Assembly (NCBI GenBank): GCA_965601925.1
Contig: OZ271854.1
Coordinates: 4,128,001 to 4,192,000 of the forward strand
Direction: 5' to 3'
Length of the DNA stretch: 64,000 nucleotides
Source: Alkalispirochaeta sp.
GTDB taxonomy: Bacteria > Spirochaetota > Spirochaetia > DSM-27196 > Alkalispirochaetaceae
In this document: one piece after another, positions 1-64,000 of the stretch
How the letters are laid out: each line of letters begins with the position of its first letter
How positions within the stretch are numbered: the first letter of the stretch is position 1
Notes under the pieces: generated by a model
Database searches by the model: none
What the model was told of the DNA's origin: nothing
What the model saw: only the letters and a program-made list of their open reading frames with translations
Program-made: the position numbers and the translations under genes

Positions 1-491
1 ATCAGGTTCTCATCGTTGGTCATCACCGACCAGTAACTCACCTCGCTCCCCGTACCGGCGGTCGTCGGTACCGCAACCATCGGCGCCGGGGGACGCGCGA
101 GCGTGTTCAATCCCGCGTATCGGGCGATCGGTCCCGGATTGGTCACCGCCGCCGCGACCGCTTTGCCGGCGTCCAAAGAGCTTCCGCCGCCGATCCCGAT
201 TACCGCCTGGGCTCCGTCGTCTGCGAACTGCCTCGCGGCGCGCTCGACGACCGCGGTGCTCGAGTCCTGCGGTACCTCACAAAAGAGACTCACTCCGATA
301 CTCGCCGCGTCGAGACTCGACCGGATCGCATCGACGATGCCGGCGCGCTTCAACCCCGCATCGCTGACGATCAACACTCGAGCCGCACCGATTTCCCGTA
401 TCTTTTGCGGCAGCTTCCCGATCGTACCGGACCCGAAGAGAACCTCCGTGTGAATCGCCGGAAAGGAAAATGATTCTTCGTATCGTTCGAT
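1..491 (-). CDS. Iron-containing alcohol dehydrogenase, 5' part (runs off the left edge)
   Basis: Manual translation gives FSFPAIHTEVLFGSG...VIGIGGGSSLDAGKA...VAVPTTAGTGSEV, containing the GGGS and PTTAGTGSE motifs of Fe-ADH; start codon uncertain. Confidence 0.85.
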   Translation of the reverse strand, partial: MERYEESFSFPAIHTEVLFGSGTIGKLPQKIREIGAARVLIVSDAGLKRAGIVDAIRSSLDAASIGVSLFCEVPQDSSTAVVERAARQFADDGAQAVIGIGGGSSLDAGKAVAAAVTNPGPIARYAGLNTLARPPAPMVAVPTTAGTGSEVSYWSVMTNDENL

Positions 492-499
492 ATAGATTC

Positions 500-535
500 C
501 TATCGTTATAACAGTTAAAACTACTATAACGATAG
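500..535. promoter_or_regulatory. Perfect 11-bp inverted repeat, probable operator upstream of the Fe-ADH gene
   Basis: CTATCGTTATA (500-510), 14-bp AT-rich spacer, TATAACGATAG (525-535). Confidence 0.55.
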
Positions 536-657
536 AACATTAGTCTGTCAAACGCGTACCCGTCTCCCCGGTACTCCACCGAGCCTGCGGATCATACCGA
601 GGAGCTATTTTCGCGCACGCGTCGCGTCCCCTCTCGGAAACGCGCAACGCCTCGGTG

Positions 658-990
658 TCACATGGAGACTTGCGCCATTCGGAGTGTTCCCTCCCCCATG
701 GCGCGACGGAGCTTTGTCGTCCACGCAACGGCATCCCGCTTCGTATCGACTTCGATGATCGTATACCCCGGAATGAGCTCTTTGCCCTCCATGAAGGGTC
801 CGTCGGTGACCGACACCTCTCCGTCGCTGAGCGTCACATGAGTCGTTGCGGACGACAACTGACCGGTAGAGACGATCAATCCCGAGTCCATCCCCTCCTG
901 CATCATCGCCATGAGCTCGGCCATGCCCTCCGGCGAGGGAGGCGTCATCGCTTTGCCGTCCTCCCACACGAAATAGATAAAAAACTGCAT
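658..990 (-). CDS. YciI/DGPF family protein
   Basis: 110 aa with VTDGPFMEGKELIPGY motif; GGAGGAG RBS; directly downstream of an ECF42-type sigma gene. Confidence 0.85.
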   Translation of the reverse strand: MQFFIYFVWEDGKAMTPPSPEGMAELMAMMQEGMDSGLIVSTGQLSSATTHVTLSDGEVSVTDGPFMEGKELIPGYTIIEVDTKRDAVAWTTKLRRAMGEGTLRMAQVSM

Positions 991-1094
991 ATTCTCCTCC
1001 TCGTGGATCGCCGCGCGATCTCCGCCCGCCGTAACCCACTGTGTGTTTTACTATAGTCGAACGGCGAAGGCGAAAAGGGACATCTTCGGTGTGA

Positions 1095-2336
1095 TTACGA
1101 GACGATTTCCGCGAGTCGCCGCTCCAGGTAGCGACGTTCAGGCCCCTGCTCCGCGAGCTCGACGGCGCGACGGTACGCCGCCGCCGCCTGATCAAGATCG
1201 CCCAACCGCCTCGCAAAGTCGGCCCGAGCCGCGTAAAGCTGGTGGTAGTGGCGAAGAGACCCTTCGGCTATAAGATCATCGATGACCTCGAGGGCGACGC
1301 GCGGCCCGTCGCGCATGCCCAAGGCGATCCCCCGGTGCAGCTTGACGACCGGCGACGACACCATAGCGAGAAGCATGTCGTAGTAGCCGACGATGATTCC
1401 CCAATTCGTCGTCGCCACCGATTCCGCCGAGGCGTGGACCGAGACGATGGCCGCTTGCACGCCGTACGGGCCGATTCGCCCGGACATCGCCGATCGCCGC
1501 AACAACTCCAACCCCTCGTCTATGAGCGCGCGGTCCCAGAGCGAGCGATCCTGATCCTCCAGGGCAACGGGCTCTCCTCGGGAGTCGAGGCGCGCGGCGC
1601 TTCTCGACTCGTGGAGGAGCAAGAGAGCGAGAAGGCCGACCGCTTCATGGTGGGGGACGAGATCGACGACGAGACGGGCAAGAAACGTCGCCTCCCTCGT
1701 CAGATCCCTCCTGATATGCTCGTCGCCGCGGCTCGCCGCGTATCCCTCGTTGTATACGAGGTAGATAACGTGGAGCACCGCCCCAAGACGCCTCCCGAGT
1801 TCGCCTTTTGACGGAATCTCGTACGGCACGCGTTTCTCGCGGAGCACCGCCTTGGCCCGGGAAATGCGACGCTTCATCGCTCCTTCGGAGACAAGATAGG
1901 CACGAGCGATTTCCGCCGTTTTGAGGCCGCACACTTCGCGCAAGGAGAGGGCGATACGACCGTCCAGGCTCAACACGGGGTGGCAACAGGTGAAGATGAG
2001 TCGTAGCTGATCGTCCTCAACCGCCTCCCCGTCCCACTCCTGAGGCTCGGCGCCGGTTGCGCCATCGGACGCCTCGATTTCCAGTTGTTCGGTACGCCCG
2101 AGTCGCCGAATCGCATCTATCCCCTTAAACCTCCCGGTCGAGACGAGCCATGCGCGCGGATTTCGCGGCACGCCGTCCCGGGGCCAGGATTCCAACGCAA
2201 CGCGAAAGGCCTCCTGCAGCGCCTCCTCTGCGCGATCGAAATCGCCGAGCAGTCGAATAAGTGTCGCCAGTACTCTCCGCGACTCGGTGCGATAGATTTC
2301 GGCTATACGATCGGCAATCGGGCGCGAGTTCGACAT
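1095..2336 (-). CDS. ECF sigma factor with C-terminal TPR extension (ECF42-like)
   Basis: AEEALQEAF, WPRDGVPRNPRAWL, DDQLRLIFTCCHP and LEDQDRSLWD motifs; paired with a DGPF protein. Confidence 0.9.
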   Translation of the reverse strand: MSNSRPIADRIAEIYRTESRRVLATLIRLLGDFDRAEEALQEAFRVALESWPRDGVPRNPRAWLVSTGRFKGIDAIRRLGRTEQLEIEASDGATGAEPQEWDGEAVEDDQLRLIFTCCHPVLSLDGRIALSLREVCGLKTAEIARAYLVSEGAMKRRISRAKAVLREKRVPYEIPSKGELGRRLGAVLHVIYLVYNEGYAASRGDEHIRRDLTREATFLARLVVDLVPHHEAVGLLALLLLHESRSAARLDSRGEPVALEDQDRSLWDRALIDEGLELLRRSAMSGRIGPYGVQAAIVSVHASAESVATTNWGIIVGYYDMLLAMVSSPVVKLHRGIALGMRDGPRVALEVIDDLIAEGSLRHYHQLYAARADFARRLGDLDQAAAAYRRAVELAEQGPERRYLERRLAEIVS

Positions 2337-2710
2337 GGTGATTCGTATCTGAAGGTACTCAGATATCGAGGAGCGGTCGACGGGAGTCCGCGCGCTCACG
2401 GCTCATTTGAAGAGTCGCAAGAGACACTCGACATCCCGGTCCGTCTCGGTCCCCGATCGACCGCCGGCAAGAACATCGGTCCGCTGAGTTACCGTATGGG
2501 CGCCAACGCGACCTTCTATGCGGAAGGCAGGGACCCGATCTCTTTCGGGAAGCCGGTGTACAGGCATTGTCGGCGATGCGACCCCTCACGAACGGTGCAT
2601 CTCTCCGCGCCGACGGACTGAGTGCCGGAGTACTGAGGCTCGCCGAAACGCATGTACGCAAGCACACCGGCTACTCCCTCGATGAGCCAATCCAGAACCA
2701 CGTCGCTCGG

Positions 2711-2911
2711 GTGGTGACGCCTACGCTCCTCGTGTAGGGTCTACGAGATCCGTGGACAAACCTCGATTTCGTACGCGCCGTCTGCGACGCACTTCCGGTG
2801 GAGAAAGAGCTGCATTGGCTGGAGGAGACGACCCATCGCTTCGACGGCTACAACTGGTTTGGTGACTATCCCGAGACGATGACGACGTTTTTTGGTACGC
2901 ACCTTGCCTAA
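2711..2911 (+). pseudogene. C-terminal remnant of an alpha/beta hydrolase
   Basis: Frame reads VVTPTLLV*GLRDPWTNLDFV...KELHWLEETTHRFDGYNWFGDYPE; in-frame TAG at 2735-2737; no N-terminal part. Confidence 0.5.
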
Positions 2912-2980
2912 GCAACACGGTACGTCAATGCGATATCGTCCGCGTTTCGCAGGTGGCACGTTCGGCATGAAGGTCGGCAC

Positions 2981-3685
2981 GTGTTGCCACTGACCGGAGA
3001 CGCGAGCACCGCTACGGTGACGCGACTCGATGTACAAGACTCGGCGTCGATCGCCGACGCCGTCGCCCGAAGTGTCGATCGATTCGGGCGGATCGATGTC
3101 CTACTGAATAATGCGGGCTACGGCGCCTACGGCGTGCTCGAGGCGACACCCATGGAGGCGGTACGACGCCAGTTTGACGTAAACGTCATCGGACTGATCG
3201 AGACCACGAAAGCGGTGACGCCTCACTTCCGCGCGGCCGGCGGAGGAACGATCATTAACGTATCGTCCGTCGGCGGCAAGATCGCCCTACCCCTCGGAAG
3301 CTTGTACCACGGCACGAAGTTCGCGGTGGAGGGGCTCTCCGAGGCGCTCGCTTTTGAGATGGAGGCCGTCGGCGTGCGCGTGAAACTCGTGGAGCCCGGG
3401 GCGATCAAGACCGACTTCAGTACGCGGTCCTTCGACTTCAACAACGACGAAGCCTTGGCGGAGTACCAGGGAGTCGTCGGAAAACTCGTTGACGCCATGG
3501 GTAGCTTCTTGGAGCACGCGGCGGACCCGTCGATGGTCGCCGAGGTTATCTATCGCGCCGCAACCGATCGGTCCCCGCGCATTCGCTATATCGCCGGGGA
3601 CGACGCGCGGCAGTTCATCGATTTGCGCAAGAGCGCCGACGACGCGGCGTTCACCGCGGCAATCAAAGAACGCTTCGGTCTCTGA
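2981..3685 (+). pseudogene. SDR oxidoreductase, 5'-truncated
   Basis: LDV, NNAG and YHGTK (YxxxK) present; the N-terminal TGxxxGxG motif is absent back to the upstream in-frame stop at 2909. Confidence 0.7.
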
Positions 3686-3822
3686 CTTCCACGACCGCCG
3701 CGCGGCCGGCATTCCCCACGGCACGGTGCGCACCCTCGGCATACGGGCGGCGTACCGTCGGCGGTGGGCCACTGTGCGGAGCAGGTTCTCGATGGTGGCG
3801 CGTGTCGGGTATGGTGAGTGTC

Positions 3823-4725
3823 ATGACATCACACACGTTGACCGTCGCGATGCTCCAACTTGACCGTCCATCGCACCTCGCCGAGTCTTTGCAAGTCGGG
3901 CTCGATGCGTGCGCCGCCGCCGCGTCCATGGGAGCCGACATCGCGGTCTTTCCGGAGATGTGGAACGTCGGCTACCGGTTTCCGTCCACCGAGCTCACCG
4001 CCCAAGCGTGGCGGGAACAGGCGATTTCCGAGAAAGACGCGTACTACCGTGCGTTCGTACAATCGGCGACTGACAACGACATTGCGATCGCCCTTACGTA
4101 CCTTCGCCGTAATCCCGACGGCGGCCCGTTCAACGCCGTGTCGATTATCGATCGTACCGGCACGACGCGTCTCACCTATGCCAAGGTACATACCTGCGAC
4201 TTCTCGCCCGAAATCGATCTAACCCCCGGACGCGAGTTCGCGGTATGCGACCTCGCCACACGCCGAGGTTCCGTGACGATCGGCGCGATGATCTGCTACG
4301 ACCGGGAGTTTCCCGAGAGTGCCCGAATACTAATGCTCCGAGGAGCGGAGATACTCATCGTCTCGAACGCATGCGACGTCGACACGCACAGAAAACACCA
4401 ACTGCAGACTCGTTCGTTCGAGAACATGGTGGGGTGCGCTCTGGTGAACTACGGCGGAGAACCGTATCGCGGAAAGTCTGTCGCCTTCGACGGTATCGCC
4501 TACACCGAACCCCGCGGAGAGACCGACGGTGAGGCGCGGGATATGCAGATCGCGGAGGCCGGGAGAGACTCCGGGATCGTACTTGCGCGGTTCGACGTCG
4601 ACGCGTTACGTGAGTACCGCGCACGGGAGTCCTGGGCCAACACATACCGAAAGCCCGCTTGTTACGGCGCACTCGTCGATCGGACGGTACGCGCGCCGTT
4701 TCGGAGAAGCGATGCGCGTCGATAA
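3823..4725 (+). CDS. Carbon-nitrogen hydrolase (nitrilase superfamily)
   Basis: E-K-C triad motifs VFPEMW, YAKVH, ICYDREFPE. Confidence 0.9.
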   Translation: MTSHTLTVAMLQLDRPSHLAESLQVGLDACAAAASMGADIAVFPEMWNVGYRFPSTELTAQAWREQAISEKDAYYRAFVQSATDNDIAIALTYLRRNPDGGPFNAVSIIDRTGTTRLTYAKVHTCDFSPEIDLTPGREFAVCDLATRRGSVTIGAMICYDREFPESARILMLRGAEILIVSNACDVDTHRKHQLQTRSFENMVGCALVNYGGEPYRGKSVAFDGIAYTEPRGETDGEARDMQIAEAGRDSGIVLARFDVDALREYRARESWANTYRKPACYGALVDRTVRAPFRRSDARR

Positions 4726-5020
4726 GGCCGACTATCCCGACTCACAGCGACCTCGCCGGGACGCACCGTCGGACGCGGCGTGCATCGGTGCTTCGCTCCG
4801 TCTCCGCGGTATCTTGCCGACTGCTGCGTGCGTCGCGCCGCTGCGGGCGCTTAGCCGCAAGGCGCGTGCGCGCACTGTCAAAAATCCATGAGAGGGCGCG
4901 CTCATTCTTGCACCTCCGGAGCGGATGCGCGATCTTTCTCCGTATGGTACACCGGCGCACGCGGGCGCGCCACGGCGCGATCCATCGCCGTGCGGTCGAA
5001 CTACCGAATGGAGGGGGCAT

Positions 5021-6016
5021 ATGTTCAGAATCGCGACATTCAACGTAGAAAACTTGGACGACAACGCAGACGAGAAAAACCCGCCTTTGGCGGAGCGTAT
5101 ACCGGTGTTGCGCCGTGAGTTGGAGCGCCTGGATGCGGACGTGCTGTGTCTGCAGGAGGTGCATGGCCAGGAGCTTCCGGGACATACCGCCGATAGGCCG
5201 AGGAGGGAGCTATCGGCGCTGAGAGCGGTACTCGAACGCACTCGATATGAGTCGTATTCGATAGCGAGTACACAGACCGGCGCCGGCGTTCCTTACAACG
5301 AGCGGAACCTCGTCGTCTTATCGAAACTCCCGATTCAACGCGTAGAACAGTACCGCAACGACAGAATCGAGGAGTTACAATACCGACGCGTAACGGCCGT
5401 CGATCCGCCGGATACGGAGGCCAAACCGGTACGGTGGGAGCGCCCCATTCTCCACGTGCAGATATCGCTCAACGACGCATCGACCCTTCATGTTCTCAAT
5501 CTCCATCTCAAGTCACGCCTCGCGTCGTCGATACCGGGCCAACGGGATCGTTGGACGTGGAACAGCGCCGCCGGCTGGGCGGAAGGATACTTTCTGTCGT
5601 CGATCAAACGTGTCGGGCAGGCACTCGAAACGCGACTGCTAATCGACGAGTTGTTCGACGGTGATCCAACCGCCAAGATAGTCGTCTGCGGCGATTTCAA
5701 CGCCGAACCCGGCGAGGTACCGGTGGAGGCGATCCTGGGTCGAGTGGAGAATACGAACAACCCCGCTCTCAGAGGACGCGTGCTGATACCCTTCAGTAGA
5801 GCTATTCCGTCGTCGGTTCGGTACAGCCACCTCCACCACGGCCACGGGAACCTGCTGGATCATATGGTCGTGTCGCAATCGCTGTTGCCGCACATTCACG
5901 CAGCGCGAATCAATAACGAAAACCTGCACGACGAGAGTCTTCCCTTCGCGTTCGACACCAAGTACCCGGAGTCGGATCACGCCGCCTTCGTAGCGGAGTT
6001 TCGAGACATGTCGTAG
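5021..6016 (+). CDS. Endonuclease/exonuclease/phosphatase (EEP) family protein
   Basis: ATFNVENL, LQEV, HLKS, GDFN, LDH and SDH motifs; GGAGG RBS. Confidence 0.9.
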   Translation: MFRIATFNVENLDDNADEKNPPLAERIPVLRRELERLDADVLCLQEVHGQELPGHTADRPRRELSALRAVLERTRYESYSIASTQTGAGVPYNERNLVVLSKLPIQRVEQYRNDRIEELQYRRVTAVDPPDTEAKPVRWERPILHVQISLNDASTLHVLNLHLKSRLASSIPGQRDRWTWNSAAGWAEGYFLSSIKRVGQALETRLLIDELFDGDPTAKIVVCGDFNAEPGEVPVEAILGRVENTNNPALRGRVLIPFSRAIPSSVRYSHLHHGHGNLLDHMVVSQSLLPHIHAARINNENLHDESLPFAFDTKYPESDHAAFVAEFRDMS

Positions 6017-6045
6017 CCGCTCGAAAAAATGAGCACCCCCGATTG

Positions 6046-6771
6046 CTACTCAGCCTCCAACGATGCGAAGAACGTACCGCGCGCCATGTTGCTCCGGCAA
6101 CGCAGCAAGTGGTTCTGAAGAACGTCCACCGCCTCGGACGAGTTCTCCCGCAACAGCTCGTAGATTCGTCGATGGTCACTCTCGAGACGCTCCATATCCG
6201 GCTCGATACCGGCGCGGACGGTGAACGAAATATTGAGGTGGAGCGCGTTCGAACGATACGCACGCAACAGCTGCGCGTTTCCGGCGAGGCGGCACAACTC
6301 CACGTGAAAGAGCTGGTCGTACTTCACGAACTCACCCATGCGTCCGCGATCGTCGCCGACCGGCATGACCGCCTCCATCGCGTCGAGGTAGCCTTCAAGC
6401 TGACCGAGATCCTCGGACGTTACCGAGGGATAAACCCTCTTCACGGCGTGGAGTTCGAGCACGACTCGCAGCTCGAAGGCGTCAAGCATGTCGCGCCGCG
6501 TCGGCATTCGCACGATGCAAGTGCTCCGCGGCCGTACCTCGATGATTCCCTCGAACTCCAAACGACGAATCGCATCCCGCACCGGCATACTACTCACCCC
6601 CAAGATCTCGGCAATCTCGCGGATGCTCAGACGATCGCCGTAGGCGATCTCGCCTCCGATGATGCGGTTGGTGAGATACTCGTATATCTGCGCGCTGAGC
6701 GTCCTCGTCTCCAGAGGCGATTCGGTAACGGCGGCCTTCCGAGTCGCCCCCGATGCGGTTTCGTTCACCAT
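6046..6771 (-). CDS. GntR family (FadR/FCD) transcriptional regulator
   Basis: HTH LGVSSMPVRDAIRRLEFEG plus FCD-like DQLFH..GN segment. Confidence 0.9.
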   Translation of the reverse strand: MVNETASGATRKAAVTESPLETRTLSAQIYEYLTNRIIGGEIAYGDRLSIREIAEILGVSSMPVRDAIRRLEFEGIIEVRPRSTCIVRMPTRRDMLDAFELRVVLELHAVKRVYPSVTSEDLGQLEGYLDAMEAVMPVGDDRGRMGEFVKYDQLFHVELCRLAGNAQLLRAYRSNALHLNISFTVRAGIEPDMERLESDHRRIYELLRENSSEAVDVLQNHLLRCRSNMARGTFFASLEAE

Positions 6772-6854
6772 AGCCGTTCCTCGTTCCTTTGATATCCTAC
6801 AACAAGCGGGACGATCAAACCACGTCGGATCGGAGAAATCTGTAGAATCCTTTC

Positions 6855-6894
6855 TTGACGCCGCTACCGTTTCATCACATGATATCTGATATCA
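6855..6894 (+). promoter_or_regulatory. Putative sigma70 promoter overlapped by a palindromic operator
   Basis: TTGACG (6855-6860), 17 bp, CATGAT; palindrome TGATATC-T-GATATCA at 6880-6894, between divergent gntR and dehydrogenase genes. Confidence 0.55.
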
Positions 6895-7020
6895 CAGAGT
6901 AGTCAAATATGAGACGACCCGGAACGGACGATAGCGAGCCCGTCTCGAACGGGCGTGAAAGATGGAGGATGGGCGGGCACAGCTCGCAGATCTCTATGAA
7001 ATCCACCGTGGAGGCGGACC

Positions 7021-8031
7021 GTGTCGCGGAAATCGATCGTTGTCTTTGCAAGTTCATTTATGGATGAGCTGGAAACGCTGCCGGAGCGGTCGCATGCCGC
7101 CTACCGCGCGCTCGAGACCTTTGTGGCCGGCTCCGCGGAGCGGTACCGGATCGAGCTTAAGTGCGACAGAGATCCTCACGACCCGGTACGACGCGAGGAG
7201 CTCTCCGAGGCGGTCGGTGTGATCGCCGACCTGGAGCGCTACTCAGCGGAACTCTTGACCGAGGTGGGAGGCGCCGGCGGCGGTACGCTGCGCATCATAG
7301 CGCGCTACGGTGTGGGTACCGATAGCGTAGCGCTGGATGCGGCGACGCGCTCCGGCGTGGTCGTCGCCAACACCCCCGGTGCGAACTCGTTGCCCACCGC
7401 CGAGTGGAGCGTTGCGACGCTCTTGGACGTGGCGGGGCGTCGGATTCCACACCACGAGCGTGCCCGCGCGGGACGAGACAAACAAGGGCCCTCGCGCCTC
7501 GATGTGTACGGACGCACCTTAGGTGTCGTCGGTACCGGTACGATCGGTCGATTGGTGATTGGGCTCTTGCGCGGCTTTAACATGGAGGTGCTCGCCTACG
7601 ATCCATACCCCGATGCCGCGTGGGCCGAGGCGGCGGGAGCGCACTACGTCGCATTTGAGGAGCTGTTGGAGCGCGCCGATCTCATTACACTTCACGCATC
7701 GGTCCGTCACACTATCGTCGGCGCAGCCGAGCTCGCATGTATGAAACGCAACGCGGTCCTGGTCAATTGCGCTCGCGGCCTTCTCGTCGACAATCGACTC
7801 GCCTACGAGGCCGTCAGAAGCGGTGCGCTCTTCGGCTACGGTATTGACGAGGTGTGGCCGCACCCTGAACTCTCGCTTGCAGGCCTCAATATCGCCGCCA
7901 GCCCCCACGTCGGCAGCGATACCGACGAGGGAAAGGCGCGCATGCAGGAGGCGTCGGCCGCCGCCGTGATCGACTTTCTGTCGGGAAAGCGTCCGCAAAG
8001 CGTCGTAAACCCAGCCGTGTTCGAACGATAG
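7021..8031 (+). CDS. D-isomer specific 2-hydroxyacid dehydrogenase (phosphoglycerate dehydrogenase-like)
   Basis: RYGVGTD, NTPGAN, GVVGTGTIG, VNCARG and SPHVG motifs. Confidence 0.9.
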   Translation: MSRKSIVVFASSFMDELETLPERSHAAYRALETFVAGSAERYRIELKCDRDPHDPVRREELSEAVGVIADLERYSAELLTEVGGAGGGTLRIIARYGVGTDSVALDAATRSGVVVANTPGANSLPTAEWSVATLLDVAGRRIPHHERARAGRDKQGPSRLDVYGRTLGVVGTGTIGRLVIGLLRGFNMEVLAYDPYPDAAWAEAAGAHYVAFEELLERADLITLHASVRHTIVGAAELACMKRNAVLVNCARGLLVDNRLAYEAVRSGALFGYGIDEVWPHPELSLAGLNIAASPHVGSDTDEGKARMQEASAAAVIDFLSGKRPQSVVNPAVFER

Positions 8032-8574
8032 CCTCATATGTGTCGTAGTGTGGCGGACTCGGACCGTCAAAACGTCGTGTCGGTGGCGACCAATACGATC
8101 AACGACGAATTCTGCTCATACGCCTCCTCGGCGACGAGGTGTTTGGCCTCCTCAGAGACGATGCAGCGCGCCGCCGGTACATCCACGGCGCGGTTAAACC
8201 AGTCGGCCGACGGATCGCCCCGCACGGTATAGCGCAGACGCAGCGCCGTGCCGTCGGGCCTCACCTCGACAAGCCCCAGTTCCGGCTGGGCGGCGAGGAA
8301 ATCGTCGTGGAGAATTGCGTCTCGCGGCAATGGTGCCGATTCGTTCCGACCGGAGGCGCATTAGGTCGCGAATACGACGAAGCCGACTCCCAACGCGCAC
8401 TCGTCGTGAGACGAACTGAGGCGGTAGATCATTGAGGTCTATCGATGGCCCAATCTTCCACGTCGGCCGCCGCGTCGTGCAATCGTCCCTATCATAGTTG
8501 CGGAGCGTTCGGCCGAACGCGGAGACATCGTTCCCGTCGAGTCGAGGTACGATCCTTCGTGCGCGCTCGAGATC

Positions 8575-9897
8575 TTATAGCGCCGGCGCGACGGAGACCA
8601 TCTCCTCCGGTCGGTGGGGATCGCCCTCTCGCCCGATGTGTGCGTAGCGTTCGATACGTTGGGATAGTGAGCGACCGGCGAGAGGATTATCGGCGTGGAA
8701 GAGTCCGTAGCGCTCGTCGTGGGACGCGAGCGTCTCGTGGGCGATAAGTGCCCACGTGGTGGTATTGAGATGGCTGAACTCGCTCCGCATGACCTCACGA
8801 CAGGTAAAGGCCTGCCGTCTGGAGTTGATATCGACGCCGCTGATCTCCATTAGCCCCGCCGAGGCGGCCAGGCGCTGGACGGTGCGCAGTTGCTCGGCGG
8901 TATTTCGCGGGGGCATGTAGGTAATCGCTTGGAATCCGATCTCCGGCAGCGCCGCGGCGAGTTCCTCGACATAAGCGTCCTCAAAGCGTTGCGCCTTCTT
9001 ATCGCCGGTCGGAGAGTCGCCCACATCGCCGAGATAGGCGTACGCCGGAATCGAACCCAGCTCTCGGGCCAAGACGGTAACTCGGCGTACCGGCAAACAC
9101 TCCTCTTCCGCGGGCTGAATGAAGAATCGCTCGACGAAACGGCCCTTGAATACCCCCAGAAGGTCGTACAAATAGTGCGGGTTATCGGCGTCGGTGAGGT
9201 GTGCACGTTGCCTATCGGCAAGCGTTAGGCCGATAGCACCTTCTATGAAACGTATGAGAGCCTCACCCCTTCCGTACGCGGCCTCGAGTTTGATCGCCAA
9301 CGCGTAGAGAATATGACGCTCGGTGACGCTCCCTCCGCGATCCGACCAGCTCAGCGGCAACACATCGCTATCGAAGTCGACCGGATCGAGCCCGGCGGGG
9401 ACGATTATGTCGTTGAGGCGCACCACCTGACGGCGGTTGCGAGCGTTGCGGACGCTTTGTAGTGGACGCAGGAACCGTTGTAACTCGTCGATACGTGACG
9501 CCGGAACACCGTGGAGCACTATGTAGGCGATACCGATCGAATCGGGGTTATTCAACCGTACGTCGGCAAAGGGCGTATCGACGAATCGCACCCGCAACTC
9601 GGCGCCGACCGTGGAACCGATGCCCAGGATGCGCGCCGCCGCCGCCATTTCTCGCGCTGCGCCGATCGAATCGTGGTCGACACTCCCGACCGCCTCCAGG
9701 CCGCTCTTGCGCGCCATGTAGGCCGCCGATGCCGGCGAGTACGGGCTGAAGGAGTAGTGGGTGTGGACGTGATTGTTGACTTCACCGGAGGTCGGCGTAT
9801 CGAGAATACCCCGGTCGTTGCGGCCCACCGCATCGCGCAACGCATCCAACCGTTCCTCTTCGGTGGGCGATTCCAGTCCGGAGATGACCTCGTACAT
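8575..9897 (-). CDS. PHP domain-containing protein
   Basis: NNHVHTHYS, VDHD and GAE metal-binding motifs. Confidence 0.8.
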   Translation of the reverse strand: MYEVISGLESPTEEERLDALRDAVGRNDRGILDTPTSGEVNNHVHTHYSFSPYSPASAAYMARKSGLEAVGSVDHDSIGAAREMAAAARILGIGSTVGAELRVRFVDTPFADVRLNNPDSIGIAYIVLHGVPASRIDELQRFLRPLQSVRNARNRRQVVRLNDIIVPAGLDPVDFDSDVLPLSWSDRGGSVTERHILYALAIKLEAAYGRGEALIRFIEGAIGLTLADRQRAHLTDADNPHYLYDLLGVFKGRFVERFFIQPAEEECLPVRRVTVLARELGSIPAYAYLGDVGDSPTGDKKAQRFEDAYVEELAAALPEIGFQAITYMPPRNTAEQLRTVQRLAASAGLMEISGVDINSRRQAFTCREVMRSEFSHLNTTTWALIAHETLASHDERYGLFHADNPLAGRSLSQRIERYAHIGREGDPHRPEEMVSVAPAL

Positions 9898-9912
9898 CGG
9901 ATCGTACTCCCG

Positions 9913-10839
9913 TCAGCTCTTGAGAGCCGCGACGACCTCATGGAGGACCCGTTGCGCGTCGTCGTTCTCAATCTGACACGTCCCCGCCGCAGGGTGTCCA
10001 CCACCGCCGTAGCGCAACATCAGCTCGCCGATATTCACCCCGTTCGTGCGATTAAATATCGATCTTCCGACGGTGAGGACGGTATTTTGGCGCTTGAAGC
10101 CCCAGATGACCTGGATTGATACGTCGGTCTCGGGGAAGATTGCGTACTTCACGAAACGATTCCCGGCGTAAATCATCTCCTCGCCGCGCAGATCGACGAT
10201 CAACACATTACCGTCGGCGGTGCCGGACGCGCGAATCTGCGTCTGAAACTTGTCCTGATGTTCAAAGTAGAGATCCACCCGCTCGGCAACATCGGGGAGC
10301 GCGAGAATGTCGTCGATATCGTGATCCTTGCAGTAGTCGATCAGATCCATCATGAGCTGGTAGTTCGAAATACGAAAGTTACGAAAACGCCCCAAACCGG
10401 TACGCGCGTCCATAATGAAGTTGAGTAGGTTCCATCCCTCGGGATTGAGCACCTCCTCGCGCGTGAAATCGGCCGAGTCGCCCTTATCGACGGCCGCCAT
10501 CATATCGTCGCTCACCGACGGAAATGTCTTTTTGCCTCCCAGGTAATCGTACACCACCCGCGCCGCGCTCGGAGCGTCGGGATCGATGATGTAGTTTTCC
10601 TTCTCTCCTACGCGAATCATTTCGGAGTGGTGGTGGTCAAAGGCGAGATGAACGCCCTCGACGTACGGAAGATTCGTCGTGATATCGTCTCCCGAGATTG
10701 CGATCAGACCGTCCTGCATATCCTTGGGGTGGACAAATTTGATCTCATCGATCATATCTTGCGCTCTGAGGAGAACTGCGCATACCAAGCCGTCAAAATC
10801 GCTTCGCGTGACCAGCCGGTACTTCTTATCACTATCCAT
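9913..10839 (-). CDS. DHH/DHHA1 family phosphoesterase (exopolyphosphatase/nanoRNase-like)
   Basis: RSDFDG, FDHH and GGGHPAAG motifs. Confidence 0.85.
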   Translation of the reverse strand: MDSDKKYRLVTRSDFDGLVCAVLLRAQDMIDEIKFVHPKDMQDGLIAISGDDITTNLPYVEGVHLAFDHHHSEMIRVGEKENYIIDPDAPSAARVVYDYLGGKKTFPSVSDDMMAAVDKGDSADFTREEVLNPEGWNLLNFIMDARTGLGRFRNFRISNYQLMMDLIDYCKDHDIDDILALPDVAERVDLYFEHQDKFQTQIRASGTADGNVLIVDLRGEEMIYAGNRFVKYAIFPETDVSIQVIWGFKRQNTVLTVGRSIFNRTNGVNIGELMLRYGGGGHPAAGTCQIENDDAQRVLHEVVAALKS

Positions 10840-10953
10840 AATGCCTCCGCTTGCACCGCAAGTTTAGCCGAGAACCGGCCGTTCCTCAAGCAAACCGCCT
10901 AAACAGCGTCCCCGTGGACAATCGCCATGCCCTGTACTATAAAGGGCGTGACC

Positions 10954-12027
10954 ATGCGACAACTCGGAAATCGAATCGAATTCGATAGCTTGATTCTCGC
11001 CTGCGACGTTGGAGGCACCAATACCGGGGTAGCGGTGGTGGGACGCCTCGGTCGACGGTTCGACATTCTTCAGCGCTATCGCTACTCCTCTCAAGCACTG
11101 TCGTCGATGCTGGAGGCCGTCGAGCGAACACTCGCGGTCCTCGCGGAGACGACGCCTCACCTCACGCCGAGTCTGATTTGCATCAGCGGCGCCGGGCCCG
11201 TACGCGACAACTACTGTGAACTGTCCAACGTCGGGTGGAACATCGACGGCGCTGCGATCGCGGCCGAGACCGGTATCGAGACGCTGGTCATTAACGATTT
11301 TACCGCAATCAGCTACGGGATTCCGCTTCTCGACGTGGAGGACCCCGCTCAAATCACCCCCCTGCCCGACCGGAACGGCACCGTTCCTGCCCGGGAGGGA
11401 CACGTCCAGGCGGTCGTCGGAGCCGGCACCGGTCTCGGAGTCGGATACCTCGTGGAACAGGAGGGCCGTTTCCTCGCGTTCTCGTCCGAGGGTGGCCACT
11501 CGGGGTTTGCGCCGTACGACGCGCTCACACGCGAGATGGTCGATTGGGCGCTGTCGTCGGTCGAAGCAGGAGCGGCCGCGGGAGCTGAACTCTTCGTCTC
11601 CGGCCAGGGCATCGCGAACACCTACCGCTTCTTTCGGGAGACCGGACGCCTGCCGCAGTCTTCCGCGATCTCCTCACCACCTGCGGAAGAGGACGACCCC
11701 GCAGCGTACGTCTCGGAGGCCGCTTCATCGGGCGACGGCGCAGCGACGGAGATACTTAAGACGTTTGTGAAGAGTTACGCACGGTTCGCTTCGGACGCGG
11801 CGCTCCATTTTCTACCCCGCGGAGGGCTCTTTTTGGCCGGCGGTATCGTCACCAAAAACGAGCGCTGGTTTTTGGAGGACGACCTGTTCATGCACGCCTT
11901 CCGGGCGAACTATCGCGAGCACATCGCCCGTGTGTTGGGACAAATTCCGATTTACATCGTCAAGGACTATGCCATTTCCCTGTACGGCGCGGCGCACGCC
12001 GCCTATTCACGCATCGAGCGCGCGTAA
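10954..12027 (+). CDS. glk: Glucokinase
   Basis: DVGGTN, INDF, GAGTGLG, SEGGH, VSGQG and LAGGI motifs. Confidence 0.9.
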   Translation: MRQLGNRIEFDSLILACDVGGTNTGVAVVGRLGRRFDILQRYRYSSQALSSMLEAVERTLAVLAETTPHLTPSLICISGAGPVRDNYCELSNVGWNIDGAAIAAETGIETLVINDFTAISYGIPLLDVEDPAQITPLPDRNGTVPAREGHVQAVVGAGTGLGVGYLVEQEGRFLAFSSEGGHSGFAPYDALTREMVDWALSSVEAGAAAGAELFVSGQGIANTYRFFRETGRLPQSSAISSPPAEEDDPAAYVSEAASSGDGAATEILKTFVKSYARFASDAALHFLPRGGLFLAGGIVTKNERWFLEDDLFMHAFRANYREHIARVLGQIPIYIVKDYAISLYGAAHAAYSRIERA

Positions 12028-12041
12028 GAAAGGAGACCGCG

Positions 12042-13610
12042 ATGGCCCATGATAAGAGCCGCAGCACGGTGAACGACGACGGAGCCGTAGAGCGCCGTAT
12101 GCACGAGATCGGAATTGATGTCGAGCGCTCGAAACACATCCTCACCGCCTTTAATCGCGGCGACTACGACGGAGTACGCCCACTTGAAGCGTCGGGAGTG
12201 CCGGAAATCGACGGCACGACCATTCTCGACCGCCGCGGATACTCGACCCTGACGCTTCCCGACCGCGCATATCGCGCGCGCCTGGCAGAGATAGCGCCGG
12301 AGATACCCACGGATCGCTTTGGTACGGTCGACGGCGACACGCGACACCTCGACGACGAAGCGCTTCGCACGATCGGTATTCTCCTCTATCCGTACCTCTC
12401 CTACGGCGTTCTCAACGGCGGCAGCGCCACGAGCTACGCCGACACACGCAAGAACCACGCCTTCGACTCGGATCTCTTTGCACTGTATCGCGAAACATTC
12501 GACCGGCTCGCCGAAGGCGCACGGGGAAAGCCGAAGGGAATCACTCCGGCCTTCATTAACCCCGACGGGAGCGACGGGGCGAGCTTTCTCGAACTCAAGT
12601 TTCGTATGGTCCTGCGCGCTGCGGAAGCCTATCGCGCCGTGGCGGCCGATCTGGATATCTCCCCTCCGACGGATGCCGACGGTGCGCCGTTGCGTCCGGG
12701 GTTTCCCGTCGTCGAGATGACGAGCATCTTCACCCGTGATGCACTCCGAGACGCATACGCAACCTACCGCGAGAGTCCTCTGCTTCGCGACCTTCCCGCC
12801 GCTGATAGTGTTCTCCAGACGGCATCGGCCGCGCAGCCCCTCATCGCGGCGATGACCCATTCCGAGGAGGGGCGTCCCAAACGGTTCTTCACGAACGCCG
12901 GAGGAGAAAGCGGACACCCACTCGGGCTCCCCGGCGGCCACGGCCAGAACTTTCAGGTGCTCACGCCGGTCTACCGGCGCCTTCATCGGTTGGGAAAACG
13001 GTTCGTGTACCTCGGGAATGTGGATAACGTCGGCTTCACGATCGACCCGGTCTCTCTTGCGATTCTGGCGCTTCGCGGCGCACAGGGCGGATTCGACTTC
13101 TCCTTTCGTACTCCCGTGGACGTCAAAATCGGCATCCTCGTCTACGACCAGAACGGGAGGCTCAACTGCGGTGATATCGGTCCGGCAATCAGCCGCGACG
13201 AGATGCTGGCGGTCGAGCGGCGGGGAACCAAAATCCTTTGTAACTGCGCCTCCGGACTCTTCAACCTCGACTATTTGGCACCCAACCTGGATCGCATCGT
13301 GGCCGAACTCCCGATGCGCATCTCCGACCAGGACAAGGACGCGGGACGCTATAGCCAGGCCGAGCAGGTGACGTGGGAGATCATCGGGATGCTCGACGAC
13401 CCGCTCATCTTCGGAATCGATAAATACCGGCGCTTTCTCGCCGCAAAGATGCTCCTGGAGACGATTCTTACAAGCGGCGTTGCGCTCGAGACGGCGCAGA
13501 AGATACAGCAGACCGCGCCCGCCTTGGCGGCCGGCCTCCGGGGCGTATTGCAGGAGCAGTACGGGCTGTCGCTACAGGCGGGGCGTTGGCGGCCGGCCGA
13601 AACGGTGTAG
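12042..13610 (+). CDS. UTP--glucose-1-phosphate uridylyltransferase (UDPGP family)
   Basis: LNGG, PKG, PGGHG and NVDN motifs; immediately downstream of glk. Confidence 0.7.
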   Translation: MAHDKSRSTVNDDGAVERRMHEIGIDVERSKHILTAFNRGDYDGVRPLEASGVPEIDGTTILDRRGYSTLTLPDRAYRARLAEIAPEIPTDRFGTVDGDTRHLDDEALRTIGILLYPYLSYGVLNGGSATSYADTRKNHAFDSDLFALYRETFDRLAEGARGKPKGITPAFINPDGSDGASFLELKFRMVLRAAEAYRAVAADLDISPPTDADGAPLRPGFPVVEMTSIFTRDALRDAYATYRESPLLRDLPAADSVLQTASAAQPLIAAMTHSEEGRPKRFFTNAGGESGHPLGLPGGHGQNFQVLTPVYRRLHRLGKRFVYLGNVDNVGFTIDPVSLAILALRGAQGGFDFSFRTPVDVKIGILVYDQNGRLNCGDIGPAISRDEMLAVERRGTKILCNCASGLFNLDYLAPNLDRIVAELPMRISDQDKDAGRYSQAEQVTWEIIGMLDDPLIFGIDKYRRFLAAKMLLETILTSGVALETAQKIQQTAPALAAGLRGVLQEQYGLSLQAGRWRPAETV

Positions 13611-13635
13611 CACAACCGTCCGTTACGTGGCCGTC

Positions 13636-14307
13636 CTATCGGTCGGCATAGTGCTCCGCCTCGTCGATCATCGCGCGAAAGAGGCGCCGCGTACCACCGG
13701 GCGCGAATGCCCGCAGGATGCGCGGAAACCCTCGAAACGGATCGCGAAACTCGGTCGTGTTTCGCTGCCTCATATAGGTAACGGAGCGCCCGTCGACCTC
13801 CATCTCCTCCATGAAAAACGCCCCGCGACTCGATGTGAGCTTGCCGTCGAGTGACTCGATCATCTCGTATTCCAGAATGAACCGACGCGGCTCCTGCAAG
13901 CGTAGATCGATCGCCTCGGAGCGCTGGCGTATATGGTAGGTCGCGTCGATTCCCATAAATCGAACGCCGATCCGCTGCACCTCGATCACGACATTGCCGG
14001 GCTCCGAGGTAACGGGTGTCCATTCATACTCGTGAAGGTTCGGCATGTACTCAGCGATCCGATCACGATTGAGAAAGACCATCGCCAACGCGTCGATCGG
14101 AAGGTCGGCGATCAGATGGTAGTCGGTATCACTGCGCACGATCGTCTCGCCCGCGCTGTCGGCGTGCGTGGTAACTTCGAACGCAAGCTGGGTCGCCCGA
14201 CGACCGACTTCGAGATCATTGTGTGCAACGGCAATCTCTCGCGCGTAGATGGGTGAGGCTATTGCAAGCGTACAAAAGAGTCCGAGCAATACATATATGT
14301 TACGCAT
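13636..14307 (-). CDS. Exported hypothetical protein, possibly START/SRPBCC fold
   Basis: Signal peptide MRNIYVLLGLFCTLAIASPIYA; EYMPNL segment and C-terminal helix reminiscent of SRPBCC. Confidence 0.5.
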   Translation of the reverse strand: MRNIYVLLGLFCTLAIASPIYAREIAVAHNDLEVGRRATQLAFEVTTHADSAGETIVRSDTDYHLIADLPIDALAMVFLNRDRIAEYMPNLHEYEWTPVTSEPGNVVIEVQRIGVRFMGIDATYHIRQRSEAIDLRLQEPRRFILEYEMIESLDGKLTSSRGAFFMEEMEVDGRSVTYMRQRNTTEFRDPFRGFPRILRAFAPGGTRRLFRAMIDEAEHYADR

Positions 14308-14589
14308 GGAGGAGTATGTTTGGTCCTGTTTCTGTTGGGCCGAAGTATCCCACAGCGTATTGAACGGCCGAGTGTAAGCAGTACTGCCGCGATGATTCTG
14401 CCATTCGATCCCACGCGGTCGACTTGGAAGTACGTACGGTGAACCGAGAAATACGCGGTTCACGGTCGCCGGATAGCCGGCTCTTGATGTCGATAATTAT
14501 CGAGGGCTGCCGCATCAGAAGGCGAGGATATCATGTGAATCGCGGGGGGTACAGTGCGGCGGGGAGTATGATTACGCCTTTGCACCACG

Positions 14590-15011
14590 GTCTTCGGGCG
14601 CGTCTCCCCTTGTTCAACGAAGGGAGCGGCCGTCGGTGTCGATCACTCAGCAGGCCCTTCGGGCCAGAAGTCGTGCTCGCCACCGCCGTCCGTTCCCCGG
14701 CGCGTTTCAACAGAGATGTCTCGTCCTCTTGTGAGATGTCGGGGGGACCGGGCTCCGGGTTCCGGGTTCCAATTCCTCGGCCCGATCATGGGTGGATGGT
14801 GGTGCGGTAGTTCTTACGACGGCTTGTCGTACCCATCACGCACCGACCGCTTCTCGGCTCACTTCGGCCGCATACCCGAGCAGCACGCAGTGCGTGCGAC
14901 CAGGGGCCGATCGCCGGCGGTCGTCGCCCCGGGCCGGCTGCATGGGCGCGCGGCAATCCGCCAAGGATTGCGACCAGCCCCTGTGGGATTTCCTCCCTTC
15001 GCACTCGCGCT
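14590..15011 (-). repeat. Structured non-coding element, copy E1 (longest; island boundary)
   Basis: Shares core TCGGGCGCGTCTCCCC...GATCACTCAGCAGGCCCTTCGGGCCAGAAGTCG...CGCCACCGCCGTCCGTT with 18887-19122 and 23414-23742. Confidence 0.9.
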
Positions 15012-15116
15012 ACGGTAAGTCATGTCGCGTTTGGTTCAACTGCGCGGTTTCGCCCCACTTCATCGTCCAGATGAGGTTTTGGATCTCCACGTTATTGTAA
15101 AAACATATACCGACAG

Positions 15117-16037
15117 TCAGGGTCCTGACGGCACGTTGAACTCAAGCCGGAAGTCCGGATTTCGTGTTTGTAGTTCGTCAAGATGCTCATTGAACCACGA
15201 TTCGAGCCGCTCGTACGTTCCAGTCCGCGGTCCAAATACCGTGTTGTTGATACTGTCGATATACAAGGTCCGAATATTCGACTCCAACAATGCGTCGATG
15301 TTGTTGAGTTCGGGTGTCTGCATAATATTCAAATCAAACTCGCCTGGAGTTGTATCAATGTTGTCGAGCGAACGAATTTGCGTCGAATCGACCCTAAGCA
15401 CACTAAGTCGCGTCATCCCTGACATATCCGGCAACGAGGTAATCCCCGTAAATGCAACATCGAGATACTCGATGTGTTCGTTATTCACGAGGACATCAAT
15501 TGATGAAATATCAGACCGGAAAAGTGTCAAATGACGCACATCGGTGTCAGCAATATTGGCAATGTCTTCGACTCTATCATTGAATGACAACTGCGATAGG
15601 GACAACTCCTTAGGAAGCTCCGGAACAGTTCGGACGTCAATATAATAGGTGGAAATGCTATCAATCCAACTGATCGCCATAGGGGAAAGTCGTGCTAAAT
15701 TATGAAGCAATCCTGTATCAGATCGTATCTCGTCGCGCATACCGGGAACACCCAAGTTACGCGTCCTCGAAGACCATTCGCCATCATATTGGTCCGCATA
15801 TGCTGTTAGCTCGGCGTTGATTGCGTCGATCGTCTGTTGATCCAACTCGCCATCCGGCGTCATTAAGCGATCAGTTCCAAGAACTTCTGTCGTCGCCTCC
15901 TCATTGACCAAAACTACCGGTGCCGATGATATCGGCTCCGAATCGCTTGTGCCATCGACATCTTTCGAACACGCGCTAAGGCTAAGAAGCAGAAGTACAA
16001 AGCATATGAGAAAATACCATACTTGTTTCTTCATCAT
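15117..16037 (-). CDS. Leucine-rich-repeat lipoprotein, candidate immunity/accessory protein
   Basis: Lipobox LSAC; LRR-like units (VRHLTLFRSDISSIDVL, IEYLDVAFTGITSLPDM, LSVLRVDSTQIRSLDNI); AT-richer than flanks. Confidence 0.7.
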   Translation of the reverse strand: MMKKQVWYFLICFVLLLLSLSACSKDVDGTSDSEPISSAPVVLVNEEATTEVLGTDRLMTPDGELDQQTIDAINAELTAYADQYDGEWSSRTRNLGVPGMRDEIRSDTGLLHNLARLSPMAISWIDSISTYYIDVRTVPELPKELSLSQLSFNDRVEDIANIADTDVRHLTLFRSDISSIDVLVNNEHIEYLDVAFTGITSLPDMSGMTRLSVLRVDSTQIRSLDNIDTTPGEFDLNIMQTPELNNIDALLESNIRTLYIDSINNTVFGPRTGTYERLESWFNEHLDELQTRNPDFRLEFNVPSGP

Positions 16038-16062
16038 TACCGGTAAGATGACGATTCAAACA

Positions 16063-17082
16063 CTACTCGGCTTCGCGGTACTGATTTTCAGGTACTTTCC
16101 AAGCTCGAACGGTACGCTCAAGTCGCTCTATTGGTCGCTCCCATGTGTGGTTGCGAATGATGGCGCTGATGGCGGTGTCGTCCCAACGACTCCCGGGGTA
16201 CACATCCAGAATCTCGAGTTGCACGGATCGAGTCGGCGTAGGGAAGTTAATGTATGAGAGCTCGACGACATCTTCAAATGTGTATTCAAACTCAAACCGT
16301 GTTTCCGGGTCCGTCGATCGGATCATCGCCGTACGCACACGATTGTTCATTCGAAACAAATGACGTCGCTCAGGATCAACAAATCCATTGAGCACGAGCA
16401 TGTGATCAGAGGGCTCTTCAAAGGTGATATCAAGCGTTACGCCAATCCCCGGCCCCTCTTCGCCTTCGACCCACGGATTATGGAGTGCGTTCCAGTACAT
16501 TGAGATTTGGTCACCAAAGAAAATGCTGCGAAGCAGCTGTGGTCCATACACAACCTCTTCTCCGTTAACGTCTTCTGACAAGATAGAGTGCGCAGATATC
16601 GACTCAACCCCAAAGCTGTATATTCGATGAGGTTCATTTCCCTCCGTTGCGGGCTCCAAAATCCAGAGTGCGTTCGGATTGTGGGCATTTATCTCAGTGC
16701 TGAAAAGCTGAAGGAAATTACCGCCAAACAACGTGAAAAAATCTTGACCCATGATCGTCGTTTCGTAATATCCACTCTCTGTCAAGACAATATCGTCGAC
16801 ATTCATCTCTTGCCAAATGGTGTCGAAGAACCACGTCATTGTGTCGCCCTCGCGCACAACGAATGATCCCGCGACCGGGAAATACCCGAACGCATTAGCG
16901 GCCACTTCGACTATCGGTTCAGCCGAGCCTGCATCGTCACTAGGTTCAACCATCAAAAGATGTGTTTCGTCAGCTAACATCGGCTCGCCGTTTGCATTGA
17001 TGGCACGGGAATCCCCTTCGGATTGCCGACAAGAAATAACCGTGATCAGAAAAATGATAATACCGACTGTTACTCGTCTCAT
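16063..17082 (-). CDS. Lipoprotein with C-terminal discoidin-like/NADase-type glycan-binding domain, candidate immunity protein
   Basis: Lipobox VISC; PWVEG..GPGIG, LNGF, NNRV and LDVYPGSRWDDTAIS motifs; starts 3 nt after the cassette stop. Confidence 0.7.
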   Translation of the reverse strand: MRRVTVGIIIFLITVISCRQSEGDSRAINANGEPMLADETHLLMVEPSDDAGSAEPIVEVAANAFGYFPVAGSFVVREGDTMTWFFDTIWQEMNVDDIVLTESGYYETTIMGQDFFTLFGGNFLQLFSTEINAHNPNALWILEPATEGNEPHRIYSFGVESISAHSILSEDVNGEEVVYGPQLLRSIFFGDQISMYWNALHNPWVEGEEGPGIGVTLDITFEEPSDHMLVLNGFVDPERRHLFRMNNRVRTAMIRSTDPETRFEFEYTFEDVVELSYINFPTPTRSVQLEILDVYPGSRWDDTAISAIIRNHTWERPIERLERTVRAWKVPENQYREAE

Positions 17083-17085
17083 AGT

Positions 17086-18886
17086 TTAATAGTACCAACT
17101 GTACCACGTATCTTCGAAGGGGACTTCGAATAACGTTGCGTCGATATGGTACCCACTCTCCATACCGGTCGATTCTAGAAATCCGAAAGTCGATTGAATC
17201 GTATCGTGCGATGTCACAAAACATCCGTCAGAGAAACATCCACTCGCCCAATCGGATGTAGCACCGGCAGCTCTATTTGAATGAAGAAGCCACCGTTCCC
17301 AGTCTGTTCCGTTACGCCCATCGTTACCGATCGCCTGTCCATCCAGTGTTGCGGCATTGTTAAGAATCAGTACTGCGTTCTGATTGCCGTCAATCTCTCC
17401 TGCAAATCCCGACGACTGACCATAATACGTTATACCCAACGATCCCGGCGCGATCGTGTTTCCCTGCACATTGCCGTGTACCGGATGATCGAACGGCTGG
17501 CTTAAGTTATCACCGCGCCTGTTCGTTGTCATATTGTCGACGGTGTGATACCCGCCAAACGCATCACCCGCGATGAGGTTACCGTCCAAGTCGTACTGCT
17601 GAATCACCAGATGATCCTGACTCTGGCTTCCTGGGTTATAGAGGTCATCCTCGTAAGCCGACCAGCCATTGTAGGTGTCGGGATTGCGAAAGATCTCGGC
17701 CTTCACGGTCGAGTATTCATACGCGCCGTCGGTGTACTCAGCCAAAATCCGACCCTGCTCGGCAAGATTTCGGTCGGTCAACGTCATGCCCTCAACTGTA
17801 AAGCCGCCTTCTCCGTCTGCTTGCCAACGACCTGCATCACCATTCCACTCCGCTCCCGCATTCTTCAACAACGCCTCGCCCACTAAGCTGTTCCGTTGCG
17901 CATCCGTCAGCCCATCAAGGCTTGCTCCCGGGTCGTGGCGTAGTATCTGCACATCAACCGCCGAAAATCCAAACACATCCATGAGTGTCTGGTCATCGTA
18001 GTTGCTTGGATCTGTTATGTCGCCTCCTAATAGCTGTCCCGCGCGTTCGTCGTCAACAAGGTTTCCCAGCGATGCAGCCCACCCCATTTCGTTCTGAGCG
18101 CCCTGTCCTTCTGGCGTCATCGTGCTGATCACATCGCCTTCGGCGTTTAGATACTCGACGGTCAACTCTTTGCTCCCGTCGTCGATGAGCTCATGAGTTC
18201 CATCGGCGTGTACGACCAGTTTCCAATAATCCGCACTGGAATCATAGGCACCGCCCACATACGAGACAAAGTCGCTGAAGTCACCTGTCTTCTGCGCCTC
18301 CACCAACCGCTTCACCTCGTCCTGTTGCATCCCCGTCAGCTGCTCGTCTCCGTAGATCCCCGCGACCTGCTGCGCCACCAACGTGTGGCCGACGACCGCT
18401 TGTACCGTCTCCTGCTGTTGTCCCAGCTCCCCGTTATCCACCCCATCCCGAAACGCCTCGTGCGATAACGTCAGTCCCAGCTGATACTTACTCCCCGCAC
18501 TCGCGCCGTCTCCCAGGTAGATCTGCTTCTGTCCGTTGACCAGCTCCGTCTCGGCACGACCGTCCGTACCGCCCCGTACCAACCGCGCCTCGCCCGACAT
18601 CAACTCATCATACAGCGCTTCGGTTTCGGCCAGTCCCGACGTGTCCAGCATCCGCATCGCGATCGCCTCGTCTCCGCGGAATCCCTCACGATGGATGTCC
18701 AAGCTCCGCCGGTACGATGAGAATCCGCCCATCCCTTGCATCACCTGGCCCACGCTCATCCCGATGCCCCCCATGCCCACATTGAACACCGGTCGATCGC
18801 CCCCCAGATTCAGCTCCAGTAGTCCCGTACCCGTGGGTCCTCCGAGGTCGCTCATGCTCAACACATTCAACGTCGTTTGCCCCGTC
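17086..18886 (-). CDS. Orphan C-terminal cassette 2 of the giant protein; L,D-transpeptidase-like (YkuD/Tlde1-like) tip
   Basis: Begins with TGQTTLN..GLLELNLGGDRPVFNVG, homologous to the giant protein; HEAFRDG and DYWKL; terminal H-x16-SDGCF; no signal peptide; the ORF-track N-terminus is just translated repeat. Confidence 0.75.
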
Positions 18887-19122
18887 GGGCTTCGGGCGCG
18901 TCTCCCCCGGTTCCAATTCGGGGGGAGCGGTCGTCGGTGTCGATCACTCAGCAGGCCCTCCGGGCCAGAAGTCGCGACCGCCACCGCCGTCCGTTCCCCG
19001 GCGGAGTACCGTAGGTGTGTCTCATTCTCATATGGGATGTCGGGGGGAGACCGGGCTGCGGACTGATAGTCCTCAGCCCGGCAATGGGTGGATAGTGCTG
19101 TGATTACTCTTACGTCGGTTCG
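18887..19122 (-). repeat. Structured non-coding element, copy E2 (shorter)
   Basis: Alignable to E1/E3 from TTCGGGCGCGTCTCCCCC to CTTACGTCGGTTCG. Confidence 0.9.
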
Positions 19123-19185
19123 CCGCAACTACTCTGCGTACATTCTCTTGCAGAGACTTCTCGATCTCTGCTCGTATCATCCCCG

Positions 19186-19836
19186 CTAACGAGTCCCTTG
19201 TGGGCAGTTTCGTTCAGGACTGCATTTGCTCGCCATTAGGCCAAAGTGATTGAGAAACAAATCTATCACTCGATTGCCGTCGTAAGGTTCTAATGACTCG
19301 CCGTAGTCGAGCCATCCATGGGCTGCTAAATCATGGGCAGTCATGCTCAATAGCCAATTGTAAGCCCCATCATTGCGTACGGTGTACTCAACTGCGCGTA
19401 CTACGAATGCCATCATTGCCTCATGGGCGCGCGGTTCTTGCGCAGGATCCAGTAGCCCAAGAGTTCCGGAAACTCCTTGCAAGCCAGCAATCGCCAAGGA
19501 ACTCGTCGCCCAACGGCGAGTCGATTCAGATCTCTCGATGAGCTTGACTTCCGACAAGAGAGAAACAACGTCGTCAACTTGCAGATCCGTCCGTCTCTCC
19601 AGCGCTAGGAGCGCGGCATCTGCAGAAGCCGACATGGGAAAATGGGCCGCGAAACGATACATATAAACTTCGAGCAAAACAGACGTATCGAGCTGCGAAA
19701 GCTCATCGTGAGGGATCGCTTCAACTCGCTCTATCATCTCACGTAGTTCGTTATCACTGTCCCAAGGGTCGGCATGTGTAAGTGTTGCGATAACGCAACA
19801 CTGCAAAATAAAAAGTAATCCGTAACGGTTCTGCAT
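19186..19836 (-). CDS. Exported protein, candidate orphan immunity (paralog of 20290-20916)
   Basis: Signal peptide ending THA-D; LDPAQEPRA and RAVEYTVRND shared with the paralog; TGATG overlap with the upstream remnant. Confidence 0.75.
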   Translation of the reverse strand: MQNRYGLLFILQCCVIATLTHADPWDSDNELREMIERVEAIPHDELSQLDTSVLLEVYMYRFAAHFPMSASADAALLALERRTDLQVDDVVSLLSEVKLIERSESTRRWATSSLAIAGLQGVSGTLGLLDPAQEPRAHEAMMAFVVRAVEYTVRNDGAYNWLLSMTAHDLAAHGWLDYGESLEPYDGNRVIDLFLNHFGLMASKCSPERNCPQGTR

Positions 19837-20045
19837 CAGTGGTACCATCCCGTGAAAGGTGTGCCGGGCCGTGATAGCAAGCCGCGATACGAGCTCGGAT
19901 TGTTGCCTAAACCACCAGGAGGAATGCTACCACCCACGGCAAACGCCATGAGTCCCTCCGTGTGTCCAAAGTACGGAACTGGAGGTGGGGCCGGATTGTT
20001 GATACCTTCCACTGCGTAGTTATACAGCCACTGGCCGGCGGGCAT
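19836..20045 (-). pseudogene. Remnant toxin tip, paralog of the last ~68 aa of cassette 1
   Basis: AGQWLYNYAVEGIN..YFGHTEGLMAFAVGG..FTGWYH versus AGQWVYNYGVEGIN..YFGHTEELMAYAIGG..YTGWYY. Confidence 0.8.
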
Positions 20046-20289
20046 CTCTTGGCAGGTATCTATCAGGTCGGTCGTCAAACAACAATTCGGAACTCTGCTC
20101 CAACGCGTCGACACTGTTAAAGCATATGCTCTGATTGTTGTGCTAAAAAACATTGATCGCTCGTTTGTTCCTACCGCTTCATCTCCCGTTTCTCCACTTC
20201 AGCACTTGCATGAAGTATTGGATACCAAAAACCTGCTGCGTTCGCCGTGAGTCCTCATACAATTAACCAGCTTTAGTCTCGCCGTATCC

Positions 20290-20916
20290 TTACCAGCCCT
20301 CGGGTCGTTGCATTGTCGCGGTGATTCCGTAGTGATCCAAAAACGATTGGACAAATGGTCGAACTGCGTTTCGATCATCAGGCGGATCAAATCCCAACCA
20401 ACCACCCCGATGTAGTGTTCCGACAGTGGCGGTTAGCAAAAAGTTTTCCGCAGCGTCATTTCGCACAGTGAACTCGATCGCGCGAGCAACAAAACCCATC
20501 ATAAGTTCAGCTGCGCGCGGCTCTTGATCGGGATCCAGCATATCCATCTCTTCGGCTAAATCCTTTAGTCCTACTAAGGCCCACATACTAGAATCCGACA
20601 AATAGACGGACTCAACTGAAGCTATAATCGGGATGTCAGCCATAGTCACCAATATATGATCAGGCTCAAGGTCAGACCTAAAAGCAAGCTCATTAAGTAC
20701 ATCCAATGCGGTGGGTGATACATCTATATAATGGACTGAATGATATGTATAAGCCTCAACGAGCTCAGTGGTAGAAAGCTCATCGAAATCCTTTTCGGAA
20801 ATCGAATCAAAATACTCTTTAGAGGACCGTAAAGCGTCTTCACTGTCCCACCACTGTGCATGTATCGCGTCGATGAGTAACCCCAAGATGATTGAACAAA
20901 TTATCCATTTCTTCAT
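20290..20916 (-). CDS. Exported protein, candidate immunity for cassette 1
   Basis: MKKWIICSIILGLLIDAIHA signal peptide; TAATG stop/start overlap at 20914-20918; AT-rich. Confidence 0.75.
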   Translation of the reverse strand: MKKWIICSIILGLLIDAIHAQWWDSEDALRSSKEYFDSISEKDFDELSTTELVEAYTYHSVHYIDVSPTALDVLNELAFRSDLEPDHILVTMADIPIIASVESVYLSDSSMWALVGLKDLAEEMDMLDPDQEPRAAELMMGFVARAIEFTVRNDAAENFLLTATVGTLHRGGWLGFDPPDDRNAVRPFVQSFLDHYGITATMQRPEGW

Positions 20917-23413
20917 TAATAATACCATCCTGTATAGGGTGATGGAGGCGTCAGCAAACCATCAAATGATGGAGCACCAGGATAAGCCCGATCGGCTCCC
21001 ATGAAACCGCCAATAGCATACGCCATCAACTCCTCAGTGTGGCCAAAATATGAATAGGGAAAACCTGGACTGATAGACCTGTTGATGCCCTCGACACCGT
21101 AGTTGTATACCCATTGGCCCGCAGACGTCGTCTGGCCGGTCTTCAGCACACCGGTCGTCAATGCTCGCAAGCTGTGTACACCTTCATGCATAAGAACGGC
21201 CGCGCGACTCTGACTAATACGACCAGGCTGAAGATCGCCGGCTTGCAATGGAGTAAGCACAAACTCTCCAAAGCTCATCATACTTGGAAGTCGATTTAGA
21301 TTTGGTGCACTTCCCGCAATCTGTGAGCTGATTGATGCGGCTAACTCGAACTGTTTCGTCGTTAGTCCGAGCACACTCAAGTTATCTAACACATCTTGCG
21401 TACCCTGCTGCCCCAATCCGTTCAATGTTCCTTGCAACTCCTGCAGTGGCCCAACAAACACTGAATCCTGAGGATTGTTGAATAGTTGGTCGCCGAAACT
21501 ACCCGATGTCCGATCGTGCAGCATCTGAGCAACCATCTGGGTGTTAATTAGAGAATCGAACGATACGTTCACATTGGGCAAGAGTGCACTACCGGCAGGG
21601 TTCATATCGATTGCCTCACTCACCCCTTCGGCAAACGTCTCGGCCTGAAACGCCAGGTTGAACGCTTCGTTCTGCGTGTCCAAGAACTCCCGAAGCGGGA
21701 CCGTATTGCCGTTTCCGTCGACAACTTGGGTACTATGTTGATTGTTCGGTAGATTGACTTCTTCCCCTACCTCGATAGAATCCCGATCGACAAGATGCGG
21801 GTTCATCCCCACGATCATATCCACCAGCGCCGCAGCCTTCGGATCGTTTGGGTCGATGCCGTAGATCTCTTCAATTAGGCCGCCTAAGGTGTCCCCGGCC
21901 TCTACCTCAGAAACGAATCCTAAATCTCCCGTAGCATTGATCTCCTGCACCGTATGAAGCCAGTTATCCTCACTGAAATCATAGCCGGTCATCACGTGTT
22001 CGGCAAACGCACTGAAGTCGCCGCTCGCCAATGCCTCCTCCATCATGTCCGCCTGCTCGCGTAATGCCGCGTCGCTGTCCAAGAATCCTTCGTAGTCCTG
22101 CTCCATCCGCATCGCCATCAACGTGTGCGCCGCCACCGCATCAAACGTCTCCTCATATTGTCCCCGAAAACCGTCTCCGATCCCGTTCCGGTGCGCCTCG
22201 TGTTGTAGCACCACCCCCGCCCGCAGACGGCTATTCACATTGTCCCGACCCCGTTCGCCCAAGGTCCCCAGATGGATCGTCTTCCGGCCATTCTCCAGCG
22301 TCGTCTTTCCATCCTGATTCACAAACCCGATCGCCATATCCGTTCGTCCCGCCAGAATATCCTCGCGGGCCGCCTGTAGTTCCTCATCCCCGTACGAATA
22401 CGCCGATCGCAACATCGTCCCTTCCCGCCGTATCCCCTCATATCCTGCCGCATACCGCGTTCCGCCGAACAGCTCGTACGCTGTGTTCCGCATGTTCTCT
22501 TTCCACGTTCCGAACCCGGCAACTCCCTGCGCTACCGTCACCGCGCTCGCGTCGATTCCTCCCATACCCATATTGAATACCGGTCGGTCGCCGCCGATGT
22601 TGAACTCCAACAACCCCGTCGACACCATCGCACCATTCGCCATCTCGATGCCGAACATGTTCATATTCAGCATGTTCAACGTCGTCTCACCCGTCCACGC
22701 GTACTCCAGTCCCGCCTGTGCCGCACCGCCTACCAGACCGCTGAAACTCCTCGCTTGGCTTGCGTGTTCCGCGCTGAATCCTTCGAGGTTTCCTGCAACA
22801 CCCGCGCCCACAACCGCGCCGGCCAGTCCCGCCAGGGCGTCCTCGCTGATCGTCGCGTCCTGGAACGTGTCGGTGTTGAAGTCGATGTCAAAGAAGCTGT
22901 CGCTATTCCACTCCAGCGAGTTGATCGCCGCGCTCGTCGTCGTGCTTGCTACGTACTGCATCCCGGCCATCGCCGCCTGGCCCACCAACGTGCTTCCCAC
23001 GTTCACCACTTCACCCAATCCGCCGCTGATCAGGTTCGTCATGAGTGTCGCCGCGGCCTTCTTCCCAAACGCTTCCCACGCATCGTCCGCGTCTTGCGCT
23101 CCTACCGCCACGTCCAGGCTCGTGAAGATCGCGTCGTCGGTCATGCTGATCGCCGTCGAGACCGCCGCTCCCGCCGCGTTGCCCGCCACCGCCGTGACCG
23201 CCGCCCCCGCAACCGATGCCGCGACCGCAAACCCGATGTCGTACGCCATCGTCACCGTCGGGGCGCCCAATAGTCCGTCCGGCTTCCCGTCGTTGTTCGC
23301 GTCGTCGTCCCAGAATCGTTGGCGATACAGTGGTACTTCCATCGCCGCCAGTCCGCGGCCCAACCGCCCCTCGTTTTTCATGAACGATTCCATGATCCGG
23401 CCCATCTCGCCGT
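20916..23413 (-). CDS. Orphan C-terminal cassette 1 of the giant protein; LysM domain plus HExxH metallopeptidase-like tip
   Basis: First ~205 codons nearly identical to the giant gene at 26300-26915; LysM-like VEAGDTL..MNPHL..IEVGEEVNLP (~21748-21909); HEGVH at 21174-21188. Confidence 0.8.
22798..23413. repeat. 616-bp direct repeat of giant-gene segment 26300-26915
   Basis: Colinear near-identical DNA encoding GEMGRIME...AVVGAGV; differences mostly synonymous. Confidence 0.95.
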
Positions 23414-23742
23414 AGAGTCTCGGGCGCGTCTCCCCTGTTCCAATCACGGGGGCCGGCCGTCGATATCGATCACTCAGCAGGCCCTTCGGGCCAGAAGTCG
23501 CGATCGCCACCGCCGTCCGTTTCCCAGCGGTTTCTATCAGGTGTGGCTCGTCCTCGTATGATGTGTCGGGGAGACCGGGCTCCGGGTTCCAATTCCTCGG
23601 CCCGGCAATGGATGGATGGTGATGTGACTAATCTTGCGTCGGTCCGTTGGAATCACGCCGCGACGGCCGCTTCTCGGCTCACTGCCGATCGCCGGCGGTC
23701 GTCGCCCGGGCCTGTGGGATTTCCTCCCTCCGCCCTCGCGCT
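23414..23742 (-). repeat. Structured non-coding element, copy E3
   Basis: Alignable to E1 over its whole length (ends CTGTGGGATTTCCTCCCT..CTCGCGCT on the plus strand) except for two missing stem-loop modules. Confidence 0.9.
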
Positions 23743-23791
23743 CGTTGAGAGTTATGTTATTCCCAATAGCGATAGAGAGCGGCATAAAACG

Positions 23792-24463
23792 CTAAACCCC
23801 TTCGATCATGATGTACTGATCCGCCGGCACCTCTTCGATCAATTCAAGCGTCCCCGCATCGGGATCGATCCGAATAATCGCATCCGGATGAAACCACTGA
23901 TCGTATACCAACGGATCGGTTTCAAAGTCCCAGTGCTCCAACCCAAACGAGTACTCCACCCGCTCTCCGATGAGCGATGAGGGATCGGAAACCGCCGCCA
24001 AGTCTTGGATCGTCACCAACGTGTTCTCCTTCTCCACGATCAGCCAATCGGAGAGTCGATAACTGTCGCCGTCTCGACGTGAGTAGAAAAACACAGCTCG
24101 GTCGGCTAAAGCAGCAATGTTAAACCAGCCAGTATCTCCCGTTCGCGGGATCGACATTCCTCCGCTATGATAAGCTCTATTTTCTTGTTGTTTCTCTCGA
24201 ATCCATCGACTCATGGTTGGAGTTGGCAGTTGTGCTCCACGATATTGCTCAAAGTCCACCGTCTCGTTGTTTCCTGCGTCAATCTGCTCGAGCAATTCGA
24301 TCAACTCCTCGTCGGTCATGGTCGGTCGCTGTCCCTCGGCAACGACCGGCTCGCTCGCGGTCGTGTCCATTTCGGCACTCATCGGCTCTTGCGTCTCTGC
24401 AGGGCGTACACAGGAACCCAACATCACTACCAACACTATCGTCATCATTATTATCCTGGCCAT
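23792..24463 (-). CDS. Lipoprotein, candidate cognate immunity of the M23 domain
   Basis: Lipobox LGSC; starts 2 nt after the giant gene stop. Confidence 0.7.
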   Translation of the reverse strand: MARIIMMTIVLVVMLGSCVRPAETQEPMSAEMDTTASEPVVAEGQRPTMTDEELIELLEQIDAGNNETVDFEQYRGAQLPTPTMSRWIREKQQENRAYHSGGMSIPRTGDTGWFNIAALADRAVFFYSRRDGDSYRLSDWLIVEKENTLVTIQDLAAVSDPSSLIGERVEYSFGLEHWDFETDPLVYDQWFHPDAIIRIDPDAGTLELIEEVPADQYIMIEGV

Positions 24464-24465
24464 CG

Positions 24466-27400
24466 TCAGTTCCCGTAGATGTGTGCGTCGAGATGAAAGG
24501 TATATTCGGTCGGATCCAAGAAGATGAACGGATCATAGCGATACCCCGTTCCTCGTGGCAGACGCTGATTCGCGTTGCTCATCAAGCTGTCCACCAACGG
24601 ACTTCGCTGCTGTGTCGTTATATCCACATGCAAGTGATTCCCATACGGCGACACACCTGGCCATACCCCTGTGTTGCCCGAGAGCCCGAGTTGCGTATTA
24701 CCGAACACCAACTGACCGTCTGCAAGGTTCTCGTTTCGTGACTCAAGATGAAGGTAGCGGGTCAGGATCGAATCGGTGCGAGGCTCTCCCTTGAATGTAT
24801 ACGTAACATCCGTGCGTGTCTCCTGAAAAAGTCCTGCAGCCACATTCAAATCGTCTCCAAAATTGTTGAATCGTGTATTTCCCCCGAACATGGAATGGAC
24901 CGGCGTACCCGCGGGCACGGCAAAGTCCACCCCGGTGTGCGGATTGGCCGAGTATGACCCGGTCGCGCCGAAGATCGCCGTCACCTCCGAGCCCGCCATG
25001 ATGTTATTCACCTGCAGATTCGTCTCCCCCGTGATGAAGTTCTGCTCCTTCCACTGCTCGTAGCTGATCACATCCACCTCCGGTTGCCGCCCGTCCCAAT
25101 AGTCGGTCTCCGGTCCCAATACCACCGGTCGCTCCACGTCCATCAACCCTCGCGCTACCAGGTCATTATAGATATTCAGCGTGTTGTGTCCCGCCAGCCG
25201 CTCGTTATAGATCGCCGCATACCGCTCGTTGTCCAGTCCAATCGAGCGGCCCGCGTTGCCCTCGTGGTTCCACCATACGCCCTCTCCGCGAAGCTCGAAC
25301 TCCTCGCCCCGCAAGAGCTCCGCCGCCTCGGCCGCCCCGATTCCCAGGATGTTCTGCAATCCTCCCTGAATCCCCTCGGCACCGATCCGGTTCCCGTCGT
25401 CGTCCAGGATGTAATTCCCGTTCGAGTCCTTCAACCACCCGTCTTCGGTCATCACCAACGAGCCGTCTTCCATCAGTTTCCAGTTATCCACCGGTCCCTG
25501 ATTCGGGAGGTAGCTCCGGCCGTCCGCCAATGCATCCTCGATACTCTGCTCAAAGGCCGCATTCCCCTCCAACTCTAACGCCGCGACCACATTGTTGTAC
25601 ACCGCATCACCCACCAGATGGGCGTTCGCCTCCGTCGTCTCCCCGGTCAGCATCCGGTCAAACAAATGCGTTCCCTCGTGCGCCGCCACCGACGCCAACA
25701 TCGCCGCCGTCTCTTTGTCATTCGCCAGCAGGTCTCGGTTCATCACGATTGTCGTCGGATCCGCTCCATGGTTGTAGTATCCGTAGTGTCCTTCGTCCAG
25801 ATCCTCATAGCGCGTCTGGATGTCTTTATTCCACACCCCCGTTGCCAACGCCAGATTCCCCGCGATCGCATTGTAGTTCACCAGATTCAGGTCACCTCGA
25901 CTCTCAATTCCCCGTTTAGTACCCAATGCGCCGCCGATCTTCGCACTCCCGATCCGCGCAATATCGCTCATACCGCCCATCGCCGTCGCAATCGAGCCCA
26001 CGTCAAAGCTCGTACCCCCGCTTCCCACGTTGAACGCAGGGCCGTCGCCGCCGATGTTGAACTCCAACAGTCCCTGACTCAGGATTCCAGGCCCATCGCC
26101 CGTCTCATACTCGATACCCAGCATGCTCAGGTTCACCAGGTTCGCCGTCGTGTCTCCCGTCCATGCGTAGTCCACACCCATCTTGGCTGCGTTCCCCGCA
26201 AGACTCGAAAAGCTCGTGATCGCGTCGGTGTCGAATACCTCGCTGTTCAACGCAACGCCCGTGCCGTCCGATCCCAGGAAGTCTCCCAGTCCGCCGGTCA
26301 CCCCCGCTCCCACAACCGCGCCGGCAAGGCCCGCCAGGGCGTCATCGCTCATCGTCGCATCCTGGAAGGTGTCGGTGTTGAAGTCGATGTCGAAGAAGCT
26401 GTCCGAGTTCCATTCCAACGAGTTGATCGCCGCACTTGTAGTGGTGCTTGCCGCGTATTGCATGCCCGCCATCGCCGCCTGGCCCACCAACGTGCTGCCC
26501 ACGTTCACCACTTCTCCCAATCCGCCGCTGATCAGGTTCGTCATGAGTGTCGCCGCGGCCTTCTTCCCAAATGCCTCCCACGCATCGTCCGCGTCTTGCG
26601 CTCCTACCGCCACGTCCAGACTCGTGAAGATCGCGTCGTCGGTCATGCTGATTGCCGTCGACACCGCCGCTCCCGCCGCGTTCCCAGCCACCGCCGTGAC
26701 TGCACCGCCGACCACCGATGCCGCGATCGCAAACTTGATGTCGTACACCATCGTCACCGTCGGTGCGCCCAACAGTCCGTCCGGTCTCCCGTCGTTGTTT
26801 GCGTCGTCGTCCCAGAATCGTTGGCGATACAGCGGCACTTCCATCGCCGCCAGTCCGCGGCCCAACCGCCCTTCGTTCTTCATGAACGCTTCCATGATCC
26901 GGCCCATCTCGCCGTGACCCGCTTCCTGCACTCGCTCCGGGTTGTCGCTGCGCATGATCGGCGCGTAGCCGACGTGGAAGTTGAATAGTCCTTCCGTGTC
27001 GTGGTGCAGGTACTCCTCCTCGCCGCTCTCTTCATTCTCCCGCGTCCGGTGGTAGCCCGCCGCCGCTTCCCAACTCGCGGTGGCTGCCGCAAAGCGCTCT
27101 TTGAGCTCGCCGTTCAGCTCCTCGATACTGATCGCGCCGGTTCCTTCGTCTTTCTGGTCGTCGTTCCGTCCGAAGATCAGAATCTGATATCGCTCCATCT
27201 CTTCGTACGCCGCCGCGATCATCGTCTGGATGCCTCGACTCGACAAGCCGTCCAACGACTCCTCCGAGAGGTCCACCTGGGGTGCAAAGACCGGTGAGGT
27301 GAAGTAACGATAGTCTTCTACTCGCTGTGTCTCTCGTTCGATGCCCCCAAACAGCGTCTCATCGATGATGATCCGGCGACTCCATTCTCGTCCCGATAAG

Positions 27401-30400
27401 CGGTATCCTTCCCGCTCGAAGGTGTCCTCGATGCTTCCCGCCATGTTCCGGTTCGCGTCGTCTATCCCGTCGGTCGCCGCGTTGATCCCTTCGCGGATCT
27501 GTTCCCGCATCTGCAATGCCGTCACGCGCATCGCGCGCCGCTGGATCTCTTCGCCCAACTCGTCCGATAGCGCTCGGGCGCTTCGCGCACTCTGCGTCGT
27601 CGAGCGTACCCGCGGCAGATACGCCGCCACGATCGGGCTCCCGCCGGCGCGGTCGGCGATCCGGCCCGCCTCGCGCACGATCGTCGAGAGCATCCGTCCG
27701 TCGGTCGCCTCCCGCACCGTGTGTTCCAGATTCCCCACTTCGATATCCAGATCCGGGACTGCGATCGCTTCGCTTTCGGCGATCAGCCGTTCGGCGTCCA
27801 GTCCCACTTGTCGCGCCGTCGCCTCGCTCCCGGCGCGCACCGCGTGCTGCGTCGTCCGTTCGATCCATTCCGTACGCGATTGCGTCATCCGGTCGTAGCG
27901 GGCGTTCCACACCGCCACCGCCTCCGCATACGCCTCCTGCGTCTCTTCCTGGAACCGTTTCCGCTGTCCCGCCAACCGGACCGATCCCGCCTGCCACTCC
28001 GTGAGGCCCGTCGCCACGAGGCTGTTCATCCGGACCGTCCAGTCGTCCTCGCGACGCATCAGCGTCTCGTACTCCATGGTCAGGCGGTGGGATTGCGCGG
28101 TATGGACGCCGCCCAGGCGCATCCCCGCCGCGTCGTGAATGTGGGCGGCGATCAGCTCCAGCTGAAATGCCCGCGCCTCGTCGTTGAAGGTCGCAAGAGC
28201 GCCGGTCGGCGCTCCCGTCGTACCGCGGCGAATCAAGACCGCCTCCATCGATCCCTGTCGATACGCCATGTGGTCGGCGATGTCGTAGGCGGGGTCGGCA
28301 AAGCGCGTGCGCGTCACCGTCTCCAGCTCCGCCTCGGTGACCTCTTCGCCCCGCAGATAGCGTCCCAACACCGTCTCGTAGGATATCTGGTCGTTCTGTT
28401 GCACCGTCGCCAGCTCCGCGATCCGGTCGGCGACCGCCGTTCCCGCGGTATGGACGTCCGATGCCAACCGCGCCTCGGCGGCGGCAAGGACCGAGAGGCT
28501 CGTCGCGCGCTCCGATGCGCTTCCGCCGCTCACCACCTCGGCAATCATGGCGCTCAGTTCGGCCGAAATCGCACCGGTACCCGACGCGGTCAGGGAGGTA
28601 CGCACCTCCGCCGCGGTGGGGCGTTTGCCCGCCAGTACGCGCAGCTCGGCCGCCTTCGTATTCTGATCGTCAAGCGCCGTCGTTCCTTCGCCGAATAGTT
28701 CCATCGAGACCGTCCGCTCGTCCGCACCGGAGTAGTTCGGCAGCTGTCGCCGCAGGCTTCGGATACGCTTACCTCGGCGTCGCTTGAAGATCCGTCGGAG
28801 CCGCATGTAGTCCCGCTGCTTGTCCCGCGCCCGGTCGTCCACGTACTCGCGCGCGATATGTGAGACGTCGTCGGCGACCCACGTAACGTGGTCGGCGGCA
28901 AACGATACGTTCTCCCCGCCGTGCACCACTACCATAGAAAAGAAGCGATAGGCGCCCAGTGCCAAACTGTTCCCGTGCACCCGATGGTGTGCCGCCTCGA
29001 GGTCGTTTCTGACGCGGCTGTCCACGCTTCCTTGAGACCATCCGATCTTGCCCAATAGGTTATTGAAGGTCTGATTGTTGTAGATCGGCGCTTTGGTCAC
29101 CGCATAGTCATCCTCAGGATGAACACCGGCAAAATAGAGGTCGTAATACAACGCCAGGCCGATATCGCGATATACTCCGCCACCCAGTTGGTTCATCGTG
29201 CGAATCCATGCACCCAAATCGGTCGAAAAGGCTTCCTGCCAGTCGCCGGAGAAGTAGCCGGCGGTCTGAAACCGTTCCGAATTTCCCGAAATCCGTCCCG
29301 TACCGATCGCGTCGTAGTCCGGTGCGAAGGTATAGTCCGCGCCGTATACCAGCTGATGGGCCGTCCGTGCGACCTCCATTTGGCTCGCCGCCAATGCACC
29401 TTCGGCCCCCGAGGTCTTGACCGCCAACGTCTCCCGGACCACCGCCGCCTCTTGGTAGGTCAGCATCGCCTCGCGCTCCTCGGCGATGAGGTCTTCGTAG
29501 CGCTGGTCCCGACTCGCGTCGGTCACACGCTCGGCGTGCTCTTCCACCAGACGCAAGGCGGTGCGCGCTCGTTCCAACTCCTCGCTCCGCCGCAGCACCA
29601 CCGCCGCCGGGTCGATCTCGTCGGTCAGATACCCGGTGCGCGCGTAGTCCATGATCTCCTCGGCCTCTTGTAGCTCCCGGCGTGCCGCAGTATACGCGCC
29701 CCGCGCCGTATCCACTCCGCTCGCCGCCGCCGCATAGTCCGTTACCGCCTCATCAAAGGCGCGAATCGCCTCCTCGTACTCCCGTCGGGCGTCGTCCACC
29801 CTCCCGCGCTGCGTCTTGATATCTTCCTTCAGCGGGGCGATGGTATTTGTCGCAAACTGCGCGGCATCCGCCTCAAAGTCCGCCTGCGTCGCCCGCGCCG
29901 CATCCAGGTCACCCAGCGTCCCCAGATAGGTCGACTCGGCACCCAGAAAGGTCGTCCGGGCGCCGGATCGTGCGCTCCCCGCCGCCCCGTCGGTCACCAA
30001 CTCCACGATCTCGTCGCGGCTGCTCGTCGTCAACGCCGCGATCGCCTCGCCGATCAGTCCCTTGATCGGCGCGCTCGCGATCCCCCCGGTAGTCGTCGGG
30101 CTGGTCAGGGTGTGATAGCTCGTGTCACCCGCCTCGTCCACCAGATGTCGCAACCACGCCGCCCCGGCGTTGGCTTTCGTCAGACCCTCGTACTCACTCC
30201 GCAGGGCGCCGACACCCGCGTCGTCGGCACTCCCGCCGACCGCGGCCGCCGCCGCATCGCGATCATCCGTACTCGCATCCGGGTCTTCCAACACCTCCAA
30301 CGCCGCGGCCAATACTTCGGCGCGCTCCCGATTCTCCACGGGACCCACGAACGACACCGACCCACCCAGCTCCGCGATCCGCGCCCGCGTGTACACCGTC

Positions 30401-33400
30401 ACCAGGTCCGCCACCGCCGTGGGAATGTCGTCCATCGCCACCAGCTCTTCGTAGATATCCCGCAACGTCGCAATGGACGGAACGGTGTCTCCCGTGGTGA
30501 TCGGCGCCACGATCGCCGTTACCGTCGCCGCGTAGACGGCCATTCGCGTCCCGATCGTGGTGATCGAGACCTCCCGATACGCCTCCCACGCGTCCCGTAA
30601 CGCCTCGGCGTCGGCGAGTGCCGTCACCTCGTCGCGAAGCAGATCGTCCACGAGTCCCGCGTAGTCGACGCCGAAGTCCGTATCCCGCTCTCCGGTCTCA
30701 AAGACGATCCGCGCCGCTCCCGCCGCATCGCTCCCGTCCGAAAGCGCATCCACGTCGATCGTCACCAGAGACGGGTCAAAGACCACATACGCCACCCCCG
30801 GCGGCGGCGTGCCCGCTCCCGTGTCGTCGGTCATGATATAGACCGTGCCGATCGCCGGATCCGCGGGGATCTCGCTCGCATCGGCTACCGTCACCACCGT
30901 CGGCTCCGTCGGCGCACTCAGGCCCGCGTCCACGGCCGCCGTCACCGCCGCCGCGTAAGCACTCGTCACCGCCGTATCTCGCGCCGCATCGATCATCGCG
31001 GCCTCCGCCGCCACCAAGGTGTCGTAGTGTCCTTGGATCGCGTCGCGCGCCGCCTCTCGCGCCGCGTCCAGAGCCGTGTAGGCCGCCGTCACCGCCGTGG
31101 TGTGGCCGTCCCCGATCACCGCGATCTCATCCGCGCTCGCCCATCCCGCCTCGTCGGTCACCACCGTGCCGCGCAATACGCGGATCGCGTACTCGCTCCG
31201 CGCCACATCCCGTGCCGCCGCCGCGGTCGCATCCGCCAGCAGCCGTTCCGCCGCCAGCTCGCGCAGCCGTCGTTCCGGTGTCCCCGTCCCCACCGCCGTC
31301 GCCGCATCGATCGCCGCCACCAGGTCCGCATACCGTCCCGTCTCGATATCGAGTCCCGCCGCCGCCAAGGTCAGTCCCAGCTCCTCGGCGTCCACCGTCG
31401 CCCAATCGATCGCGAGCCCCGCGAGTACATCTCGGTGCGCGATCAGCGTCGGAAGGTCGACGTACTCGTCGCTCTCCGCATCGTCACTCCCGGCAAGGTC
31501 ATGGGCGATCGAGAGCGCGTCCTCCCACGCCGTCGCCACGTGCGCATCCGCGTCGGCTCTCGCATACGCCTCCGCATTCGCCGCACGCCCTTCGCCGGCG
31601 TGCGTCGTAACGTGATCGGAGAGGGTGCGAATCAACGTGTCGTAGACGCTCGCGTCGTTTAACCGCTGCACCTCTTCCGCCGCCGCAAGCTCCGCGGTAA
31701 TCCGTCGCAGCTCCGCCTCCTCGATCGAGAGCGCCGCCTGCCGGTCCGCCAACGCCGCCTGGGCGTCGGGTAACAGCGTCCGCGTCATCGTCTCCAAGGT
31801 CGCGATCGCCTCGGCAAACGCCGCCTCCGCCGCCTCGAACGCCGCCCGCTCCACAGCATAGCGCGCCTCGGTCTCGGCCAACGTCGCGCGGTCCGAGGAG
31901 GTATCCGCCGCGTATGCGGCCACCGCCTCGGCAATGGCGTGCTGATCCTCCAGCGCGGCGACCATGCCCGCCAGTCGCGCCGCCTCCACCTCGCCGGAGC
32001 TCAACGCCGCCCCGTAGGTGTCCAGCTCGCCGAACATCCCGTACAGACTCGCCTGGGCGCCGTCGCGCATCGCCTCGAAGTCCGCCAACACTCCGCCGGT
32101 CCCGTCCGCGCCGTGCCAATAGACCAGCTCCTCGTTTACCTCCGCCAACGGCGCGTGCGTCGCCGCATACCGCCCGTTGATGAGGTCTAAATCCATGAGA
32201 ATCTTCGCTGTCGGCGCCTGATGGTCGTAGGCCGCTACACCAAAACGGTTCTGTAACCACGCTACCCACTCGGCCTCGTGGTCACGAACGTAATTGCCTA
32301 TGTTAGTGAACGGATGTCCGAGACTTTGAGCTGTAAATGTTCTCTTCAGATCAAAATCACCATCGTGGTTGCTCAAAAACGTGTTGTATCGCGCATTCGC
32401 AAGCTCGGTCTGTTTCGCTTTGCGCTGCGAGAGATAGGTTGTTTGATCATCGAGGAGAGCGGTACGCATCTCCTCCAAGGCGGCGATATTGCGCTTCGCC
32501 ATCGCCACCACGTCGGCCGCTTGGCGATACACCGCCAGATACGCCTCGCTCTCCGATCGGATCTTCGCCTGTTCTTCCGCCGCCGCACGGGCAAGCTCCG
32601 CCATCGTCTCGTCAAACGAGTCCCGAAACGCCGTCGTCGTCTCCTCCCACGCCGCCGCACCTACCGCCAGCACGTCCTGCATCTCTCCGATCCACGCGCT
32701 CCGCGACGCCTCGAACGATCGCAACGCCTCGTCCCACGCCGCCTCCGCCTCGCGATACTGCTCCTGCGCCTCCGACTCCCACGCCATCCGTTCGGCGATA
32801 AATCGCTCTTCCGCACCGTTCCACGCGCTCAATCCCCGCGCAAACTCCGCCTCAAAGCTCTCCTGCCACGCCTCCGCCTCTATCCGCGCCTCGCCCACAT
32901 CCGCGTCACCCTCCGGTACCAACGCCGCCAGATGCGCGCTCACCTCGTCCAACCTCACCTGCGTGTCGCGAATCAACCGCCCCGCCGTCGACCGCGCCGT
33001 CTCCTCCTCCGCCTGCCGCCGCATGCTGTAGCTGTCCTGTAACCGCCCCTGCGCCAACCGCCGGCTCGATCGTATCACCTGCGACCGAAACTCCCGCTCG
33101 ATATGCGCCTTGTACTCGCCCACCGATACCGCCAGCTCGCTCGCCACCGTCTCCCGCACCGCGCCCTCAAACGTTCCCAACACCTCCGTCGCCGTCGCCT
33201 CCGCGCTCGCTTCCCACGCCGTGTACAACGCCGCAAACGCACCCTCGACCTCCGCCTCCCACGCCGCCGCGGCCGCCTCGTATCCCTCCGCACCCTGCAG
33301 GATCACATCCCCCGCCTCGTCGAAGGTGTACTCGCCCCCGCCGTCGGTCTCGTACAGATATCGCCGATTCGCCGCATCGATCGCGCGCCGCAGCCCCGCC

Positions 33401-33678
33401 GCGTCAAACCGCGCCACCGACCGCTCCCATTCCGCCTCGACCACCCGGCCCAGACTCGCCGCCCACCGGTCGCCCAGGGCCGCCGTCTCCCACTCGTCCA
33501 GCCCCCCCAGGCCGATCCCCGTCACCGCCTCCCATTCCGCGATGCTCCCGCTGCGACTCGCCCGCTCGTACACACCCTCGCCGACGACGTGATCGCCCGT
33601 CTCAACGTCGTCCGGCATCTGCCCGACGACCGTTCCCGTGCATGCCGCGATCAGTACTGCGATTCCTATTCGTCTCAT
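24466..33678 (-). CDS. Giant (3070 aa) exported helical protein with C-terminal M23 peptidase; putative polymorphic toxin
   Basis: N-terminal hydrophobic signal; AGAGG RBS; Ala/Glu-rich coiled-coil body; HEGTH (25666-25680); M23 motifs HTGVD (24925-24939), YLHL, GNTG and HLH (24628-24636). Confidence 0.85.
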   Translation of the reverse strand: MRRIGIAVLIAACTGTVVGQMPDDVETGDHVVGEGVYERASRSGSIAEWEAVTGIGLGGLDEWETAALGDRWAASLGRVVEAEWERSVARFDAAGLRRAIDAANRRYLYETDGGGEYTFDEAGDVILQGAEGYEAAAAAWEAEVEGAFAALYTAWEASAEATATEVLGTFEGAVRETVASELAVSVGEYKAHIEREFRSQVIRSSRRLAQGRLQDSYSMRRQAEEETARSTAGRLIRDTQVRLDEVSAHLAALVPEGDADVGEARIEAEAWQESFEAEFARGLSAWNGAEERFIAERMAWESEAQEQYREAEAAWDEALRSFEASRSAWIGEMQDVLAVGAAAWEETTTAFRDSFDETMAELARAAAEEQAKIRSESEAYLAVYRQAADVVAMAKRNIAALEEMRTALLDDQTTYLSQRKAKQTELANARYNTFLSNHDGDFDLKRTFTAQSLGHPFTNIGNYVRDHEAEWVAWLQNRFGVAAYDHQAPTAKILMDLDLINGRYAATHAPLAEVNEELVYWHGADGTGGVLADFEAMRDGAQASLYGMFGELDTYGAALSSGEVEAARLAGMVAALEDQHAIAEAVAAYAADTSSDRATLAETEARYAVERAAFEAAEAAFAEAIATLETMTRTLLPDAQAALADRQAALSIEEAELRRITAELAAAEEVQRLNDASVYDTLIRTLSDHVTTHAGEGRAANAEAYARADADAHVATAWEDALSIAHDLAGSDDAESDEYVDLPTLIAHRDVLAGLAIDWATVDAEELGLTLAAAGLDIETGRYADLVAAIDAATAVGTGTPERRLRELAAERLLADATAAAARDVARSEYAIRVLRGTVVTDEAGWASADEIAVIGDGHTTAVTAAYTALDAAREAARDAIQGHYDTLVAAEAAMIDAARDTAVTSAYAAAVTAAVDAGLSAPTEPTVVTVADASEIPADPAIGTVYIMTDDTGAGTPPPGVAYVVFDPSLVTIDVDALSDGSDAAGAARIVFETGERDTDFGVDYAGLVDDLLRDEVTALADAEALRDAWEAYREVSITTIGTRMAVYAATVTAIVAPITTGDTVPSIATLRDIYEELVAMDDIPTAVADLVTVYTRARIAELGGSVSFVGPVENRERAEVLAAALEVLEDPDASTDDRDAAAAAVGGSADDAGVGALRSEYEGLTKANAGAAWLRHLVDEAGDTSYHTLTSPTTTGGIASAPIKGLIGEAIAALTTSSRDEIVELVTDGAAGSARSGARTTFLGAESTYLGTLGDLDAARATQADFEADAAQFATNTIAPLKEDIKTQRGRVDDARREYEEAIRAFDEAVTDYAAAASGVDTARGAYTAARRELQEAEEIMDYARTGYLTDEIDPAAVVLRRSEELERARTALRLVEEHAERVTDASRDQRYEDLIAEEREAMLTYQEAAVVRETLAVKTSGAEGALAASQMEVARTAHQLVYGADYTFAPDYDAIGTGRISGNSERFQTAGYFSGDWQEAFSTDLGAWIRTMNQLGGGVYRDIGLALYYDLYFAGVHPEDDYAVTKAPIYNNQTFNNLLGKIGWSQGSVDSRVRNDLEAAHHRVHGNSLALGAYRFFSMVVVHGGENVSFAADHVTWVADDVSHIAREYVDDRARDKQRDYMRLRRIFKRRRGKRIRSLRRQLPNYSGADERTVSMELFGEGTTALDDQNTKAAELRVLAGKRPTAAEVRTSLTASGTGAISAELSAMIAEVVSGGSASERATSLSVLAAAEARLASDVHTAGTAVADRIAELATVQQNDQISYETVLGRYLRGEEVTEAELETVTRTRFADPAYDIADHMAYRQGSMEAVLIRRGTTGAPTGALATFNDEARAFQLELIAAHIHDAAGMRLGGVHTAQSHRLTMEYETLMRREDDWTVRMNSLVATGLTEWQAGSVRLAGQRKRFQEETQEAYAEAVAVWNARYDRMTQSRTEWIERTTQHAVRAGSEATARQVGLDAERLIAESEAIAVPDLDIEVGNLEHTVREATDGRMLSTIVREAGRIADRAGGSPIVAAYLPRVRSTTQSARSARALSDELGEEIQRRAMRVTALQMREQIREGINAATDGIDDANRNMAGSIEDTFEREGYRLSGREWSRRIIIDETLFGGIERETQRVEDYRYFTSPVFAPQVDLSEESLDGLSSRGIQTMIAAAYEEMERYQILIFGRNDDQKDEGTGAISIEELNGELKERFAAATASWEAAAGYHRTRENEESGEEEYLHHDTEGLFNFHVGYAPIMRSDNPERVQEAGHGEMGRIMEAFMKNEGRLGRGLAAMEVPLYRQRFWDDDANNDGRPDGLLGAPTVTMVYDIKFAIAASVVGGAVTAVAGNAAGAAVSTAISMTDDAIFTSLDVAVGAQDADDAWEAFGKKAAATLMTNLISGGLGEVVNVGSTLVGQAAMAGMQYAASTTTSAAINSLEWNSDSFFDIDFNTDTFQDATMSDDALAGLAGAVVGAGVTGGLGDFLGSDGTGVALNSEVFDTDAITSFSSLAGNAAKMGVDYAWTGDTTANLVNLSMLGIEYETGDGPGILSQGLLEFNIGGDGPAFNVGSGGTSFDVGSIATAMGGMSDIARIGSAKIGGALGTKRGIESRGDLNLVNYNAIAGNLALATGVWNKDIQTRYEDLDEGHYGYYNHGADPTTIVMNRDLLANDKETAAMLASVAAHEGTHLFDRMLTGETTEANAHLVGDAVYNNVVAALELEGNAAFEQSIEDALADGRSYLPNQGPVDNWKLMEDGSLVMTEDGWLKDSNGNYILDDDGNRIGAEGIQGGLQNILGIGAAEAAELLRGEEFELRGEGVWWNHEGNAGRSIGLDNERYAAIYNERLAGHNTLNIYNDLVARGLMDVERPVVLGPETDYWDGRQPEVDVISYEQWKEQNFITGETNLQVNNIMAGSEVTAIFGATGSYSANPHTGVDFAVPAGTPVHSMFGGNTRFNNFGDDLNVAAGLFQETRTDVTYTFKGEPRTDSILTRYLHLESRNENLADGQLVFGNTQLGLSGNTGVWPGVSPYGNHLHVDITTQQRSPLVDSLMSNANQRLPRGTGYRYDPFIFLDPTEYTFHLDAHIYGN
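26300..26915. repeat. Giant-gene copy of the 616-bp repeat shared with cassette 1
   Basis: Matches 22798-23413. Confidence 0.95.
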
Positions 33679-33894
33679 CTTCGTCCTCTCTCTATCGCTC
33701 GTCGTCGTCTCGGTCGACCGGCCGCCTCGGATGCGTCCGTCGCACTACGACCGAACGCACCCTCCGCCCACGCCGCACCGGCGTCGCGCGGAGCATGCGC
33801 CCGTCGAAATCCTGGGATCACTCGAGATGGTCCTATCGCCTCCACACACACCACACGCTTACCGAGCCCGTGCCGCGCCGTATACGGAGATTTC

Positions 33895-34085
33895 ACTGTG
33901 TTTGACTTGCTTTCACTATATCACATCGCGCGTCTGAATAAAAGGAATACCAACACAATATTTGGTAATCTTTCCTTATTTATCCAATGCTAACGCGTAG
34001 AGTATGATTTATCGTGTATTACTTTAAAATAGTTATTGTTACGGGCTATATCGGGCATGAAAAAGGTGTGACGACACACTCTAAT
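33895..34085. promoter_or_regulatory. AT-rich intergenic region upstream of the giant gene
   Basis: Markedly AT-rich tract in a GC-rich genome; no unambiguous -35/-10 assigned. Confidence 0.4.
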
Positions 34086-34216
34086 CGCCGTGATAGCAAG
34101 CGATGGATCGATCGATGACCGCACATTTGCTCGCAGCTCCCGTCGGGCGCTATCTACCGCCCGACGCCGAACTCCGGACGGGCGCGTCGGAGTGCACGCC
34201 GGCTCTTCTGATGCTT

Positions 34217-34747
34217 CTACGCACGATTCCGCTCGAAGTCTTTGTACAGCAAACTGTGCTGAATCCCCGTATTGTTTTGATACTTTCCGCCGTTGTACGT
34301 GTCGTATTCACCCTCGATGGTGTGATAGAAGATCTGGCATATCTCTACGCCGGCGTATATCCGGATCGGCTGAACGCAGAACATTTCAAGCGTCCAGTAT
34401 CCGCGAAAACCTACATCGCCGAATCCGGCGGTGATATGGACGAAGAGTCCCAACCTCCCTATCGAGGAGCGACCTTCGAGCATGGGAACGAATCGATCGG
34501 TTGCGGTGTACTCCACCGTGCGCCCCAGGTAGAGACGGTGCGGATCGAGGAGGAGCCCCTCCTCCGGAATGACAAGCTCTTCGGAGAGGTTCTCGACGCG
34601 CATGTCGAGCTCGTGACCGCGATACACCCGCAGACGGTCGTGGAGGCGCAGGTTATAGCTGTTGGGGTTAAGCTGGGCGGATGAAAACGGCTCGATAACG
34701 ATCCCATCGCCTATGTGCGCATTGATCTCGCGGCCGGACAATATCAT
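34217..34747 (-). CDS. dcd: dCTP deaminase
   Basis: MILS, QLNPNSYNLRL, EGRSSIGRLG, TAGFGDVGF and KYQ motifs. Confidence 0.95.
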   Translation of the reverse strand: MILSGREINAHIGDGIVIEPFSSAQLNPNSYNLRLHDRLRVYRGHELDMRVENLSEELVIPEEGLLLDPHRLYLGRTVEYTATDRFVPMLEGRSSIGRLGLFVHITAGFGDVGFRGYWTLEMFCVQPIRIYAGVEICQIFYHTIEGEYDTYNGGKYQNNTGIQHSLLYKDFERNRA

Positions 34748-34802
34748 GGAGTACTCCTCGGTTGGGCACGTCGTTCGTCACGCTCGAGAGCCCGAACGTG
34801 AC

Positions 34803-34830
34803 AAAAAAACCCGCAGCATACGCTGCGGGT
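34803..34830 (-). terminator. Rho-independent terminator
   Basis: Minus strand ACCCGCAGC-GTAT-GCTGCGGGT followed by a T-run. Confidence 0.85.
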
Positions 34831-34855
34831 GGGCATTGGTATATCAATGCGTCGA

Positions 34856-35026
34856 TTACATGAGGTCCTTGGGTCGTCGCCCCTGGTTGCCGGTCTTATC
34901 GCAGACTGCATAGTGGCGTAGTTTCCCGTTCTCAAAGACGCTCTTCATCACAATCTTACCGCCCCAGCGGCTGGTAAGCTCCTGTGCGCCTTCGCGGCGC
35001 GCGTTCTTGGATATCTTTCCTGCCAT
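34856..35026 (-). CDS. Small basic hypothetical protein (56 aa)
   Basis: Strong GGAGG RBS and own terminator; MAGKISKNARREG... Confidence 0.7.
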   Translation of the reverse strand: MAGKISKNARREGAQELTSRWGGKIVMKSVFENGKLRHYAVCDKTGNQGRRPKDLM

Positions 35027-35140
35027 ATATGCGTCCCTCCCTCTTTTTAAGGATGTGCCGATCTCAACGCGTTCTGGCCGCGGAAATCCGCCAAGGGGAA
35101 CTATCGCAAAATAACGAGGGAAAGGCAAGCGGCATCCTTC

Positions 35141-35809
35141 TCACGACCCGGTCGACCACTGCGCGATCTCTCGCGCTCCCCGGGGAGAGAGGGCGTATAC
35201 TCCGCGCGACACCCGGTCGAACCATCCGTACACGTCTCTATACAGAATATCGCGCGTCGTCGGTTCCTGAAGAACGCGCGCGATCTCCGACGCTTTGGTC
35301 GGGCCGCGGTCCCGCAAAAACTGAGCGATGGCGATGGCCCGCTGGCGGTAGGCGGTCATAATGCCGCGACGGCGCTCGGCCCCACCCCGATTCGGGTCGC
35401 CGACGCGCTGAAGAAACTCGCCCAGGAGCCGTTCGCTGCGTCGCTTCGACACCCGCGGTTTGTACTCTCCCGGGTCGAGAAGTACCTCCACGCTCCCGAT
35501 CGTGCGCCCCGGGTCGATCTTGATCAGCCCCAGTCCGAGCATCCTCAATAGCTTTACGGCGCGTCGCCTGCGCCGGCGCAAACTTTTGCAGCTCGCCGGT
35601 ACTCCGATATACACGCTCGGTGTCATCGCCAACCTGTCGACACATTGCAAAATCACGTCCAGGTTAAAGGAGAGCTTGAGTTCCACGACAACGGGCGGCT
35701 CCGCGCCGCGCACCGCCACTACGTCGCACGGCCCGACCTCACCCTTCACCTCGTAGTGTTGAGATTCCAAAAACGTTTTCAGAGGGGGGTAGAGATCGGC
35801 TTCTTTCAT
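35141..35809 (-). CDS. DUF2161 family putative PD-(D/E)XK protein
   Basis: EADLYPPLK, VKGEV..CDVVA, ELK, GDPN.GG, MTAYRQ and YGWF.RV.RG motifs. Confidence 0.85.
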   Translation of the reverse strand: MKEADLYPPLKTFLESQHYEVKGEVGPCDVVAVRGAEPPVVVELKLSFNLDVILQCVDRLAMTPSVYIGVPASCKSLRRRRRRAVKLLRMLGLGLIKIDPGRTIGSVEVLLDPGEYKPRVSKRRSERLLGEFLQRVGDPNRGGAERRRGIMTAYRQRAIAIAQFLRDRGPTKASEIARVLQEPTTRDILYRDVYGWFDRVSRGVYALSPRGAREIAQWSTGS

Positions 35810-35929
35810 GAGCGTTCCGTTCGCCTGTAGGATATACCGTGTGACGTTCCGCAACGCAAGATCGTCGACGTCACCGCGTCCGAACCTTCATTGTCCGTCG
35901 AGGCGAATCGGTACGGCACGGAGCGATCT

Positions 35930-36880
35930 TCAGCTCGTCGATCCGTGCCATTCGTCGGAGAGCTGGGGAAGCAGAGCGACGATCTCGCGGCGCCTCAACT
36001 CGTGCTGCGAAGGAATTTGCAGCGTCTTGCCGAGCTCATCGCGAGACTCGTCGACGAGAAAACCGGGGCCGTCGGTTGCGATCTCAAAGAGAATGTGCGC
36101 CGGCTCCCGAAAATAGACGGACCTAAAATAGGTGCGATCGACCACCGGAGTCGGTTCGGCCCCCGTTTCGAGGATTCGAGACCGAATCTCCTCGGGGGAA
36201 TCGGGTGTACGAAACGCTACGTGGTGGACCGTTCCGGCTCCCGGTTTGCCTTTCGGCCACGCCGGCATCGAGGCGATATCGAGGTATGCGCCGTAGTCGA
36301 CATGGTTCGAACGATAGCGTGTGCGCCTACCCTCCGTTGCAACGGCTGTGTAATCAAGCACGTGCTCGAGCAGCTTCCCCGACTCACCAGCCTCCCTCAC
36401 GCTTACTTCGACGCCGAACAGACCGCGGACCGCCACGTCTGCCGGTACGTCGCCTCGTCCTCCGACCCACGGCTCGATGTGCGCATGCTCGTCGGTCATC
36501 ACCAACTCGAGCTGCAGTCCGTCCTCGTCGTAGAAGCGGAGCGTCGATCGACCGAACTGCTTCGCGATGGTTTCGGTCCGCACGTTCAGGCGACGAAACC
36601 GCTCGACCCAGAAGCCGAGACTCCCCATCGGTACGGCGAGTTGAATCTTTGTCGCCTGGGACGTGCCGCGCATACCGGTACCGGTGCCGGTAATCGGAAA
36701 AAACGTCAGAAGCGTTCCCGGCGCTCCGAGGTCGTCCCCGAAATAGAGATGATACATAGTGGGAGTGTCGAAGTTGACGGTTCGTTTTACGAGCCGCAAC
36801 CCCAACGTGTGCACGTAGAACTGGAGTGTTCGCTCGGGATCGCTCGCAATGGCGGTGATGTGATGCAGTCCGGTAATCAT
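35930..36880 (-). CDS. Ring-cleaving dioxygenase (MhqO-like VOC family)
   Basis: GLHHITA, VKRTVNFD, YHLYFGD, VHHVAF and FEIATDGPGF motifs. Confidence 0.9.
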   Translation of the reverse strand: MITGLHHITAIASDPERTLQFYVHTLGLRLVKRTVNFDTPTMYHLYFGDDLGAPGTLLTFFPITGTGTGMRGTSQATKIQLAVPMGSLGFWVERFRRLNVRTETIAKQFGRSTLRFYDEDGLQLELVMTDEHAHIEPWVGGRGDVPADVAVRGLFGVEVSVREAGESGKLLEHVLDYTAVATEGRRTRYRSNHVDYGAYLDIASMPAWPKGKPGAGTVHHVAFRTPDSPEEIRSRILETGAEPTPVVDRTYFRSVYFREPAHILFEIATDGPGFLVDESRDELGKTLQIPSQHELRRREIVALLPQLSDEWHGSTS

Positions 36881-37044
36881 ACGCTCAATGTCGGGTTCCA
36901 ACGCCGATAGCGTCAATTCCCGATGCGCCCGTAGGCCGATACGGTCGCGCGTCGCTACCGTCGACGACGACGATGCGAACGATGTATAACGTGGGATCAT
37001 CGACAACCCTCAACGGCGTCGAAAAGAGATCGCGAGGAGTATAC

Positions 37045-37242
37045 ATGGCCGTCCCTACGAGAAAAGAGCTATCCAACGGCGTGAGAGTGCGTATCGTCCT
37101 TAAGGAAGACCAGCGCACCGGAAACCTCACCGAAGGCACGGTGAAAGACATTCTGACCAAGTCGTCTACGCATCCGCACGGCATTAAGGTTCGCTTACAC
37201 GACGGGCAGGTTGGACGGGTACAGGAGATCGTGACACCGTAA
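37045..37242 (+). CDS. YwbE family protein
   Basis: VLKEDQRTG.LTEG.V.DILTKS..HPHGIKVRL.DGQVGRV; GAGGAG RBS. Confidence 0.9.
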   Translation: MAVPTRKELSNGVRVRIVLKEDQRTGNLTEGTVKDILTKSSTHPHGIKVRLHDGQVGRVQEIVTP

Positions 37243-37334
37243 TCAAAGATCGTATATCTCAAAAAATATACAACTAACGGCGTTGCGTTGGTGTTTTCAA
37301 TATCGGTCAACTACACTGATAGCGGAAATACGAC

Positions 37335-38771
37335 GTGGAATCCGACGGCAGTGACGATCTCTATCGAACGCTCTTCGTAAACGGAACGACAATCAGCCTT
37401 CTCATCGACCCCGAGACCGGCGTTATCATAGACGCCAACACGCGGGCCTGCGCGTACTACGAGTACAGTTACGAAGAGATCACGTCCAAGACGATTCACG
37501 ACATTAACACACTCACCCAGGAGGGCGTTCGTCGTGAGATGGACGCCGCCGCGCGAGAGTTACGGAATCATTTCGTCTTCCCTCACAAAAAGAAGAGTGG
37601 CGAGGTGCGCCACGTTGAGGTGTACAGTTCGCCGGTTACGATCGACGGTCGCACCAGGCTCCACTCGATCATCTTCGACATTGAAGAGAAAGTTCGCATC
37701 GAGAAGGCGCTTGAGCAGGAGCGCCGCCAGATGCTTTCCATCCTCGAAAACATTCCGATAAGCATCTACGTCGCCGACGTCGATACGTACGAGGTACTGT
37801 ATGCAAACAGCGCCATGCAGCGGTTGTACGGCACGACCATCGTCGGAAACGCGTGCTTTCGGGCGATCCACGGAAGAGACGCGCCGTGTCCGTTCTGTAC
37901 CAACCCGATGCTGATCGCCGACGGTGAACCATACCACTGGGAGTATCGCAGCCCCGTTTTGGAACGCGACTTCTCGGTGGTCGACAGGCTTATCGATTGG
38001 CCCGACGGCCGAACCGTACGATTCGAGGCGGCGGTGGACATCACCGAGAGAAAACGCACCGAAGAGGAGCTGCGCCGCCTGAACGCGACCAAAGACAAGC
38101 TCTTTTCTATTATCGCCCACGACCTGAAGAATCCGTTCCTCAATATCGTCAGCCTGTTGCAGGTATTGGAGGGCGATATAGGCTATCTAAGCATCGACCA
38201 ACTCGCCGACGCGCTCGGTGTGCTCCGCTCGTCGACGCAGAGCGCCTACGCCCTCACTGAAAATCTCCTCGACTGGTCGCGTCACCAACTCGGCTATATC
38301 GAGTTCAAGCCGACGCCCATTCGTCTCAACGAACTCGTATCGACGGTGTTCGATCTGTTCGAGAAACCGTCCGCCCGGAAATCGATCGCACTGAAAAACG
38401 ACATCGCGGACGAGACGTTCGCCTACGGCGACCCCGATATGGTGGCGACGATCCTCAGGAATCTCATATCGAATGCGATCAAGTTCACCGAAGACGGCGG
38501 GACGATCACGACGCGTTTGACGACTCGCTCCGCCATGCACCGTATCGAGGTGCACGACACGGGGATCGGCATGACGCACGATACCGCCGCCTCGCTTTTC
38601 GACCCATCGAGTCACGTGCGCACGCGGGGTACGCGCAACGAACGCGGCTCGGGTTTGGGACTTCTGATTTGCTCGGAGTTTATCGAGCGACACGGCGGAT
38701 CGATCGATGTGAAAAGCAGCCTCGGCTCGGGGTCGGTCTTCGGTTTCACACTTCCGATATACTCGACGTGA
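37335..38771 (+). CDS. PAS-domain sensor histidine kinase
   Basis: Two PAS/PAC domains; H-box IAHDLKNP; N-box RNLISNAIKF; DTGIG and GSGLGL. Confidence 0.95.
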   Translation: MESDGSDDLYRTLFVNGTTISLLIDPETGVIIDANTRACAYYEYSYEEITSKTIHDINTLTQEGVRREMDAAARELRNHFVFPHKKKSGEVRHVEVYSSPVTIDGRTRLHSIIFDIEEKVRIEKALEQERRQMLSILENIPISIYVADVDTYEVLYANSAMQRLYGTTIVGNACFRAIHGRDAPCPFCTNPMLIADGEPYHWEYRSPVLERDFSVVDRLIDWPDGRTVRFEAAVDITERKRTEEELRRLNATKDKLFSIIAHDLKNPFLNIVSLLQVLEGDIGYLSIDQLADALGVLRSSTQSAYALTENLLDWSRHQLGYIEFKPTPIRLNELVSTVFDLFEKPSARKSIALKNDIADETFAYGDPDMVATILRNLISNAIKFTEDGGTITTRLTTRSAMHRIEVHDTGIGMTHDTAASLFDPSSHVRTRGTRNERGSGLGLLICSEFIERHGGSIDVKSSLGSGSVFGFTLPIYST

Positions 38772-38974
38772 TGCATACCGGTAACAAACGCGAGTCTACG
38801 CCCCGAACAGGCATATCGAGACTTGACCGTATGGCGATGGTGTCGTAGGGTAGATGCAACCGAACGTCTCAAGTCGCAGTTTTTTGTTGCTCCTTCTTCG
38901 GCAGGTACCACGATAGACATAGCAGCTCGGAGCGCGGTTCATTTTTACGTCCTACACAAGAGGGAGTATTTGTA

Positions 38975-39253
38975 ATGGGTAGTAAGTTGTACGTCGGAAA
39001 TCTCAGTTTCCAGACCCAGGAGGTCGACCTTCGTGATCACTTCAGCCAGTACGGCGAGGTGGTATCGGCGAATATCATCACCGATCGCGACACCGGCCGG
39101 TCCCGCGGCTTTGCTTTTGTCGAGATGAGCACCGAAGAAGAGGCGCAGAACGCAGCTTCGGCGCTGAACGGTCAGGATCTTGACGGCCGCCAGCTGAAGG
39201 TGAACGAGGCCAAGCCGCGCACCGATGATCGTCGCGGCGGCGGACGCTGGTAA
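38975..39253 (+). CDS. RRM RNA-binding protein
   Basis: RNP2 LYVGNL, RNP1 RGFAFVEM, Gly-rich tail. Confidence 0.95.
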   Translation: MGSKLYVGNLSFQTQEVDLRDHFSQYGEVVSANIITDRDTGRSRGFAFVEMSTEEEAQNAASALNGQDLDGRQLKVNEAKPRTDDRRGGGRW

Positions 39254-39480
39254 TTTGATTCCGGCGCGGCGACTCGACGAGTCGTCGCGTCCCGTGTACC
39301 CTTGAAGCGGCTCGACTCCACCTCCCGTCGTTGCCGTACTGTCCTCTGAAACGCACAACGCCGGCGAAATAACGCTCGGTTGCTACGGATACCTCTGCGG
39401 CCGTTCCCGACGGCACGACGTGCGACGATTGCGCACGGTCCCGCCGGGACGGCGTGTCCGTCCGATCGTGCGCGTTGTCG

Positions 39481-40587
39481 TCAATCGTCGTCGAGAAAGA
39501 CCATATCTTCGGGACGTGCAATGACGCGCCGTTCGTTATCCCGGCCGAGGATGTCCGAGAGCTCCGAGGAATGGCGCCCTAGCACAGCGCTCAACTCTCT
39601 GCTGCTGAACGAAGAGACGAGTTTGGCGCTATCGTTCACCATGACGACCTCGCCGGCCTCGAAGTTACCCTCTACGGCTATGAGCCCTGTGGGCAGCAGA
39701 CTCTTGTGGTTACGAATTGCGGCGAGCGCGCCGTTGTCGACGCGAATGGTACCGCGCGGCGCGCTGTGGAGTAGCCAGCGCTCGCGATTCTTGAGCGTGC
39801 GTCGTGCCGCAAACAGGGTGCCGACGGACTCATTGCGAATGATGCGCGGCAGCACATCTCGTTCCCGGCCGTGGGCCAACACGACGCGGCATCCGCCGGC
39901 CGAGGCGATCCGTACCGCTTTGAGTTTGGTCGCCATTCCTCCGGTACCGAGGGCCGATCCGGGACGTCCGGCCGCGTCGATCATCTCTTGCGTCACGGCC
40001 TCGACCCTCTCGTGTCGCCGGGCGCCCTGCGCGCGGCGCGGATCTCTGTCGTAGTAGCCGTCCACATCACTTAAAAGGACGAGAAGCGTGGCGTCGACTT
40101 TGCTTGCCACCAGCGCACTGAGCTGGTCGTTGTCCCCGAAGGCCGTCCCTATTTCGGCCGTTGCGACGCTGTCGTTCTCATTGAATATCGGTACGACACC
40201 GAGCTCGAGGAGGCGCTCTACGGCGTTACGCAACTTGACGTAGCTTGAGCGGCCGTCGAGCGCTTCCCGGGTAATGAGCACCTGCGCCGAGCGAATGCCG
40301 AGGGCCGAAAAGGCGTCGCGATAGACGTGCATGAGTATCGGCTGGCCGACGGCGGCGCACGCTTGGCGCAGCACGACATCCTGCACTCGGCCGCGAATAT
40401 CGAGCTCCCGGGCTCCCAACCCGATCGCACCGGAGCTGACGATGCACACCTCCCACTCCTCGGCACGGAGTTCGGACACTTGTCGAGTGATGTCTCCGAT
40501 ATATCGACGATCGAGATCCTCACCGCTCGTTAGCACGTTGGTACCCAGCTTCACCACGACCCGCCGAGTCGCCTCTCCTCGTCCCAT
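39481..40587 (-). CDS. proB: Glutamate 5-kinase
   Basis: VVKLGT, SSGAI, NEND, FGDND and TGGM.TK motifs; PUA domain. Confidence 0.95.
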   Translation of the reverse strand: MGRGEATRRVVVKLGTNVLTSGEDLDRRYIGDITRQVSELRAEEWEVCIVSSGAIGLGARELDIRGRVQDVVLRQACAAVGQPILMHVYRDAFSALGIRSAQVLITREALDGRSSYVKLRNAVERLLELGVVPIFNENDSVATAEIGTAFGDNDQLSALVASKVDATLLVLLSDVDGYYDRDPRRAQGARRHERVEAVTQEMIDAAGRPGSALGTGGMATKLKAVRIASAGGCRVVLAHGRERDVLPRIIRNESVGTLFAARRTLKNRERWLLHSAPRGTIRVDNGALAAIRNHKSLLPTGLIAVEGNFEAGEVVMVNDSAKLVSSFSSRELSAVLGRHSSELSDILGRDNERRVIARPEDMVFLDDD

Positions 40588-41879
40588 TAGTCGAGCGGCA
40601 AATCGCGGTGGGTGAATCGCCGTCCGCCGTCACCGTACTCGGCGACGATATGGCCCTGACCGCGAACGATCCATTTGTAGCTCATGAGTCCGTCGAGTCC
40701 GACCGGCCCCCGCGAATGGATGCGCGCCGTGCTGATGCCGACCTCCGCACCGAGGCCGTAGCGGAACCCGTCGGCAAAGCGCGTGCTCGTATTCCACATA
40801 ACCGAGGCCGAGTCGACTCTTGTCAGGAAGCGCTCCCCGGCTTCGGTGTTTTCGGTCACGATCGCGTCGGTGTGCCCGCTCCCGTAGCGGTTGATGTGAG
40901 CGATCGCCGCGTCCATATCCTCGACAACGCGCACGGAAAGGACGAGATCCAAGTACTCGGTCGCCCAGTCATCGTCGGTCGCCGCCTCCATTGTACGAAC
41001 GATCGCCCTACTCTCGCCGTCGCCGCGTAACGCTACCGAGCGCGCCGCAAGCGCTTCGGCGACCGCGGGTAGGAGGCGCTCGGCGGCGGCTCGATGGACG
41101 AGAAGCGTTTCGGCCGCATTACAGACCGCGACGTATTGCGTCTTGGAATCCACGGTGATCGAGACGGCGCGGTCCAGGTCGGCGTCCCGGTCGAGATAGA
41201 CGTGGCAGATACCGTCGGCGTGGCCCAGAACGGGAATCCGCGTATTGTCCATGATAAAGCGTACGAACTCGTTGGAACCTCGAGGAATCATCAGGTCGAT
41301 ATACTCGTCGAGCGCAAGAAGAGATCGAACGTCCTCGCGCGTCTCGACGAGTTGCAGCCACCCCTCCGGCGCTCCCGCCGCAACACTCGCCTCCGAGACG
41401 ATACGCGCCAGAACGCGGTTGCTCTCCGCCGCCTCGGAGCCACCCTTGAGTACCAATGCGTTGCCGCTCTTAAGCGCCAGAGAGGCGATCTGAATAAGCG
41501 CATCGGGGCGCGACTCAAAAATCATCGCGATAACGCCGATGGGCGTCGTGCGGCGCGTCAAGATGAGCCCGTCGTCCAGTTCGCGCCGGTCCAGTACGCG
41601 GGAGATCGGGTCCTCCAGCCGCGCTACGGCGCGGAGCCCCGCAATCGCCTGGTCCTGCTTAGCGCGATCGAAAACCAGTCGCTTGTATAGCGGTTGGGCG
41701 AGATTTTCCCGTTGTGCACGCTCCAAGTCGGCTTGATTTCCCGCATCGATCTCCGCGCGTCGTTCCTCGATCGCCCGTGCGATCGCTTCCAACGCACCGT
41801 TTCGCAAAACCGAATCGGTGTCCGCAAGGCGACTTCCCGCCTCGCGCGCCGAGCGAACGCGCTCAGTGATTCCCGTCAT
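40587..41879 (-). CDS. proA: Glutamate-5-semialdehyde dehydrogenase
   Basis: FESRP, IPRGS, CNAAETLL, SGHTDAI and GLGAEVGIST motifs. Confidence 0.95.
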   Translation of the reverse strand: MTGITERVRSAREAGSRLADTDSVLRNGALEAIARAIEERRAEIDAGNQADLERAQRENLAQPLYKRLVFDRAKQDQAIAGLRAVARLEDPISRVLDRRELDDGLILTRRTTPIGVIAMIFESRPDALIQIASLALKSGNALVLKGGSEAAESNRVLARIVSEASVAAGAPEGWLQLVETREDVRSLLALDEYIDLMIPRGSNEFVRFIMDNTRIPVLGHADGICHVYLDRDADLDRAVSITVDSKTQYVAVCNAAETLLVHRAAAERLLPAVAEALAARSVALRGDGESRAIVRTMEAATDDDWATEYLDLVLSVRVVEDMDAAIAHINRYGSGHTDAIVTENTEAGERFLTRVDSASVMWNTSTRFADGFRYGLGAEVGISTARIHSRGPVGLDGLMSYKWIVRGQGHIVAEYGDGGRRFTHRDLPLD

Positions 41880-41883
41880 ACCG

Positions 41884-42933
41884 TCATCCCTTCAGCTGTT
41901 CGGCCGTCCAACGGAGAAGCTCATCGGTCTCCTCCCAGTCGATGCACGCGTCGGTGATCGACTGTCCGTAGGTCAACGAACCTCCCCTTTCGGGCATGGT
42001 CTGACGACCCGCAACGATATTGCTCTCGAGCATAAAACCTTTGATCGACCCTCTCCCCTCTACCCGTTGCCGCACGACGCTGGTGAGCACGCGGCGCTGA
42101 TTGGTATGATCCTTCTGGCTGTTGCCGTGGCTGCAATCGACGACGATGTTAAGCGGCAGCTCGCTGTGGTGTAGCATCTCCTCGACGCGCACGATATCCC
42201 AGCTGTTGTAATTCGGTCCCGATCGACCGCCACGCAAGATGACGTGTACCTGGTCATTTCCCGTAGTGTGGATCACGCACGTATCGCCGGACTGGTTGAT
42301 CCCGATGAAACTATGGGAGTGGAGGGAACTCGCCATAGCGTTAAGTGCAACCTCGATCGACCCGTCGGTGCCGTTCTTGAAACCCACCGGCGTCGACAGA
42401 CCGCTGGCCATCTCGCGATGCGTCTGAGACTCGGTGGTACGCGCACCGATCGAGGCCCAGCTCACCAAATCGTCGATATACTGCGGCACGATCGGATCGA
42501 GCATCTCGCTCCCGGTGGAGAGTCCCATATCGTTGATATCGAGAAGAATCTTGCGGGCACGCTCCAACCCACGTTCAATCGCGTAACTCCCGTCCAACTC
42601 CGGGTCGAGAATGAGGCCGCGCCACCCCAATCGCGTACGCGGTTTCTCAAAATAGACGCGCATTACAATATGCAGAACATCCCCTACGTCGGTAGCGAGC
42701 GCGGCAAGACGGCTCGCGTAGTCGAGCGCCGCATCGGTATCGTGAATGGAGCACGGCCCCACGATCGCCATCATACGATCGTCCCGTCCGCAGAGAATAT
42801 CACCGATTGCACGGCGACTCTCGACGACCGTAGCCGCGCTCGACGAAGAGAGCGGCAGGCGGCGCTTGAGTTGCTCCGGCGCCAGCAGAGGAACCTCCTC
42901 GCGGACGCGAACATTGCTCGTCTTTTCGTTCAT
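41884..42933 (-). CDS. 3-deoxy-7-phosphoheptulonate (DAHP) synthase, class I alpha
   Basis: GPCSIHD, RVYFEKPRT, IGARTTESQ, FKNGTDG and DCSHGNS motifs; start chosen at MNEK. Confidence 0.95.
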   Translation of the reverse strand: MNEKTSNVRVREEVPLLAPEQLKRRLPLSSSSAATVVESRRAIGDILCGRDDRMMAIVGPCSIHDTDAALDYASRLAALATDVGDVLHIVMRVYFEKPRTRLGWRGLILDPELDGSYAIERGLERARKILLDINDMGLSTGSEMLDPIVPQYIDDLVSWASIGARTTESQTHREMASGLSTPVGFKNGTDGSIEVALNAMASSLHSHSFIGINQSGDTCVIHTTGNDQVHVILRGGRSGPNYNSWDIVRVEEMLHHSELPLNIVVDCSHGNSQKDHTNQRRVLTSVVRQRVEGRGSIKGFMLESNIVAGRQTMPERGGSLTYGQSITDACIDWEETDELLRWTAEQLKG

Positions 42934-43320
42934 GGTCAACACCTCGAAGATCCTTTCAATCGTACCGGGACGCACATCTCGCTCCTCGTCCCCGAGCGTC
43001 ATCGACGAACGTACCATCCCGGTTTTGCGACGATTGTACATCCCACCTTCGAGCGTGCACGATCGCCGAATCATGGTCATACAGTACGATCTTCCCCGGC
43101 CCTAAGGCAACGCCGTCGAAGCGCCGAAGCGCCGAAACGCCACGCCGCGGCATCGGCCGATCTCGCCGGTAGCGGCCGCATCCCGGAAGCCGGCGGTGAC
43201 GCCCGCCCAACGGACGAGGCGTGGACTTCGCGTCGACGGAAGTATCACTCGACACCGACGACCGTACCGTAGGACGCGTCGCCCCTTGCCTTGCACCCGC
43301 CCATGTGGTACCAATTCGCC

Positions 43321-44706
43321 ATGGATCACATCGGCAGACCGCGGATCGCGGCCCTCCGTCGGTCCGAACCGTCGAACGACGCGATTGACGTATACGCGTG
43401 GGTACGCACGAAACGAGACGCAAAAAACGTCTGTTTCTTCGAACTCAACGACGGATCGAGCCTCAAGGGACTACAGGCGATTATCGACAAAGAGCGCTAC
43501 GATTTGCAGGACGCAATCGACCGCATGCAGACGGGCTCAAGCGTTCGCGCCCGCGGTACATTGGTCGAGTCGCCGGGCAAAGGGCAGACGGTAGAGCTCG
43601 CCTGCTCGGAGCTGGAAATCATCGGTGAAGCGCCGGCTGAGACGTATCCGCTCCAGAAAAAGCGCCATAGCTTCGAGTTCCTCCGCGATATCGCCCACCT
43701 TCGGGGACGCACGAATACCTTCGGGGCGGTCATGCGGGTGCGTAACCGCTTGAGTGTCGCCGTCCATCGCTTTTTCCAGGATCGCGGGTTTCTCTATCTG
43801 CACACACCGATTATCACCGCCGGCGACGCCGAGGGGGCCGGTGCGCTGTTTCGAGTGACGACCCATGATCCGGAAGGAGCCGCCGCGTACGAGGCCGAGA
43901 AGGACTTTTTCGGCAAAGCAGCTTTCTTGACCGTCAGCGGTCAACTCAACGCCGAGGCGTATGCGACGGCGCTGGAACGCGTATACACTTTCGGGCCGAC
44001 ATTCCGTGCGGAACACTCCAACACTACTCGTCACCTGGCCGAGTTTTGGATGATCGAGCCGGAGATGGCCTTTTGTGAGTTGGAGTGCAACGTCGAGCTC
44101 GCATGCGAGTTCGTGCGATTCCTACTGTCCGACGTTCTGGAACACTGCGTCGAGGATATGGAGTTCTTCGACCAGCGCATCGAGAAGGGTATCGTCGCCG
44201 ATCTGGCGCGCGTTGCGAAGAGCGACTTTCGTCATATCACCTACGACGAGGCGATCACGGCGCTGGAACGGAGCGGACGCCGATTTGAGTTTCCCGTGGA
44301 ATGGGGGATCGACCTCCAGACCGAACACGAGCGCCATCTCACCGACGAGTACGTCGGCGGTCCGGTCGCGGTAACCGACTATCCTCGAGACATCAAGGCG
44401 TTTTATATGAAGCAGAATGGAGACGGAAAAACGGTGCGTGCCATGGATGTTCTGGTTCCGCGCCTCGGGGAAATCATCGGCGGGAGCCAACGCGAGGACG
44501 ATCTTGCGGCCCTGGAACGTCGGATAGACGAACTGGGACTCGATCGGGCAACCTACGACTGGTACCTCGATCTGAGGCGTTTCGGCACGGTGCCCCACTC
44601 CGGGTTCGGCCTCGGATTCGAACGCATGGTACGGTACGTGACCGGCATGCAGAACATACGGGATGTCATTCCCTTTCCGCGCGCCGTGGGGAGCGCCGAG
44701 TTTTAA
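43321..44706 (+). CDS. asnS: Asparagine--tRNA ligase
   Basis: [38 protein letters not shown] and GFGLGFER motifs. Confidence 0.95.
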
Positions 44707-44716
44707 GGAGCGAGTC

Positions 44717-45178
44717 GTGACCAAGCGTATCGCCCTCGTGGCGCACGATAATCGAAAGAAGGATCTCGTCGAGTGGGTGGAATGGAACTACGAGAATCTC
44801 ATTCAGCACCACCTCATCTGTACGGGAACGACGGGATCTCTCGTCGACGAGGCTATCGCGAAGAAGCTCGATCTCAGCGATACCCGCTCATATCGGATCA
44901 CAAAGCTGAAATCCGGCCCCTTAGGCGGAGATCAGCAGCTCGGGGCGATGATCTGCGAAGGCGAAATCGATATGATGATCTTTCTGTGGGACCCGATGGA
45001 GCCGCAGCCTCATGACGTCGATGTAAAGGCGCTCCTACGGATTGCGGTACTCTACAACCTCCCGATCGCCAACAATCGTTCAACGGCCGACTTTCTCATC
45101 TCCTCGCCGCTCTTCACCCGTGAATACCGCCCGATTCTCAAAGACTACGCGGCGTACATCAAGCGCTTCTCCGGATAA
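44717..45178 (+). CDS. mgsA: Methylglyoxal synthase
   Basis: ALVAHD, TGTTG, SGPLGGDQQ and PHDVDVKAL motifs. Confidence 0.95.
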   Translation: MTKRIALVAHDNRKKDLVEWVEWNYENLIQHHLICTGTTGSLVDEAIAKKLDLSDTRSYRITKLKSGPLGGDQQLGAMICEGEIDMMIFLWDPMEPQPHDVDVKALLRIAVLYNLPIANNRSTADFLISSPLFTREYRPILKDYAAYIKRFSG

Positions 45179-45220
45179 TCGCGGGCAAAAACACACCGCG
45201 TCTACCTCAGAGCGGGACGC

Positions 45221-46345
45221 TCAATACGATTCGGCTCTCGATTTCGCGATGTACCGACCAAACTCGCGTAACGCATCGGGCAAACTTCGGCGCCCGAATC
45301 CGACTCGTACGCAGTGGTACGTCTCTCCATAGAGCGTCCCGGGAAGTAACAACACCCCGGCCTCGCGCACCAGATCCTCGCAAAAGGCATCGACGGAGCG
45401 ACCGACATATCGGGGAAATGCGATCGAACCGGCTTTAGGACGGTACCAATCGAGGACACCTTCGAAACGTTTAAAAAACGCATCCAACCGAGTGAGGTTG
45501 TCTCTCAATATCTCGAGATTACGATCGATAATCGTTTGCCCGTTCCTCAGCGCGAGTGAGGCTAAATACTCGCTCGGTGCACTATTGCAGATGGACGTGT
45601 AGTCCTTGAACGCCGCCGATTTCTCGTACAATTCCACGTTCCTCGTCGCGATCCATCCGATTCGGAGTCCCGCCAGGCCATAGGTCTTCGACATCACCGA
45701 AATCGAGACCGATCGTTCGTTTATGTCCGCGAAAGCGGGCAATCGATCCGTGGGATCGTACTCCAGGCCGCGGTACACCTCATCCGAGAAGACGATAAAC
45801 CCGTGCGTGTCCGCAAGAACCGAAAGCTCGTGCAAAAAATCCGATGAAGGAAGAAAGCCGGTCGGATTGTGGGGGAAGTTGACAACGACGACCGACGTCC
45901 GATCGGTTACATTGTCGCGCACAAATTGTAGATCTAACCCCCAGTCTTGATCCGGGTCGCCCTTCCATTCGATCACCTCTGCGCCAATCCGGCGTGCGAT
46001 CGCGCCGAGGGATTGATAGTAGGGTGAGTGCACGATAACGCGGTCGCCCGGTTGAACGACGACGTTCATGAAATTGAATATCGCCTCCTCTGCTCCGGCG
46101 TGGACGAGAACGTGGTCCGGCGAGAGCGTATCGTAGAGCTTTGCTATCTCGGACCGCAACGCGGGATCCCCCCGGGACTCCGTGTATCCCAGTCGGAGCG
46201 TCGATAACGAATCGGTCGATCCCGACTCCAAGGAGAGCAGTTCACCGACGGACATGCTTTCGCAGTCGGAGCCGCACAGCAGAAACGGAGCGGAAAACTC
46301 ATACTTGGCAAAATAGCGCTCAAGATGAAATGGTTCGAGATTCAT
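45221..46345 (-). CDS. PLP-dependent aminotransferase class I/II
   Basis: NFPHNPTG, SDEVY and MSKTYGLAGLRIGW motifs. Confidence 0.9.
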   Translation of the reverse strand: MNLEPFHLERYFAKYEFSAPFLLCGSDCESMSVGELLSLESGSTDSLSTLRLGYTESRGDPALRSEIAKLYDTLSPDHVLVHAGAEEAIFNFMNVVVQPGDRVIVHSPYYQSLGAIARRIGAEVIEWKGDPDQDWGLDLQFVRDNVTDRTSVVVVNFPHNPTGFLPSSDFLHELSVLADTHGFIVFSDEVYRGLEYDPTDRLPAFADINERSVSISVMSKTYGLAGLRIGWIATRNVELYEKSAAFKDYTSICNSAPSEYLASLALRNGQTIIDRNLEILRDNLTRLDAFFKRFEGVLDWYRPKAGSIAFPRYVGRSVDAFCEDLVREAGVLLLPGTLYGETYHCVRVGFGRRSLPDALREFGRYIAKSRAESY

Positions 46346-46730
46346 TCGGTCGGTAGTGTATCACAGATGCACGATCATTCTACGCGCCGCCACCCTGCGA
46401 TCGACATCTCTCGAAGGAATGGGAGCCGTCGTTTAACGTGTAAACGGCCGTCGTCCCCAGCGTGTACGCAAAGCCCGCGACGCTGCCCGTCAACGAGTCG
46501 GACTCCGGCGTGTGCGTGTAGAGCGGGTTATGTATTCCGTGATCACGGAGTCCGGTGAGCGTGTTCGAGTCTCGGGTCTACATCCGCGATCTCCAATCCC
46601 CAACGACGGCAACGCGTCAGAAAGCAACGGTTGCGCGCCGACGCGAACGGACAAGCACGGTACGATCACGGCCTCTTACCCCCAATCGACTCCGCTCGTA
46701 GAACAGCCGATTTCGAAGCGCGAGAGATAC

Positions 46731-46760
46731 AAAAAACGCCGCGGCACGGGTGCCGCGGCG
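46731..46760 (-). terminator. Rho-independent terminator of fprA
   Basis: Minus strand CGCCGCGGCAC..GTGCCGCGGCG followed by TTTTTT, ~35 nt after the stop. Confidence 0.85.
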
Positions 46761-46793
46761 CTGCTCGTTTTCAGTAGCGGAGAAAAGTGTCGC

Positions 46794-48026
46794 TCAGGCG
46801 CCGACGGTCACCCACTCTTTGACTTTGACCGCGAGCTCTTTTCCGCGACGGAAGATGAGATCGAGGTCGTCTTGGGTGGGAGCCCCTTTGAACTCCACCG
46901 GCTCCAAAAAGTCCCAACCCATCTTGTAGCGCGCCTGGATCTCGTCGAGCTCCTTCTGCGCGCCCCCGGACCAGCCGTAACTGCCGAAGCGAAATGCCTT
47001 GCGGTTTAGCGCCTTCTTACGCCCCAACTCGTCCACGACGACCGCCATGGGGGCGAACATCTTGTACTCGTAGGTCGGCATACCGAGGACGACTCCGCTC
47101 GAGTTCCACACGTCGCGCTGGATGTAGGAGTAGTGCGTCTCCGGCACACGGTGAACGTTCACCTTGATGCCTTCGCTCTTGATACCCTCGACGACCGGAT
47201 CGACGCCGCGTTCGGTATTGCCGTACATCGAGCCCCAAATGACGGTTATCTCTTCCTTTGCCGGTCCCTTGCTGTAGGCGGCGTAGCGCTTATAGTCGTC
47301 GATAATCTTCTGCGGATTCTTGCGCCACACAATGCCGTGACCGGGAGCGATAATCTTGACCGGGAGGCTCTCGGTCTTAATGACCGCCTTCTTGGCCGGC
47401 GCCGAGTACGCGCCGACGATGTTGGCGTAGTAACGCGTGGCCTCCTCCTCAAAAAAGTCGATCTCCTCGGCCGAAAGCTGATCGTCGTACGGCGAGTCGG
47501 TAATCGCGCCGAAGGCGCCGAAGGCGTCGCAGGGGAAAAGCGTTCCCGTCTTCGTGTCGAACGTCGCCATCGTCTCGGGCCAGTGTACGTTGGGAATCTC
47601 CTCGAAAGCGAGGACGCGCCCCGCGCCGAGGTCCAGCGTGTCACCGGACTTCACGATCTGCACGTCGTTCTCGATCTGGTAAAAGGATTCCAGCAGCACC
47701 TTGGCTTTGGCGGTCGTTACGATCTTGAAATCGGGACGAATCTTTTTGAAGTCCTTCAGCCAGCCTGAGTGGTCGGGCTCCATGTGGTTGATGATGACGT
47801 AATCGATGTCCTCGGCCTTGACGTCCATCTGCTCAAACTGATCGAAGAGTATCTGCGGCGTTCCGTCCCAGTCGCACACACCGTCGATAATCGCCACCTT
47901 CTCGCCTTTGACGATATAAGAGTTCATCGAGAAGCCGTGGGGAATCGGCCACATGCCTTCGAAGAGAATATCGTGTACGTTCGCCGAGAGACGCCATACG
48001 CCGTCGGTCACCTTTGTCGTCTGCAT
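46794..48026 (-). CDS. fprA: Flavodiiron protein (FprA family A-type flavoprotein)
   Basis: NHMEPDHSG, HWPE and CDAFG motifs; flavodoxin SMYGNT and FGSYGWSG. Confidence 0.95.
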   Translation of the reverse strand: MQTTKVTDGVWRLSANVHDILFEGMWPIPHGFSMNSYIVKGEKVAIIDGVCDWDGTPQILFDQFEQMDVKAEDIDYVIINHMEPDHSGWLKDFKKIRPDFKIVTTAKAKVLLESFYQIENDVQIVKSGDTLDLGAGRVLAFEEIPNVHWPETMATFDTKTGTLFPCDAFGAFGAITDSPYDDQLSAEEIDFFEEEATRYYANIVGAYSAPAKKAVIKTESLPVKIIAPGHGIVWRKNPQKIIDDYKRYAAYSKGPAKEEITVIWGSMYGNTERGVDPVVEGIKSEGIKVNVHRVPETHYSYIQRDVWNSSGVVLGMPTYEYKMFAPMAVVVDELGRKKALNRKAFRFGSYGWSGGAQKELDEIQARYKMGWDFLEPVEFKGAPTQDDLDLIFRRGKELAVKVKEWVTVGA

Positions 48027-48106
48027 AATCCCGTCCTCATTTGTCTGTTTTTCGACGTCGATTCTCGGTTCGAGACCGGGAACCGCTCATTCTTTATCGA
48101 TTTACT

Positions 48107-48142
48107 TTACAATAATGTAATACCGCTCAGGATCTATTGCAA
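48107..48142 (-). promoter_or_regulatory. Putative fprA promoter with an inverted repeat over the -10
   Basis: TTGCAA, 17 bp, TACATT on the minus strand; TTACA-ATAA-TGTAA at 48107-48120. Confidence 0.5.
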
Positions 48143-48156
48143 GATCAAACGGGTCG

Positions 48157-48651
48157 CTACGCGCGAGCCAGAAAGCGGTCCAACGCGTCGGCAAACGCCT
48201 TGAGTTCTCGCTTGCCGAAGCTTCGCGTCCGGCTCATGACCTCCAGCCCCGAAGAGCGTATCGCCTCGCCCGCGTCGCGTAGGGATCGACGCTCTCCGAT
48301 AGTTGCGGCGTCAAAGAGCGTGCCGCGATCGTTCATCGCGTACGCGCCCTTATCGAGTACCGCTTCAGCCAAAGGAATGTCGCGGGTGACGATCAAGACG
48401 ACACCCCGGCCGCCGCGAGGGAGGTCCGCCGTCTCCGATACGCTATCGTCTCCCAATCGGCGAAGGATCTCCTCGTCGACGGTAGTATCCCGCACCACGA
48501 TCAGCTCTACCGGAGGAGGAGCGTCGATGCGACGATTGGCCAGAAAGACGACATCGACACCGGGACGGGAGGAAGTCTTGGCCAGGAGGCGTCGCACCTC
48601 TACCGGACACGAATCGGCGTCGAGAAGAATCGTCACCCCTTCTTCATTCAT
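48157..48651 (-). CDS. YaiI/YqxD (DUF188) family protein
   Basis: LDADSCPV and VTRDIPLA motifs; C-terminal F..ALDR. Confidence 0.85.
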   Translation of the reverse strand: MNEEGVTILLDADSCPVEVRRLLAKTSSRPGVDVVFLANRRIDAPPPVELIVVRDTTVDEEILRRLGDDSVSETADLPRGGRGVVLIVTRDIPLAEAVLDKGAYAMNDRGTLFDAATIGERRSLRDAGEAIRSSGLEVMSRTRSFGKRELKAFADALDRFLARA

Positions 48652-49993
48652 TGTCGGCGCCTCCGACCGGGGAGACGTCGACGACACCGGGGAGAGCCGC
48701 GACAAAAGCCTCTGCGCCGGCGGTCGGCGAAACGAGGATCGCGTCGGTGGCGTGATCGACAAATGCCGATTCGGTCGGCGCGAGGGTGATCGTCTCCGCG
48801 TCTCGATCTCCGGACGCCGCCGCCCGGACGCCGACCGTACCGCCGATCGCCAGAATCACCATGGGACCCTCTGCTTTAGCAAGGTGTCGAGGCGACGGCG
48901 CGTCTCCGAGCCCCTCGCGCACGGACAGGCGGGTAAGCTCAAACTCGCTCGCGGTGGTACGATACCGATAGGATTCGCCGTCGCCGGACAGACGCGGCGC
49001 CGCCCTCCCCTCGAAGGTCAGGGCGCGGGCAAGCTCGTCCGGGTCCACGTGTTTAACGGTACACCCCGATCGCAGCACGTTGTCCGAGTTCGCCATGATC
49101 TCGATCCCCGCACCGTAGAGATAGGCGTGGAGCAGCCCCGCCTCCAGATACATCGCTTCCGCGCGACGCAAATGGACGAGATTGAGATACAACGGCGCCG
49201 CCGCTCCGGGATCGTCCGGAAACTGGCGCATAAGCTCGCCGACCCACCAGTAGCGATCGTCACGGTCCGTCCCCGACCGTGCGTTCGGCCGCGAAGCGAT
49301 GTACCGCGCAAGCGCCTCGACCATGTCACCCCGCTCCTCGGTTGAAGAACCGGCGCGCAACACCTCGAGAAATACCTCGCGCCACCGGTTCCAGGAGGGC
49401 GACGTCTCCAGCAGACCGATCCGCTCCCGCAGCTCCTTGAGTCGGCCGTCCGCAAAATGCGCACTCCAGGCGACCATCTCACCGACTACCTCGTCCAAGG
49501 GGCGAAATCCGCGCAGCCCCCAGAAGTCGCCGAGGGCACATATGAGCTCCGGTTTATGGTTACGATCTCGATAGTTACGGTGGGGCGCATCCAAGGCGAT
49601 ACCGGCACGATTCTCGCGCTCATACCCGTCCGCGGCCTGGCGGCGACTCGGATGCGCCTGGATCGAGAGCCCCATCTCGGCGGTGAGTATCTTGAACAGA
49701 AAGGGCACACTCGGCGCCGTCCCTGCGGGAAGGAGATCCAGAGCCGCCTCTCCCAATATCTCCGCTGGGGCGCGGGCGATGAGTTCATCCAGCCCGACCG
49801 CCTCGCCATCGGATAGGACGACGGCGCTCGGTCCTCGGGGGTGCGAACCCATCCACAGCTCGGCCTCGCGCTCGTCGGTGGCGTTCGACGCGGTCCGTTC
49901 CAAAGGGCTCCCGGCGGCGCGTAACGCGGCGAGCATGGAGGTGCTCCCCCATGCGTAGTGTTGTACCGTGTTGATCATTCGATAGATCGCCAT
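48644..49993 (-). CDS. manA: Mannose-6-phosphate isomerase, class I
   Basis: YAWGS, AELWMG.HP, LSIQAHP, NHKPE, HAYL and EIMANSDNVLR motifs. Confidence 0.95.
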   Translation of the reverse strand: MAIYRMINTVQHYAWGSTSMLAALRAAGSPLERTASNATDEREAELWMGSHPRGPSAVVLSDGEAVGLDELIARAPAEILGEAALDLLPAGTAPSVPFLFKILTAEMGLSIQAHPSRRQAADGYERENRAGIALDAPHRNYRDRNHKPELICALGDFWGLRGFRPLDEVVGEMVAWSAHFADGRLKELRERIGLLETSPSWNRWREVFLEVLRAGSSTEERGDMVEALARYIASRPNARSGTDRDDRYWWVGELMRQFPDDPGAAAPLYLNLVHLRRAEAMYLEAGLLHAYLYGAGIEIMANSDNVLRSGCTVKHVDPDELARALTFEGRAAPRLSGDGESYRYRTTASEFELTRLSVREGLGDAPSPRHLAKAEGPMVILAIGGTVGVRAAASGDRDAETITLAPTESAFVDHATDAILVSPTAGAEAFVAALPGVVDVSPVGGADNE

Positions 49994-50080
49994 ATCCGGA
50001 ATGCTATGGTGTAGGTTGTCGGCGGTCAAGGCGCCTCGTATTGCAACGTACGTGTACGCAACACTACAATGACCCACGCC

Positions 50081-51745
50081 ATGAAATTATCGATATTGCA
50101 GAAAACGAGATACGAGTACACGCCCAAGCTCCCGCCGGCCATCCGCGGCGAGGTCGCCTCAATCGGAATCGCATTCGGAGAGCCGACCGGAGCGATCGCC
50201 GACCAAGATGAACTGAAGGCCCTGTTCGACAAGACCTACGGCAAACCGATTGCGACGCTCGGTCGGAGTACCGAAAGCAATGCGTCGTCGTCGAAAAAGC
50301 GGACCGTCGGCGTCATTCTTTCCGGTGGGCAAGCGCCGGGCGGGCACAACGTCATCGCCGGCATCTTCGACGCCCTGAAGGCGGCCAACCGAGATAACAC
50401 GCTGTTCGGTTTTCTCGGCGGGCCTTCGGGTCTGGTCGACGACAAGAAGATCGAAATCACCCATGAGTACATGGACCGATTTCGCAACACCGGCGGCTTC
50501 GACATCATCGGGAGCGGGCGCACGAAGATCGAAACGGATGAACAGTTCGCCTCGGCGCGCCGCACGTGTCTGGACAACGATATCGACGCGATCGTCGTAA
50601 TCGGCGGAGACGACAGCAACACCAACGCGGCATTGCTCGCCGAATACTTCGCCGCAGCAGGCGACCCGATTCAGGTGGTCGGCGTTCCCAAGACGATCGA
50701 CGGCGATCTCAAGAATGAATACATCGAGACCTCGTTCGGATTCGATACGGCGGTCAAGACGTATGCGGAGCTGATCGGAAATATCGAGCGGGACGCCGCG
50801 AGCGCCAAGAAATACTGGCACTTCATTAAGCTCATGGGACGCAGCGCAAGTCACATCGCCTTGGAATGCGCACTGCAGACGCAGCCCAATATCTGCATCA
50901 TCTCCGAGGAGGTGCAACAGAGGGGACAGACCCTTTCGGAGGTCGTCAGCTCGATTGTGGAGGTCGTCGTGAAGCGCGCCGAGGCGGGAGAAAACTTCGG
51001 TGTCGTCCTCGTACCCGAGGGCCTCATCGAGTTCATTCCGGAGATGGGTTCGCTGATTCATGAGCTCAACGACATACTGGCCGAGAACGCCGCCTATTTC
51101 GGGACGCTCAACACCTTCGAGGACCAGTCGGAATGGGTCAACAAACACCTCTCGAAAGACAGTTCGTACGTCTTCTCGTCTCTGCCGACCGAAATCCAAC
51201 GTCAACTCCTTATGGATCGCGACCCCCACGGTAACGTGCAGGTTTCGCGTATCGAGACCGAGAAACTCCTCATCGAGATGGTGGAGGACCGCCTGCGGGA
51301 GCTCGCCATGAAGGGCGCCTACTCAGGCTCATTCAGTTCGCAGCACCACTTTTTCGGGTACGAAGGGCGGTGTGCCTTTCCGAGTAACTTTGATGCCGAC
51401 TACACCTACTCGTTGGGCTACACCGCGTTTCTCCTGATCGGCGCGGGCCTCACCGGCTACATATCGAGTGTACGGCACCTCGACCGGAGCGCGGACGAGT
51501 GGGTCGCCGGCGGGATACCGTTGACGATGATGATGAACATGGAGCAGCGGCACGGAAAACGGAAACCGGTCATCCGCAAGGCGTTGGTCGAGCTCGACGG
51601 CGAACCCTTCCGCGCTTTCGCGGCGGAACGGGACGGGTGGGCGACCACGACATCATTCGCTTTTCCCGGTGCTATCCAGTACTTCGGCCCGTCGGAGGTA
51701 TGCGATCAACCGACGATGACGTTACGCCTCGAGCGGAACGCGTAA
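50081..51745 (+). CDS. pfp: Pyrophosphate-dependent phosphofructokinase (long type)
   Basis: [20 protein letters not shown] (GGDD marks the PPi type), PKTIDGD, MGRSASH and GYEGR motifs. Confidence 0.95.
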
Positions 51746-51800
51746 CGGCATAACGCCCGGCCCGGCGACGCATCTCCGGGGCCCGGCGGGCCTCCGGTCT

Positions 51801-52745
51801 CTACTCTCTGGTCGAACCGGGCTTTAGCAGCGACGCGTTAATCGCCGCCAATGTGTGGCCGTACTCGACGGCCTCCGTGAGCGGAGCGCCCCGAAAAAAA
51901 CGTGATGCTATGCCGGCCAACATCGCATCGCCGGAACCGATCGTGTTGACCGGCGACAGGGGAATCGTATCCACCCCCTCGATTCGTTCGCCGTCGTACG
52001 TAATCGACGGGGCGGAGCCCTGTGAGAGGACGGTCGTTATCCCGTCGCGATGGAGCCGCGCCAGAACCGCCGCAATACGTTCCCGCTCCTTCTCCATGTC
52101 GAGGAGCGACAATCCCTCCGATTCAAGCGCCGAGAAGCGCCGTTTCAGCTCCGGGGTAAACGTATCGCCGAACTCGCGTACATTGATCTTGACCAAATCG
52201 GGTTTTAGACGCACGGCCTCGCGCAACAGTGCGCCTTGAAAGTCTACTCCGATCTTCACGTCGCGCGCTCGCGCCGCTTCCATCATGCGGAGATAAAAGT
52301 CGTCGGGGTATCCCGGTGCCATCGATCCGCAGATGAGCAACACATCGCACTCGCCGATGCAGCGCTCAAAGGCCTCCCATACCGCCTCGACCGTAGCATC
52401 CGACACCGTGGCGGTCGGCTCTATGAACTCGGTAGTCGCGGGAGGCTCGCGCTCGGCGATGGTTACGCACGTTCGAATCTCGCCTTCGTCCTCGGGCGCG
52501 ACAACCTCTATAGAATCGCGCGCGCACTCGGCGAGCCAAAAGGCGCGCCAATCACCACCGGCATGAGAAAGGTGCACGGCCGTGTCGCCGATTTGCCCGA
52601 GAACGCGTGCTACGTTCGCGCCCTTACCCGCAACGTCTCTTCTGGACCGCTCACCCCGATTAACGCCGTTGGGGAGCATCGAGCCGATCTGAATGGTAAG
52701 CTGTATCGTGGGATTGAGCCCGACCGTCAAAAAGCGCGGTGTCAC
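51801..52745 (-). CDS. PfkB family sugar kinase (1-phosphofructokinase-like)
   Basis: LNP, AGKGANVA, KIN..E and NTIGSGDA motifs; GTGA overlap with the upstream gene. Confidence 0.85.
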   Translation of the reverse strand: MTPRFLTVGLNPTIQLTIQIGSMLPNGVNRGERSRRDVAGKGANVARVLGQIGDTAVHLSHAGGDWRAFWLAECARDSIEVVAPEDEGEIRTCVTIAEREPPATTEFIEPTATVSDATVEAVWEAFERCIGECDVLLICGSMAPGYPDDFYLRMMEAARARDVKIGVDFQGALLREAVRLKPDLVKINVREFGDTFTPELKRRFSALESEGLSLLDMEKERERIAAVLARLHRDGITTVLSQGSAPSITYDGERIEGVDTIPLSPVNTIGSGDAMLAGIASRFFRGAPLTEAVEYGHTLAAINASLLKPGSTRE

Positions 52746-53938
52746 AACACCTCTTTCATCGCCGAGACGAGTTCGTCGTCCGAGAGCGGATACGGATGGT
52801 TCTTGAGTCCGCTTGCCGCTCCGATACGCGTCAGATCGTCCCCATTGAATCCGAAATCGGAGAGTCGCGCGAGACCCTCCGCGCGCTCGCGCAGCCACGT
52901 AATCAGGGCCTCGATATCTCGCTTCCCGGTCCCGTCGCCGAGCGCCCGGGCAACATCTCGATAACGCTCGATCGAGACGGCGGCATCTCCGTCGCCGGCG
53001 GCGCTCCGGGTCGCGAGGCGGTCGACCGTTGCCGCGGTAATCGGGGCTATCAGCAACCCGCACACTACGCCGTGCGGTATATCCCGTAGAGCTCCCATAG
53101 GCGAGGCGATACCGTGTACCGCCCCGAGCCCGGCGTTCGCCAAACAGACGCCGCTCAGGTACGCCGCCAACGCCATATCCCGACGTAGCGACACACCGTC
53201 GGCCCCGGCGATGAGTCGGGGAAGGGCGCGCCCTGCCAAATGCAGCCCTTGGAGCGCCAGAGCGTCGGTAACCGGATTGGCTTGAGTCGAGACGTACGCC
53301 TCCAAGAGTTGCGTTACCGCATCAAGGCCGCCGGCGGTCGTTATCTCGGGCGGCGTATCGAGGTGAAGCTCGGGATCGATCACCGCAACGCGGGGCACAA
53401 AGTTGTCGTGCCGCAACGACTTTTTGAACCCTTCCGGCCCGACCTCACTCAACACCGCATTCTTCGTAGCCTCGCTACCCGTCCCCGCCGTGCTGGGAAC
53501 GGCATACAACGGCAACGTGGAGCCGCGAGGGCTCCGGTCGCCGACACCTTCCAAAAAGGTACGCACCCCACCCGTCGTCTCCTCCGCGTTGAGGGAGAGC
53601 ATCGACGCGACCGCCTTCCCGGCGTCGATGACGCTTCCACCGCCGATCGCGACGACTCCGCGACATCCCGGTATGTCCGAGCGAACGCTCTCTACAACGG
53701 CATCCACAAGCGACGGCGACGGCTCACCGCGGACCGTTGCATCGATGAACTCGACGTTCGCCTCCAGGAGGCGCTCGACGATGAGACTCCACCGCTCGCG
53801 CCCTCGAATCGAACGGCCGCCGGTGATGACGACGACTTTATCGATCCCGTCGGCGACGAGCCGCGATGCAATGTCAAGGCTCGCCCCCTCGCCGACGGTC
53901 AAATGCGGCTGTCTGGCAATTGAAAACGGTCCGCTCAT
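52742..53938 (-). CDS. Iron-containing alcohol dehydrogenase
   Basis: GGGSVIDAGK, PSTAGTGSEATKNAV, GLGAVHG and PHG motifs. Confidence 0.9.
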   Translation of the reverse strand: MSGPFSIARQPHLTVGEGASLDIASRLVADGIDKVVVITGGRSIRGRERWSLIVERLLEANVEFIDATVRGEPSPSLVDAVVESVRSDIPGCRGVVAIGGGSVIDAGKAVASMLSLNAEETTGGVRTFLEGVGDRSPRGSTLPLYAVPSTAGTGSEATKNAVLSEVGPEGFKKSLRHDNFVPRVAVIDPELHLDTPPEITTAGGLDAVTQLLEAYVSTQANPVTDALALQGLHLAGRALPRLIAGADGVSLRRDMALAAYLSGVCLANAGLGAVHGIASPMGALRDIPHGVVCGLLIAPITAATVDRLATRSAAGDGDAAVSIERYRDVARALGDGTGKRDIEALITWLRERAEGLARLSDFGFNGDDLTRIGAASGLKNHPYPLSDDELVSAMKEVL

Positions 53939-54267
53939 CGTCCGCCTTCCTTTTTCGGCGACCTCCGCGGTACGTGAATGCGCTGCGCCTCGGGATCGGC
54001 GGCGGGTCGATAGATGATTCCGATATTGCCGATTACGGCAACCAGAACGGCACCCAACGAGTCGCAGAGGTCGCTTGTTATCTCTCTTCGCCGTTCTTTA
54101 AAGTCGGAGAATCTTATTTTTATGAGTTCATGATGTTCAAGTTCGCGGTCGATGTGCGAACGCACATCCGGACCGGGGCCCGCCTTGCCGATCGTGGCGA
54201 CGGGCTTACGATGGTGCGCCTCTTTCAGGAGTGCGGAGCGCTGATATCCGGTAAGTCGCTGTTCCAT
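53935..54267 (-). CDS. yhbY: YhbY/CRM RNA-binding protein
   Basis: LTGYQRSALL..AH..KP...IGK.G, HELIKI, VIG....YR. Confidence 0.85.
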   Translation of the reverse strand: MEQRLTGYQRSALLKEAHHRKPVATIGKAGPGPDVRSHIDRELEHHELIKIRFSDFKERRREITSDLCDSLGAVLVAVIGNIGIIYRPAADPEAQRIHVPRRSPKKEGGR

Positions 54268-54382
54268 TATCGGCATGGTACAATGGCGACCGAGAACGTG
54301 CATAGCTATGGCGGGCGATCGGCCGACTAAGTCTCGATTCGCTTTTGCGCCGGCCCTTCGCTCTATGCTACAATGCGACACA

Positions 54383-56284
54383 ATGAATACACTTCCTCTT
54401 CTTTTTGAACATATTGCAACGGCATACCCGGATCATACCGCACAGCTGTTTAAGGATCGCGACGGGGTATTTCAGCGCCGTCGATGGCAAGAGCTCTTTG
54501 TCGATGTGGCGACCTTTGCCGCGGGGCTGTACGACCTTGGAGTTCGTCGGGGAGATCGTGTCGGGCTCATCTCCGAAAATCGCGCCGAGTGGTTCGTATC
54601 CGATCTGGCCATTATGACCCTCGGCGCCGCCGATGTACCGCGCGGCAACGATGCGACGCCGCCAGAACTGGCCTTTATTCTCGGCTTCAGCGAGGTCCGC
54701 GTCACCGTCGTCGAGACGAACGCTCAGTTGGAGAAAATCGCCGCCGTACGGTCCGACATACCGACGCTCGAAACCGTCATTCTACTTTCCGACGACCAGG
54801 TGGAGGGGGCGCCGCCTACTCCTGCCGGGATCGAGCTGTTGACCTATCGAGACGTTATGGAGCGTGGACGCACAGCGCGGGGACGCGAGCCGGAACGTGT
54901 AGACCTCGAGCGGAAGGCGGGTGGCGAACACGACGTCGCCACGATTATATTCACCTCCGGCACTACCGGTGAGCCGAAAGGTGTCATGTTGACCCATCGC
55001 AACCTCCTCCACCAGGTAGAGAACGTTCCGAAGCTTATCAATGTGGGCCCCGAGGACATCTGGTTGTGCGTTCTGCCGGTCTGGCACAGTTTTGAGCGCA
55101 TCATGCAGTACGTATCGATGGGACGCGGCTCCGCGCTCGCCTACTCCAAACCGATCGGGAAAATCATGCTCGAAGACTTCCAGAAGGTGCGACCGACGTG
55201 GATGGCGAGCGTTCCCCGCATTTGGGAGGCGATCCGCGCCGGCATCTATCGCCAGGTGAACAAGCAAAGTCCGGTTCGACGCGGACTCTTTCACTTTTTC
55301 GTCGCCGTCGGCGGCAATTGGGCTTACGCGCGGGATATGTTTTTGGGCCGTCTACCGCGTTTCAAGAAACGGATACGCGCCCTGGATGCGCTCGTCGCGG
55401 CCCTCCCCCTCGCGCTTCTTACACCTCTTAAGCTTCTCGGAGACGTCCTCGTATTCGGCAAGATCAAAGCAAAACTGGGTGGCCGTTTTCAGGCCGGAAT
55501 CTCCGGCGGCGGCGCGCTTCCGCAAGCGGTCGATCGCTTCTTCTCCGCGGCGGGAATTCTCCTCTTGGAGGGCTACGGCCTCACGGAGACCGCGCCGGTG
55601 CTCGGCGTCCGAGCCCAGAATCGGCCGGTTGCGGGCACGGTGGGTCCGGTCTTCCCCGGTACCGAAATACGCATCATAGGCGAGGACGGCGACGTCCTTC
55701 CCCCCGGCCGCCAGGGGGTGGTACACGCCAAGGGCCCCCAAGTCATGGCCGGATACTATAAACACCCGGATCTCACCTCGGCGATCCTATCCGACGACGG
55801 CTGGCTGGACACCGGCGATCTGGGAATGCTCACCTGGGACAATGAACTCAAGATAACCGGACGCGCTAAAGACACGATTGTGCTGTTGGGCGGAGAGAAC
55901 GTCGAGCCGGCACCGATCGAAGAGCGCTTGCGCGAATCGGAATACATCGCGCAGGCGGTTGCGGTCGGACAGGATCAGAAATTTCTTGCGGTCCTGCTCG
56001 TACCCGATTTCGATGCCTTGGAGCAGTGGGCCGATGGCGAGCAAATCACCGTAGCGGGACGCGAAGACTTGCTGGAGGACTCGCGCGTACAGAGTCTCTA
56101 TACCCAAGAGATCGCGCGGCTCGTTAACAGCCAATCCGGTTTCAAAACATTCGAGCAGGTGTTCCGATTTCGCCTCCTCTCCGATGATTTCCGCGTCGGC
56201 GAAGAGCTCTCCGCAAAGCAAGAGATCAAGCGTCACGTCATCGTGGAGCGGTACCACGGAGAGATATCCGGACTGTTTTCGTGA
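54383..56284 (+). CDS. Long-chain fatty acid--CoA ligase
   Basis: FTSGTTGEPKG, EGYGLTE, TGDLG and GRAKD motifs. Confidence 0.9.
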   Translation: MNTLPLLFEHIATAYPDHTAQLFKDRDGVFQRRRWQELFVDVATFAAGLYDLGVRRGDRVGLISENRAEWFVSDLAIMTLGAADVPRGNDATPPELAFILGFSEVRVTVVETNAQLEKIAAVRSDIPTLETVILLSDDQVEGAPPTPAGIELLTYRDVMERGRTARGREPERVDLERKAGGEHDVATIIFTSGTTGEPKGVMLTHRNLLHQVENVPKLINVGPEDIWLCVLPVWHSFERIMQYVSMGRGSALAYSKPIGKIMLEDFQKVRPTWMASVPRIWEAIRAGIYRQVNKQSPVRRGLFHFFVAVGGNWAYARDMFLGRLPRFKKRIRALDALVAALPLALLTPLKLLGDVLVFGKIKAKLGGRFQAGISGGGALPQAVDRFFSAAGILLLEGYGLTETAPVLGVRAQNRPVAGTVGPVFPGTEIRIIGEDGDVLPPGRQGVVHAKGPQVMAGYYKHPDLTSAILSDDGWLDTGDLGMLTWDNELKITGRAKDTIVLLGGENVEPAPIEERLRESEYIAQAVAVGQDQKFLAVLLVPDFDALEQWADGEQITVAGREDLLEDSRVQSLYTQEIARLVNSQSGFKTFEQVFRFRLLSDDFRVGEELSAKQEIKRHVIVERYHGEISGLFS

Positions 56285-56361
56285 TATGTGTAACTCCCCG
56301 CCGGCCGGCAGACCTAAGCGCCGGCGGGCGAGCCGACTCATCGCCGCCTCAGGCGTACGGC

Positions 56362-58017
56362 CTACGATGCCGCGGCCAGCAATCCGTTGAGCGTGGAGAG
56401 CAAATCGACCATCGCACGCGTATCCACCGAGCAGTACGTTGCGATGTCGTCCGCCGAAACGACGGTCGCTGCGCCGTTCTTACCGAACCGTTCGATAACG
56501 TTGCTCGCCCCTTCGGCCGCGGCGGCTCCCATCTTCTCGACATAGCGCCATGACGCTTCATCAACGTCGTTCGGCGGCCTCTCGCCCGGGTCGCCTGCCA
56601 ACGCGCCGTCCGCAAGGCGCGTATATGCGAGGTTGGCGTGCATACCGTCGCGCAGGGGACTATCGCCGTAGTCGGAGTCGGTAAAGGCGGGGAGCACGCG
56701 TTTGAGCGACACCTTTCCCAACTGATCCGGATGGTACACGGCAAAGTCGGCAAAGGGCGAGAGCAAATCGACCATCCGCACGACGAGGGCTTTTCCGGCA
56801 TCCTCGTCTCCGGCGAGTGCGGCGAGTTGCCTGATCATAGCCGACTCGAATGGCTTACTGAATACGACGATGCTCCCCGCCTCGCCCAACCGGTCACGGA
56901 GCCATCGAAAGAGGCTCAGCCGCCCGTCGACCCCCGGCCGGGAGACGATCCATTCGTGGTCGGACGCCTCATCGATGCGGTCCTGACGATGCAACGACGC
57001 GATCACCGGCGTGTGCTCGTACGGAGAAAGCTTCTCGAACGGCGGAATTGAGGGCGCGTACGCTTCGAAATCGAGATAGAAAATCGGCTCGCGGATCGTG
57101 CCCAAAAAGGCGGCCAGTCGAGTCGAGTCGACGTGGGGCACGCCGGTACGAACCGTTTCGATTTGAATGCGTTGTTTGGCGCTCAGCTTGTGCACCGAAC
57201 CGTCCACATCAAGCAGATCGCGCACACCCGCGTCGTACAACTCTCGCCCGAGACGTCCCCCTTTGTGGAGGGTGAGGACGCTCAAACGCCCGTCATCGAG
57301 TTTCTCCTTCGGTACACAGAGGCTGCATCCGGAGTTGCACACGTACGCGTCGTCGACCGTGCCGGTCTCTATCGCGCGCCGCAACCCCTCGAGGCTCTCG
57401 GCGATGTGGCCGGTGCGCCGCGACGAGCGACGCAAGACGCTACTCTCGCGAAAGAGATCCCGCCATTCGACCTCGGCATCACGGAGGCACTTCTTGTCGA
57501 GGTACATGAGATGGATCTCCGCCAAAGGAAGCGCCAGACGCTCGAAGACGTACGCCACCGCTGCGGTCTCCGTCGCATATACCCCGCGCAACCCCGTCGC
57601 AGGACGAAACAACGTCACCGTCCAGCCGCCGAGTCGCCGGTGCCACGTCATACAATCGACGAGGACTGCAAGCTCGCCGGCAATGAGGAGACCGTGCCGG
57701 ACCGGAGTTTCCGTGCCGACCGATTCCATCGTCGCCTCGTGCCATAGGCGGCAGCGCGCCTCGTCGAGTACGAGGTGAGGGAGGAGCGCGGTCGGCGGTG
57801 CACCGATATCGCCGAGACCGTCGAAAGCCGCGTTGCGAGCATGAGGCACCCACGTACGTGCGCCGATCTCGATCACGCGCGCCGTCTCGCGAAGATTGGC
57901 CTCCCCGGTCATCTCCGTCGGTAGCACGGGCGCGCGCGTTCCGGACGGGAGCGCATCGTGCATCCACTGCCGACGGCACCGGTTCCATAAAATGAGGTCG
58001 TTCGAAGAAAAAAGCAT
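56362..58017 (-). CDS. DUF2779 domain protein (RecB/Cas4-like N-terminus plus RNase H-like C-terminus)
   Basis: C.R..W N-terminus; YLDFEA, FE..MI..LA, MVDLL.PF, SLK.VLP and YC.VDT.AM motifs. Confidence 0.7.
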   Translation of the reverse strand: MLFSSNDLILWNRCRRQWMHDALPSGTRAPVLPTEMTGEANLRETARVIEIGARTWVPHARNAAFDGLGDIGAPPTALLPHLVLDEARCRLWHEATMESVGTETPVRHGLLIAGELAVLVDCMTWHRRLGGWTVTLFRPATGLRGVYATETAAVAYVFERLALPLAEIHLMYLDKKCLRDAEVEWRDLFRESSVLRRSSRRTGHIAESLEGLRRAIETGTVDDAYVCNSGCSLCVPKEKLDDGRLSVLTLHKGGRLGRELYDAGVRDLLDVDGSVHKLSAKQRIQIETVRTGVPHVDSTRLAAFLGTIREPIFYLDFEAYAPSIPPFEKLSPYEHTPVIASLHRQDRIDEASDHEWIVSRPGVDGRLSLFRWLRDRLGEAGSIVVFSKPFESAMIRQLAALAGDEDAGKALVVRMVDLLSPFADFAVYHPDQLGKVSLKRVLPAFTDSDYGDSPLRDGMHANLAYTRLADGALAGDPGERPPNDVDEASWRYVEKMGAAAAEGASNVIERFGKNGAATVVSADDIATYCSVDTRAMVDLLSTLNGLLAAAS

Positions 58018-59246
58018 TATGAAGCGGCGTTCAAACAGAGCTCGTAGGTGTCGATCGCGATCTGCAACTCCTCGTTCGTCGGTTCCACAATGATCGTGGT
58101 GGGAGAATACTCGGCGGAGATGATTCCCTCCCTCGGTCCGTTCTCTAGATTTTTGCGATAGTCCATGACGATCCCGAGGTTTTCAAGGCGGCGGCAAATA
58201 CGCTCCCGCATCCGCGTTCCGTACTGACCGATACCGCCGGTGAAAACGAGAATATCGACCTTTACGATATTCGCCGCGTAGGCGCCGATGAACTTCCGCA
58301 CGCGATAGGCGTACACGTCGAGCGCTTCGATGGCGTTTCGGTCTCCCAACTCGGCAGCCTCTTCCAAGTCTCGCAGATCATTCGATTTCCGCGACAATCC
58401 CAAGAGGCCGCTCTCCTTGTTGAGCATACGATTGAGTTCCTCGGCGGAGTATCCCCGTTCCATGAGATAAAAGAGAATCGAGGGATCCAAGTCGCCGCTG
58501 CGCGTCCCCATCATGAGCCCCTCAAGGGGGGTGAAACCCATGGACGTATCGACCGAGCGACCGTTTCCGATCGCGGTAATCGACGCACCGTTTCCCAAGT
58601 GACAGGAGATCACGTTGGTGTTGTCGATCGATCGCTTGGCGAAGGCGACGGCCTGGTTTGCCACGTAGCGGTGCGAGGTTCCGTGAAACCCGTAGCGCCT
58701 GATGCGGTACTTCTCATAGAGTTCTCGCGGCAGTCCGTAGAGGTATGCGGCCGGTTTCAAGGTCTGGTGAAACGCGGTATCGAAGACCGCTACTTGTTTG
58801 CAGTGGGGGAACGATTCCATCGCCTCGGTGATACCGGTCAAGTTGGCCGGATTATGGAGGGGGGCGAGCTCGATGTTTTCGTCGATCGCCTTAATTACCT
58901 CATCGTCGATCACAACCGACTCGGCGTACTTTTCGCCGCCGTGCACGACACGATGTCCGACGCCCCATATCTCTTCGAGCCGGTCGAGCACACCGTTCTG
59001 CTCATCGGTAAGCGCTGAAGTCATCATCGCGATCGCGGCTTTGTGATCTTCGACGGTAGAATCGATTTTCAGTAATCCGTTCCACCCGGATTGCTTCAAA
59101 TGGCTCTGCTTTTGCCCAATTCGTTCGATGACGCCCTTACCGACACTCTCCCTGCTCGGCATATCGTACACTTCGTACTTGAGAGAGGAGCTTCCGCTGT
59201 TGATAACGAGAATCTTCTTCCCGTCGTTCAGTGTTCGTCTCGGCAT
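58017..59246 (-). CDS. ackA: Acetate kinase
   Basis: NSGSSSLK, GHRVVHGG, APLHN, FDTAFH, HLGNGAS, DTSMG and PTNEE motifs. Confidence 0.97.
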   Translation of the reverse strand: MPRRTLNDGKKILVINSGSSSLKYEVYDMPSRESVGKGVIERIGQKQSHLKQSGWNGLLKIDSTVEDHKAAIAMMTSALTDEQNGVLDRLEEIWGVGHRVVHGGEKYAESVVIDDEVIKAIDENIELAPLHNPANLTGITEAMESFPHCKQVAVFDTAFHQTLKPAAYLYGLPRELYEKYRIRRYGFHGTSHRYVANQAVAFAKRSIDNTNVISCHLGNGASITAIGNGRSVDTSMGFTPLEGLMMGTRSGDLDPSILFYLMERGYSAEELNRMLNKESGLLGLSRKSNDLRDLEEAAELGDRNAIEALDVYAYRVRKFIGAYAANIVKVDILVFTGGIGQYGTRMRERICRRLENLGIVMDYRKNLENGPREGIISAEYSPTTIIVEPTNEELQIAIDTYELCLNAAS

Positions 59247-59260
59247 CGCGGTACCTCCGT

Positions 59261-60103
59261 TCAGCGCTCCGGGGATTCCGTCTCGGTCGCCGGCGGGTGC
59301 ACCGCTGCAGCTACCGCGCTCATACCCAAGTTATACAACGCATCGCGATCCGTCGGAACGAGTCTACGCACCTCGAGAAAGTCCTCCAAGGCCGCCTCAT
59401 AGCGGCCGAGGCGGTAGCGCGCATTTCCGCGGTTGAACAGCGCTCGATCGAAGGAGGGATTGCGGGCGAGCGCTTCGGTGTAGGCGGCCTCGGCATCTTC
59501 ATACGCTCCCCCGTCGTAGAGAACATTGCCTATGTGAAAGTGCGGTATCTCCCACCCGATATCCGCCTCGGCGGCAGCCTCCAGCGTCGCGCGGGCGGCG
59601 TCGATGTCTCCGAGGCGCACAAGAGTCAGTCCGAGGTTGTTTAACACGTCGCGATCGGCGTTCGCCCGTTCGCGAGCGCCCTCGAAGTTATCACGCGCCG
59701 CCTCATAACGCGAGAGCTGATAGAGGGCGTTACCGCGGTTGTAAAAGAGCTGTGCGTCGTCCATTCCGAGCCCTTCGGCGGCGTCAAAGAGTGCGATCGA
59801 CTCTTCGTAGCGCGCCAAATCCAGTAGTATCGCTCCGCGATTGTAGGCGATGTGCGGATCGTCGCCGGCCATTTCGGCCATCGCTTCGTAAAACACGAGG
59901 GCGTCCTCTACGCGTCCCTCGTCTCGTGATCGACGCGCCGCCTCCTGGAGAGCATCGAAGCGCGCCTGCCCCTCTTCCGGAATACCATCGAAGAGACCCG
60001 CCGAGCTTCCGGTCGATGCGTCCTGAGCGCCGAGCAACGCAACCTGTGCACCGAGCATAAGAACCATCAACGCCACATATCGCGCAGTCGTGTGTGCTGC
60101 CAT
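59261..60103 (-). CDS. Exported tetratricopeptide repeat protein
   Basis: Signal peptide plus repeated YNRG/NNLG/YNLG TPR units. Confidence 0.85.
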   Translation of the reverse strand: MAAHTTARYVALMVLMLGAQVALLGAQDASTGSSAGLFDGIPEEGQARFDALQEAARRSRDEGRVEDALVFYEAMAEMAGDDPHIAYNRGAILLDLARYEESIALFDAAEGLGMDDAQLFYNRGNALYQLSRYEAARDNFEGARERANADRDVLNNLGLTLVRLGDIDAARATLEAAAEADIGWEIPHFHIGNVLYDGGAYEDAEAAYTEALARNPSFDRALFNRGNARYRLGRYEAALEDFLEVRRLVPTDRDALYNLGMSAVAAAVHPPATETESPER

Positions 60104-60154
60104 GTGTGTCAGTGTAGCGAATCGGATCGCAAGTATCCACAACCCGCCGGTGCA

Positions 60155-60961
60155 CTACGCGAGGCGCACGGCGAACGAATCGGAGATGTATTGCAGCGAG
60201 AACGCCAACAGGCCCGCGGCGATTCCGGGAAAGAGGGAGAGATACGGCGCCTGGACCAGGTACCGTCTGGCGTCGTTGAGCATGAGACCCCAGCTGGCCT
60301 CCGGCGGTTGCGTACCGAGCCCCAGAAATGAAAGGGCCGCCTCGGTGCCCACCGCGAGGGCCGCGAGACTTGCGAGTTGGATAAGCACCTGGGGCAGGAC
60401 GCTCGGCAGAAGATGGAACACCGCTCTCGCCGGAGCGGTGGTGCCGAGCATTCGCGAGACGAGGTAGTAGTCACGGAGAACCGTTCGGCGCGTCTCCAGG
60501 CGGGCGACGCGATAGACGACCGGAGAAAAGACGATACCCAGCGTCCACGTCACTTGATCGCGGCCGGGACCGAGCACCAAACCGACGGTAACCGCCAAAA
60601 GCACCGTCGGAAATGCCAGGACGCTATCGGTAGCGATGCGGAGCACCCGGTCCACCCACCTTCGCTGCGCTATTCCCGAGGCCAACCCCAACGTTGTGCC
60701 GATGATTCCGGCGACGAGTGCCGATCCCAGGGCCACGATGTAGGAGCTGCGTCCGCCGTGCAATAGGCGACTTAACACGTCTCGACCCAGATGATCGGTT
60801 CCCAACGGATGGTCGGGCGTTCCCGGGACGAGTAACGCCTCGTCGATACGTTGCAGAAGCGGGTCGCCGGAGATCATCTCTGCGGCGGCGCACATGACCG
60901 CCCCACCGATCAACACTGCAGTCGCGGTAAACAACGCCCAACGGCGGTGTCGCGACGCCAC
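60155..60961 (-). CDS. Peptide/nickel ABC transporter permease (DppC/OppC-like)
   Basis: HPLGTDHLGRD and LSFLGLG..PP..SWG.ML motifs. Confidence 0.9.
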   Translation of the reverse strand: MASRHRRWALFTATAVLIGGAVMCAAAEMISGDPLLQRIDEALLVPGTPDHPLGTDHLGRDVLSRLLHGGRSSYIVALGSALVAGIIGTTLGLASGIAQRRWVDRVLRIATDSVLAFPTVLLAVTVGLVLGPGRDQVTWTLGIVFSPVVYRVARLETRRTVLRDYYLVSRMLGTTAPARAVFHLLPSVLPQVLIQLASLAALAVGTEAALSFLGLGTQPPEASWGLMLNDARRYLVQAPYLSLFPGIAAGLLAFSLQYISDSFAVRLA

Positions 60962-62478
60962 TATCGTTCGAAGTGGACGTCGCGAAGGTCGAATGTGTCG
61001 AGCTGGCTGTCCATGTGAAAATCGCGTATCGACGCATCGAGGCCGACGTAACGGTAGGGGCTACCGACGAAGATGAACGGGAGCTGTCGCGCCATCCGCT
61101 CCAGGGCGATATCGTAAAACTCGCGCCGCCGGCCGGGGTCGCCCGTACGCCGAGCCGACTCAATCGCCTCCGCGGTCGTCGGATCCTCCCAGCCTACGTA
61201 GGTCTCCGAGGTACCGTAGCGCGCTAAACGTCCGTGGGGATCGAGCGTACCGGTATGGCCTATCACGGTCAGATCGAACTGCGCTTCTCGATACACGTCC
61301 CCTATCCACGTGGACCACTCCACCAACTGGATACGCACCGGAAACCCGGCTTGACGCAACATTTCGTGATACATCTCCCCGGCTCGCACGTGGGGCTCGA
61401 AGTTCCGCGGGAGCGTGATGACCCACTCGCGATCGACATCAAGCTCTTCGGCGACGCGAGCGGCGGCTGCAGGATCGTAATGATATATATCGGTGAAATC
61501 GCGATAATACGGATTACCGACATCCATGAACGTCGCCACCTCAACGCCACCCGCGTATGCGGTATCCATCACCGCTTGCTTGTCGATCGCCGCATTGATC
61601 GCCTGCCGGACACGAAGCTCGTCGAACGGCGGGCGACGCGTGTTGATTGCAAGCACCATGACCAATGCGGAGGTTCCTTCGTACACTTGAACGCCGGCCG
61701 CGTTACGTAACATCGACAACTCGGGCTCGACGATGATATCGGCGACATCGATTTGGTCCGCTATCAGAGCTTGGGCCATTACCGACTGCTCGGTCACGAC
61801 GCGAAATCTCACGCCGTCGATAAGCGGTTTGCCACTCATCCAGTAGGAAGGATTGCGCTCTAAAACGATCTCGCCGTCGCGAATCCACTCGACGAAGCGG
61901 AACGGACCGGTACCCACCGGTTGCGCCCCGAAATCGTGCCCAGCCTCGATGAGGTCCGCCGGGAGAATCGCCGACCACCCCGACGCGAGAGTGGCCAATA
62001 GCGGAGCGTGGGGCTCGGACAGCTCGATAACGACGGTCCGGTCGTCGGTCGCACGTACCGACGAGATCTCCTCGTACGCGAAGGCGCTGGGGGCGGCAAA
62101 CGTCTCGTCCCGCAACCGCCCGAGAGAGGCCACGACATCGACGGCGGAGAGGCTGCTTCCGTGGTGAAACGTCACGCCGGCACGAAGACGAAACTCCCAC
62201 ACCAAGCCGTCGTCGCGAGACTCCCACGATTCGGCCAGCGCCGGCACGAGCTCACCGGCCCTGTTCGGCTCGATCAGCGTATCGTACACACTCCTCATAG
62301 TTTGAAACGTGAGCGTTCCGGTCGTTGCGTGGGGATCCAGCGTGTCGGGACTCCCGGAGAGGCCGAACACGAGGATCGCCTCCTCCTCCGGATCCTCGCC
62401 GCGTCCCGAGGCGGCCAGCGGTGACGCGGCAATGACAACCAATAGTATCGCGAACCAAGCGCGTATTATCTGACGCAT
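60961..62478 (-). CDS. Peptide/nickel ABC transporter substrate-binding protein (family 5)
   Basis: TLDPH, P.LAESW, LR.GVTFH, VGTGPF and VRQAI motifs. Confidence 0.9.
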   Translation of the reverse strand: MRQIIRAWFAILLVVIAASPLAASGRGEDPEEEAILVFGLSGSPDTLDPHATTGTLTFQTMRSVYDTLIEPNRAGELVPALAESWESRDDGLVWEFRLRAGVTFHHGSSLSAVDVVASLGRLRDETFAAPSAFAYEEISSVRATDDRTVVIELSEPHAPLLATLASGWSAILPADLIEAGHDFGAQPVGTGPFRFVEWIRDGEIVLERNPSYWMSGKPLIDGVRFRVVTEQSVMAQALIADQIDVADIIVEPELSMLRNAAGVQVYEGTSALVMVLAINTRRPPFDELRVRQAINAAIDKQAVMDTAYAGGVEVATFMDVGNPYYRDFTDIYHYDPAAAARVAEELDVDREWVITLPRNFEPHVRAGEMYHEMLRQAGFPVRIQLVEWSTWIGDVYREAQFDLTVIGHTGTLDPHGRLARYGTSETYVGWEDPTTAEAIESARRTGDPGRRREFYDIALERMARQLPFIFVGSPYRYVGLDASIRDFHMDSQLDTFDLRDVHFER

Positions 62479-63131
62479 AACACCCCTCCATCGAGATCGT
62501 ACACCGTATCGCACAGGTACTCGAGTACCGAGTGGTCGTGGGAAATGACGACCATCGCCGGCCCGCGATCAGCACGAATACGTACGAGAAGATTGAGAAT
62601 TCTCGCTTGAACACTCGGATCAAGCGAGGCCACCGGCTCATCAAGAACCAACAACCGCGCGCCGCTCAAAAGGGCGCGGGCGAGCGCGGCCCGTTGCCGT
62701 TGTCCGCCGGACAATTGCGGCGGCCTTACATCGAGAAGATGCTGCGGGAGTCCTACCTCAGTCAATGCATCGACGATTTTTTCACGCACGCGCCGGGGTC
62801 CTCGCAGTACGTCCAGGAGGGACGCAGGCGCGACGGCAGCCTCGGCGAGCGACCACTTCAAAGCGATGCGCGGATTGAGAGACTGTAGCGAATCCTGAAA
62901 TACCAGATGGGCGCACCGTTGTCCGTCCGAGCCATATGCCGAACGCTCCCCGGAAAATCCGTCATCGAGGCCGACGAGGATACGTGCAAGGGTACTCTTC
63001 CCCGATCCGGAGCGGCCGCGAACTCCGATCACGGCGCCGTCGTAAATATCGAGATCGACGCCGCGCAACACTTCATGATCGCCGTAGGAACGGGACACGC
63101 CGCGCAGACTGAGCACCGGTGCGCTACTCAC
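62466..63131 (-). CDS. Peptide ABC transporter ATP-binding protein
   Basis: GRSGSGKS, LSGGQRQR, LDEP and SHD motifs. Confidence 0.9.
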   Translation of the reverse strand: MSSAPVLSLRGVSRSYGDHEVLRGVDLDIYDGAVIGVRGRSGSGKSTLARILVGLDDGFSGERSAYGSDGQRCAHLVFQDSLQSLNPRIALKWSLAEAAVAPASLLDVLRGPRRVREKIVDALTEVGLPQHLLDVRPPQLSGGQRQRAALARALLSGARLLVLDEPVASLDPSVQARILNLLVRIRADRGPAMVVISHDHSVLEYLCDTVYDLDGGVLCVR

Positions 63132-64000
63132 TGTGGCGTGTCCCTATCGACAACGGGATAGAAGCAACGGAACCGCACCTCGGCGTCCCACCCCGGTTCC
63201 TCCTTGCGGCATCGGGGTCGCACCGCGGGACAACGACCGGCAAAGGGGCATCCGCCCTCCTCGGCCCATCGATCCTCGACCGGCAGCTCCGGCAGAGGTT
63301 CGCCGGGGCGATTACGAGCGGGAAGCGAGCGCAATAATATATCGGTGTAGTGATGGTTCGGCCGCGCAAGCACATCCCGCGCCGGCCCGCGCTCGACGAC
63401 GAACCCACGATACAACACGTAGATATGGTCGGCGATGTACTCTACCCCAGCAAGATCGTGGGACGTAAGGAGTACCGTCATACCCTTGCCACGAGAAAGA
63501 CGTCGCAACAGATCGAGTATCCGATCCCGCAACTCGGGGTCCATGGCGCTGGTGATTTCGTCGGCCAACAGCAACACCGGCTCGGCGGCGAGGGCCAGCG
63601 CGATTGCCGATTTTTGGAGCATGCCGCCGGACATCTCAAACGGGAACTTCTCCAAATCGGTCGTATGCAGTCCGACATCTTCGGCGATCGTCACCGCGCG
63701 TCGTCGTGCGGCCGAACGCGACAATCCGCCGACGCATCGTAACACCTCGCGTAATGCTTGCCCAATGCGATGCCGGGGATTCAAATAGCTTGCGGGATCT
63801 TGGAACACCACGGCACGCGCCGGAAGCTCCGGCTCGACCGTCGAGTCGTCGGAGAGTGTAACACGAAGACCCGGCGGCGGAAGTCCCGCCAGAGCGCGCA
63901 GAGTGAGCGTCTTTCCGCTCCCGCTCTCTCCGACCAACGCACACACCGATGACGGCTCCATTTCGATGCGATTCGGCCCGACGATCGTGCGACCCGATGC
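63128..64000 (-). CDS. Peptide ABC transporter ATP-binding protein (DppD-like), 5' end outside the window
   Basis: GESGSGKT, MSGGM and ADE motifs; C-terminal GCPF..RC Cys cluster. Confidence 0.9.
   Translation of the reverse strand, partial: ASGRTIVGPNRIEMEPSSVCALVGESGSGKTLTLRALAGLPPPGLRVTLSDDSTVEPELPARAVVFQDPASYLNPRHRIGQALREVLRCVGGLSRSAARRRAVTIAEDVGLHTTDLEKFPFEMSGGMLQKSAIALALAAEPVLLLADEITSAMDPELRDRILDLLRRLSRGKGMTVLLTSHDLAGVEYIADHIYVLYRGFVVERGPARDVLARPNHHYTDILLRSLPARNRPGEPLPELPVEDRWAEEGGCPFAGRCPAVRPRCRKEEPGWDAEVRFRCFYPVVDRDTPQ

Follow-up and report, generated by a model that had tools for sequence, protein, structure and literature searches.

A structured non-coding repeat ends every toxin-immunity cassette in a spirochaete and some of its relatives

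Every toxin-immunity cassette in the spirochaete genome under study (G000; 5.05 Mb), and in some of its relatives, is ended by element E, a non-coding multi-hairpin repeat of 190-440 nt with fixed termini and a mosaic interior. The element was first noticed in a 64-kb window, the whole stretch of DNA analysed at the outset (G000:C1:4128001-4192000). We lean tentatively, somewhat short of an even chance, toward reading E as a mosaic, once-mobile structured repeat that forms both the 3' boundary and the joint of toxin cassettes. Cassettes would probably be added and swapped at E, with copies also lying elsewhere in the genome.

The window contains three copies, whose strand is given here as the inferred folding strand (−), the preliminary description having listed them on the + strand. 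E1 is a full element at 14594..15011 (−), with its core at 14594-14753 (173.8 bits) and a type A tail reaching 15011 that carries a nested REP-like insert of ~45 nt. E2 lies at 18892..~19122 (−; core 18892-19056, 160.5 bits) and continues beyond its core as one hairpin and a partial tail A. E3 is again a full element, at 23420..23742 (−; core 23420-23580, 160.8 bits), with tail A. Of the three, E1 and E3 retain the conserved outer (5', gene-sense) terminus and E2 does not; read in gene sense, the termini of E are 5'-AGCGCGAGGG ... GGGGAGACGCGCCCGA-3'. An alignment of ~250 columns gave a mean column identity of 68% across the three copies, which share a 142-nt block at 78-85% identity. A repeat search of positions 12000-36000 found no fourth copy, and covariance model R1 returned E1-E3 as its sole matches in the window, all on the listed + strand. 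These results uphold the three same-orientation copies originally described. Pairwise identity among E copies is 75-86% (70-86% for cores), and small repeats, including REP-like units, are nested within them. A coding origin was rejected because the copies differ by indels of lengths not divisible by three and by a 35-nt insert in the hairpin tip, and a tRNA/tmRNA scan found none.

All toxin and immunity ORFs around E1-E3 lie on the minus strand, and in gene sense E follows the last small ORF of each module. The main giant toxin gene (24466..33678, −; 3070 aa), which has two paralogues elsewhere in G000, encodes a signal-peptide-like N-terminus, a long Ala/Glu-rich body and a C-terminal M23 peptidase domain (PF01551, 30.7 bits). 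Beside it is a putative immunity gene (23792..24463, −; 223 aa) that belongs to no family and is assigned by position and lower GC3 only. Orphan toxin fragment 1 (20916..23413, −) matches main toxin aa 2255-2570 (75.6% over 316 aa; 616 nt at 91.2%) and is accompanied by small ORFs of 212, 105 and 220 aa (19186..20928, −), which are low in GC, without family and putatively immunity or accessory genes. Orphan fragment 2 (17086..18885, −) matches aa ~2507-2575 and is accompanied by two accessory ORFs (15117..17082, −), one of 339 aa with an NADase-type glycan-binding domain and one of 306 aa with weak LRR matches (domain matches in this module: PF25302 at 1.1e-11; NF047619 at 86 bits). A full-length toxin gene is thus followed by 5'-truncated homologous fragments, each with downstream small genes, which is the make-up of an orphan cassette array. 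A related-locus search of genome contigs found no close relatives of this toxin region.

The spacing of E behind the last immunity gene, put earlier at ~50-105 bp, was measured as 49 nt (E3, from its last position, 23742, to the stop codon of the ORF at 23792-24463), 63 nt (E2, 19122 to 19186) and 105 nt (E1, 15011 to 15117). There is one E per module in a single orientation, matching the original count of three modules and three elements. The core end of E1 faces a non-toxin secreted-protein gene (13636-14307, minus); being the last copy before that gene, E1 marks the edge of the island, as had been proposed.

E has a defined anatomy and a conserved fold. Its core consists of a stem-closed domain and an imperfect hairpin of ~40 bp, with 85.5% of alignment cells paired. 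In an alignment that was itself fitted to a model, double changes occurred in 21 of 34 pairs, compared with a shuffled mean of 11.2 and with none of 500 shuffles reaching 21; the count fell to 6-11 when the alignment was slid. The sequence of the closing stem P1 differs between genera while its complementarity is kept, as judged by eye. The retained stems and variable loops reported earlier are present as described, both for CTCCC..GGGAG with three different loops and for CCGGGC..GCCCGG with a different but paired interior in E2, and the pair counts agree with the structural constraint that had been anticipated. Wobble cells in P2 number 42 if the gene-sense strand folds and 8 for the opposite strand, an asymmetry that points to the toxin-sense strand as the likely folding strand. 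Folding energies relative to shuffles were modest, with a mean z of −2.4 for the gene-sense and −1.9 for the opposite strand; for E3 alone, z was −0.9 as RNA and +0.15 as DNA. Consistent with the earlier failure to recognise a family, an Rfam search of 12000-36000 on both strands, reporting up to 1, gave 0 matches at E, and none was found at the gathering threshold at E-like modules of 11 other loci. Promoter and terminator scans of E returned only shuffle-level signals and no terminator-like U tract.

We asked what these features imply for an RNA function. If E were a cis-acting RNA of the polycistronic toxin/immunity transcript, serving as an intercistronic stabiliser, a processing site or an insulator, then its constant position after the last immunity gene, the compensatory changes that keep its stems and the wobble pairs favouring a gene-sense folding strand would all be accommodated. 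As an insulator, it would protect the upstream immunity message and leave the downstream toxin fragment silent. CDI orphan regions are co-transcribed with the main genes while orphan toxins stay untranslated, according to the parts of PMC3150448 drawn on here. We nevertheless consider this explanation improbable: roughly half of the solitary copies run opposite to flanking transcription, the element lacks a U tract, promoter or Rfam match, G.T wobble fits folded single-stranded DNA equally, and the exact joint to truncated toxin fragments is left unexplained. It seems scarcely credible that E represents a small-RNA gene family in its own right, expressed from the originally listed strand. Although E is compact, conserved, structured and multi-copy, with several solitary copies lying just past highly expressed genes on that strand, the wobble asymmetry favours the other strand, no promoter, terminator or Rfam match supports such a gene, and the tails are mosaic and variable.

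Covariance-model searching of the whole G000 genome located E at 26 places. Ten of them fall within three paralogous giant-toxin loci, which together span ~54 kb of the 5053-kb genome (~1%), an enrichment of ~35-fold over genome share, and 8 of the 13 strong matches (124 bits or more) are in these loci. The other 16 lie outside toxin loci, for example after fusA, ilvD and guaA. The statement that no further copy was seen therefore stands for the 64 kb and fails for the genome, and the proposal that E is dedicated to this locus is contradicted both by the 16 outlying places and by a terminal module found in the intergenic DNA of other families. Asking genome-wide whether E sits at toxin junctions gave a divided answer, enrichment there for 10 of 26 and a location elsewhere for 16. 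By our count, every toxin-linked copy (10 in G000, 1 in G009, 6 in G017 and 2 in G019) has its folding strand running the same way as the toxin genes and is antisense as originally listed. Solitary copies may point either way with respect to neighbouring genes.

A rival proposal takes E to be a mosaic intergenic repeat, selfish or neutral, of the MITE/BIME/NIME type and without a selected role. Its build-up in toxin islands would then reflect tolerance of insertions there and the growth of arrays by duplication, in which E is copied together with the modules. E is present after fusA at a site that is empty in congeners: 16 of 16 congeners have the two flanks, and the six spacers read were short and without E, this presence/absence comparison covering one solitary site. 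Nested or paired copies occur (4931050/4931393, 3870688/3870876 and 4313398/4313554), other small repeats lie inside E, and toxin-linked and solitary copies are interleaved in a tree of copies. Such a repeat would also account for the terminal module being widespread in the order in ordinary contexts, and for duplicated junctions (c1324=c1333 in G000; four of six in G017). We regard this explanation as somewhat unlikely, given the enrichment in G000 and the exclusive toxin location in G017 (6/6), the constant orientation relative to toxin genes, the repetition of the pattern in a second toxin family, the shared end at different toxin breakpoints described below, and the failure to find a transposase partner among the families searched or a significant target-site duplication.

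The junctions between E and toxin DNA support the favoured boundary-and-joint reading. In E2 and E3 the core end is at most 6 nt from where the next orphan toxin fragment, truncated on its 5' side, begins, with toxin homology starting 6 nt past the core end for both E3 (fragment 1) and E2 (fragment 2). At E3, E2, c1337, c1333 (=c1324) and c1329, homology to a full-length toxin gene opens with ACGG or ACGA, 6-7 nt past GCGCCCGA. One E end is shared by no fewer than five different toxin breakpoints, all at ACGR, and ACGR was found at the same offset in 0 of 9 solitary flanks read. On these alignments the core end of E appears to be the fixed point at which the following module's 5'-truncated toxin fragment is joined on. 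Copies c1324 and c1333 have a common core and joint and different tails, which may reflect exchange inside E and which we count as support. The toxin-coding homology that adjoins E matches the main genes at 91-99% identity, compared with 75-86% among E copies, which would fit modules arriving with their own E. Contigs from four sequencing runs break at E, but their apparent joints are cross-matches among E copies and so provide no evidence on rearrangement; related modules at 90-95% occur in one metagenome run.

A conventional mobile-element identity was examined next to these observations. No RT, IS110, TnpB or Y1 genes were found in G000 (no match to PF01548, PF07282 or PF01797 for the last three), and one frameshifted IS91 has no E nearby; the partner-enzyme search took in these families only. 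The ends of E share only a GCGCG palindrome and form no clear terminal inverted repeats. A flank 5-mer is shared in 4 of 16 elements, compared with 12.5% of mismatched pairs, so that target-site duplication is not significant. In a search for an autonomous partner with E ends, no terminus pair enclosed a gene, the one candidate being ordinary coding DNA. A REP/BIME identity was rejected, as G000 has no RAYT/Y1 gene (PF01797) and the E core is ~160 nt rather than a palindromic unit of 20-40 nt; IS110 bridge RNA and TnpB omega RNA were rejected for want of a cognate recombinase or nuclease gene in G000. E is like REP/BIME and MITE families (ERIC, RUP, BOX) in being dispersed, structured, non-coding and expanded in one lineage, with sites empty in relatives (fusA) and small repeats nested inside. 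It is unlike them in having no RAYT/Y1, no clear terminal inverted repeats and no significant target-site duplication, and in its strong, oriented tie to one gene class. NIME (dRS3/RS) and Correia elements are mosaic multi-copy intergenic repeats of Neisseria concentrated near variable surface and toxin gene cassettes; they have been proposed to aid recombination, and Correia elements fold as long hairpins. E resembles them as a modular mosaic repeat concentrated at toxin cassettes and differs in sequence and organism and in joining toxin fragments at a fixed end.

The likeness to attC sites, raised in the preliminary description, was sustained for position and orientation after cassettes and broke down on the defining attC features. 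Sites of the attC type carry RYYYAAC and GTTRRRY ends that pair with each other, span ~57-141 nt with conserved structure rather than sequence, and are recombined by IntI as a folded bottom strand. Like attC or CALIN arrays, the present array has a structured site 3' of each cassette, in one orientation and with a strand-specific fold, and the next cassette begins a few bases past the end of the site. G000, G017 and G019 all have a gene for an integron integrase that passes the TIGR02249 cut-off, and E could be an unusually large attC-like site for such an enzyme encoded elsewhere in the genome. We hold this to be highly unlikely. In G000 the sole integron integrase (3568284-3569582) and the window are 575 kb apart, E is absent up to 40 kb from the integrase gene (up to about 2 kb in G017 and G019), and five genomes without E also carry such an integrase. 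Using consensus core motifs, we found no RYYYAAC/GTTRRRY ends on E and no attC around intI; the gene-sense termini AGCGCGAGGG and GACGCGCCCGA have no AAC/GTT triplets and are not complementary. With unpaired ends that lack R''/R' core motifs, a length of 190-440 nt, 70-85% sequence conservation and no adjacent integrase, E was rejected as an attC site. Its cassettes, too, are 5'-truncated gene fragments with immunity genes and not whole promoterless genes.

Oriented enrichment of E at toxin cassettes extends over four genomes, three genera and two unrelated toxin families, so that the link to cassette junctions recurs beyond G000. In G017, of another genus, a related element with the same termini has all six copies in one 30-kb RHS-toxin array, itself an orphan cassette array by the make-up given above; four of these are followed by orphans of 822 aa or more and one by a remnant, the sixth being terminal. 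In G017, an 11-nt inverted copy of the E end lies inside the main RHS gene, beside the orphan breakpoint, and encodes a YD-repeat motif; motif searches found no counterpart at the G000 toxin breakpoints, the sole partial match being at nt 2553 of main gene C, away from junction sites. The single copy in G009 splits an RHS gene that lacks 129 aa relative to the intact G017 gene, and both G019 copies are downstream of a giant-toxin homologue. With all of this evidence drawn from four genomes belonging to a single family, few independent events are represented. The 5'-terminal module of E recurs by ordinary genes in other families of the order. A strict core pattern matched two loci in genome contigs (the G009 contig and a chance match at 10.4 bits) and four in metagenome contigs, of which L119 and L120 score 140.4 bits, as does the G009 copy, L122 (unscored) has its match position as in the G009 contig, and one is a chance match. 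It matched 0 loci in viral contigs and none in plasmids. For the terminal 13-mer, searched in 99 genomes of the order, 20 of 20 sites fetched outside G000, G009 and G017 were ordinary sequence, mostly coding.

Under the boundary-and-joint reading, E would act at the DNA level. Each module appears to be bracketed by conserved toxin-coding homology on the 5' side and E on the 3' side, an arrangement that could let whole modules be gained, displaced and traded. An end-specific reaction may attach toxin-gene DNA to E on its folded toxin-sense strand, with joining in G000 probably at ACGR sites within the toxin gene. Several observations count against it: 16 of 26 places are off toxin genes, the terminal module occurs by ordinary genes, no recombinase or transposase of the families searched is linked, the folding energy is modest, and the divergence among E copies makes them poorly suited to homologous recombination. 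A stronger proposal, in which a dedicated putative cassette-capture system, integron-like without attC or a linked integrase, would use E for recognition and joining, we rate as doubtful. In such a system, cleavage of folded gene-sense E at its fixed 3' end, followed by joining to toxin DNA at ACGR, would create the 5'-truncated orphan cassettes.

CDI and Rhs orphan arrays have a main toxin gene followed by 5'-truncated fragments with immunity genes, the fragments retaining coding homology to the main gene, as set out in the parts of PMC3150448 and PMC3482391 consulted; the present array shares this order. The only boundary named in those parts is VENN-coding or core-coding homology, with no non-coding junction element described, unlike the structured repeat at every boundary here. 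In the same parts of PMC3150448, the mechanism of CDI cassette acquisition or displacement is called unknown. In Borrelia hermsii, silent vmp cassettes lie between upstream coding homology and a downstream non-coding repeat, DHS, both proposed as gene-conversion crossover points in the portion of PMC6011951 used here. The two spirochaetes are alike in cassettes bracketed by coding homology and a non-coding repeat; DHS differs in serving antigenic variation on linear plasmids, and E copies, at only 75-86% identity, would be poor substrates for homologous recombination.

Orphan toxin/immunity cassette arrays are widespread, and the presence of E at every module boundary offers a testable handle on how such arrays are built, in two toxin families and three genera. 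If E is merely a selfish repeat, it is still a clear case of a repeat shaping a toxin locus. If the capture proposal is true, E would identify a source of orphan cassettes in CDI, Rhs and related toxin loci.

The giant toxin gene of the window (24466-33678, minus strand) encodes a 3070-aa protein that begins with a signal-peptide-like stretch and has an M23 peptidase domain at its C-terminus. The window lies inside the single 5.05-Mb contig of this genome, and all long ORFs of the region are carried by the minus strand (the gene sense). In gene order, the giant gene is followed by a 223-aa ORF, the E3 copy of the structured non-coding repeat E (23420-23742, a full element), an 864-aa ORF matching giant toxin residues 2255-2570, three small ORFs, E2 (18892 to ~19122, outer terminus lost), a 680-aa ORF matching residues ~2507-2575, a 339-aa protein with an NADase-type glycan-binding domain, a 306-aa weak-LRR protein, E1 (14594-15011, a full element) and, last, a secreted-protein gene unrelated to the toxins. 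The 864-aa and 680-aa ORFs (orphans) are 5'-truncated copies of the giant gene, which makes this a polymorphic-toxin locus that holds two orphan modules. G+C is 47-53% in the variable parts of the locus versus ~60% around it. The preliminary description of three copies, one after the last small ORF of every module, was borne out: ~250 columns align at 68% mean column identity, the gaps are 49, 63 and 105 nt, and a repeat search over 12000-36000 found no fourth copy. Three paralogous secreted proteins of ~3000 aa (window 24466-33678; genome 1339883-1348297 and 4316449-4324689; 57-78% identity), whose sole family match is the C-terminal M23 peptidase and which carry an HExxH-like motif after the conserved region, are an undescribed polymorphic-toxin scaffold.

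A full E, read in gene sense, consists of a start (AGCGCGAGGG), a tail of one of two kinds (type A, 165-260 nt; type B, ~105 nt), a core of ~160 nt and an end (GACGCGCCCGA). The core comprises a closing stem P1, in which GUCUCCCC pairs with GGGGAGAC, and a long imperfect hairpin P2 (~26 pairs), whose internal loop is conserved and whose tip varies; in one copy the tip holds an inserted 35-nt hairpin. A coding function was ruled out, as the lengths of the indels between copies are not divisible by three. Rfam gave no family match at E up to an E-value of 1, no tRNA-like genes were found there, and promoter and terminator matches did not rise above shuffle level. The E1 tail harbours, at window 14930-14980, a nested REP-like hairpin unit of ~45 nt (GCAATCC...GGATTGC). 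It also occurs alone or in tandem in this genome (527483-527619, three tandem units; 1475225-1475310; 3515225; 3517494; 3936753), and one metagenome run contains a related strain whose E1 is without these 50 nt. Several E copies also have another small hairpin repeat, GCGTTCCTCG...CTGCGGTACGC, lodged in the tip of their hairpin, and some tails contain it as well, which shows repeats nested within repeats; it is found at 4313460-4313500, 4727960-4728010, 1766040-1766090, 3111450-3111520 and 1887230-1887270.

The fold of E was examined in 25 aligned model hits, using a P1+P2 structure of 34 pairs. Pairing held in 85.5% of cells. Two-sided changes occurred in 21 of 34 pairs versus 11.2 in shuffles (0 of 500 reached 21), in an alignment of related copies that had been fitted to a model derived from 14 of the same sequences; with partners slid, the count dropped to 6-11 pairs. 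The proposal that stems are kept by compensatory change was thus upheld. Local pairing of the 5' CUCCCC, as first drawn, is an alternative to P1 pairing in this genome. Wobble-only cells in P2 number 42 if the gene-sense strand folds versus 8 for the other strand, with 20 pair columns biased in one direction and 6 in the opposite one. By eye, a C-GNA-G tip, which we take to be of a stable triloop type, is present in gene sense in 12 of 25 rows. Folding energies were only moderately better than those of shuffles, with mean z values of -2.4 in gene sense and -1.9 for the other strand (z < -2 in 12 and 7 of 24 copies); E3 alone gave -0.9 as RNA and +0.15 as DNA. A cis-acting RNA role for E in the operon transcript agrees with the gene-sense folding strand but leaves the joint to toxin fragments unexplained, and we consider it improbable.

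The claim that E is dedicated to this locus failed. A search of the genome by BLAST and a covariance model of the core (E-value < 1e-3, weaker opposite-strand echoes set aside) gave 26 distinct places: 13 are strong, at 124-174 bits, and the other 13 are diverged, at 38-79 bits. Ten places, 8 of the strong 13 among them, fall within the giant-toxin loci, namely the window, 1.324-1.348 Mb and 4.313-4.325 Mb, three paralogous regions that add up to ~54 kb and cover 1.1% of the genome. The remaining 16 copies stand alone; some follow fusA, ilvD, guaA or a haemolysin-III-like gene, and both orientations occur with respect to the adjacent genes. Both flanks of the fusA site are present in 16 of 16 congeners, where the spacer (six read) is short, with a terminator-like hairpin and no E, indicating at this one tested site that E is an insertion of this lineage. 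The tree of copies has two subfamilies; toxin-linked copies all fall in one, interleaved with solitary copies. In the locus at ~1.3 Mb (locus A), two features break up the orphan array at 1325198-1328490: an element of the IS3 family and an immunity-like gene of 266/269 aa that is present in duplicate (98% over 625 nt). A weak E copy, at 1327085, adjoins them.

Among 21 other genomes of the family, the core model matched only two. In G009, with one match and a second, weak one, E separates two fragments of RHS repeats, and its core end faces the downstream fragment; 129 aa are missing there relative to an intact homologue in G017, which argues against simple insertion. A gene pair on a G009 contig (L104:2240-2876), presumably nucleotidyltransferase/HEPN-like as judged from translations, lies between an RHS fragment and the weak E-like match at 3005-3128. 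In G019, two copies, one with a clear type B tail, lie downstream of a giant-toxin homologue. Through an orphan RHS junction we found a related element in G017, a complete genome of another genus. It has both termini as in E, a covarying closing stem of other sequence (GGUCCCGCCGG with CCGGCGGGAC, complementarity kept by eye) and a different interior. Its six copies are confined to 328979-358810 and run in the same direction as the RHS genes (main gene domains SpvB, TcdB_midN and RHS). Four immediately precede orphans of 822-1134 aa, a fifth precedes a remnant and the sixth is terminal; the rest of that genome holds only a 37-nt fragment. Taken with the toxin loci of the window's genome, these cases indicate that the link to toxin-cassette junctions recurs in three genera and two unrelated toxin families.

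The main G017 RHS gene contains, at ORF nt 7439-7449 (L144), an 11-nt inverted copy of the element end, which there contributes to the coding sequence for a YD repeat; the point at which four orphan copies begin lies 30 nt downstream of it. In the orphan filler, 9 nt of neighbouring gene sequence recur in inverted form. In G030, of another family (L099/L100, G030:C1:1008000-1047999), repeated genes that end in ...ISEITGLSEQEIKKL stand between cassettes homologous to the window toxin; these genes look to us like Rpn/PD-(D/E)XK recombination-promoting nucleases. Three copies of a 68-nt perfect-stem hairpin also stand between the cassettes; this junction furniture is of a different kind from E.

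The 5'-terminal module of the G017 element has 65-80-nt matches in nine genomes, which belong to four other families within the order. At the sites inspected these matches adjoin ordinary genes, which counts against a toxin-specific origin, and E is a mosaic of more widely spread repeat modules. The main rival reading takes E as a purely selfish mosaic repeat that shaped the locus as a by-product. The solitary copies are in keeping with it, the recurrent junction link speaks for more, and we regard it as possible but rather unlikely. NIME, Correia and REP elements are comparison systems for E.

Likeness to the attC sites of integron cassettes was not sustained: the E termini lack core motifs and do not pair. 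Size and sequence conservation are also wrong for attC, and the integron integrase is 575 kb distant and has no E close by. That gene (3568284-3569582; L127:865-2163) is bona fide (TIGR02249, 401 bits versus a cut-off of 265), with AT-rich DNA just upstream; a simple scan of the flanking 20 kb in both directions turned up no canonical attC array. Integron integrases occur in 8 of 22 family genomes, five of them without E. As a linked enzyme, no reverse transcriptase, IS110, TnpB or Y1 gene was found in the window's genome, whose one broken IS91 is unrelated to E. No E termini were found as a pair enclosing a gene, and no match to E was found in viral contigs or plasmids.

The joint between the E end and the toxin fragments is uniform. 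At E3, E2 and the copies c1337, c1333 (with its duplicate c1324) and c1329, toxin-gene nucleotide homology starts 6-7 nt past GCGCCCGA; six variable bases precede ACGG or ACGA as the first homologous bases, and at c1329 weaker similarity extends a few bases further. None of nine solitary flanks read has ACGR at this offset. Shared 5-mer flanks, as a target-site duplication, were seen at 4 of 16 places versus 12.5% in mismatched controls, which is not significant. The toxin breakpoints differ (aa ~2081-2145, 2255, 2266-2307, 2468-2503 and 2507), indicating separate events all joined to the same E end. Toxin-coding homology beside E is 91-99% identical to the main genes; E copies are mutually 75-86% identical. 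As c1324 and c1333 have core and joint in common and different tails, they point to an exchange where core and tail meet.

Orphan cassette arrays and recombination at the 3' tip of the toxin gene have been described (PMC3150448, PMC3482391). Unlike the E loci, these CDI/Rhs accounts, in the portions available, describe no non-coding junction element, and within the scope of the full-text library searched we found no description of an E-like one. The reading we prefer, tentatively and with a little less than even confidence, is that E has a DNA-level role as the 3' boundary of a toxin-immunity module and as the joint for the next displaced toxin fragment, which would be attached at E. Modules would then be bracketed by coding homology and E, an arrangement for which UHS and DHS of Borrelia hermsii may offer a parallel.

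Follow-up and report, generated by a model that had tools for sequence, protein, structure and literature searches.

A folded repeat element and the regular joints of a polymorphic-toxin tip array in Alkalispirochaeta sp.

Arrays of displaced toxin tips are common. How the end of a module first becomes joined to the middle of a toxin gene is left open in the parts of Jackson et al. (2009; PMC2935791) drawn on here; these propose circle formation and single-crossover integration for Rhs tips but do not settle the origin of the first circle. The same question is raised by a stretch of 64,000 nt of an Alkalispirochaeta sp. genome (G000; GCA_965601925.1, OZ271854.1:4128001-4192000), hereafter the window. 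Inspection of the sequence alone had suggested that two elements in the window are fused directly to mid-gene breakpoints, both at ACGG, as expected of circles that integrate by a single crossover and resemble those of IS91/ISCR rolling-circle capture. Here, we describe the element, its joints to the orphan cassettes, and the processes by which such joints could arise.

The toxin-tip array

Two boundaries between modules of a polymorphic-toxin tip array fall within the interval; the array lies on the minus strand, as do all window features given below. The array begins with a giant toxin gene, G1 (24466..33678, 3070 aa), whose conserved body is 78% identical to that of its paralogue, G2, over ~2800 aa, and whose variable C-terminal tip matches an M23 peptidase (PF01551, 30.7 bits, cut-off 28.7). 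A Pfam search of G1 returned Peptidase_M23 only, with no YD/Rhs repeats or CdiA-type body, and the giant toxin genes of G000 gave no Rhs/YD Pfam match. Behind the attached tip are its candidate immunity gene (23792..24463; 223 aa, signal-peptide-like start, no family match) and E3 (23414..23746, 162 bits), a full-length repeat copy with the tail GACGCGCCCGA + GACTCT ending at 23414. Orphan cassette 1 (20916..23413) follows; it starts ACGGCGAG, matches G1 nt 6764-7379 at 91% identity, carries a different tip thereafter, and has a candidate immunity gene of 212 aa (20290..20928). The next segment (19186..20153), which is low in GC and has no element at its 5' joint, holds a short tip fragment (105 aa) that resembles the end of the cassette 1 tip, together with a homologous immunity-like gene (220 aa). 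Orphans lacking an element were seen here (window 19836-20153) and at 326717 and 349432 in G017, a genome of another genus. E2 (18886..19139, 164.9 bits), a 5'-shortened copy with the tail GACGCGCCCGA + AGCCCG ending at 18886, precedes orphan cassette 2 (17086..18885), which starts ACGGGGCAA and whose first 60 aa resemble G1 aa 2507-2575 before a different tip begins. Two lipoprotein-like genes, candidates for an immunity or accessory role (15117..17082; one with a NADase-type glycan-binding domain, the other LRR-like), and a terminal repeat copy with two nested REP-like inserts, E1 (14588..15015, 176.6 bits), complete the array; downstream of E1 is unrelated DNA (TGGTGC...) with no cassette.

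A second, paralogous locus (G000:C1 1.324-1.348 Mb) is built in the same way. The five orphans of the two loci share 60-470 aa with G1 or G2 and then diverge, i.e., they are 5'-truncated copies with different C-terminal tips, their retained cores starting at G2 aa 2193, 2355, and 2554 and at G1 aa 2256 and 2507. At both loci, the retained core shortens with distance from the full-length gene (both orders by chance, 1 in 12). Tips and immunity genes have a GC content of 47-53%, compared with 60-70% in the core, and a small signal-peptide ORF without a family match, a candidate immunity gene, stands behind each tip. Apart from one IS3 copy, no recombinase was found in cis at either toxin locus. 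Orphan-tip arrays of this general form, with a model of C-terminal displacement, were described for Rhs and CdiA by Jackson et al. (2009) and, reportedly, by Poole and colleagues in 2011. As in those arrays, 5'-truncated cores, new tips, and immunity genes come after a full-length toxin gene, and the GC content drops in the tips, as in the Rhs arrays for which a circle and homologous integration were proposed (PMC2935791, in the parts drawn on here).

E, a folded repeat placed once per module

E1, E2, and E3 are members of one repeat family, with a core of 165 nt and longest copies of ~330 nt, and G000 holds 16 copies scoring at least 80 bits with our model (R1). Half of these (8/16) lie within the two giant-toxin loci, all in the orientation of the toxin gene, with a copy after each tip/immunity module and a copy as the array terminus. 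Since 7 of the 16 lie outside the toxin loci, where both orientations occur, E may have another primary role, e.g., as an RNA.

Only on the toxin-sense strand does E fold, forming a long hairpin with regular mismatches. The 25 pairs of this fold were 90.5% paired, as opposed to 32-46% when the pairing was slid, and covariation was 0.217 vs. 0.147 +/- 0.014, a value reached by none of 500 shuffles. Since G-U is dominant at one pair (10/16 copies), the complementary strand could not pair there. The closing helix of the fold, GUCUCCCC/GGGGAGAC, covaries with its counterpart, GUCCCGCCGG/CCGGCGGGAC, in F, a related element of G017; behind the helix stands a tail, GCGCCCGA-N6, that is conserved and single-stranded. 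The folding energy of E3 as a single sequence was uninformative (z = -0.9), and support for the fold comes from covariation.

A covariance-model search of the window gave no Rfam match at the gathering threshold, and the three weak matches over 14400-24000 at an E-value of up to 10 did not overlap copies of E. Plasmid and phage collections contained no match to E. A first collection scan with a loose pattern returned 120 GC-rich chance matches, and none of 80 loci scored as E. With a tighter pattern, six matches were obtained in metagenomes, three of them a copy of the organism of G009 again, and none of the six was an autonomous form with an enzyme gene. E is an undescribed repeat, and a candidate for a new family of structured RNA or ssDNA. 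Like REP, BIME, and IS200/IS605-derived PATE sequences, it is short, non-coding, multi-copy, and dispersed in intergenic DNA, with a strand-specific hairpin; however, its size and complexity far exceed those of REPs (REP-like units of 45 nt, separate from E, are nested inside some copies), and the Y1 HUH and TnpB partners of such repeats were not found in G000 (no matches to RAYT/TnpA, PF01797, or to PF07282, while controls matched).

When E was considered as a MITE with terminal inverted repeats, its 5' CGAGCGCG and 3' CGCGCCCG were complementary at 7 of 8 positions, and no target-site duplication was seen at two sites with relatives, where the 5' boundary could not be fixed. E also marks rearrangements outside the toxin loci: an insertion of ~580 nt containing E between two EF-G genes is absent in 8/8 aligned genomes of the same genus, and another copy sits at a synteny break; at the E1 flank and at copy c1271, relatives offered no usable orthologous DNA for an empty-site comparison. 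Identity between E copies of different loci is a mosaic of 93-99% blocks, a pattern that points to ongoing recombination.

Element-to-cassette joints

On the minus strand, E3 ends ...GGGGAGACGCGCCCGA GACTCT at 23414 and continues directly into ACGGCGAGATGGG (23413 downward). The parent gene of the cassette, G1 (read from 33678 to 24466), has GGGTC and then ACGGCGAGATGGG at gene nt 6764 (window 26915), so that homology to cassette 1 begins at the ACG at 26913..26915. Similarly, E2 ends ...GACGCGCCCGA AGCCCG at 18886 and continues directly into ACGGGGCAAACGACG, the counterparts of which are TGG then ACGGGTGAGACGACG in cassette 1 (22694; ACG at 22692..22694) and ATGG then ACGGGAGACACGACG in G1 (nt 7519, window 26160; ACG at 26158..26160). 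The direct fusion of element ends to mid-gene points is therefore confirmed, with no spacer at either joint. The second locus adds three independent joints, at c1337, c1333, and c1329 (c1324 is a duplicate of c1333, and the pair was counted once), to the two in the window. At all five, the joint lies 6 nt past GCGCCCGA and parent-gene homology begins at ACG, at five different positions in the gene. Considering that 3.9-5.3% of the positions in this region of the genes are ACG, five of five would occur by chance with a probability of ~4e-7, so the junction motif is real in G000. The sequence-only reading had allowed that a shared 4-mer might be fortuitous; chance does not account for it in G000, but the common string is ACG rather than ACGG, the fourth base being G in three joints and A in two.

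Since the joints are uniform, at one point of E and on a gene ACG, the toxin arrays appear to owe their formation to a regular process of joining rather than to random breaks. In this they differ from Rhs arrays as described in the consulted parts of PMC2935791, where neither a conserved folded element at module ends nor a regular joint motif is described, whereas the joints of G000 are uniformly at +6 on ACG. AC also occurs at +7/+8 in 3 of 11 E copies not joined to cassettes; E itself may thus contribute some of the ACG as its last bases, in which case the joint is an overlap of 2-4 nt. Beyond ACG, the joint sites did not resemble the 5' start of E (ACGAGCGCG...), ranking 30th to 63rd among 65-95 ACG sites, and the predominance of codon phase 2 (four of five joints) was not significant (p = 0.23).

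Related elements are less regular. G017 has six copies of F, which precedes five orphan Rhs cassettes, and the genes that host related elements in G009 and G017 are true YD/Rhs genes. Two independent F-to-cassette joints in G017 lie at +12 and +7, and start with AAC and GTA, with no ACG. These variable offsets indicate that the ACG rule is not a property of the whole element group; the junction motif that was expected to recur across genomes thus holds for G000, while joints of varying sequence and spacing, which the sequence-only reading had named as evidence against itself, are what G017 presents. The 3' ends of single copies also vary, falling after GCGCCCG (c2359), at about GCGCCC (in G009), and at about +7/8 (c4264), so the end of E is not as sharp as that of a transposon.

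Possible origins of the joints

Taken as a whole, these observations are best explained by short-homology joining at the 3' end of E combined with recombinational shuffling, a tentative explanation that we place just short of probable. The 3' end of E would be a fixed breakpoint to which each displaced tip is joined, with the gene-side breakpoint ranging over ~400 codons, always on ACG. The process could start where the folded element has its base, with a break, a nick, or a strand switch, after which short homology, AC(G), would serve to join the end to the gene, consistent with an overlap of 2-4 nt between the ACG of the gene and the AC that often ends E. Whether by tandem duplication, circle closure, or an E-anchored deletion, the product would be a unit consisting of a 5'-truncated core, tip, immunity gene, and E. 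With the conserved core to the left and E to the right as regions of homology, recombination could then move tips on and off the full-length gene, such shuffling onto the full-length gene corresponding to C-terminal displacement. Several points speak against this reading: three bases offer very little homology if joining is unaided, and plain slippage during replication would not usually put five joints at the same nucleotide; the joints of G017, the differing ends of single copies, the copies outside the toxin loci, and the orphans lacking E also count against it.

It is also conceivable, although rather unlikely, that E is primarily an RNA element carried along with its module, such as a motif of the 3'-UTR, processing, or small-RNA kind, and that E-anchored deletions trim the downstream DNA until selection stops them, giving uniform joints without dedicated joining machinery. 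The covariation and G-U pairs are on the transcribed strand of the toxin operons, and the 3' ends of c4264, c2359, and c1271 coincide with a convergent gene's stop codon or come within a few bases of it, as would be expected of deletions that run to an essential limit. The shortening of cores with distance at both loci fits as well, but the truncation order in G017 is not monotonic. Moreover, deletions limited by selection would not place five of five joints on ACG, three of the seven single copies are antisense to both neighbors, and scoring of E on its own strand revealed neither promoter-like nor terminator-like sites.

Less probable still is rolling-circle capture, in which a HUH enzyme supplied in trans would act on loose N/ACG gene sites (joint at the slash) and the hairpin-bearing 3' end of E to give a single-stranded circle, containing the sequence from ACG through the tip, the immunity gene, and E, that then integrates. 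IS91, ISCR, and Helitron elements likewise have one fixed end with a nearby hairpin and a variable other end on a short motif, and capture adjacent host sequence by a single-stranded logic. The 3' end of E is fixed in the joints, with hairpins just upstream, the units have variable 5' ends on a short motif, and the fold is confined to one strand, as expected of a single-strand intermediate. In Helitrons, the 3' hairpin acts as a terminator (PMC4778049, in the part consulted). A gene of the appropriate kind is present in G000 and in all three model-detected E genomes, namely Y2_Tnp, an IS91-family Y2 HUH gene. However, Y2_Tnp occurs in 7 of 22 genomes of the family, and its co-occurrence with E or F (3/4 genomes vs. 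7/22 overall, p = ~0.08) overstates the link, as the genomes are related; G017, with its six copies of F, gave no Y2_Tnp match. The gene in G000 is split by a frameshift into two frames and is 0.4 Mb away, unlinked to the toxin loci. IS91-like ends of this lineage, which were delimited with the help of two identical G001 copies and the copy in G000, have a right end (...GATAAGTTTTCCCATGATT; in G001, ...GGATAACTCTTCCTACTACT) unlike the tail of E and flanks of GGTG/TGCG rather than ACG. The tetranucleotides GTTC/CTTG targeted by IS91 are not seen at E, and E has no working transposase linked to it. Boundaries speak against a rolling circle as well, since they vary both in the joints of G017 and at the 3' ends of single E copies. 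Public sequencing comprised contigs from four runs of one sample, which, mapped to the window, gave no support for circles or deletions and contained no circle joint; a contig joint from 14905 to 23684 and a loose end at 23746 both agree with c1324, a paralogous copy in which E1-like and E3-like blocks form a mosaic. Of the original proposal, therefore, the fixed element end, short motif, fixed 3'/variable 5' architecture, and strand-specific fold stand and a Y2 gene is present, whereas that gene is frameshifted with unrelated ends and circles were not found in the contigs of the one sample. Among the enzymes searched for, Y2_Tnp and an integron integrase were found in G000, but reverse transcriptase (PF00078) and Y1 HUH were not, nor were IS110 DEDD transposase (PF01548) or relaxases (PF03432 and PF03389).

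Least probable, and very unlikely, is that E is a non-canonical attC-like site at which the integron integrase or a Xer-type recombinase acts at NAC/G: canonical attC sites have R''/R' core boxes with a GTT crossover triplet and conserve only their ends, whereas E lacks such boxes at its joint, conserves its central sequence, and at 165-330 nt is longer. G000 does encode an integron integrase (TIGR02249, 401 bits, cut-off 265), as do G017 and G019, and a crude scan beside it found no canonical attC array that would serve as its substrate. The architecture is also comparable, integron cassettes forming arrays in which an ORF is followed by a site that folds on one strand, with the crossover at a short conserved motif on its 3' edge. 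However, integron cassettes are whole ORFs next to their integrase, whereas E cassettes start inside a gene and intI (G000:C1 3568218-3569582) is ~0.58 Mb away, and no E was found in the 40 kb around it (~12 kb upstream, 26 kb downstream; filters off). In addition, five of the eight genomes (of 22) with IntI over the cut-off have neither E nor F, and the joints of G017 vary.

Short-homology joining with shuffling thus remains the preferred reading. A bolder one, which we consider unlikely, sees in E and F the sites of recombination of a new system that captures toxin tips as cassettes and is served by a putative single-strand enzyme. If so, the system would be a toxin-tip integron or a bacterial counterpart of Helitrons, whose enzyme would cut just past the folded tail of E and join it to short, ACG-type sites in toxin genes, thereby building and reshuffling arrays of tips and immunity genes. 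Because the joints of E fall at one nucleotide of the element and on one gene trinucleotide, the joining step can be put to the test, and their regularity suggests a possible dedicated route by which these bacteria diversify their interbacterial weapons.

Layout of the two toxin loci

The giant toxin gene of the window, G1 (33678 to 24466, minus strand, as are all features of the array; 3070 aa), which matches one family only, through a C-terminal M23 peptidase domain, is followed by a small signal-peptide ORF (24463 to 23792) and by E3 (23746 to 23414), a copy of the folded repeat family E. Next come cassette 1 (23413 to 20916), a 5'-truncated copy of G1 with another tip, a small ORF after it, and a low-GC stretch (19186-20289) holding a further-truncated tip fragment (equivalent to the final ~70 aa of the tip type seen in cassette 1), which has an immunity-like gene of its own and no element copy at its joint. 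E2 (19139 to 18886), cassette 2 (a second truncated copy of G1; 18885 to 17086), two lipoprotein-like ORFs and E1 (15015 to 14588) complete the array, with unrelated DNA beyond. GC content is 47-53% in tips and small ORFs vs. 60-70% in the conserved body of the gene. Polymorphic toxins with displaced ("orphan") tips have this arrangement. Since an open frame enters each orphan cassette from a GTG or TTG inside the element (23413-23510 and 18885-19128), orphans could, judging from this frame, be translated from within it; the frame encodes the peptide VA(I/V)ATSGP(K/E)GLLSDR... and is closed in element copy c1333.

The genome (G000; one contig, C1, of 5.05 Mb) carries a second giant-toxin locus (C1 1324000-1348500), whose gene G2 (3157 aa) is 78% identical to G1 over ~2800 aa. 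It also contains three orphan cassettes, five element copies, a duplicated immunity-like gene and an IS3-family transposase inserted after copy c1327. The farther an orphan lies from the full gene, the less core it retains (aa 2256, then 2507 of G1; aa 2193, 2355, 2554 of G2), both orders having a 1 in 12 probability by chance; relative G017 is an exception to the trend.

A fixed element breakpoint joined to ACG in G000

The sequence-only reading had described element ends fused to mid-gene sites without intervening DNA, and both window joints read exactly so. E3 ends GACGCGCCCGA-GACTCT and continues directly into ACGGCGAGATGGG, the G1 counterpart being GGGTC/ACGGCGAGATGGG at nt 6764 (window 26915; slashes mark breakpoints). 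E2 ends GACGCGCCCGA-AGCCCG and continues into ACGGGGCAAACG, with counterparts TGG/ACGGGTGAGACG in cassette 1 and ATGG/ACGGGAGACACG in G1. The second locus supplies three further independent joints: AGTCCC/ACGAGACG (c1337, G2 nt 6575), AACAC/ACGAAGCG (c1333, counted together with its duplicate c1324; G2 nt 7061) and GACCG/ACGGGATC (c1329, G2 nt 7658). In all five, the element side ends 6 nt past GCGCCCGA and parent-gene homology begins at ACG. Because ACG makes up 3.9-5.3% of positions in the joint-bearing gene region, the probability of five out of five by chance is ~4e-7; the shared motif, which the sequence-only reading had allowed might be chance, thus holds across both loci, with G or A as its fourth base. 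These results show that a folded element lies at each module end, that the breakpoint at its 3' end is fixed in G000, and that partner breakpoints in the gene fall on ACG. Such regularity weighs against plain slippage as the origin of the joints.

Past ACG(G/A), gene-side sites showed no likeness to one another or to the element's 5' start, and the codon phase of the joints was unremarkable. AC was found at +7/+8 in 9 of 17 element tails, including 3 of the 11 non-cassette tails; some of the ACG may thus come from the element itself, which would make the joints overlaps of 2-4 nt.

The element family and its variable boundaries

From 16 copies of E a covariance model was built; with at least 80 bits taken as strong, it returned 16 strong copies plus weaker remnants in G000. 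Among 60 relatives, E was found only in G009 (a 145-bit copy and its 33-bit opposite-strand echo) and G019 (one weak match). Neither Rfam nor plasmid and phage collections gave a match, and the literature searched yielded general accounts of orphan tips and no prior description of such an element. The 165-nt core is predicted to form one long hairpin, in which conserved G/A mismatches part short helices and the invariant stretches GACUUC and CUGAGUGA flank a variable apical hairpin. Over the 16 sequences, 90.5% of cells were paired vs. 32-46% with slid partners, double changes occurred at 8 pairs, and none of 500 shuffles attained the covariation score. In 10 of 16 copies one of the pairs is G-U, which places the fold on the toxin-sense strand. 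Full-length E has ~165 nt extra on its 5' side. Nested in some copies, including E1 (window 14935-14985 and 14860-14905), are REP-like palindromic units of ~45 nt (core GGTCGCAATCC..GGATTGC), a family distinct from E that also occurs at C1 527483-527619 and 1475225-1475310 and has units in tandem outside the element; a RAYT/Y1 gene is absent from G000.

Half of the strong G000 copies (8/16) lie beyond both toxin loci, and the seven single sites inspected are ordinary intergenic DNA, with E in either orientation. At c4264, between two EF-G genes, eight same-genus genomes have 40-80 nt vs. ~580 nt in G000, comprising E and ~210 unique nt; the E tail provides the TAG stop of the upstream EF-G (C1 4264852-4264870), one codon shorter than its relatives'. 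At c2359, the flank, a convergent gene's stop codon, begins immediately past GCGCCCG, and so E varies in its 3' boundary once outside the toxin loci. The 3' end of three single copies coincides with, or lies a few bases from, a convergent gene's stop (C1 4264852-4264870, 2360007-2360015 and 1271522-1271530). The 5' half of E alone (c841, C1 836000-841600) adjoins transposase fragments and a run of small ORFs resembling orphan immunity genes.

G017, a relative from another genus, carries a genuine YD/Rhs locus comprising a 3357-aa gene, a string of orphans and all six copies of a related ~275-nt element, F, placed right before orphans and at the array end. F has two sequences in common with E, block GAGCCCGGUC and tail GGGACGCGCCCGAA, and their fold-closing helix covaries (GUCUCCCC with GGGGAGAC in E vs. 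GUCCCGCCGG with CCGGCGGGAC in F). F joints lie at GCGCCCGA+12 nt/AACCACC in three identical copies, at +16 (/ACCACC) in a fourth, diverged copy, and at GCGCCCGA+7 nt/GTACGGC in one copy. In G009, E occupies the place of ~135 aa missing from the YD gene relative to its G017 homologue, with a downstream joint at ~GCGCCC/GACCCGGAAGG. Therefore, the fixed +6/ACG rule applies to G000 and does not extend to the whole group: the sequence-only reading had left it to further junctions to prove motif-bearing or variable, and those of G000 are the former (5/5 on ACG, the two in the window included), those of G017 (+12, +16, +7) the latter. In the organism of G009, a region bounded by strong and weak element copies (L243 1531-3184) holds a short Rhs fragment and a nucleotidyltransferase/HEPN-like pair, labelled by eye from sequence.

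Enzymatic candidates and a proposed origin of the modules

In a rival reading, a dedicated enzyme, rolling-circle or integron-like, may make the joints; the genome has one gene of each kind. Its single IS91-family Y2 gene (C1 3753890-3755230, L228 1174-2510, minus strand) lies in a lower-GC patch and is split over two overlapping frames (221 and 232 aa), intact 456-aa relatives occurring twice in G001. The IS91-like ends, established from the copy in G000 and an identical pair in G001, are dissimilar to E. Y2_Tnp is present in 7 of 22 family genomes, including all three with E and excluding G017. An IS91-type gene, the kind of enzyme postulated to act in trans, is thus present in G000, though it is split, has ends unlike E and has no counterpart matched in G017, which carries F. 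The integron integrase (C1 3568218-3569582; TIGR02249, 401 bits vs. a cut-off of 265) is neighbored by large ORFs, with no E and, in a crude scan, no convincing attC array nearby; in 8 of 22 genomes IntI scores above this threshold, in a distribution that does not follow E or F. In gut Bacteroidales, immunity arrays are linked to recombinases. In G019, integrase and IS91-like gene are side by side on one contig. RVT_1, Y1_Tnp, TnpB zinc ribbon, IS110 DEDD, Relaxase and MobA_MobL had no matches in the whole of G000 (completeness 96.7%; positive controls gave matches for each absent family). Neither toxin locus of G000 contains a recombinase except the IS3 copy of the second.

Alternatively, an RNA role of E may be combined with E-anchored trimming, or the enzyme-driven and RNA-role readings may both apply in mixture. 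A sharp transposon-like end is disfavored by the variable joints of G017 and of the single copies.

The joints are taken to arise when DNA at the base of the fold is broken or nicked, or a strand switch occurs there, and short homology then joins that end to an ACG in the gene. This step would yield units of partial core, tip, immunity gene and E, which would then undergo homologous exchange via core and E; mosaic blocks, 93-99% identical, between E copies are read as its trace. The Rhs displacement scheme already invoked circles, without settling their origin, and the proposed break, joining and exchange fit that scheme (PMC2935791).

Follow-up and report, generated by a model that had tools for sequence, protein, structure and literature searches.

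A strand-specific hairpin at the orphan toxin junctions of an Alkalispirochaeta genome is the core of a dispersed structured repeat

Within a 64,000-nt stretch of an Alkalispirochaeta sp. genome (hereafter the window, to which positions refer unless genome coordinates are named), three related segments, E1, E2 and E3, lie on the minus strand among a giant toxin gene and partial copies of it. A preliminary description had proposed that each folds into a long irregular stem on that strand only, and that selection acts on the single-stranded fold, possibly of DNA rather than RNA. The locus raises the questions of what the folded unit is, in which molecule it folds, and what it does at the toxin genes. 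Read along the minus strand, the array runs from a 3070-aa gene and a small gene through E3, toxin fragment 1 with two to three small low-GC genes, E2, toxin fragment 2 with two low-GC genes, and E1 to housekeeping genes. The coding features referred to below are the following.

24466..33678, minus strand: main giant toxin gene, 3070 aa, Ala/Glu-rich, with a signal peptide and a C-terminal Peptidase_M23 domain
23792..24463, minus strand: small gene after the main toxin gene, 223 aa, with a hydrophobic N-terminus and without a Pfam family; presumed, from position only, to be an immunity gene
20916..23393, minus strand: orphan toxin fragment 1, 825 aa, with homology to the main gene
17086..18855, minus strand: orphan toxin fragment 2, 589 aa, starting 36 nt past the E2 core, with homology to the main gene from query position 396
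15117..17082, minus strand: two low-GC genes after fragment 2, which are cassette cargo; 339 aa, NADase_transloc-like, and 306 aa, weakly matching LRR; each has a hydrophobic N-terminus

Both fragments are copies of the 3′ portion of the main gene. For fragment 1, the amino-acid identity to it is 75.6% over query positions 144-459, the homology beginning right at the 3′ end of E3, and the same pair shares a 300-nt direct repeat (22798-23097 and 26300-26599) of 91% DNA identity. Such direct repeats between the main gene and the orphans would offer ready-made homology for recombinational swapping of toxin tips. A 60-nt block is common to the three toxin genes (18767-18826, 22558-22617 and 26015-26074). 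The cassette genes between 15117 and 23393 have a GC content of 0.49-0.57 per 2 kb and a GC3 of 0.44-0.55, against approximately 0.60-0.65 and 0.7 in the surrounding genome, a composition that suggests a foreign origin of the cargo. The gene at 16063-17082 (minus strand) matches the NAD glycohydrolase translocation F5/8 type C domain (E = 1.1e-11), which is unusual in a presumed immunity or accessory gene.

Extraction of the three 66-nt stretches returned the minus-strand arms as they had been written (in E1, CGGACGGCGGTGGCGA and TCGACACCGACGGCCG), with the outer 16 positions comprising 13 Watson-Crick pairs and the three purine-purine mismatches described, namely A.G, G.A and G.A. The reported differences among copies were also borne out: in E3, C>T changes at positions 55 and 57 each convert a G-C pair to G-T, while in E2 an A>G change at position 16 converts A-T to G-T and a G>A change at position 63 falls on the existing A.G mismatch. 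The tips are GAA in E1 and E3 and GGA in E2, closed by GGCCC/GGGCC as stated. Two changes shared by E2 and E3 had been missed, a G>T at position 17 that turns a fourth G.A mismatch into T-A, and an A>G at position 19 that adds one further G-T pair. When both strands were folded with DNA and RNA parameters, the minus strand of E1-E3 gave the same hairpin, more stable than that of the plus strand (with DNA parameters, -23.9, -20.6 and -17.8 kcal/mol for E1, E2 and E3, versus -14.0, -11.9 and -10.9). The helix extends past the 66-nt stretches, so that the complete hairpin measures 76 nt, and the stem first noticed is the core of a larger repeated structured element, whose parts in the window are listed here.

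23449..23524, minus strand: irregular hairpin of E3, that is, the original stem plus 5 nt on each side, identified by pairing, covariation and G-U excess
23478-23494, minus strand: apical stem-loop of E3, GAA tip
23420..23583, minus strand: core of E3, 164 nt, matched by covariance model R1 at 160 bits
23568-23580 (5′ strand, GCCCGGUCUCCCC) and 23424-23435 (3′ strand, GGGGAGACGCGC), minus strand: outer helix P1 of E3
23414..23741, minus strand: full-length E3 element, about 328 nt, delimited by the alignment of copies and by terminus motifs
23723-23741, minus strand: 5′ end of E3, GCGCGAGGGCGGAGGG
18892..19059, minus strand: core of E2, 168 nt, with its hairpin at 18923-18998 and a GGA tip
14594..14756, minus strand: core of E1, 163 nt, with its hairpin at 14622-14697

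The element core spans approximately 165 nt, in which the outer helix closes round the 76-nt irregular hairpin; in E3, P1 encloses a conserved GAGGACGAGAC stretch together with the hairpin. Full-length copies measure about 330 nt and have defined ends, starting with GCGCGAGGG... and finishing with ...GGGGAGACGCGCCCG. The 3′ end is fixed and the 5′ part is more variable, having at least two versions and inserts that may be present or absent. The 5′ extension of E2 is unlike those of E1 and E3, as in a mosaic, and the full E1 element reaches about position 15010, its 5′ extension carrying some 100 nt extra. E3 ends with ...GACGCGCCCGA and about 6 variable nucleotides, directly followed by orphan toxin homology, whereas E1, the final element of the window array, has no toxin homology after it. 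A longer autonomous element sharing these termini was sought and discarded as a candidate, all terminus-motif matches falling in known copies or small fragments. One mini-copy of about 40 nt (genome positions 2781574-2781592, minus strand) joins the 5′ end GCGCGAGGGATCG... almost directly to the 3′ end ...GGAGACGCGC and may have arisen by internal deletion or been left behind by excision.

To follow the element beyond the window, the whole studied genome was searched, a single contig of 5.05 Mb with 96.7% completeness. An nhmmer search found 16 full element cores in addition to partial copies, and the covariance model R1, built from these 16 cores (166 positions, 38 pairs), recovered all of them at 78-175 bits along with about 12 weaker, hairpin-only or variant copies, bringing the hairpin copies in this genome to approximately 28. 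Two loci (4264857-4265386 and 4931048-4931553) each hold two opposed elements a few hundred bases apart, and at the former a variant hairpin type with other flanks (CCACCAAGCG... / ...CACGCGC) faces a standard copy. Among 61 related genomes, most of them fragmented so that repeats may be missing from the assemblies, R1 matched only a congener (G009, 130 bits) and a member of a sister genus (G019, 43 bits). Rfam gave no match at gathering score in the 64-kb window, and at E values up to 10 the region 23380-23800 gave a single chance-level match (E = 3.3); a group I or II intron, a ribozyme and a known leader were ruled out, there being no Rfam match. An IUPAC pattern of the internal loop, run on one genome per species for 185,579 species, returned 104 stretches, and R1 applied to 80 of these 104 gave a best E value of 0.045, none being convincing, while pattern scans of metagenomes for the element gave no matches. 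The element is a new, lineage-restricted family of structured repeats absent from Rfam, and even if it were merely a lineage-specific repeat, it would be a useful marker and a structured family new to Rfam.

The fold is supported by covariation among 24 sense copies aligned to the model, in which 93.7% of 841 cells hold standard pairs and 22 of the 38 pairs have changed on both sides. None of 500 shuffles reached any of five covariation measures, and sliding the partners by 1-3 columns left only 33-47% paired; this alignment was fitted to the model and so leans to structure and slightly favours G-U, but the margin is nevertheless large. The copies are paralogues, and neither the covariation nor the mismatch counts represent independent events. 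The outer helix P1 has 11 pairs, 7 of which changed on both sides, and is 86% paired; the hairpin helices comprise a two-part long stem of 21 pairs and an apical stem of 6 pairs that varies among copies in length and tip. The irregular region between the long and apical stems is invariant (5′-GAC-UUC / GCUGAG) and shows G.A and A.A oppositions in all 24 copies. The cGNAg triloop, originally put forward as part of the folded core, is not a conserved feature, since the alignment places it in only 12 of the 28 hairpins (GAA 5, GGA 4, GCA 2, GUA 1), the other tips being of different kinds in 13 (among them UUCCU, CCC, CUU, UCU and UCUG) and an inserted module of about 35 nt in 3. By the same alignment reading most tips are triloops, and no GNRA or UNCG tetraloop was seen among the 28. 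Folding of the single 291-nt E3 sequence gave uninformative z-scores of 0.5 and 0.1. A riboswitch-like switch between the helices GUCUC/GAGAC and CUCCC/GGGAG was rejected, as it has no covariation and 95 of 500 shuffles were as good.

These copies also allow wobble pairs to be counted for each strand. In the hairpin helices of the 24 copies, G-U pairs number 43 and A-C oppositions 7, the G-U pairs being spread over 18 different columns, so that substitutions do not break pairing equally on the two strands. The six often-interrupted helix columns hold 83 purine-purine and 0 pyrimidine-pyrimidine mismatches, and the sense hairpin exceeds the antisense one in stability by about 7 kcal/mol on average, in 24 of 24 copies with DNA parameters and in 21 of 24 with RNA parameters. 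Selection therefore acts on the fold of one strand, in the window the minus strand, as had been proposed, and the ratios of 43:7 and 83:0 are unusually clean data for the question of whether such selection concerns a DNA strand or an RNA. The energies and the mismatch types fit both molecules. The DNA reading is favoured only indirectly, because of the mobility of the element, the independence of its orientation from neighbouring genes and its frequent triloops, and we tentatively infer that the folded molecule is DNA. The position of dnaA (1.594 Mb) and a skew minimum at 1.6 Mb put the replication origin near 1.595 Mb, with the terminus close to 3.85 Mb. Of 21 loci, 15 have the sense strand in the leading-strand sequence, which corresponds to the lagging-strand template; this trend falls short of significance (p = 0.08 for an expected 0.5, and p = 0.11 with the 56% of genes as background).

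Outside the arrays, 17 dispersed loci adjoin genes for EF-G, ValRS, GMP synthase, IlvD, trigger factor, regulators and transporters, and a scan of the 37 ORFs flanking dispersed loci found no shared function and no transposase family. The element is accordingly independent of toxins and of any one gene function. By heuristic ORF calls, it points the same way as a neighbouring gene at about 13 loci and runs antisense to every adjacent gene at about 9; its 3′ end falls within about 40 nt of a convergent gene's stop codon at 12 of 18 singletons, and in the arrays and at 4 singleton loci a start codon of the same orientation follows it after 23-55 nt. Comparison with relatives identifies sites occupied in one genome and empty in another. 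The gap between the EF-G paralogues, taken as match-to-match distance, is 659 nt in the studied genome versus 86-156 nt in 14 congeners; there the element begins 2 nt past the stop codon, and the congener G004 has a short hairpin instead. At the HlyIII site the element begins right at the stop codon and is absent in all four relatives in which the orthologue was found. The copy in G009, about 322 nt long and with the same 5′ extension, lies between two RHS/YD-repeat stretches of one reading direction, interrupting an Rhs gene; a search for the empty site with the upstream 149 aa as query found no orthologue in 17 genomes. The element is therefore insertion-polymorphic and has moved to new sites.

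The most interesting lead is the link between the 3′ end of the element and the orphan toxin junctions. The studied genome has three main toxin genes, the one in the window and two at paralogous loci; the second array (1.324-1.338 Mb) contains five elements, and downstream of the third main gene come just its small gene and two elements. At each of the three giant-toxin loci, the element follows the presumed immunity gene. All six orphan fragments in the genome start at an element 3′ end, and at four of four independent DNA-alignable junctions the main-gene homology starts with ACG, 6 nt past ...GCGCCCGA, a triplet absent at most of the singleton junctions read. After the final element of each array there is either no fragment or a 30-aa remnant. 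Since the element 3′ end stands at every orphan junction, it may have made these junctions or brought toxin-immunity cargo into resident toxin genes, and would in either case have had a role in building the arrays; its copies are proposed now to provide portable homology between cassettes. Orphan toxin-immunity arrays are still mostly ascribed to unspecified illegitimate recombination, and their building gains here a concrete candidate agent, a defined structured repeat at the junctions that is tied to two toxin families (the giant M23-tipped toxins and an Rhs gene) in two species.

A six-frame search of the 5.05-Mb genome gave no match to the HUH Y1 transposase or RAYT family (PF01797), which the same search found in 6 of 14 reference genomes as a control, and none to TnpB (PF07282); neither a reverse transcriptase nor an IS110 transposase was found in the genome. 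None of the window ORFs scanned (11 in the array and 31 flanking it) belongs to an integrase, recombinase or transposase family, so that across the genome and the window ORFs respectively no HUH Y1 enzyme or integrase was found that would give substance to the analogy with attC sites and HUH substrates drawn at the outset. The only HUH candidate is a single IS91-like Y2_Tnp match (42.9 bits, genome positions 3753892-3755228, minus strand), single-copy and frameshifted into two overlapping frames (221 and 232 aa), and probably a pseudogene. It was rejected as a partner, local alignment of its flanks with the element scoring at noise level (18-22).

The element is best read as a mosaic non-coding repeat, a miniature mobile DNA of the REPIN or MITE kind. 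That it is specifically a REPIN-like non-autonomous element acting as single-stranded DNA is held tentatively, with a probability of about 0.45. In such a scheme, one strand, usually the lagging-strand template, would fold as single-stranded DNA when exposed in replication; a putative trans-acting nuclease or transposase would recognise the hairpin by its invariant internal loop, GAC-UUC / GCUGAG, with the G.A and A.A mismatches; and this putative enzyme would copy the element into new sites. In the sections of PMC3116915 that were consulted, REPIN long hairpins are described as carrying compensatory changes between their arms and as predicted to form in single-stranded DNA or mRNA, and the element resembles the REPINs described there in being a short non-coding repeat, mostly extragenic, often at gene ends and in clusters (PMC3116915). 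It also has compensatory changes across its hairpin (22 of 38 pairs, 0 of 500 shuffles). It differs from REPINs in that this genome has no RAYT/Y1 gene, in that the arms of its long hairpin differ at fixed purine-purine positions and do not look like two inverted short palindromic REPs (none was seen within an arm), in its larger size (165-330 nt), non-palindromic conserved flanks and outer helix, and in having about 28 copies, not hundreds, that are tied to toxin cassette junctions. A RAYT partner is thought to define REPIN-type systems, and because it is lacking the element stands outside REPIN membership; it would add a hairpin-based miniature mobile element without a RAYT partner. IS200/IS605-derived elements (PATEs, TnpB guide RNA) differ in a similar way, there being no TnpA (Y1) or TnpB in the genome and no transposase among the 37 flanking ORFs. 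E. coli BIMEs and the neisserial NIME and Correia elements are modular mosaics of variable order and orientation, the neisserial ones clustering round silent surface or toxin cassettes; the element shares their modular mosaic build but has no sequence relation to them, and is distinguished in that its common denominator is one long hairpin that covaries and whose internal loop is invariant. Several observations count against the single-stranded DNA mobile reading: the negative searches for Y1/RAYT, TnpB, reverse transcriptase and IS110 genes, the frameshifted state of the only HUH candidate, the non-significant replication-orientation bias, the outer covarying helix, the variable apical stem, six of six inserted modules in sense orientation, a copy number low for a REPIN-like population, and the fact that neither a target-site duplication nor a terminal inverted repeat beyond GCGCG was seen at element copies.

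Part of that evidence would suit a structured RNA, as long-range covarying helices, variable apical stems and inserted hairpin modules are usual in such molecules. The sense strand would then be transcribed under a promoter lying in the 5′ extension or within neighbouring mRNAs, and the fold of about 165 nt would bind a protein or control the downstream gene; in the arrays it would be the leader of the orphan toxin fragments, the copies being paralogous RNA genes or UTR elements that are incidentally mobile. This is a serious rival, though less probable than the DNA reading; the three covarying helices including the long-range closing P1, the G-U pairs with conserved G.A/A.A positions in a purine-rich internal loop, the changing length of the apical stem, and the 3′ ends lying 23-55 nt ahead of co-oriented start codons in the arrays and at four singletons are all consistent with it, as is the module GCGUACCGCAG...CGAGGAACGC, always in sense in six apical loops and arranged elsewhere in tandem arrays, one of them with a promoter-like stretch. 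Neither a sigma-70-like promoter nor an intrinsic terminator is present in or at the three window copies, about nine loci are antisense to every neighbouring gene and one copy lies inside an ORF; moreover, no Rfam family matches even at E values up to 10, the switch helices tried lack covariation (95 of 500 shuffles as good), the tips are mostly triloops without a GNRA or UNCG tetraloop, and the SD-like GGGGAG is too distant from start codons. A decaying functionless repeat, whose strand specificity would come from the shared ancestry of a few master copies together with strand-biased mutation, is very improbable. The copies are indeed paralogues of one genome, with counts that are not independent, several are partial, the mini-copy of about 40 nt joins the two ends and a partner enzyme was not found, but divergent copies whose arms have little sequence in common from copy to copy have kept their pairing, with 22 pairs changed on both sides and G-U in 18 columns; there are 0 pyrimidine-pyrimidine against 83 purine-purine mismatches, and the replication skew in the genome, 1-3%, is far too small for a 6:1 ratio of G-U to A-C.

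The array itself recalls cassette systems, and the element could be a cassette recombination site, either attC-like or a rolling-circle origin end of the IS91/ISCR type, at which a site-specific enzyme would cleave and rejoin the folded strand; units of toxin 3′ part, immunity gene and element would then have been captured into resident toxin genes, building the orphan arrays. AttC sites, such as the Vibrio VCRs, are strand-specifically folded imperfect palindromes, one per cassette, in which the arms vary and pairing is kept. The element is alike in these respects and in size (76 nt), one copy standing after each array cassette, the last (E1) included, and the six of six orphans that start at an element 3′ end, with ACG at the start of four of four alignable junctions, agree with capture. 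Against it, integrase, recombinase and transposase families are missing from the scanned window ORFs (11 array, 31 flanking), the conserved GTTRRRY/RYYYAAC boxes (R″/L″ and L′/R′ in attC) are absent from the alignment, GTTGAAC being confined to two copies, one of them E1, where it lies within a variable linker away from the foot of the hairpin, and most copies are dispersed singletons by housekeeping genes, in either orientation, with ACG missing at most singleton junctions. The cassettes here, moreover, are 4-4.5 kb long, hold several genes and start with truncated toxin fragments, and the short-read contigs show no joined or excised forms beyond paralogue cross-matches. As to the rolling-circle version, the parts of PMC13181058 consulted describe IS91-family elements as inserting without target duplication, with a short target by oriIS, subterminal palindromes and a strand-specific single-stranded DNA intermediate, and the element is like IS91/ISCR in its subterminal imperfect palindromes and strand specificity, and may be so in having one constant end by a short preferred target, in lacking target duplication (none was seen) and in that DNA adjoining the other side could travel along (PMC13181058). 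Its constant 3′ end and variable upstream extent recall the one-ended transposition of that family (PMC13181058), and a Y2 transposase remnant is present in the genome; the sole Y2 gene, however, is frameshifted and single-copy with unrelated flanks, and the ACG preference appears only at toxin junctions. Altogether this explanation seems improbable. It is likewise doubtful, to the same degree, that the element is the working end of an undescribed system for capturing polymorphic-toxin cassettes, with the hairpin and fixed 3′ end as a rolling-circle origin; if so, cargo of an upstream toxin tip and immunity gene would enter resident toxin genes at ACG, the old tip being stacked as an orphan, and the system would be an integron-like arsenal builder without an integrase beside the array. 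CDI and Rhs orphan modules, in the portions of PMC3150448 consulted, are displaced 3′ toxin fragments with immunity genes, located downstream of a full-length gene and sharing a stretch of upstream homology with it (PMC3150448). The orphans described here have the same placement and shared homology, but a structured repeat precedes each of them, its 3′ end forming the junction, and no such repeat was found described for CDI/Rhs loci in those portions.

Short-read contigs from three runs of one sample break at the repeats over 13800-24700; four contig joints and the 32-nt 'between' letters read as cross-matches between paralogues and not as rearrangements, and the contigs show no joined or excised forms besides. 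At genome positions 1324100-1327900, within the second array, an IS3-like ORF pair (266 and 194 aa) lies between two nearly identical genes of 266-269 aa and two elements; it looks as if an insertion had occurred there together with a local duplication.

A second strand-asymmetric hairpin family, of the form GCGUACCGCAG-[variable tip]-CGAGGAACGC with a covarying closing stem, has about 55 matches in the genome and no match in Rfam. Its module is inserted in the apical loop of six element hairpins, in sense orientation in all six, and it forms five tandem arrays of 4-9 copies with periods of 45-100 nt, at the following genome coordinates.

1522632-1523223: tandem array of the second hairpin family
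1529101-1529427: tandem array of the second hairpin family
2060595-2060998: tandem array of the second hairpin family
2356835-2357254: tandem array of the second hairpin family
4987919-4988126: tandem array of the second hairpin family

One of these arrays is preceded by an AT-rich promoter-like stretch and followed by an inverted copy and a hairpin, an arrangement that looks like a transcription unit.
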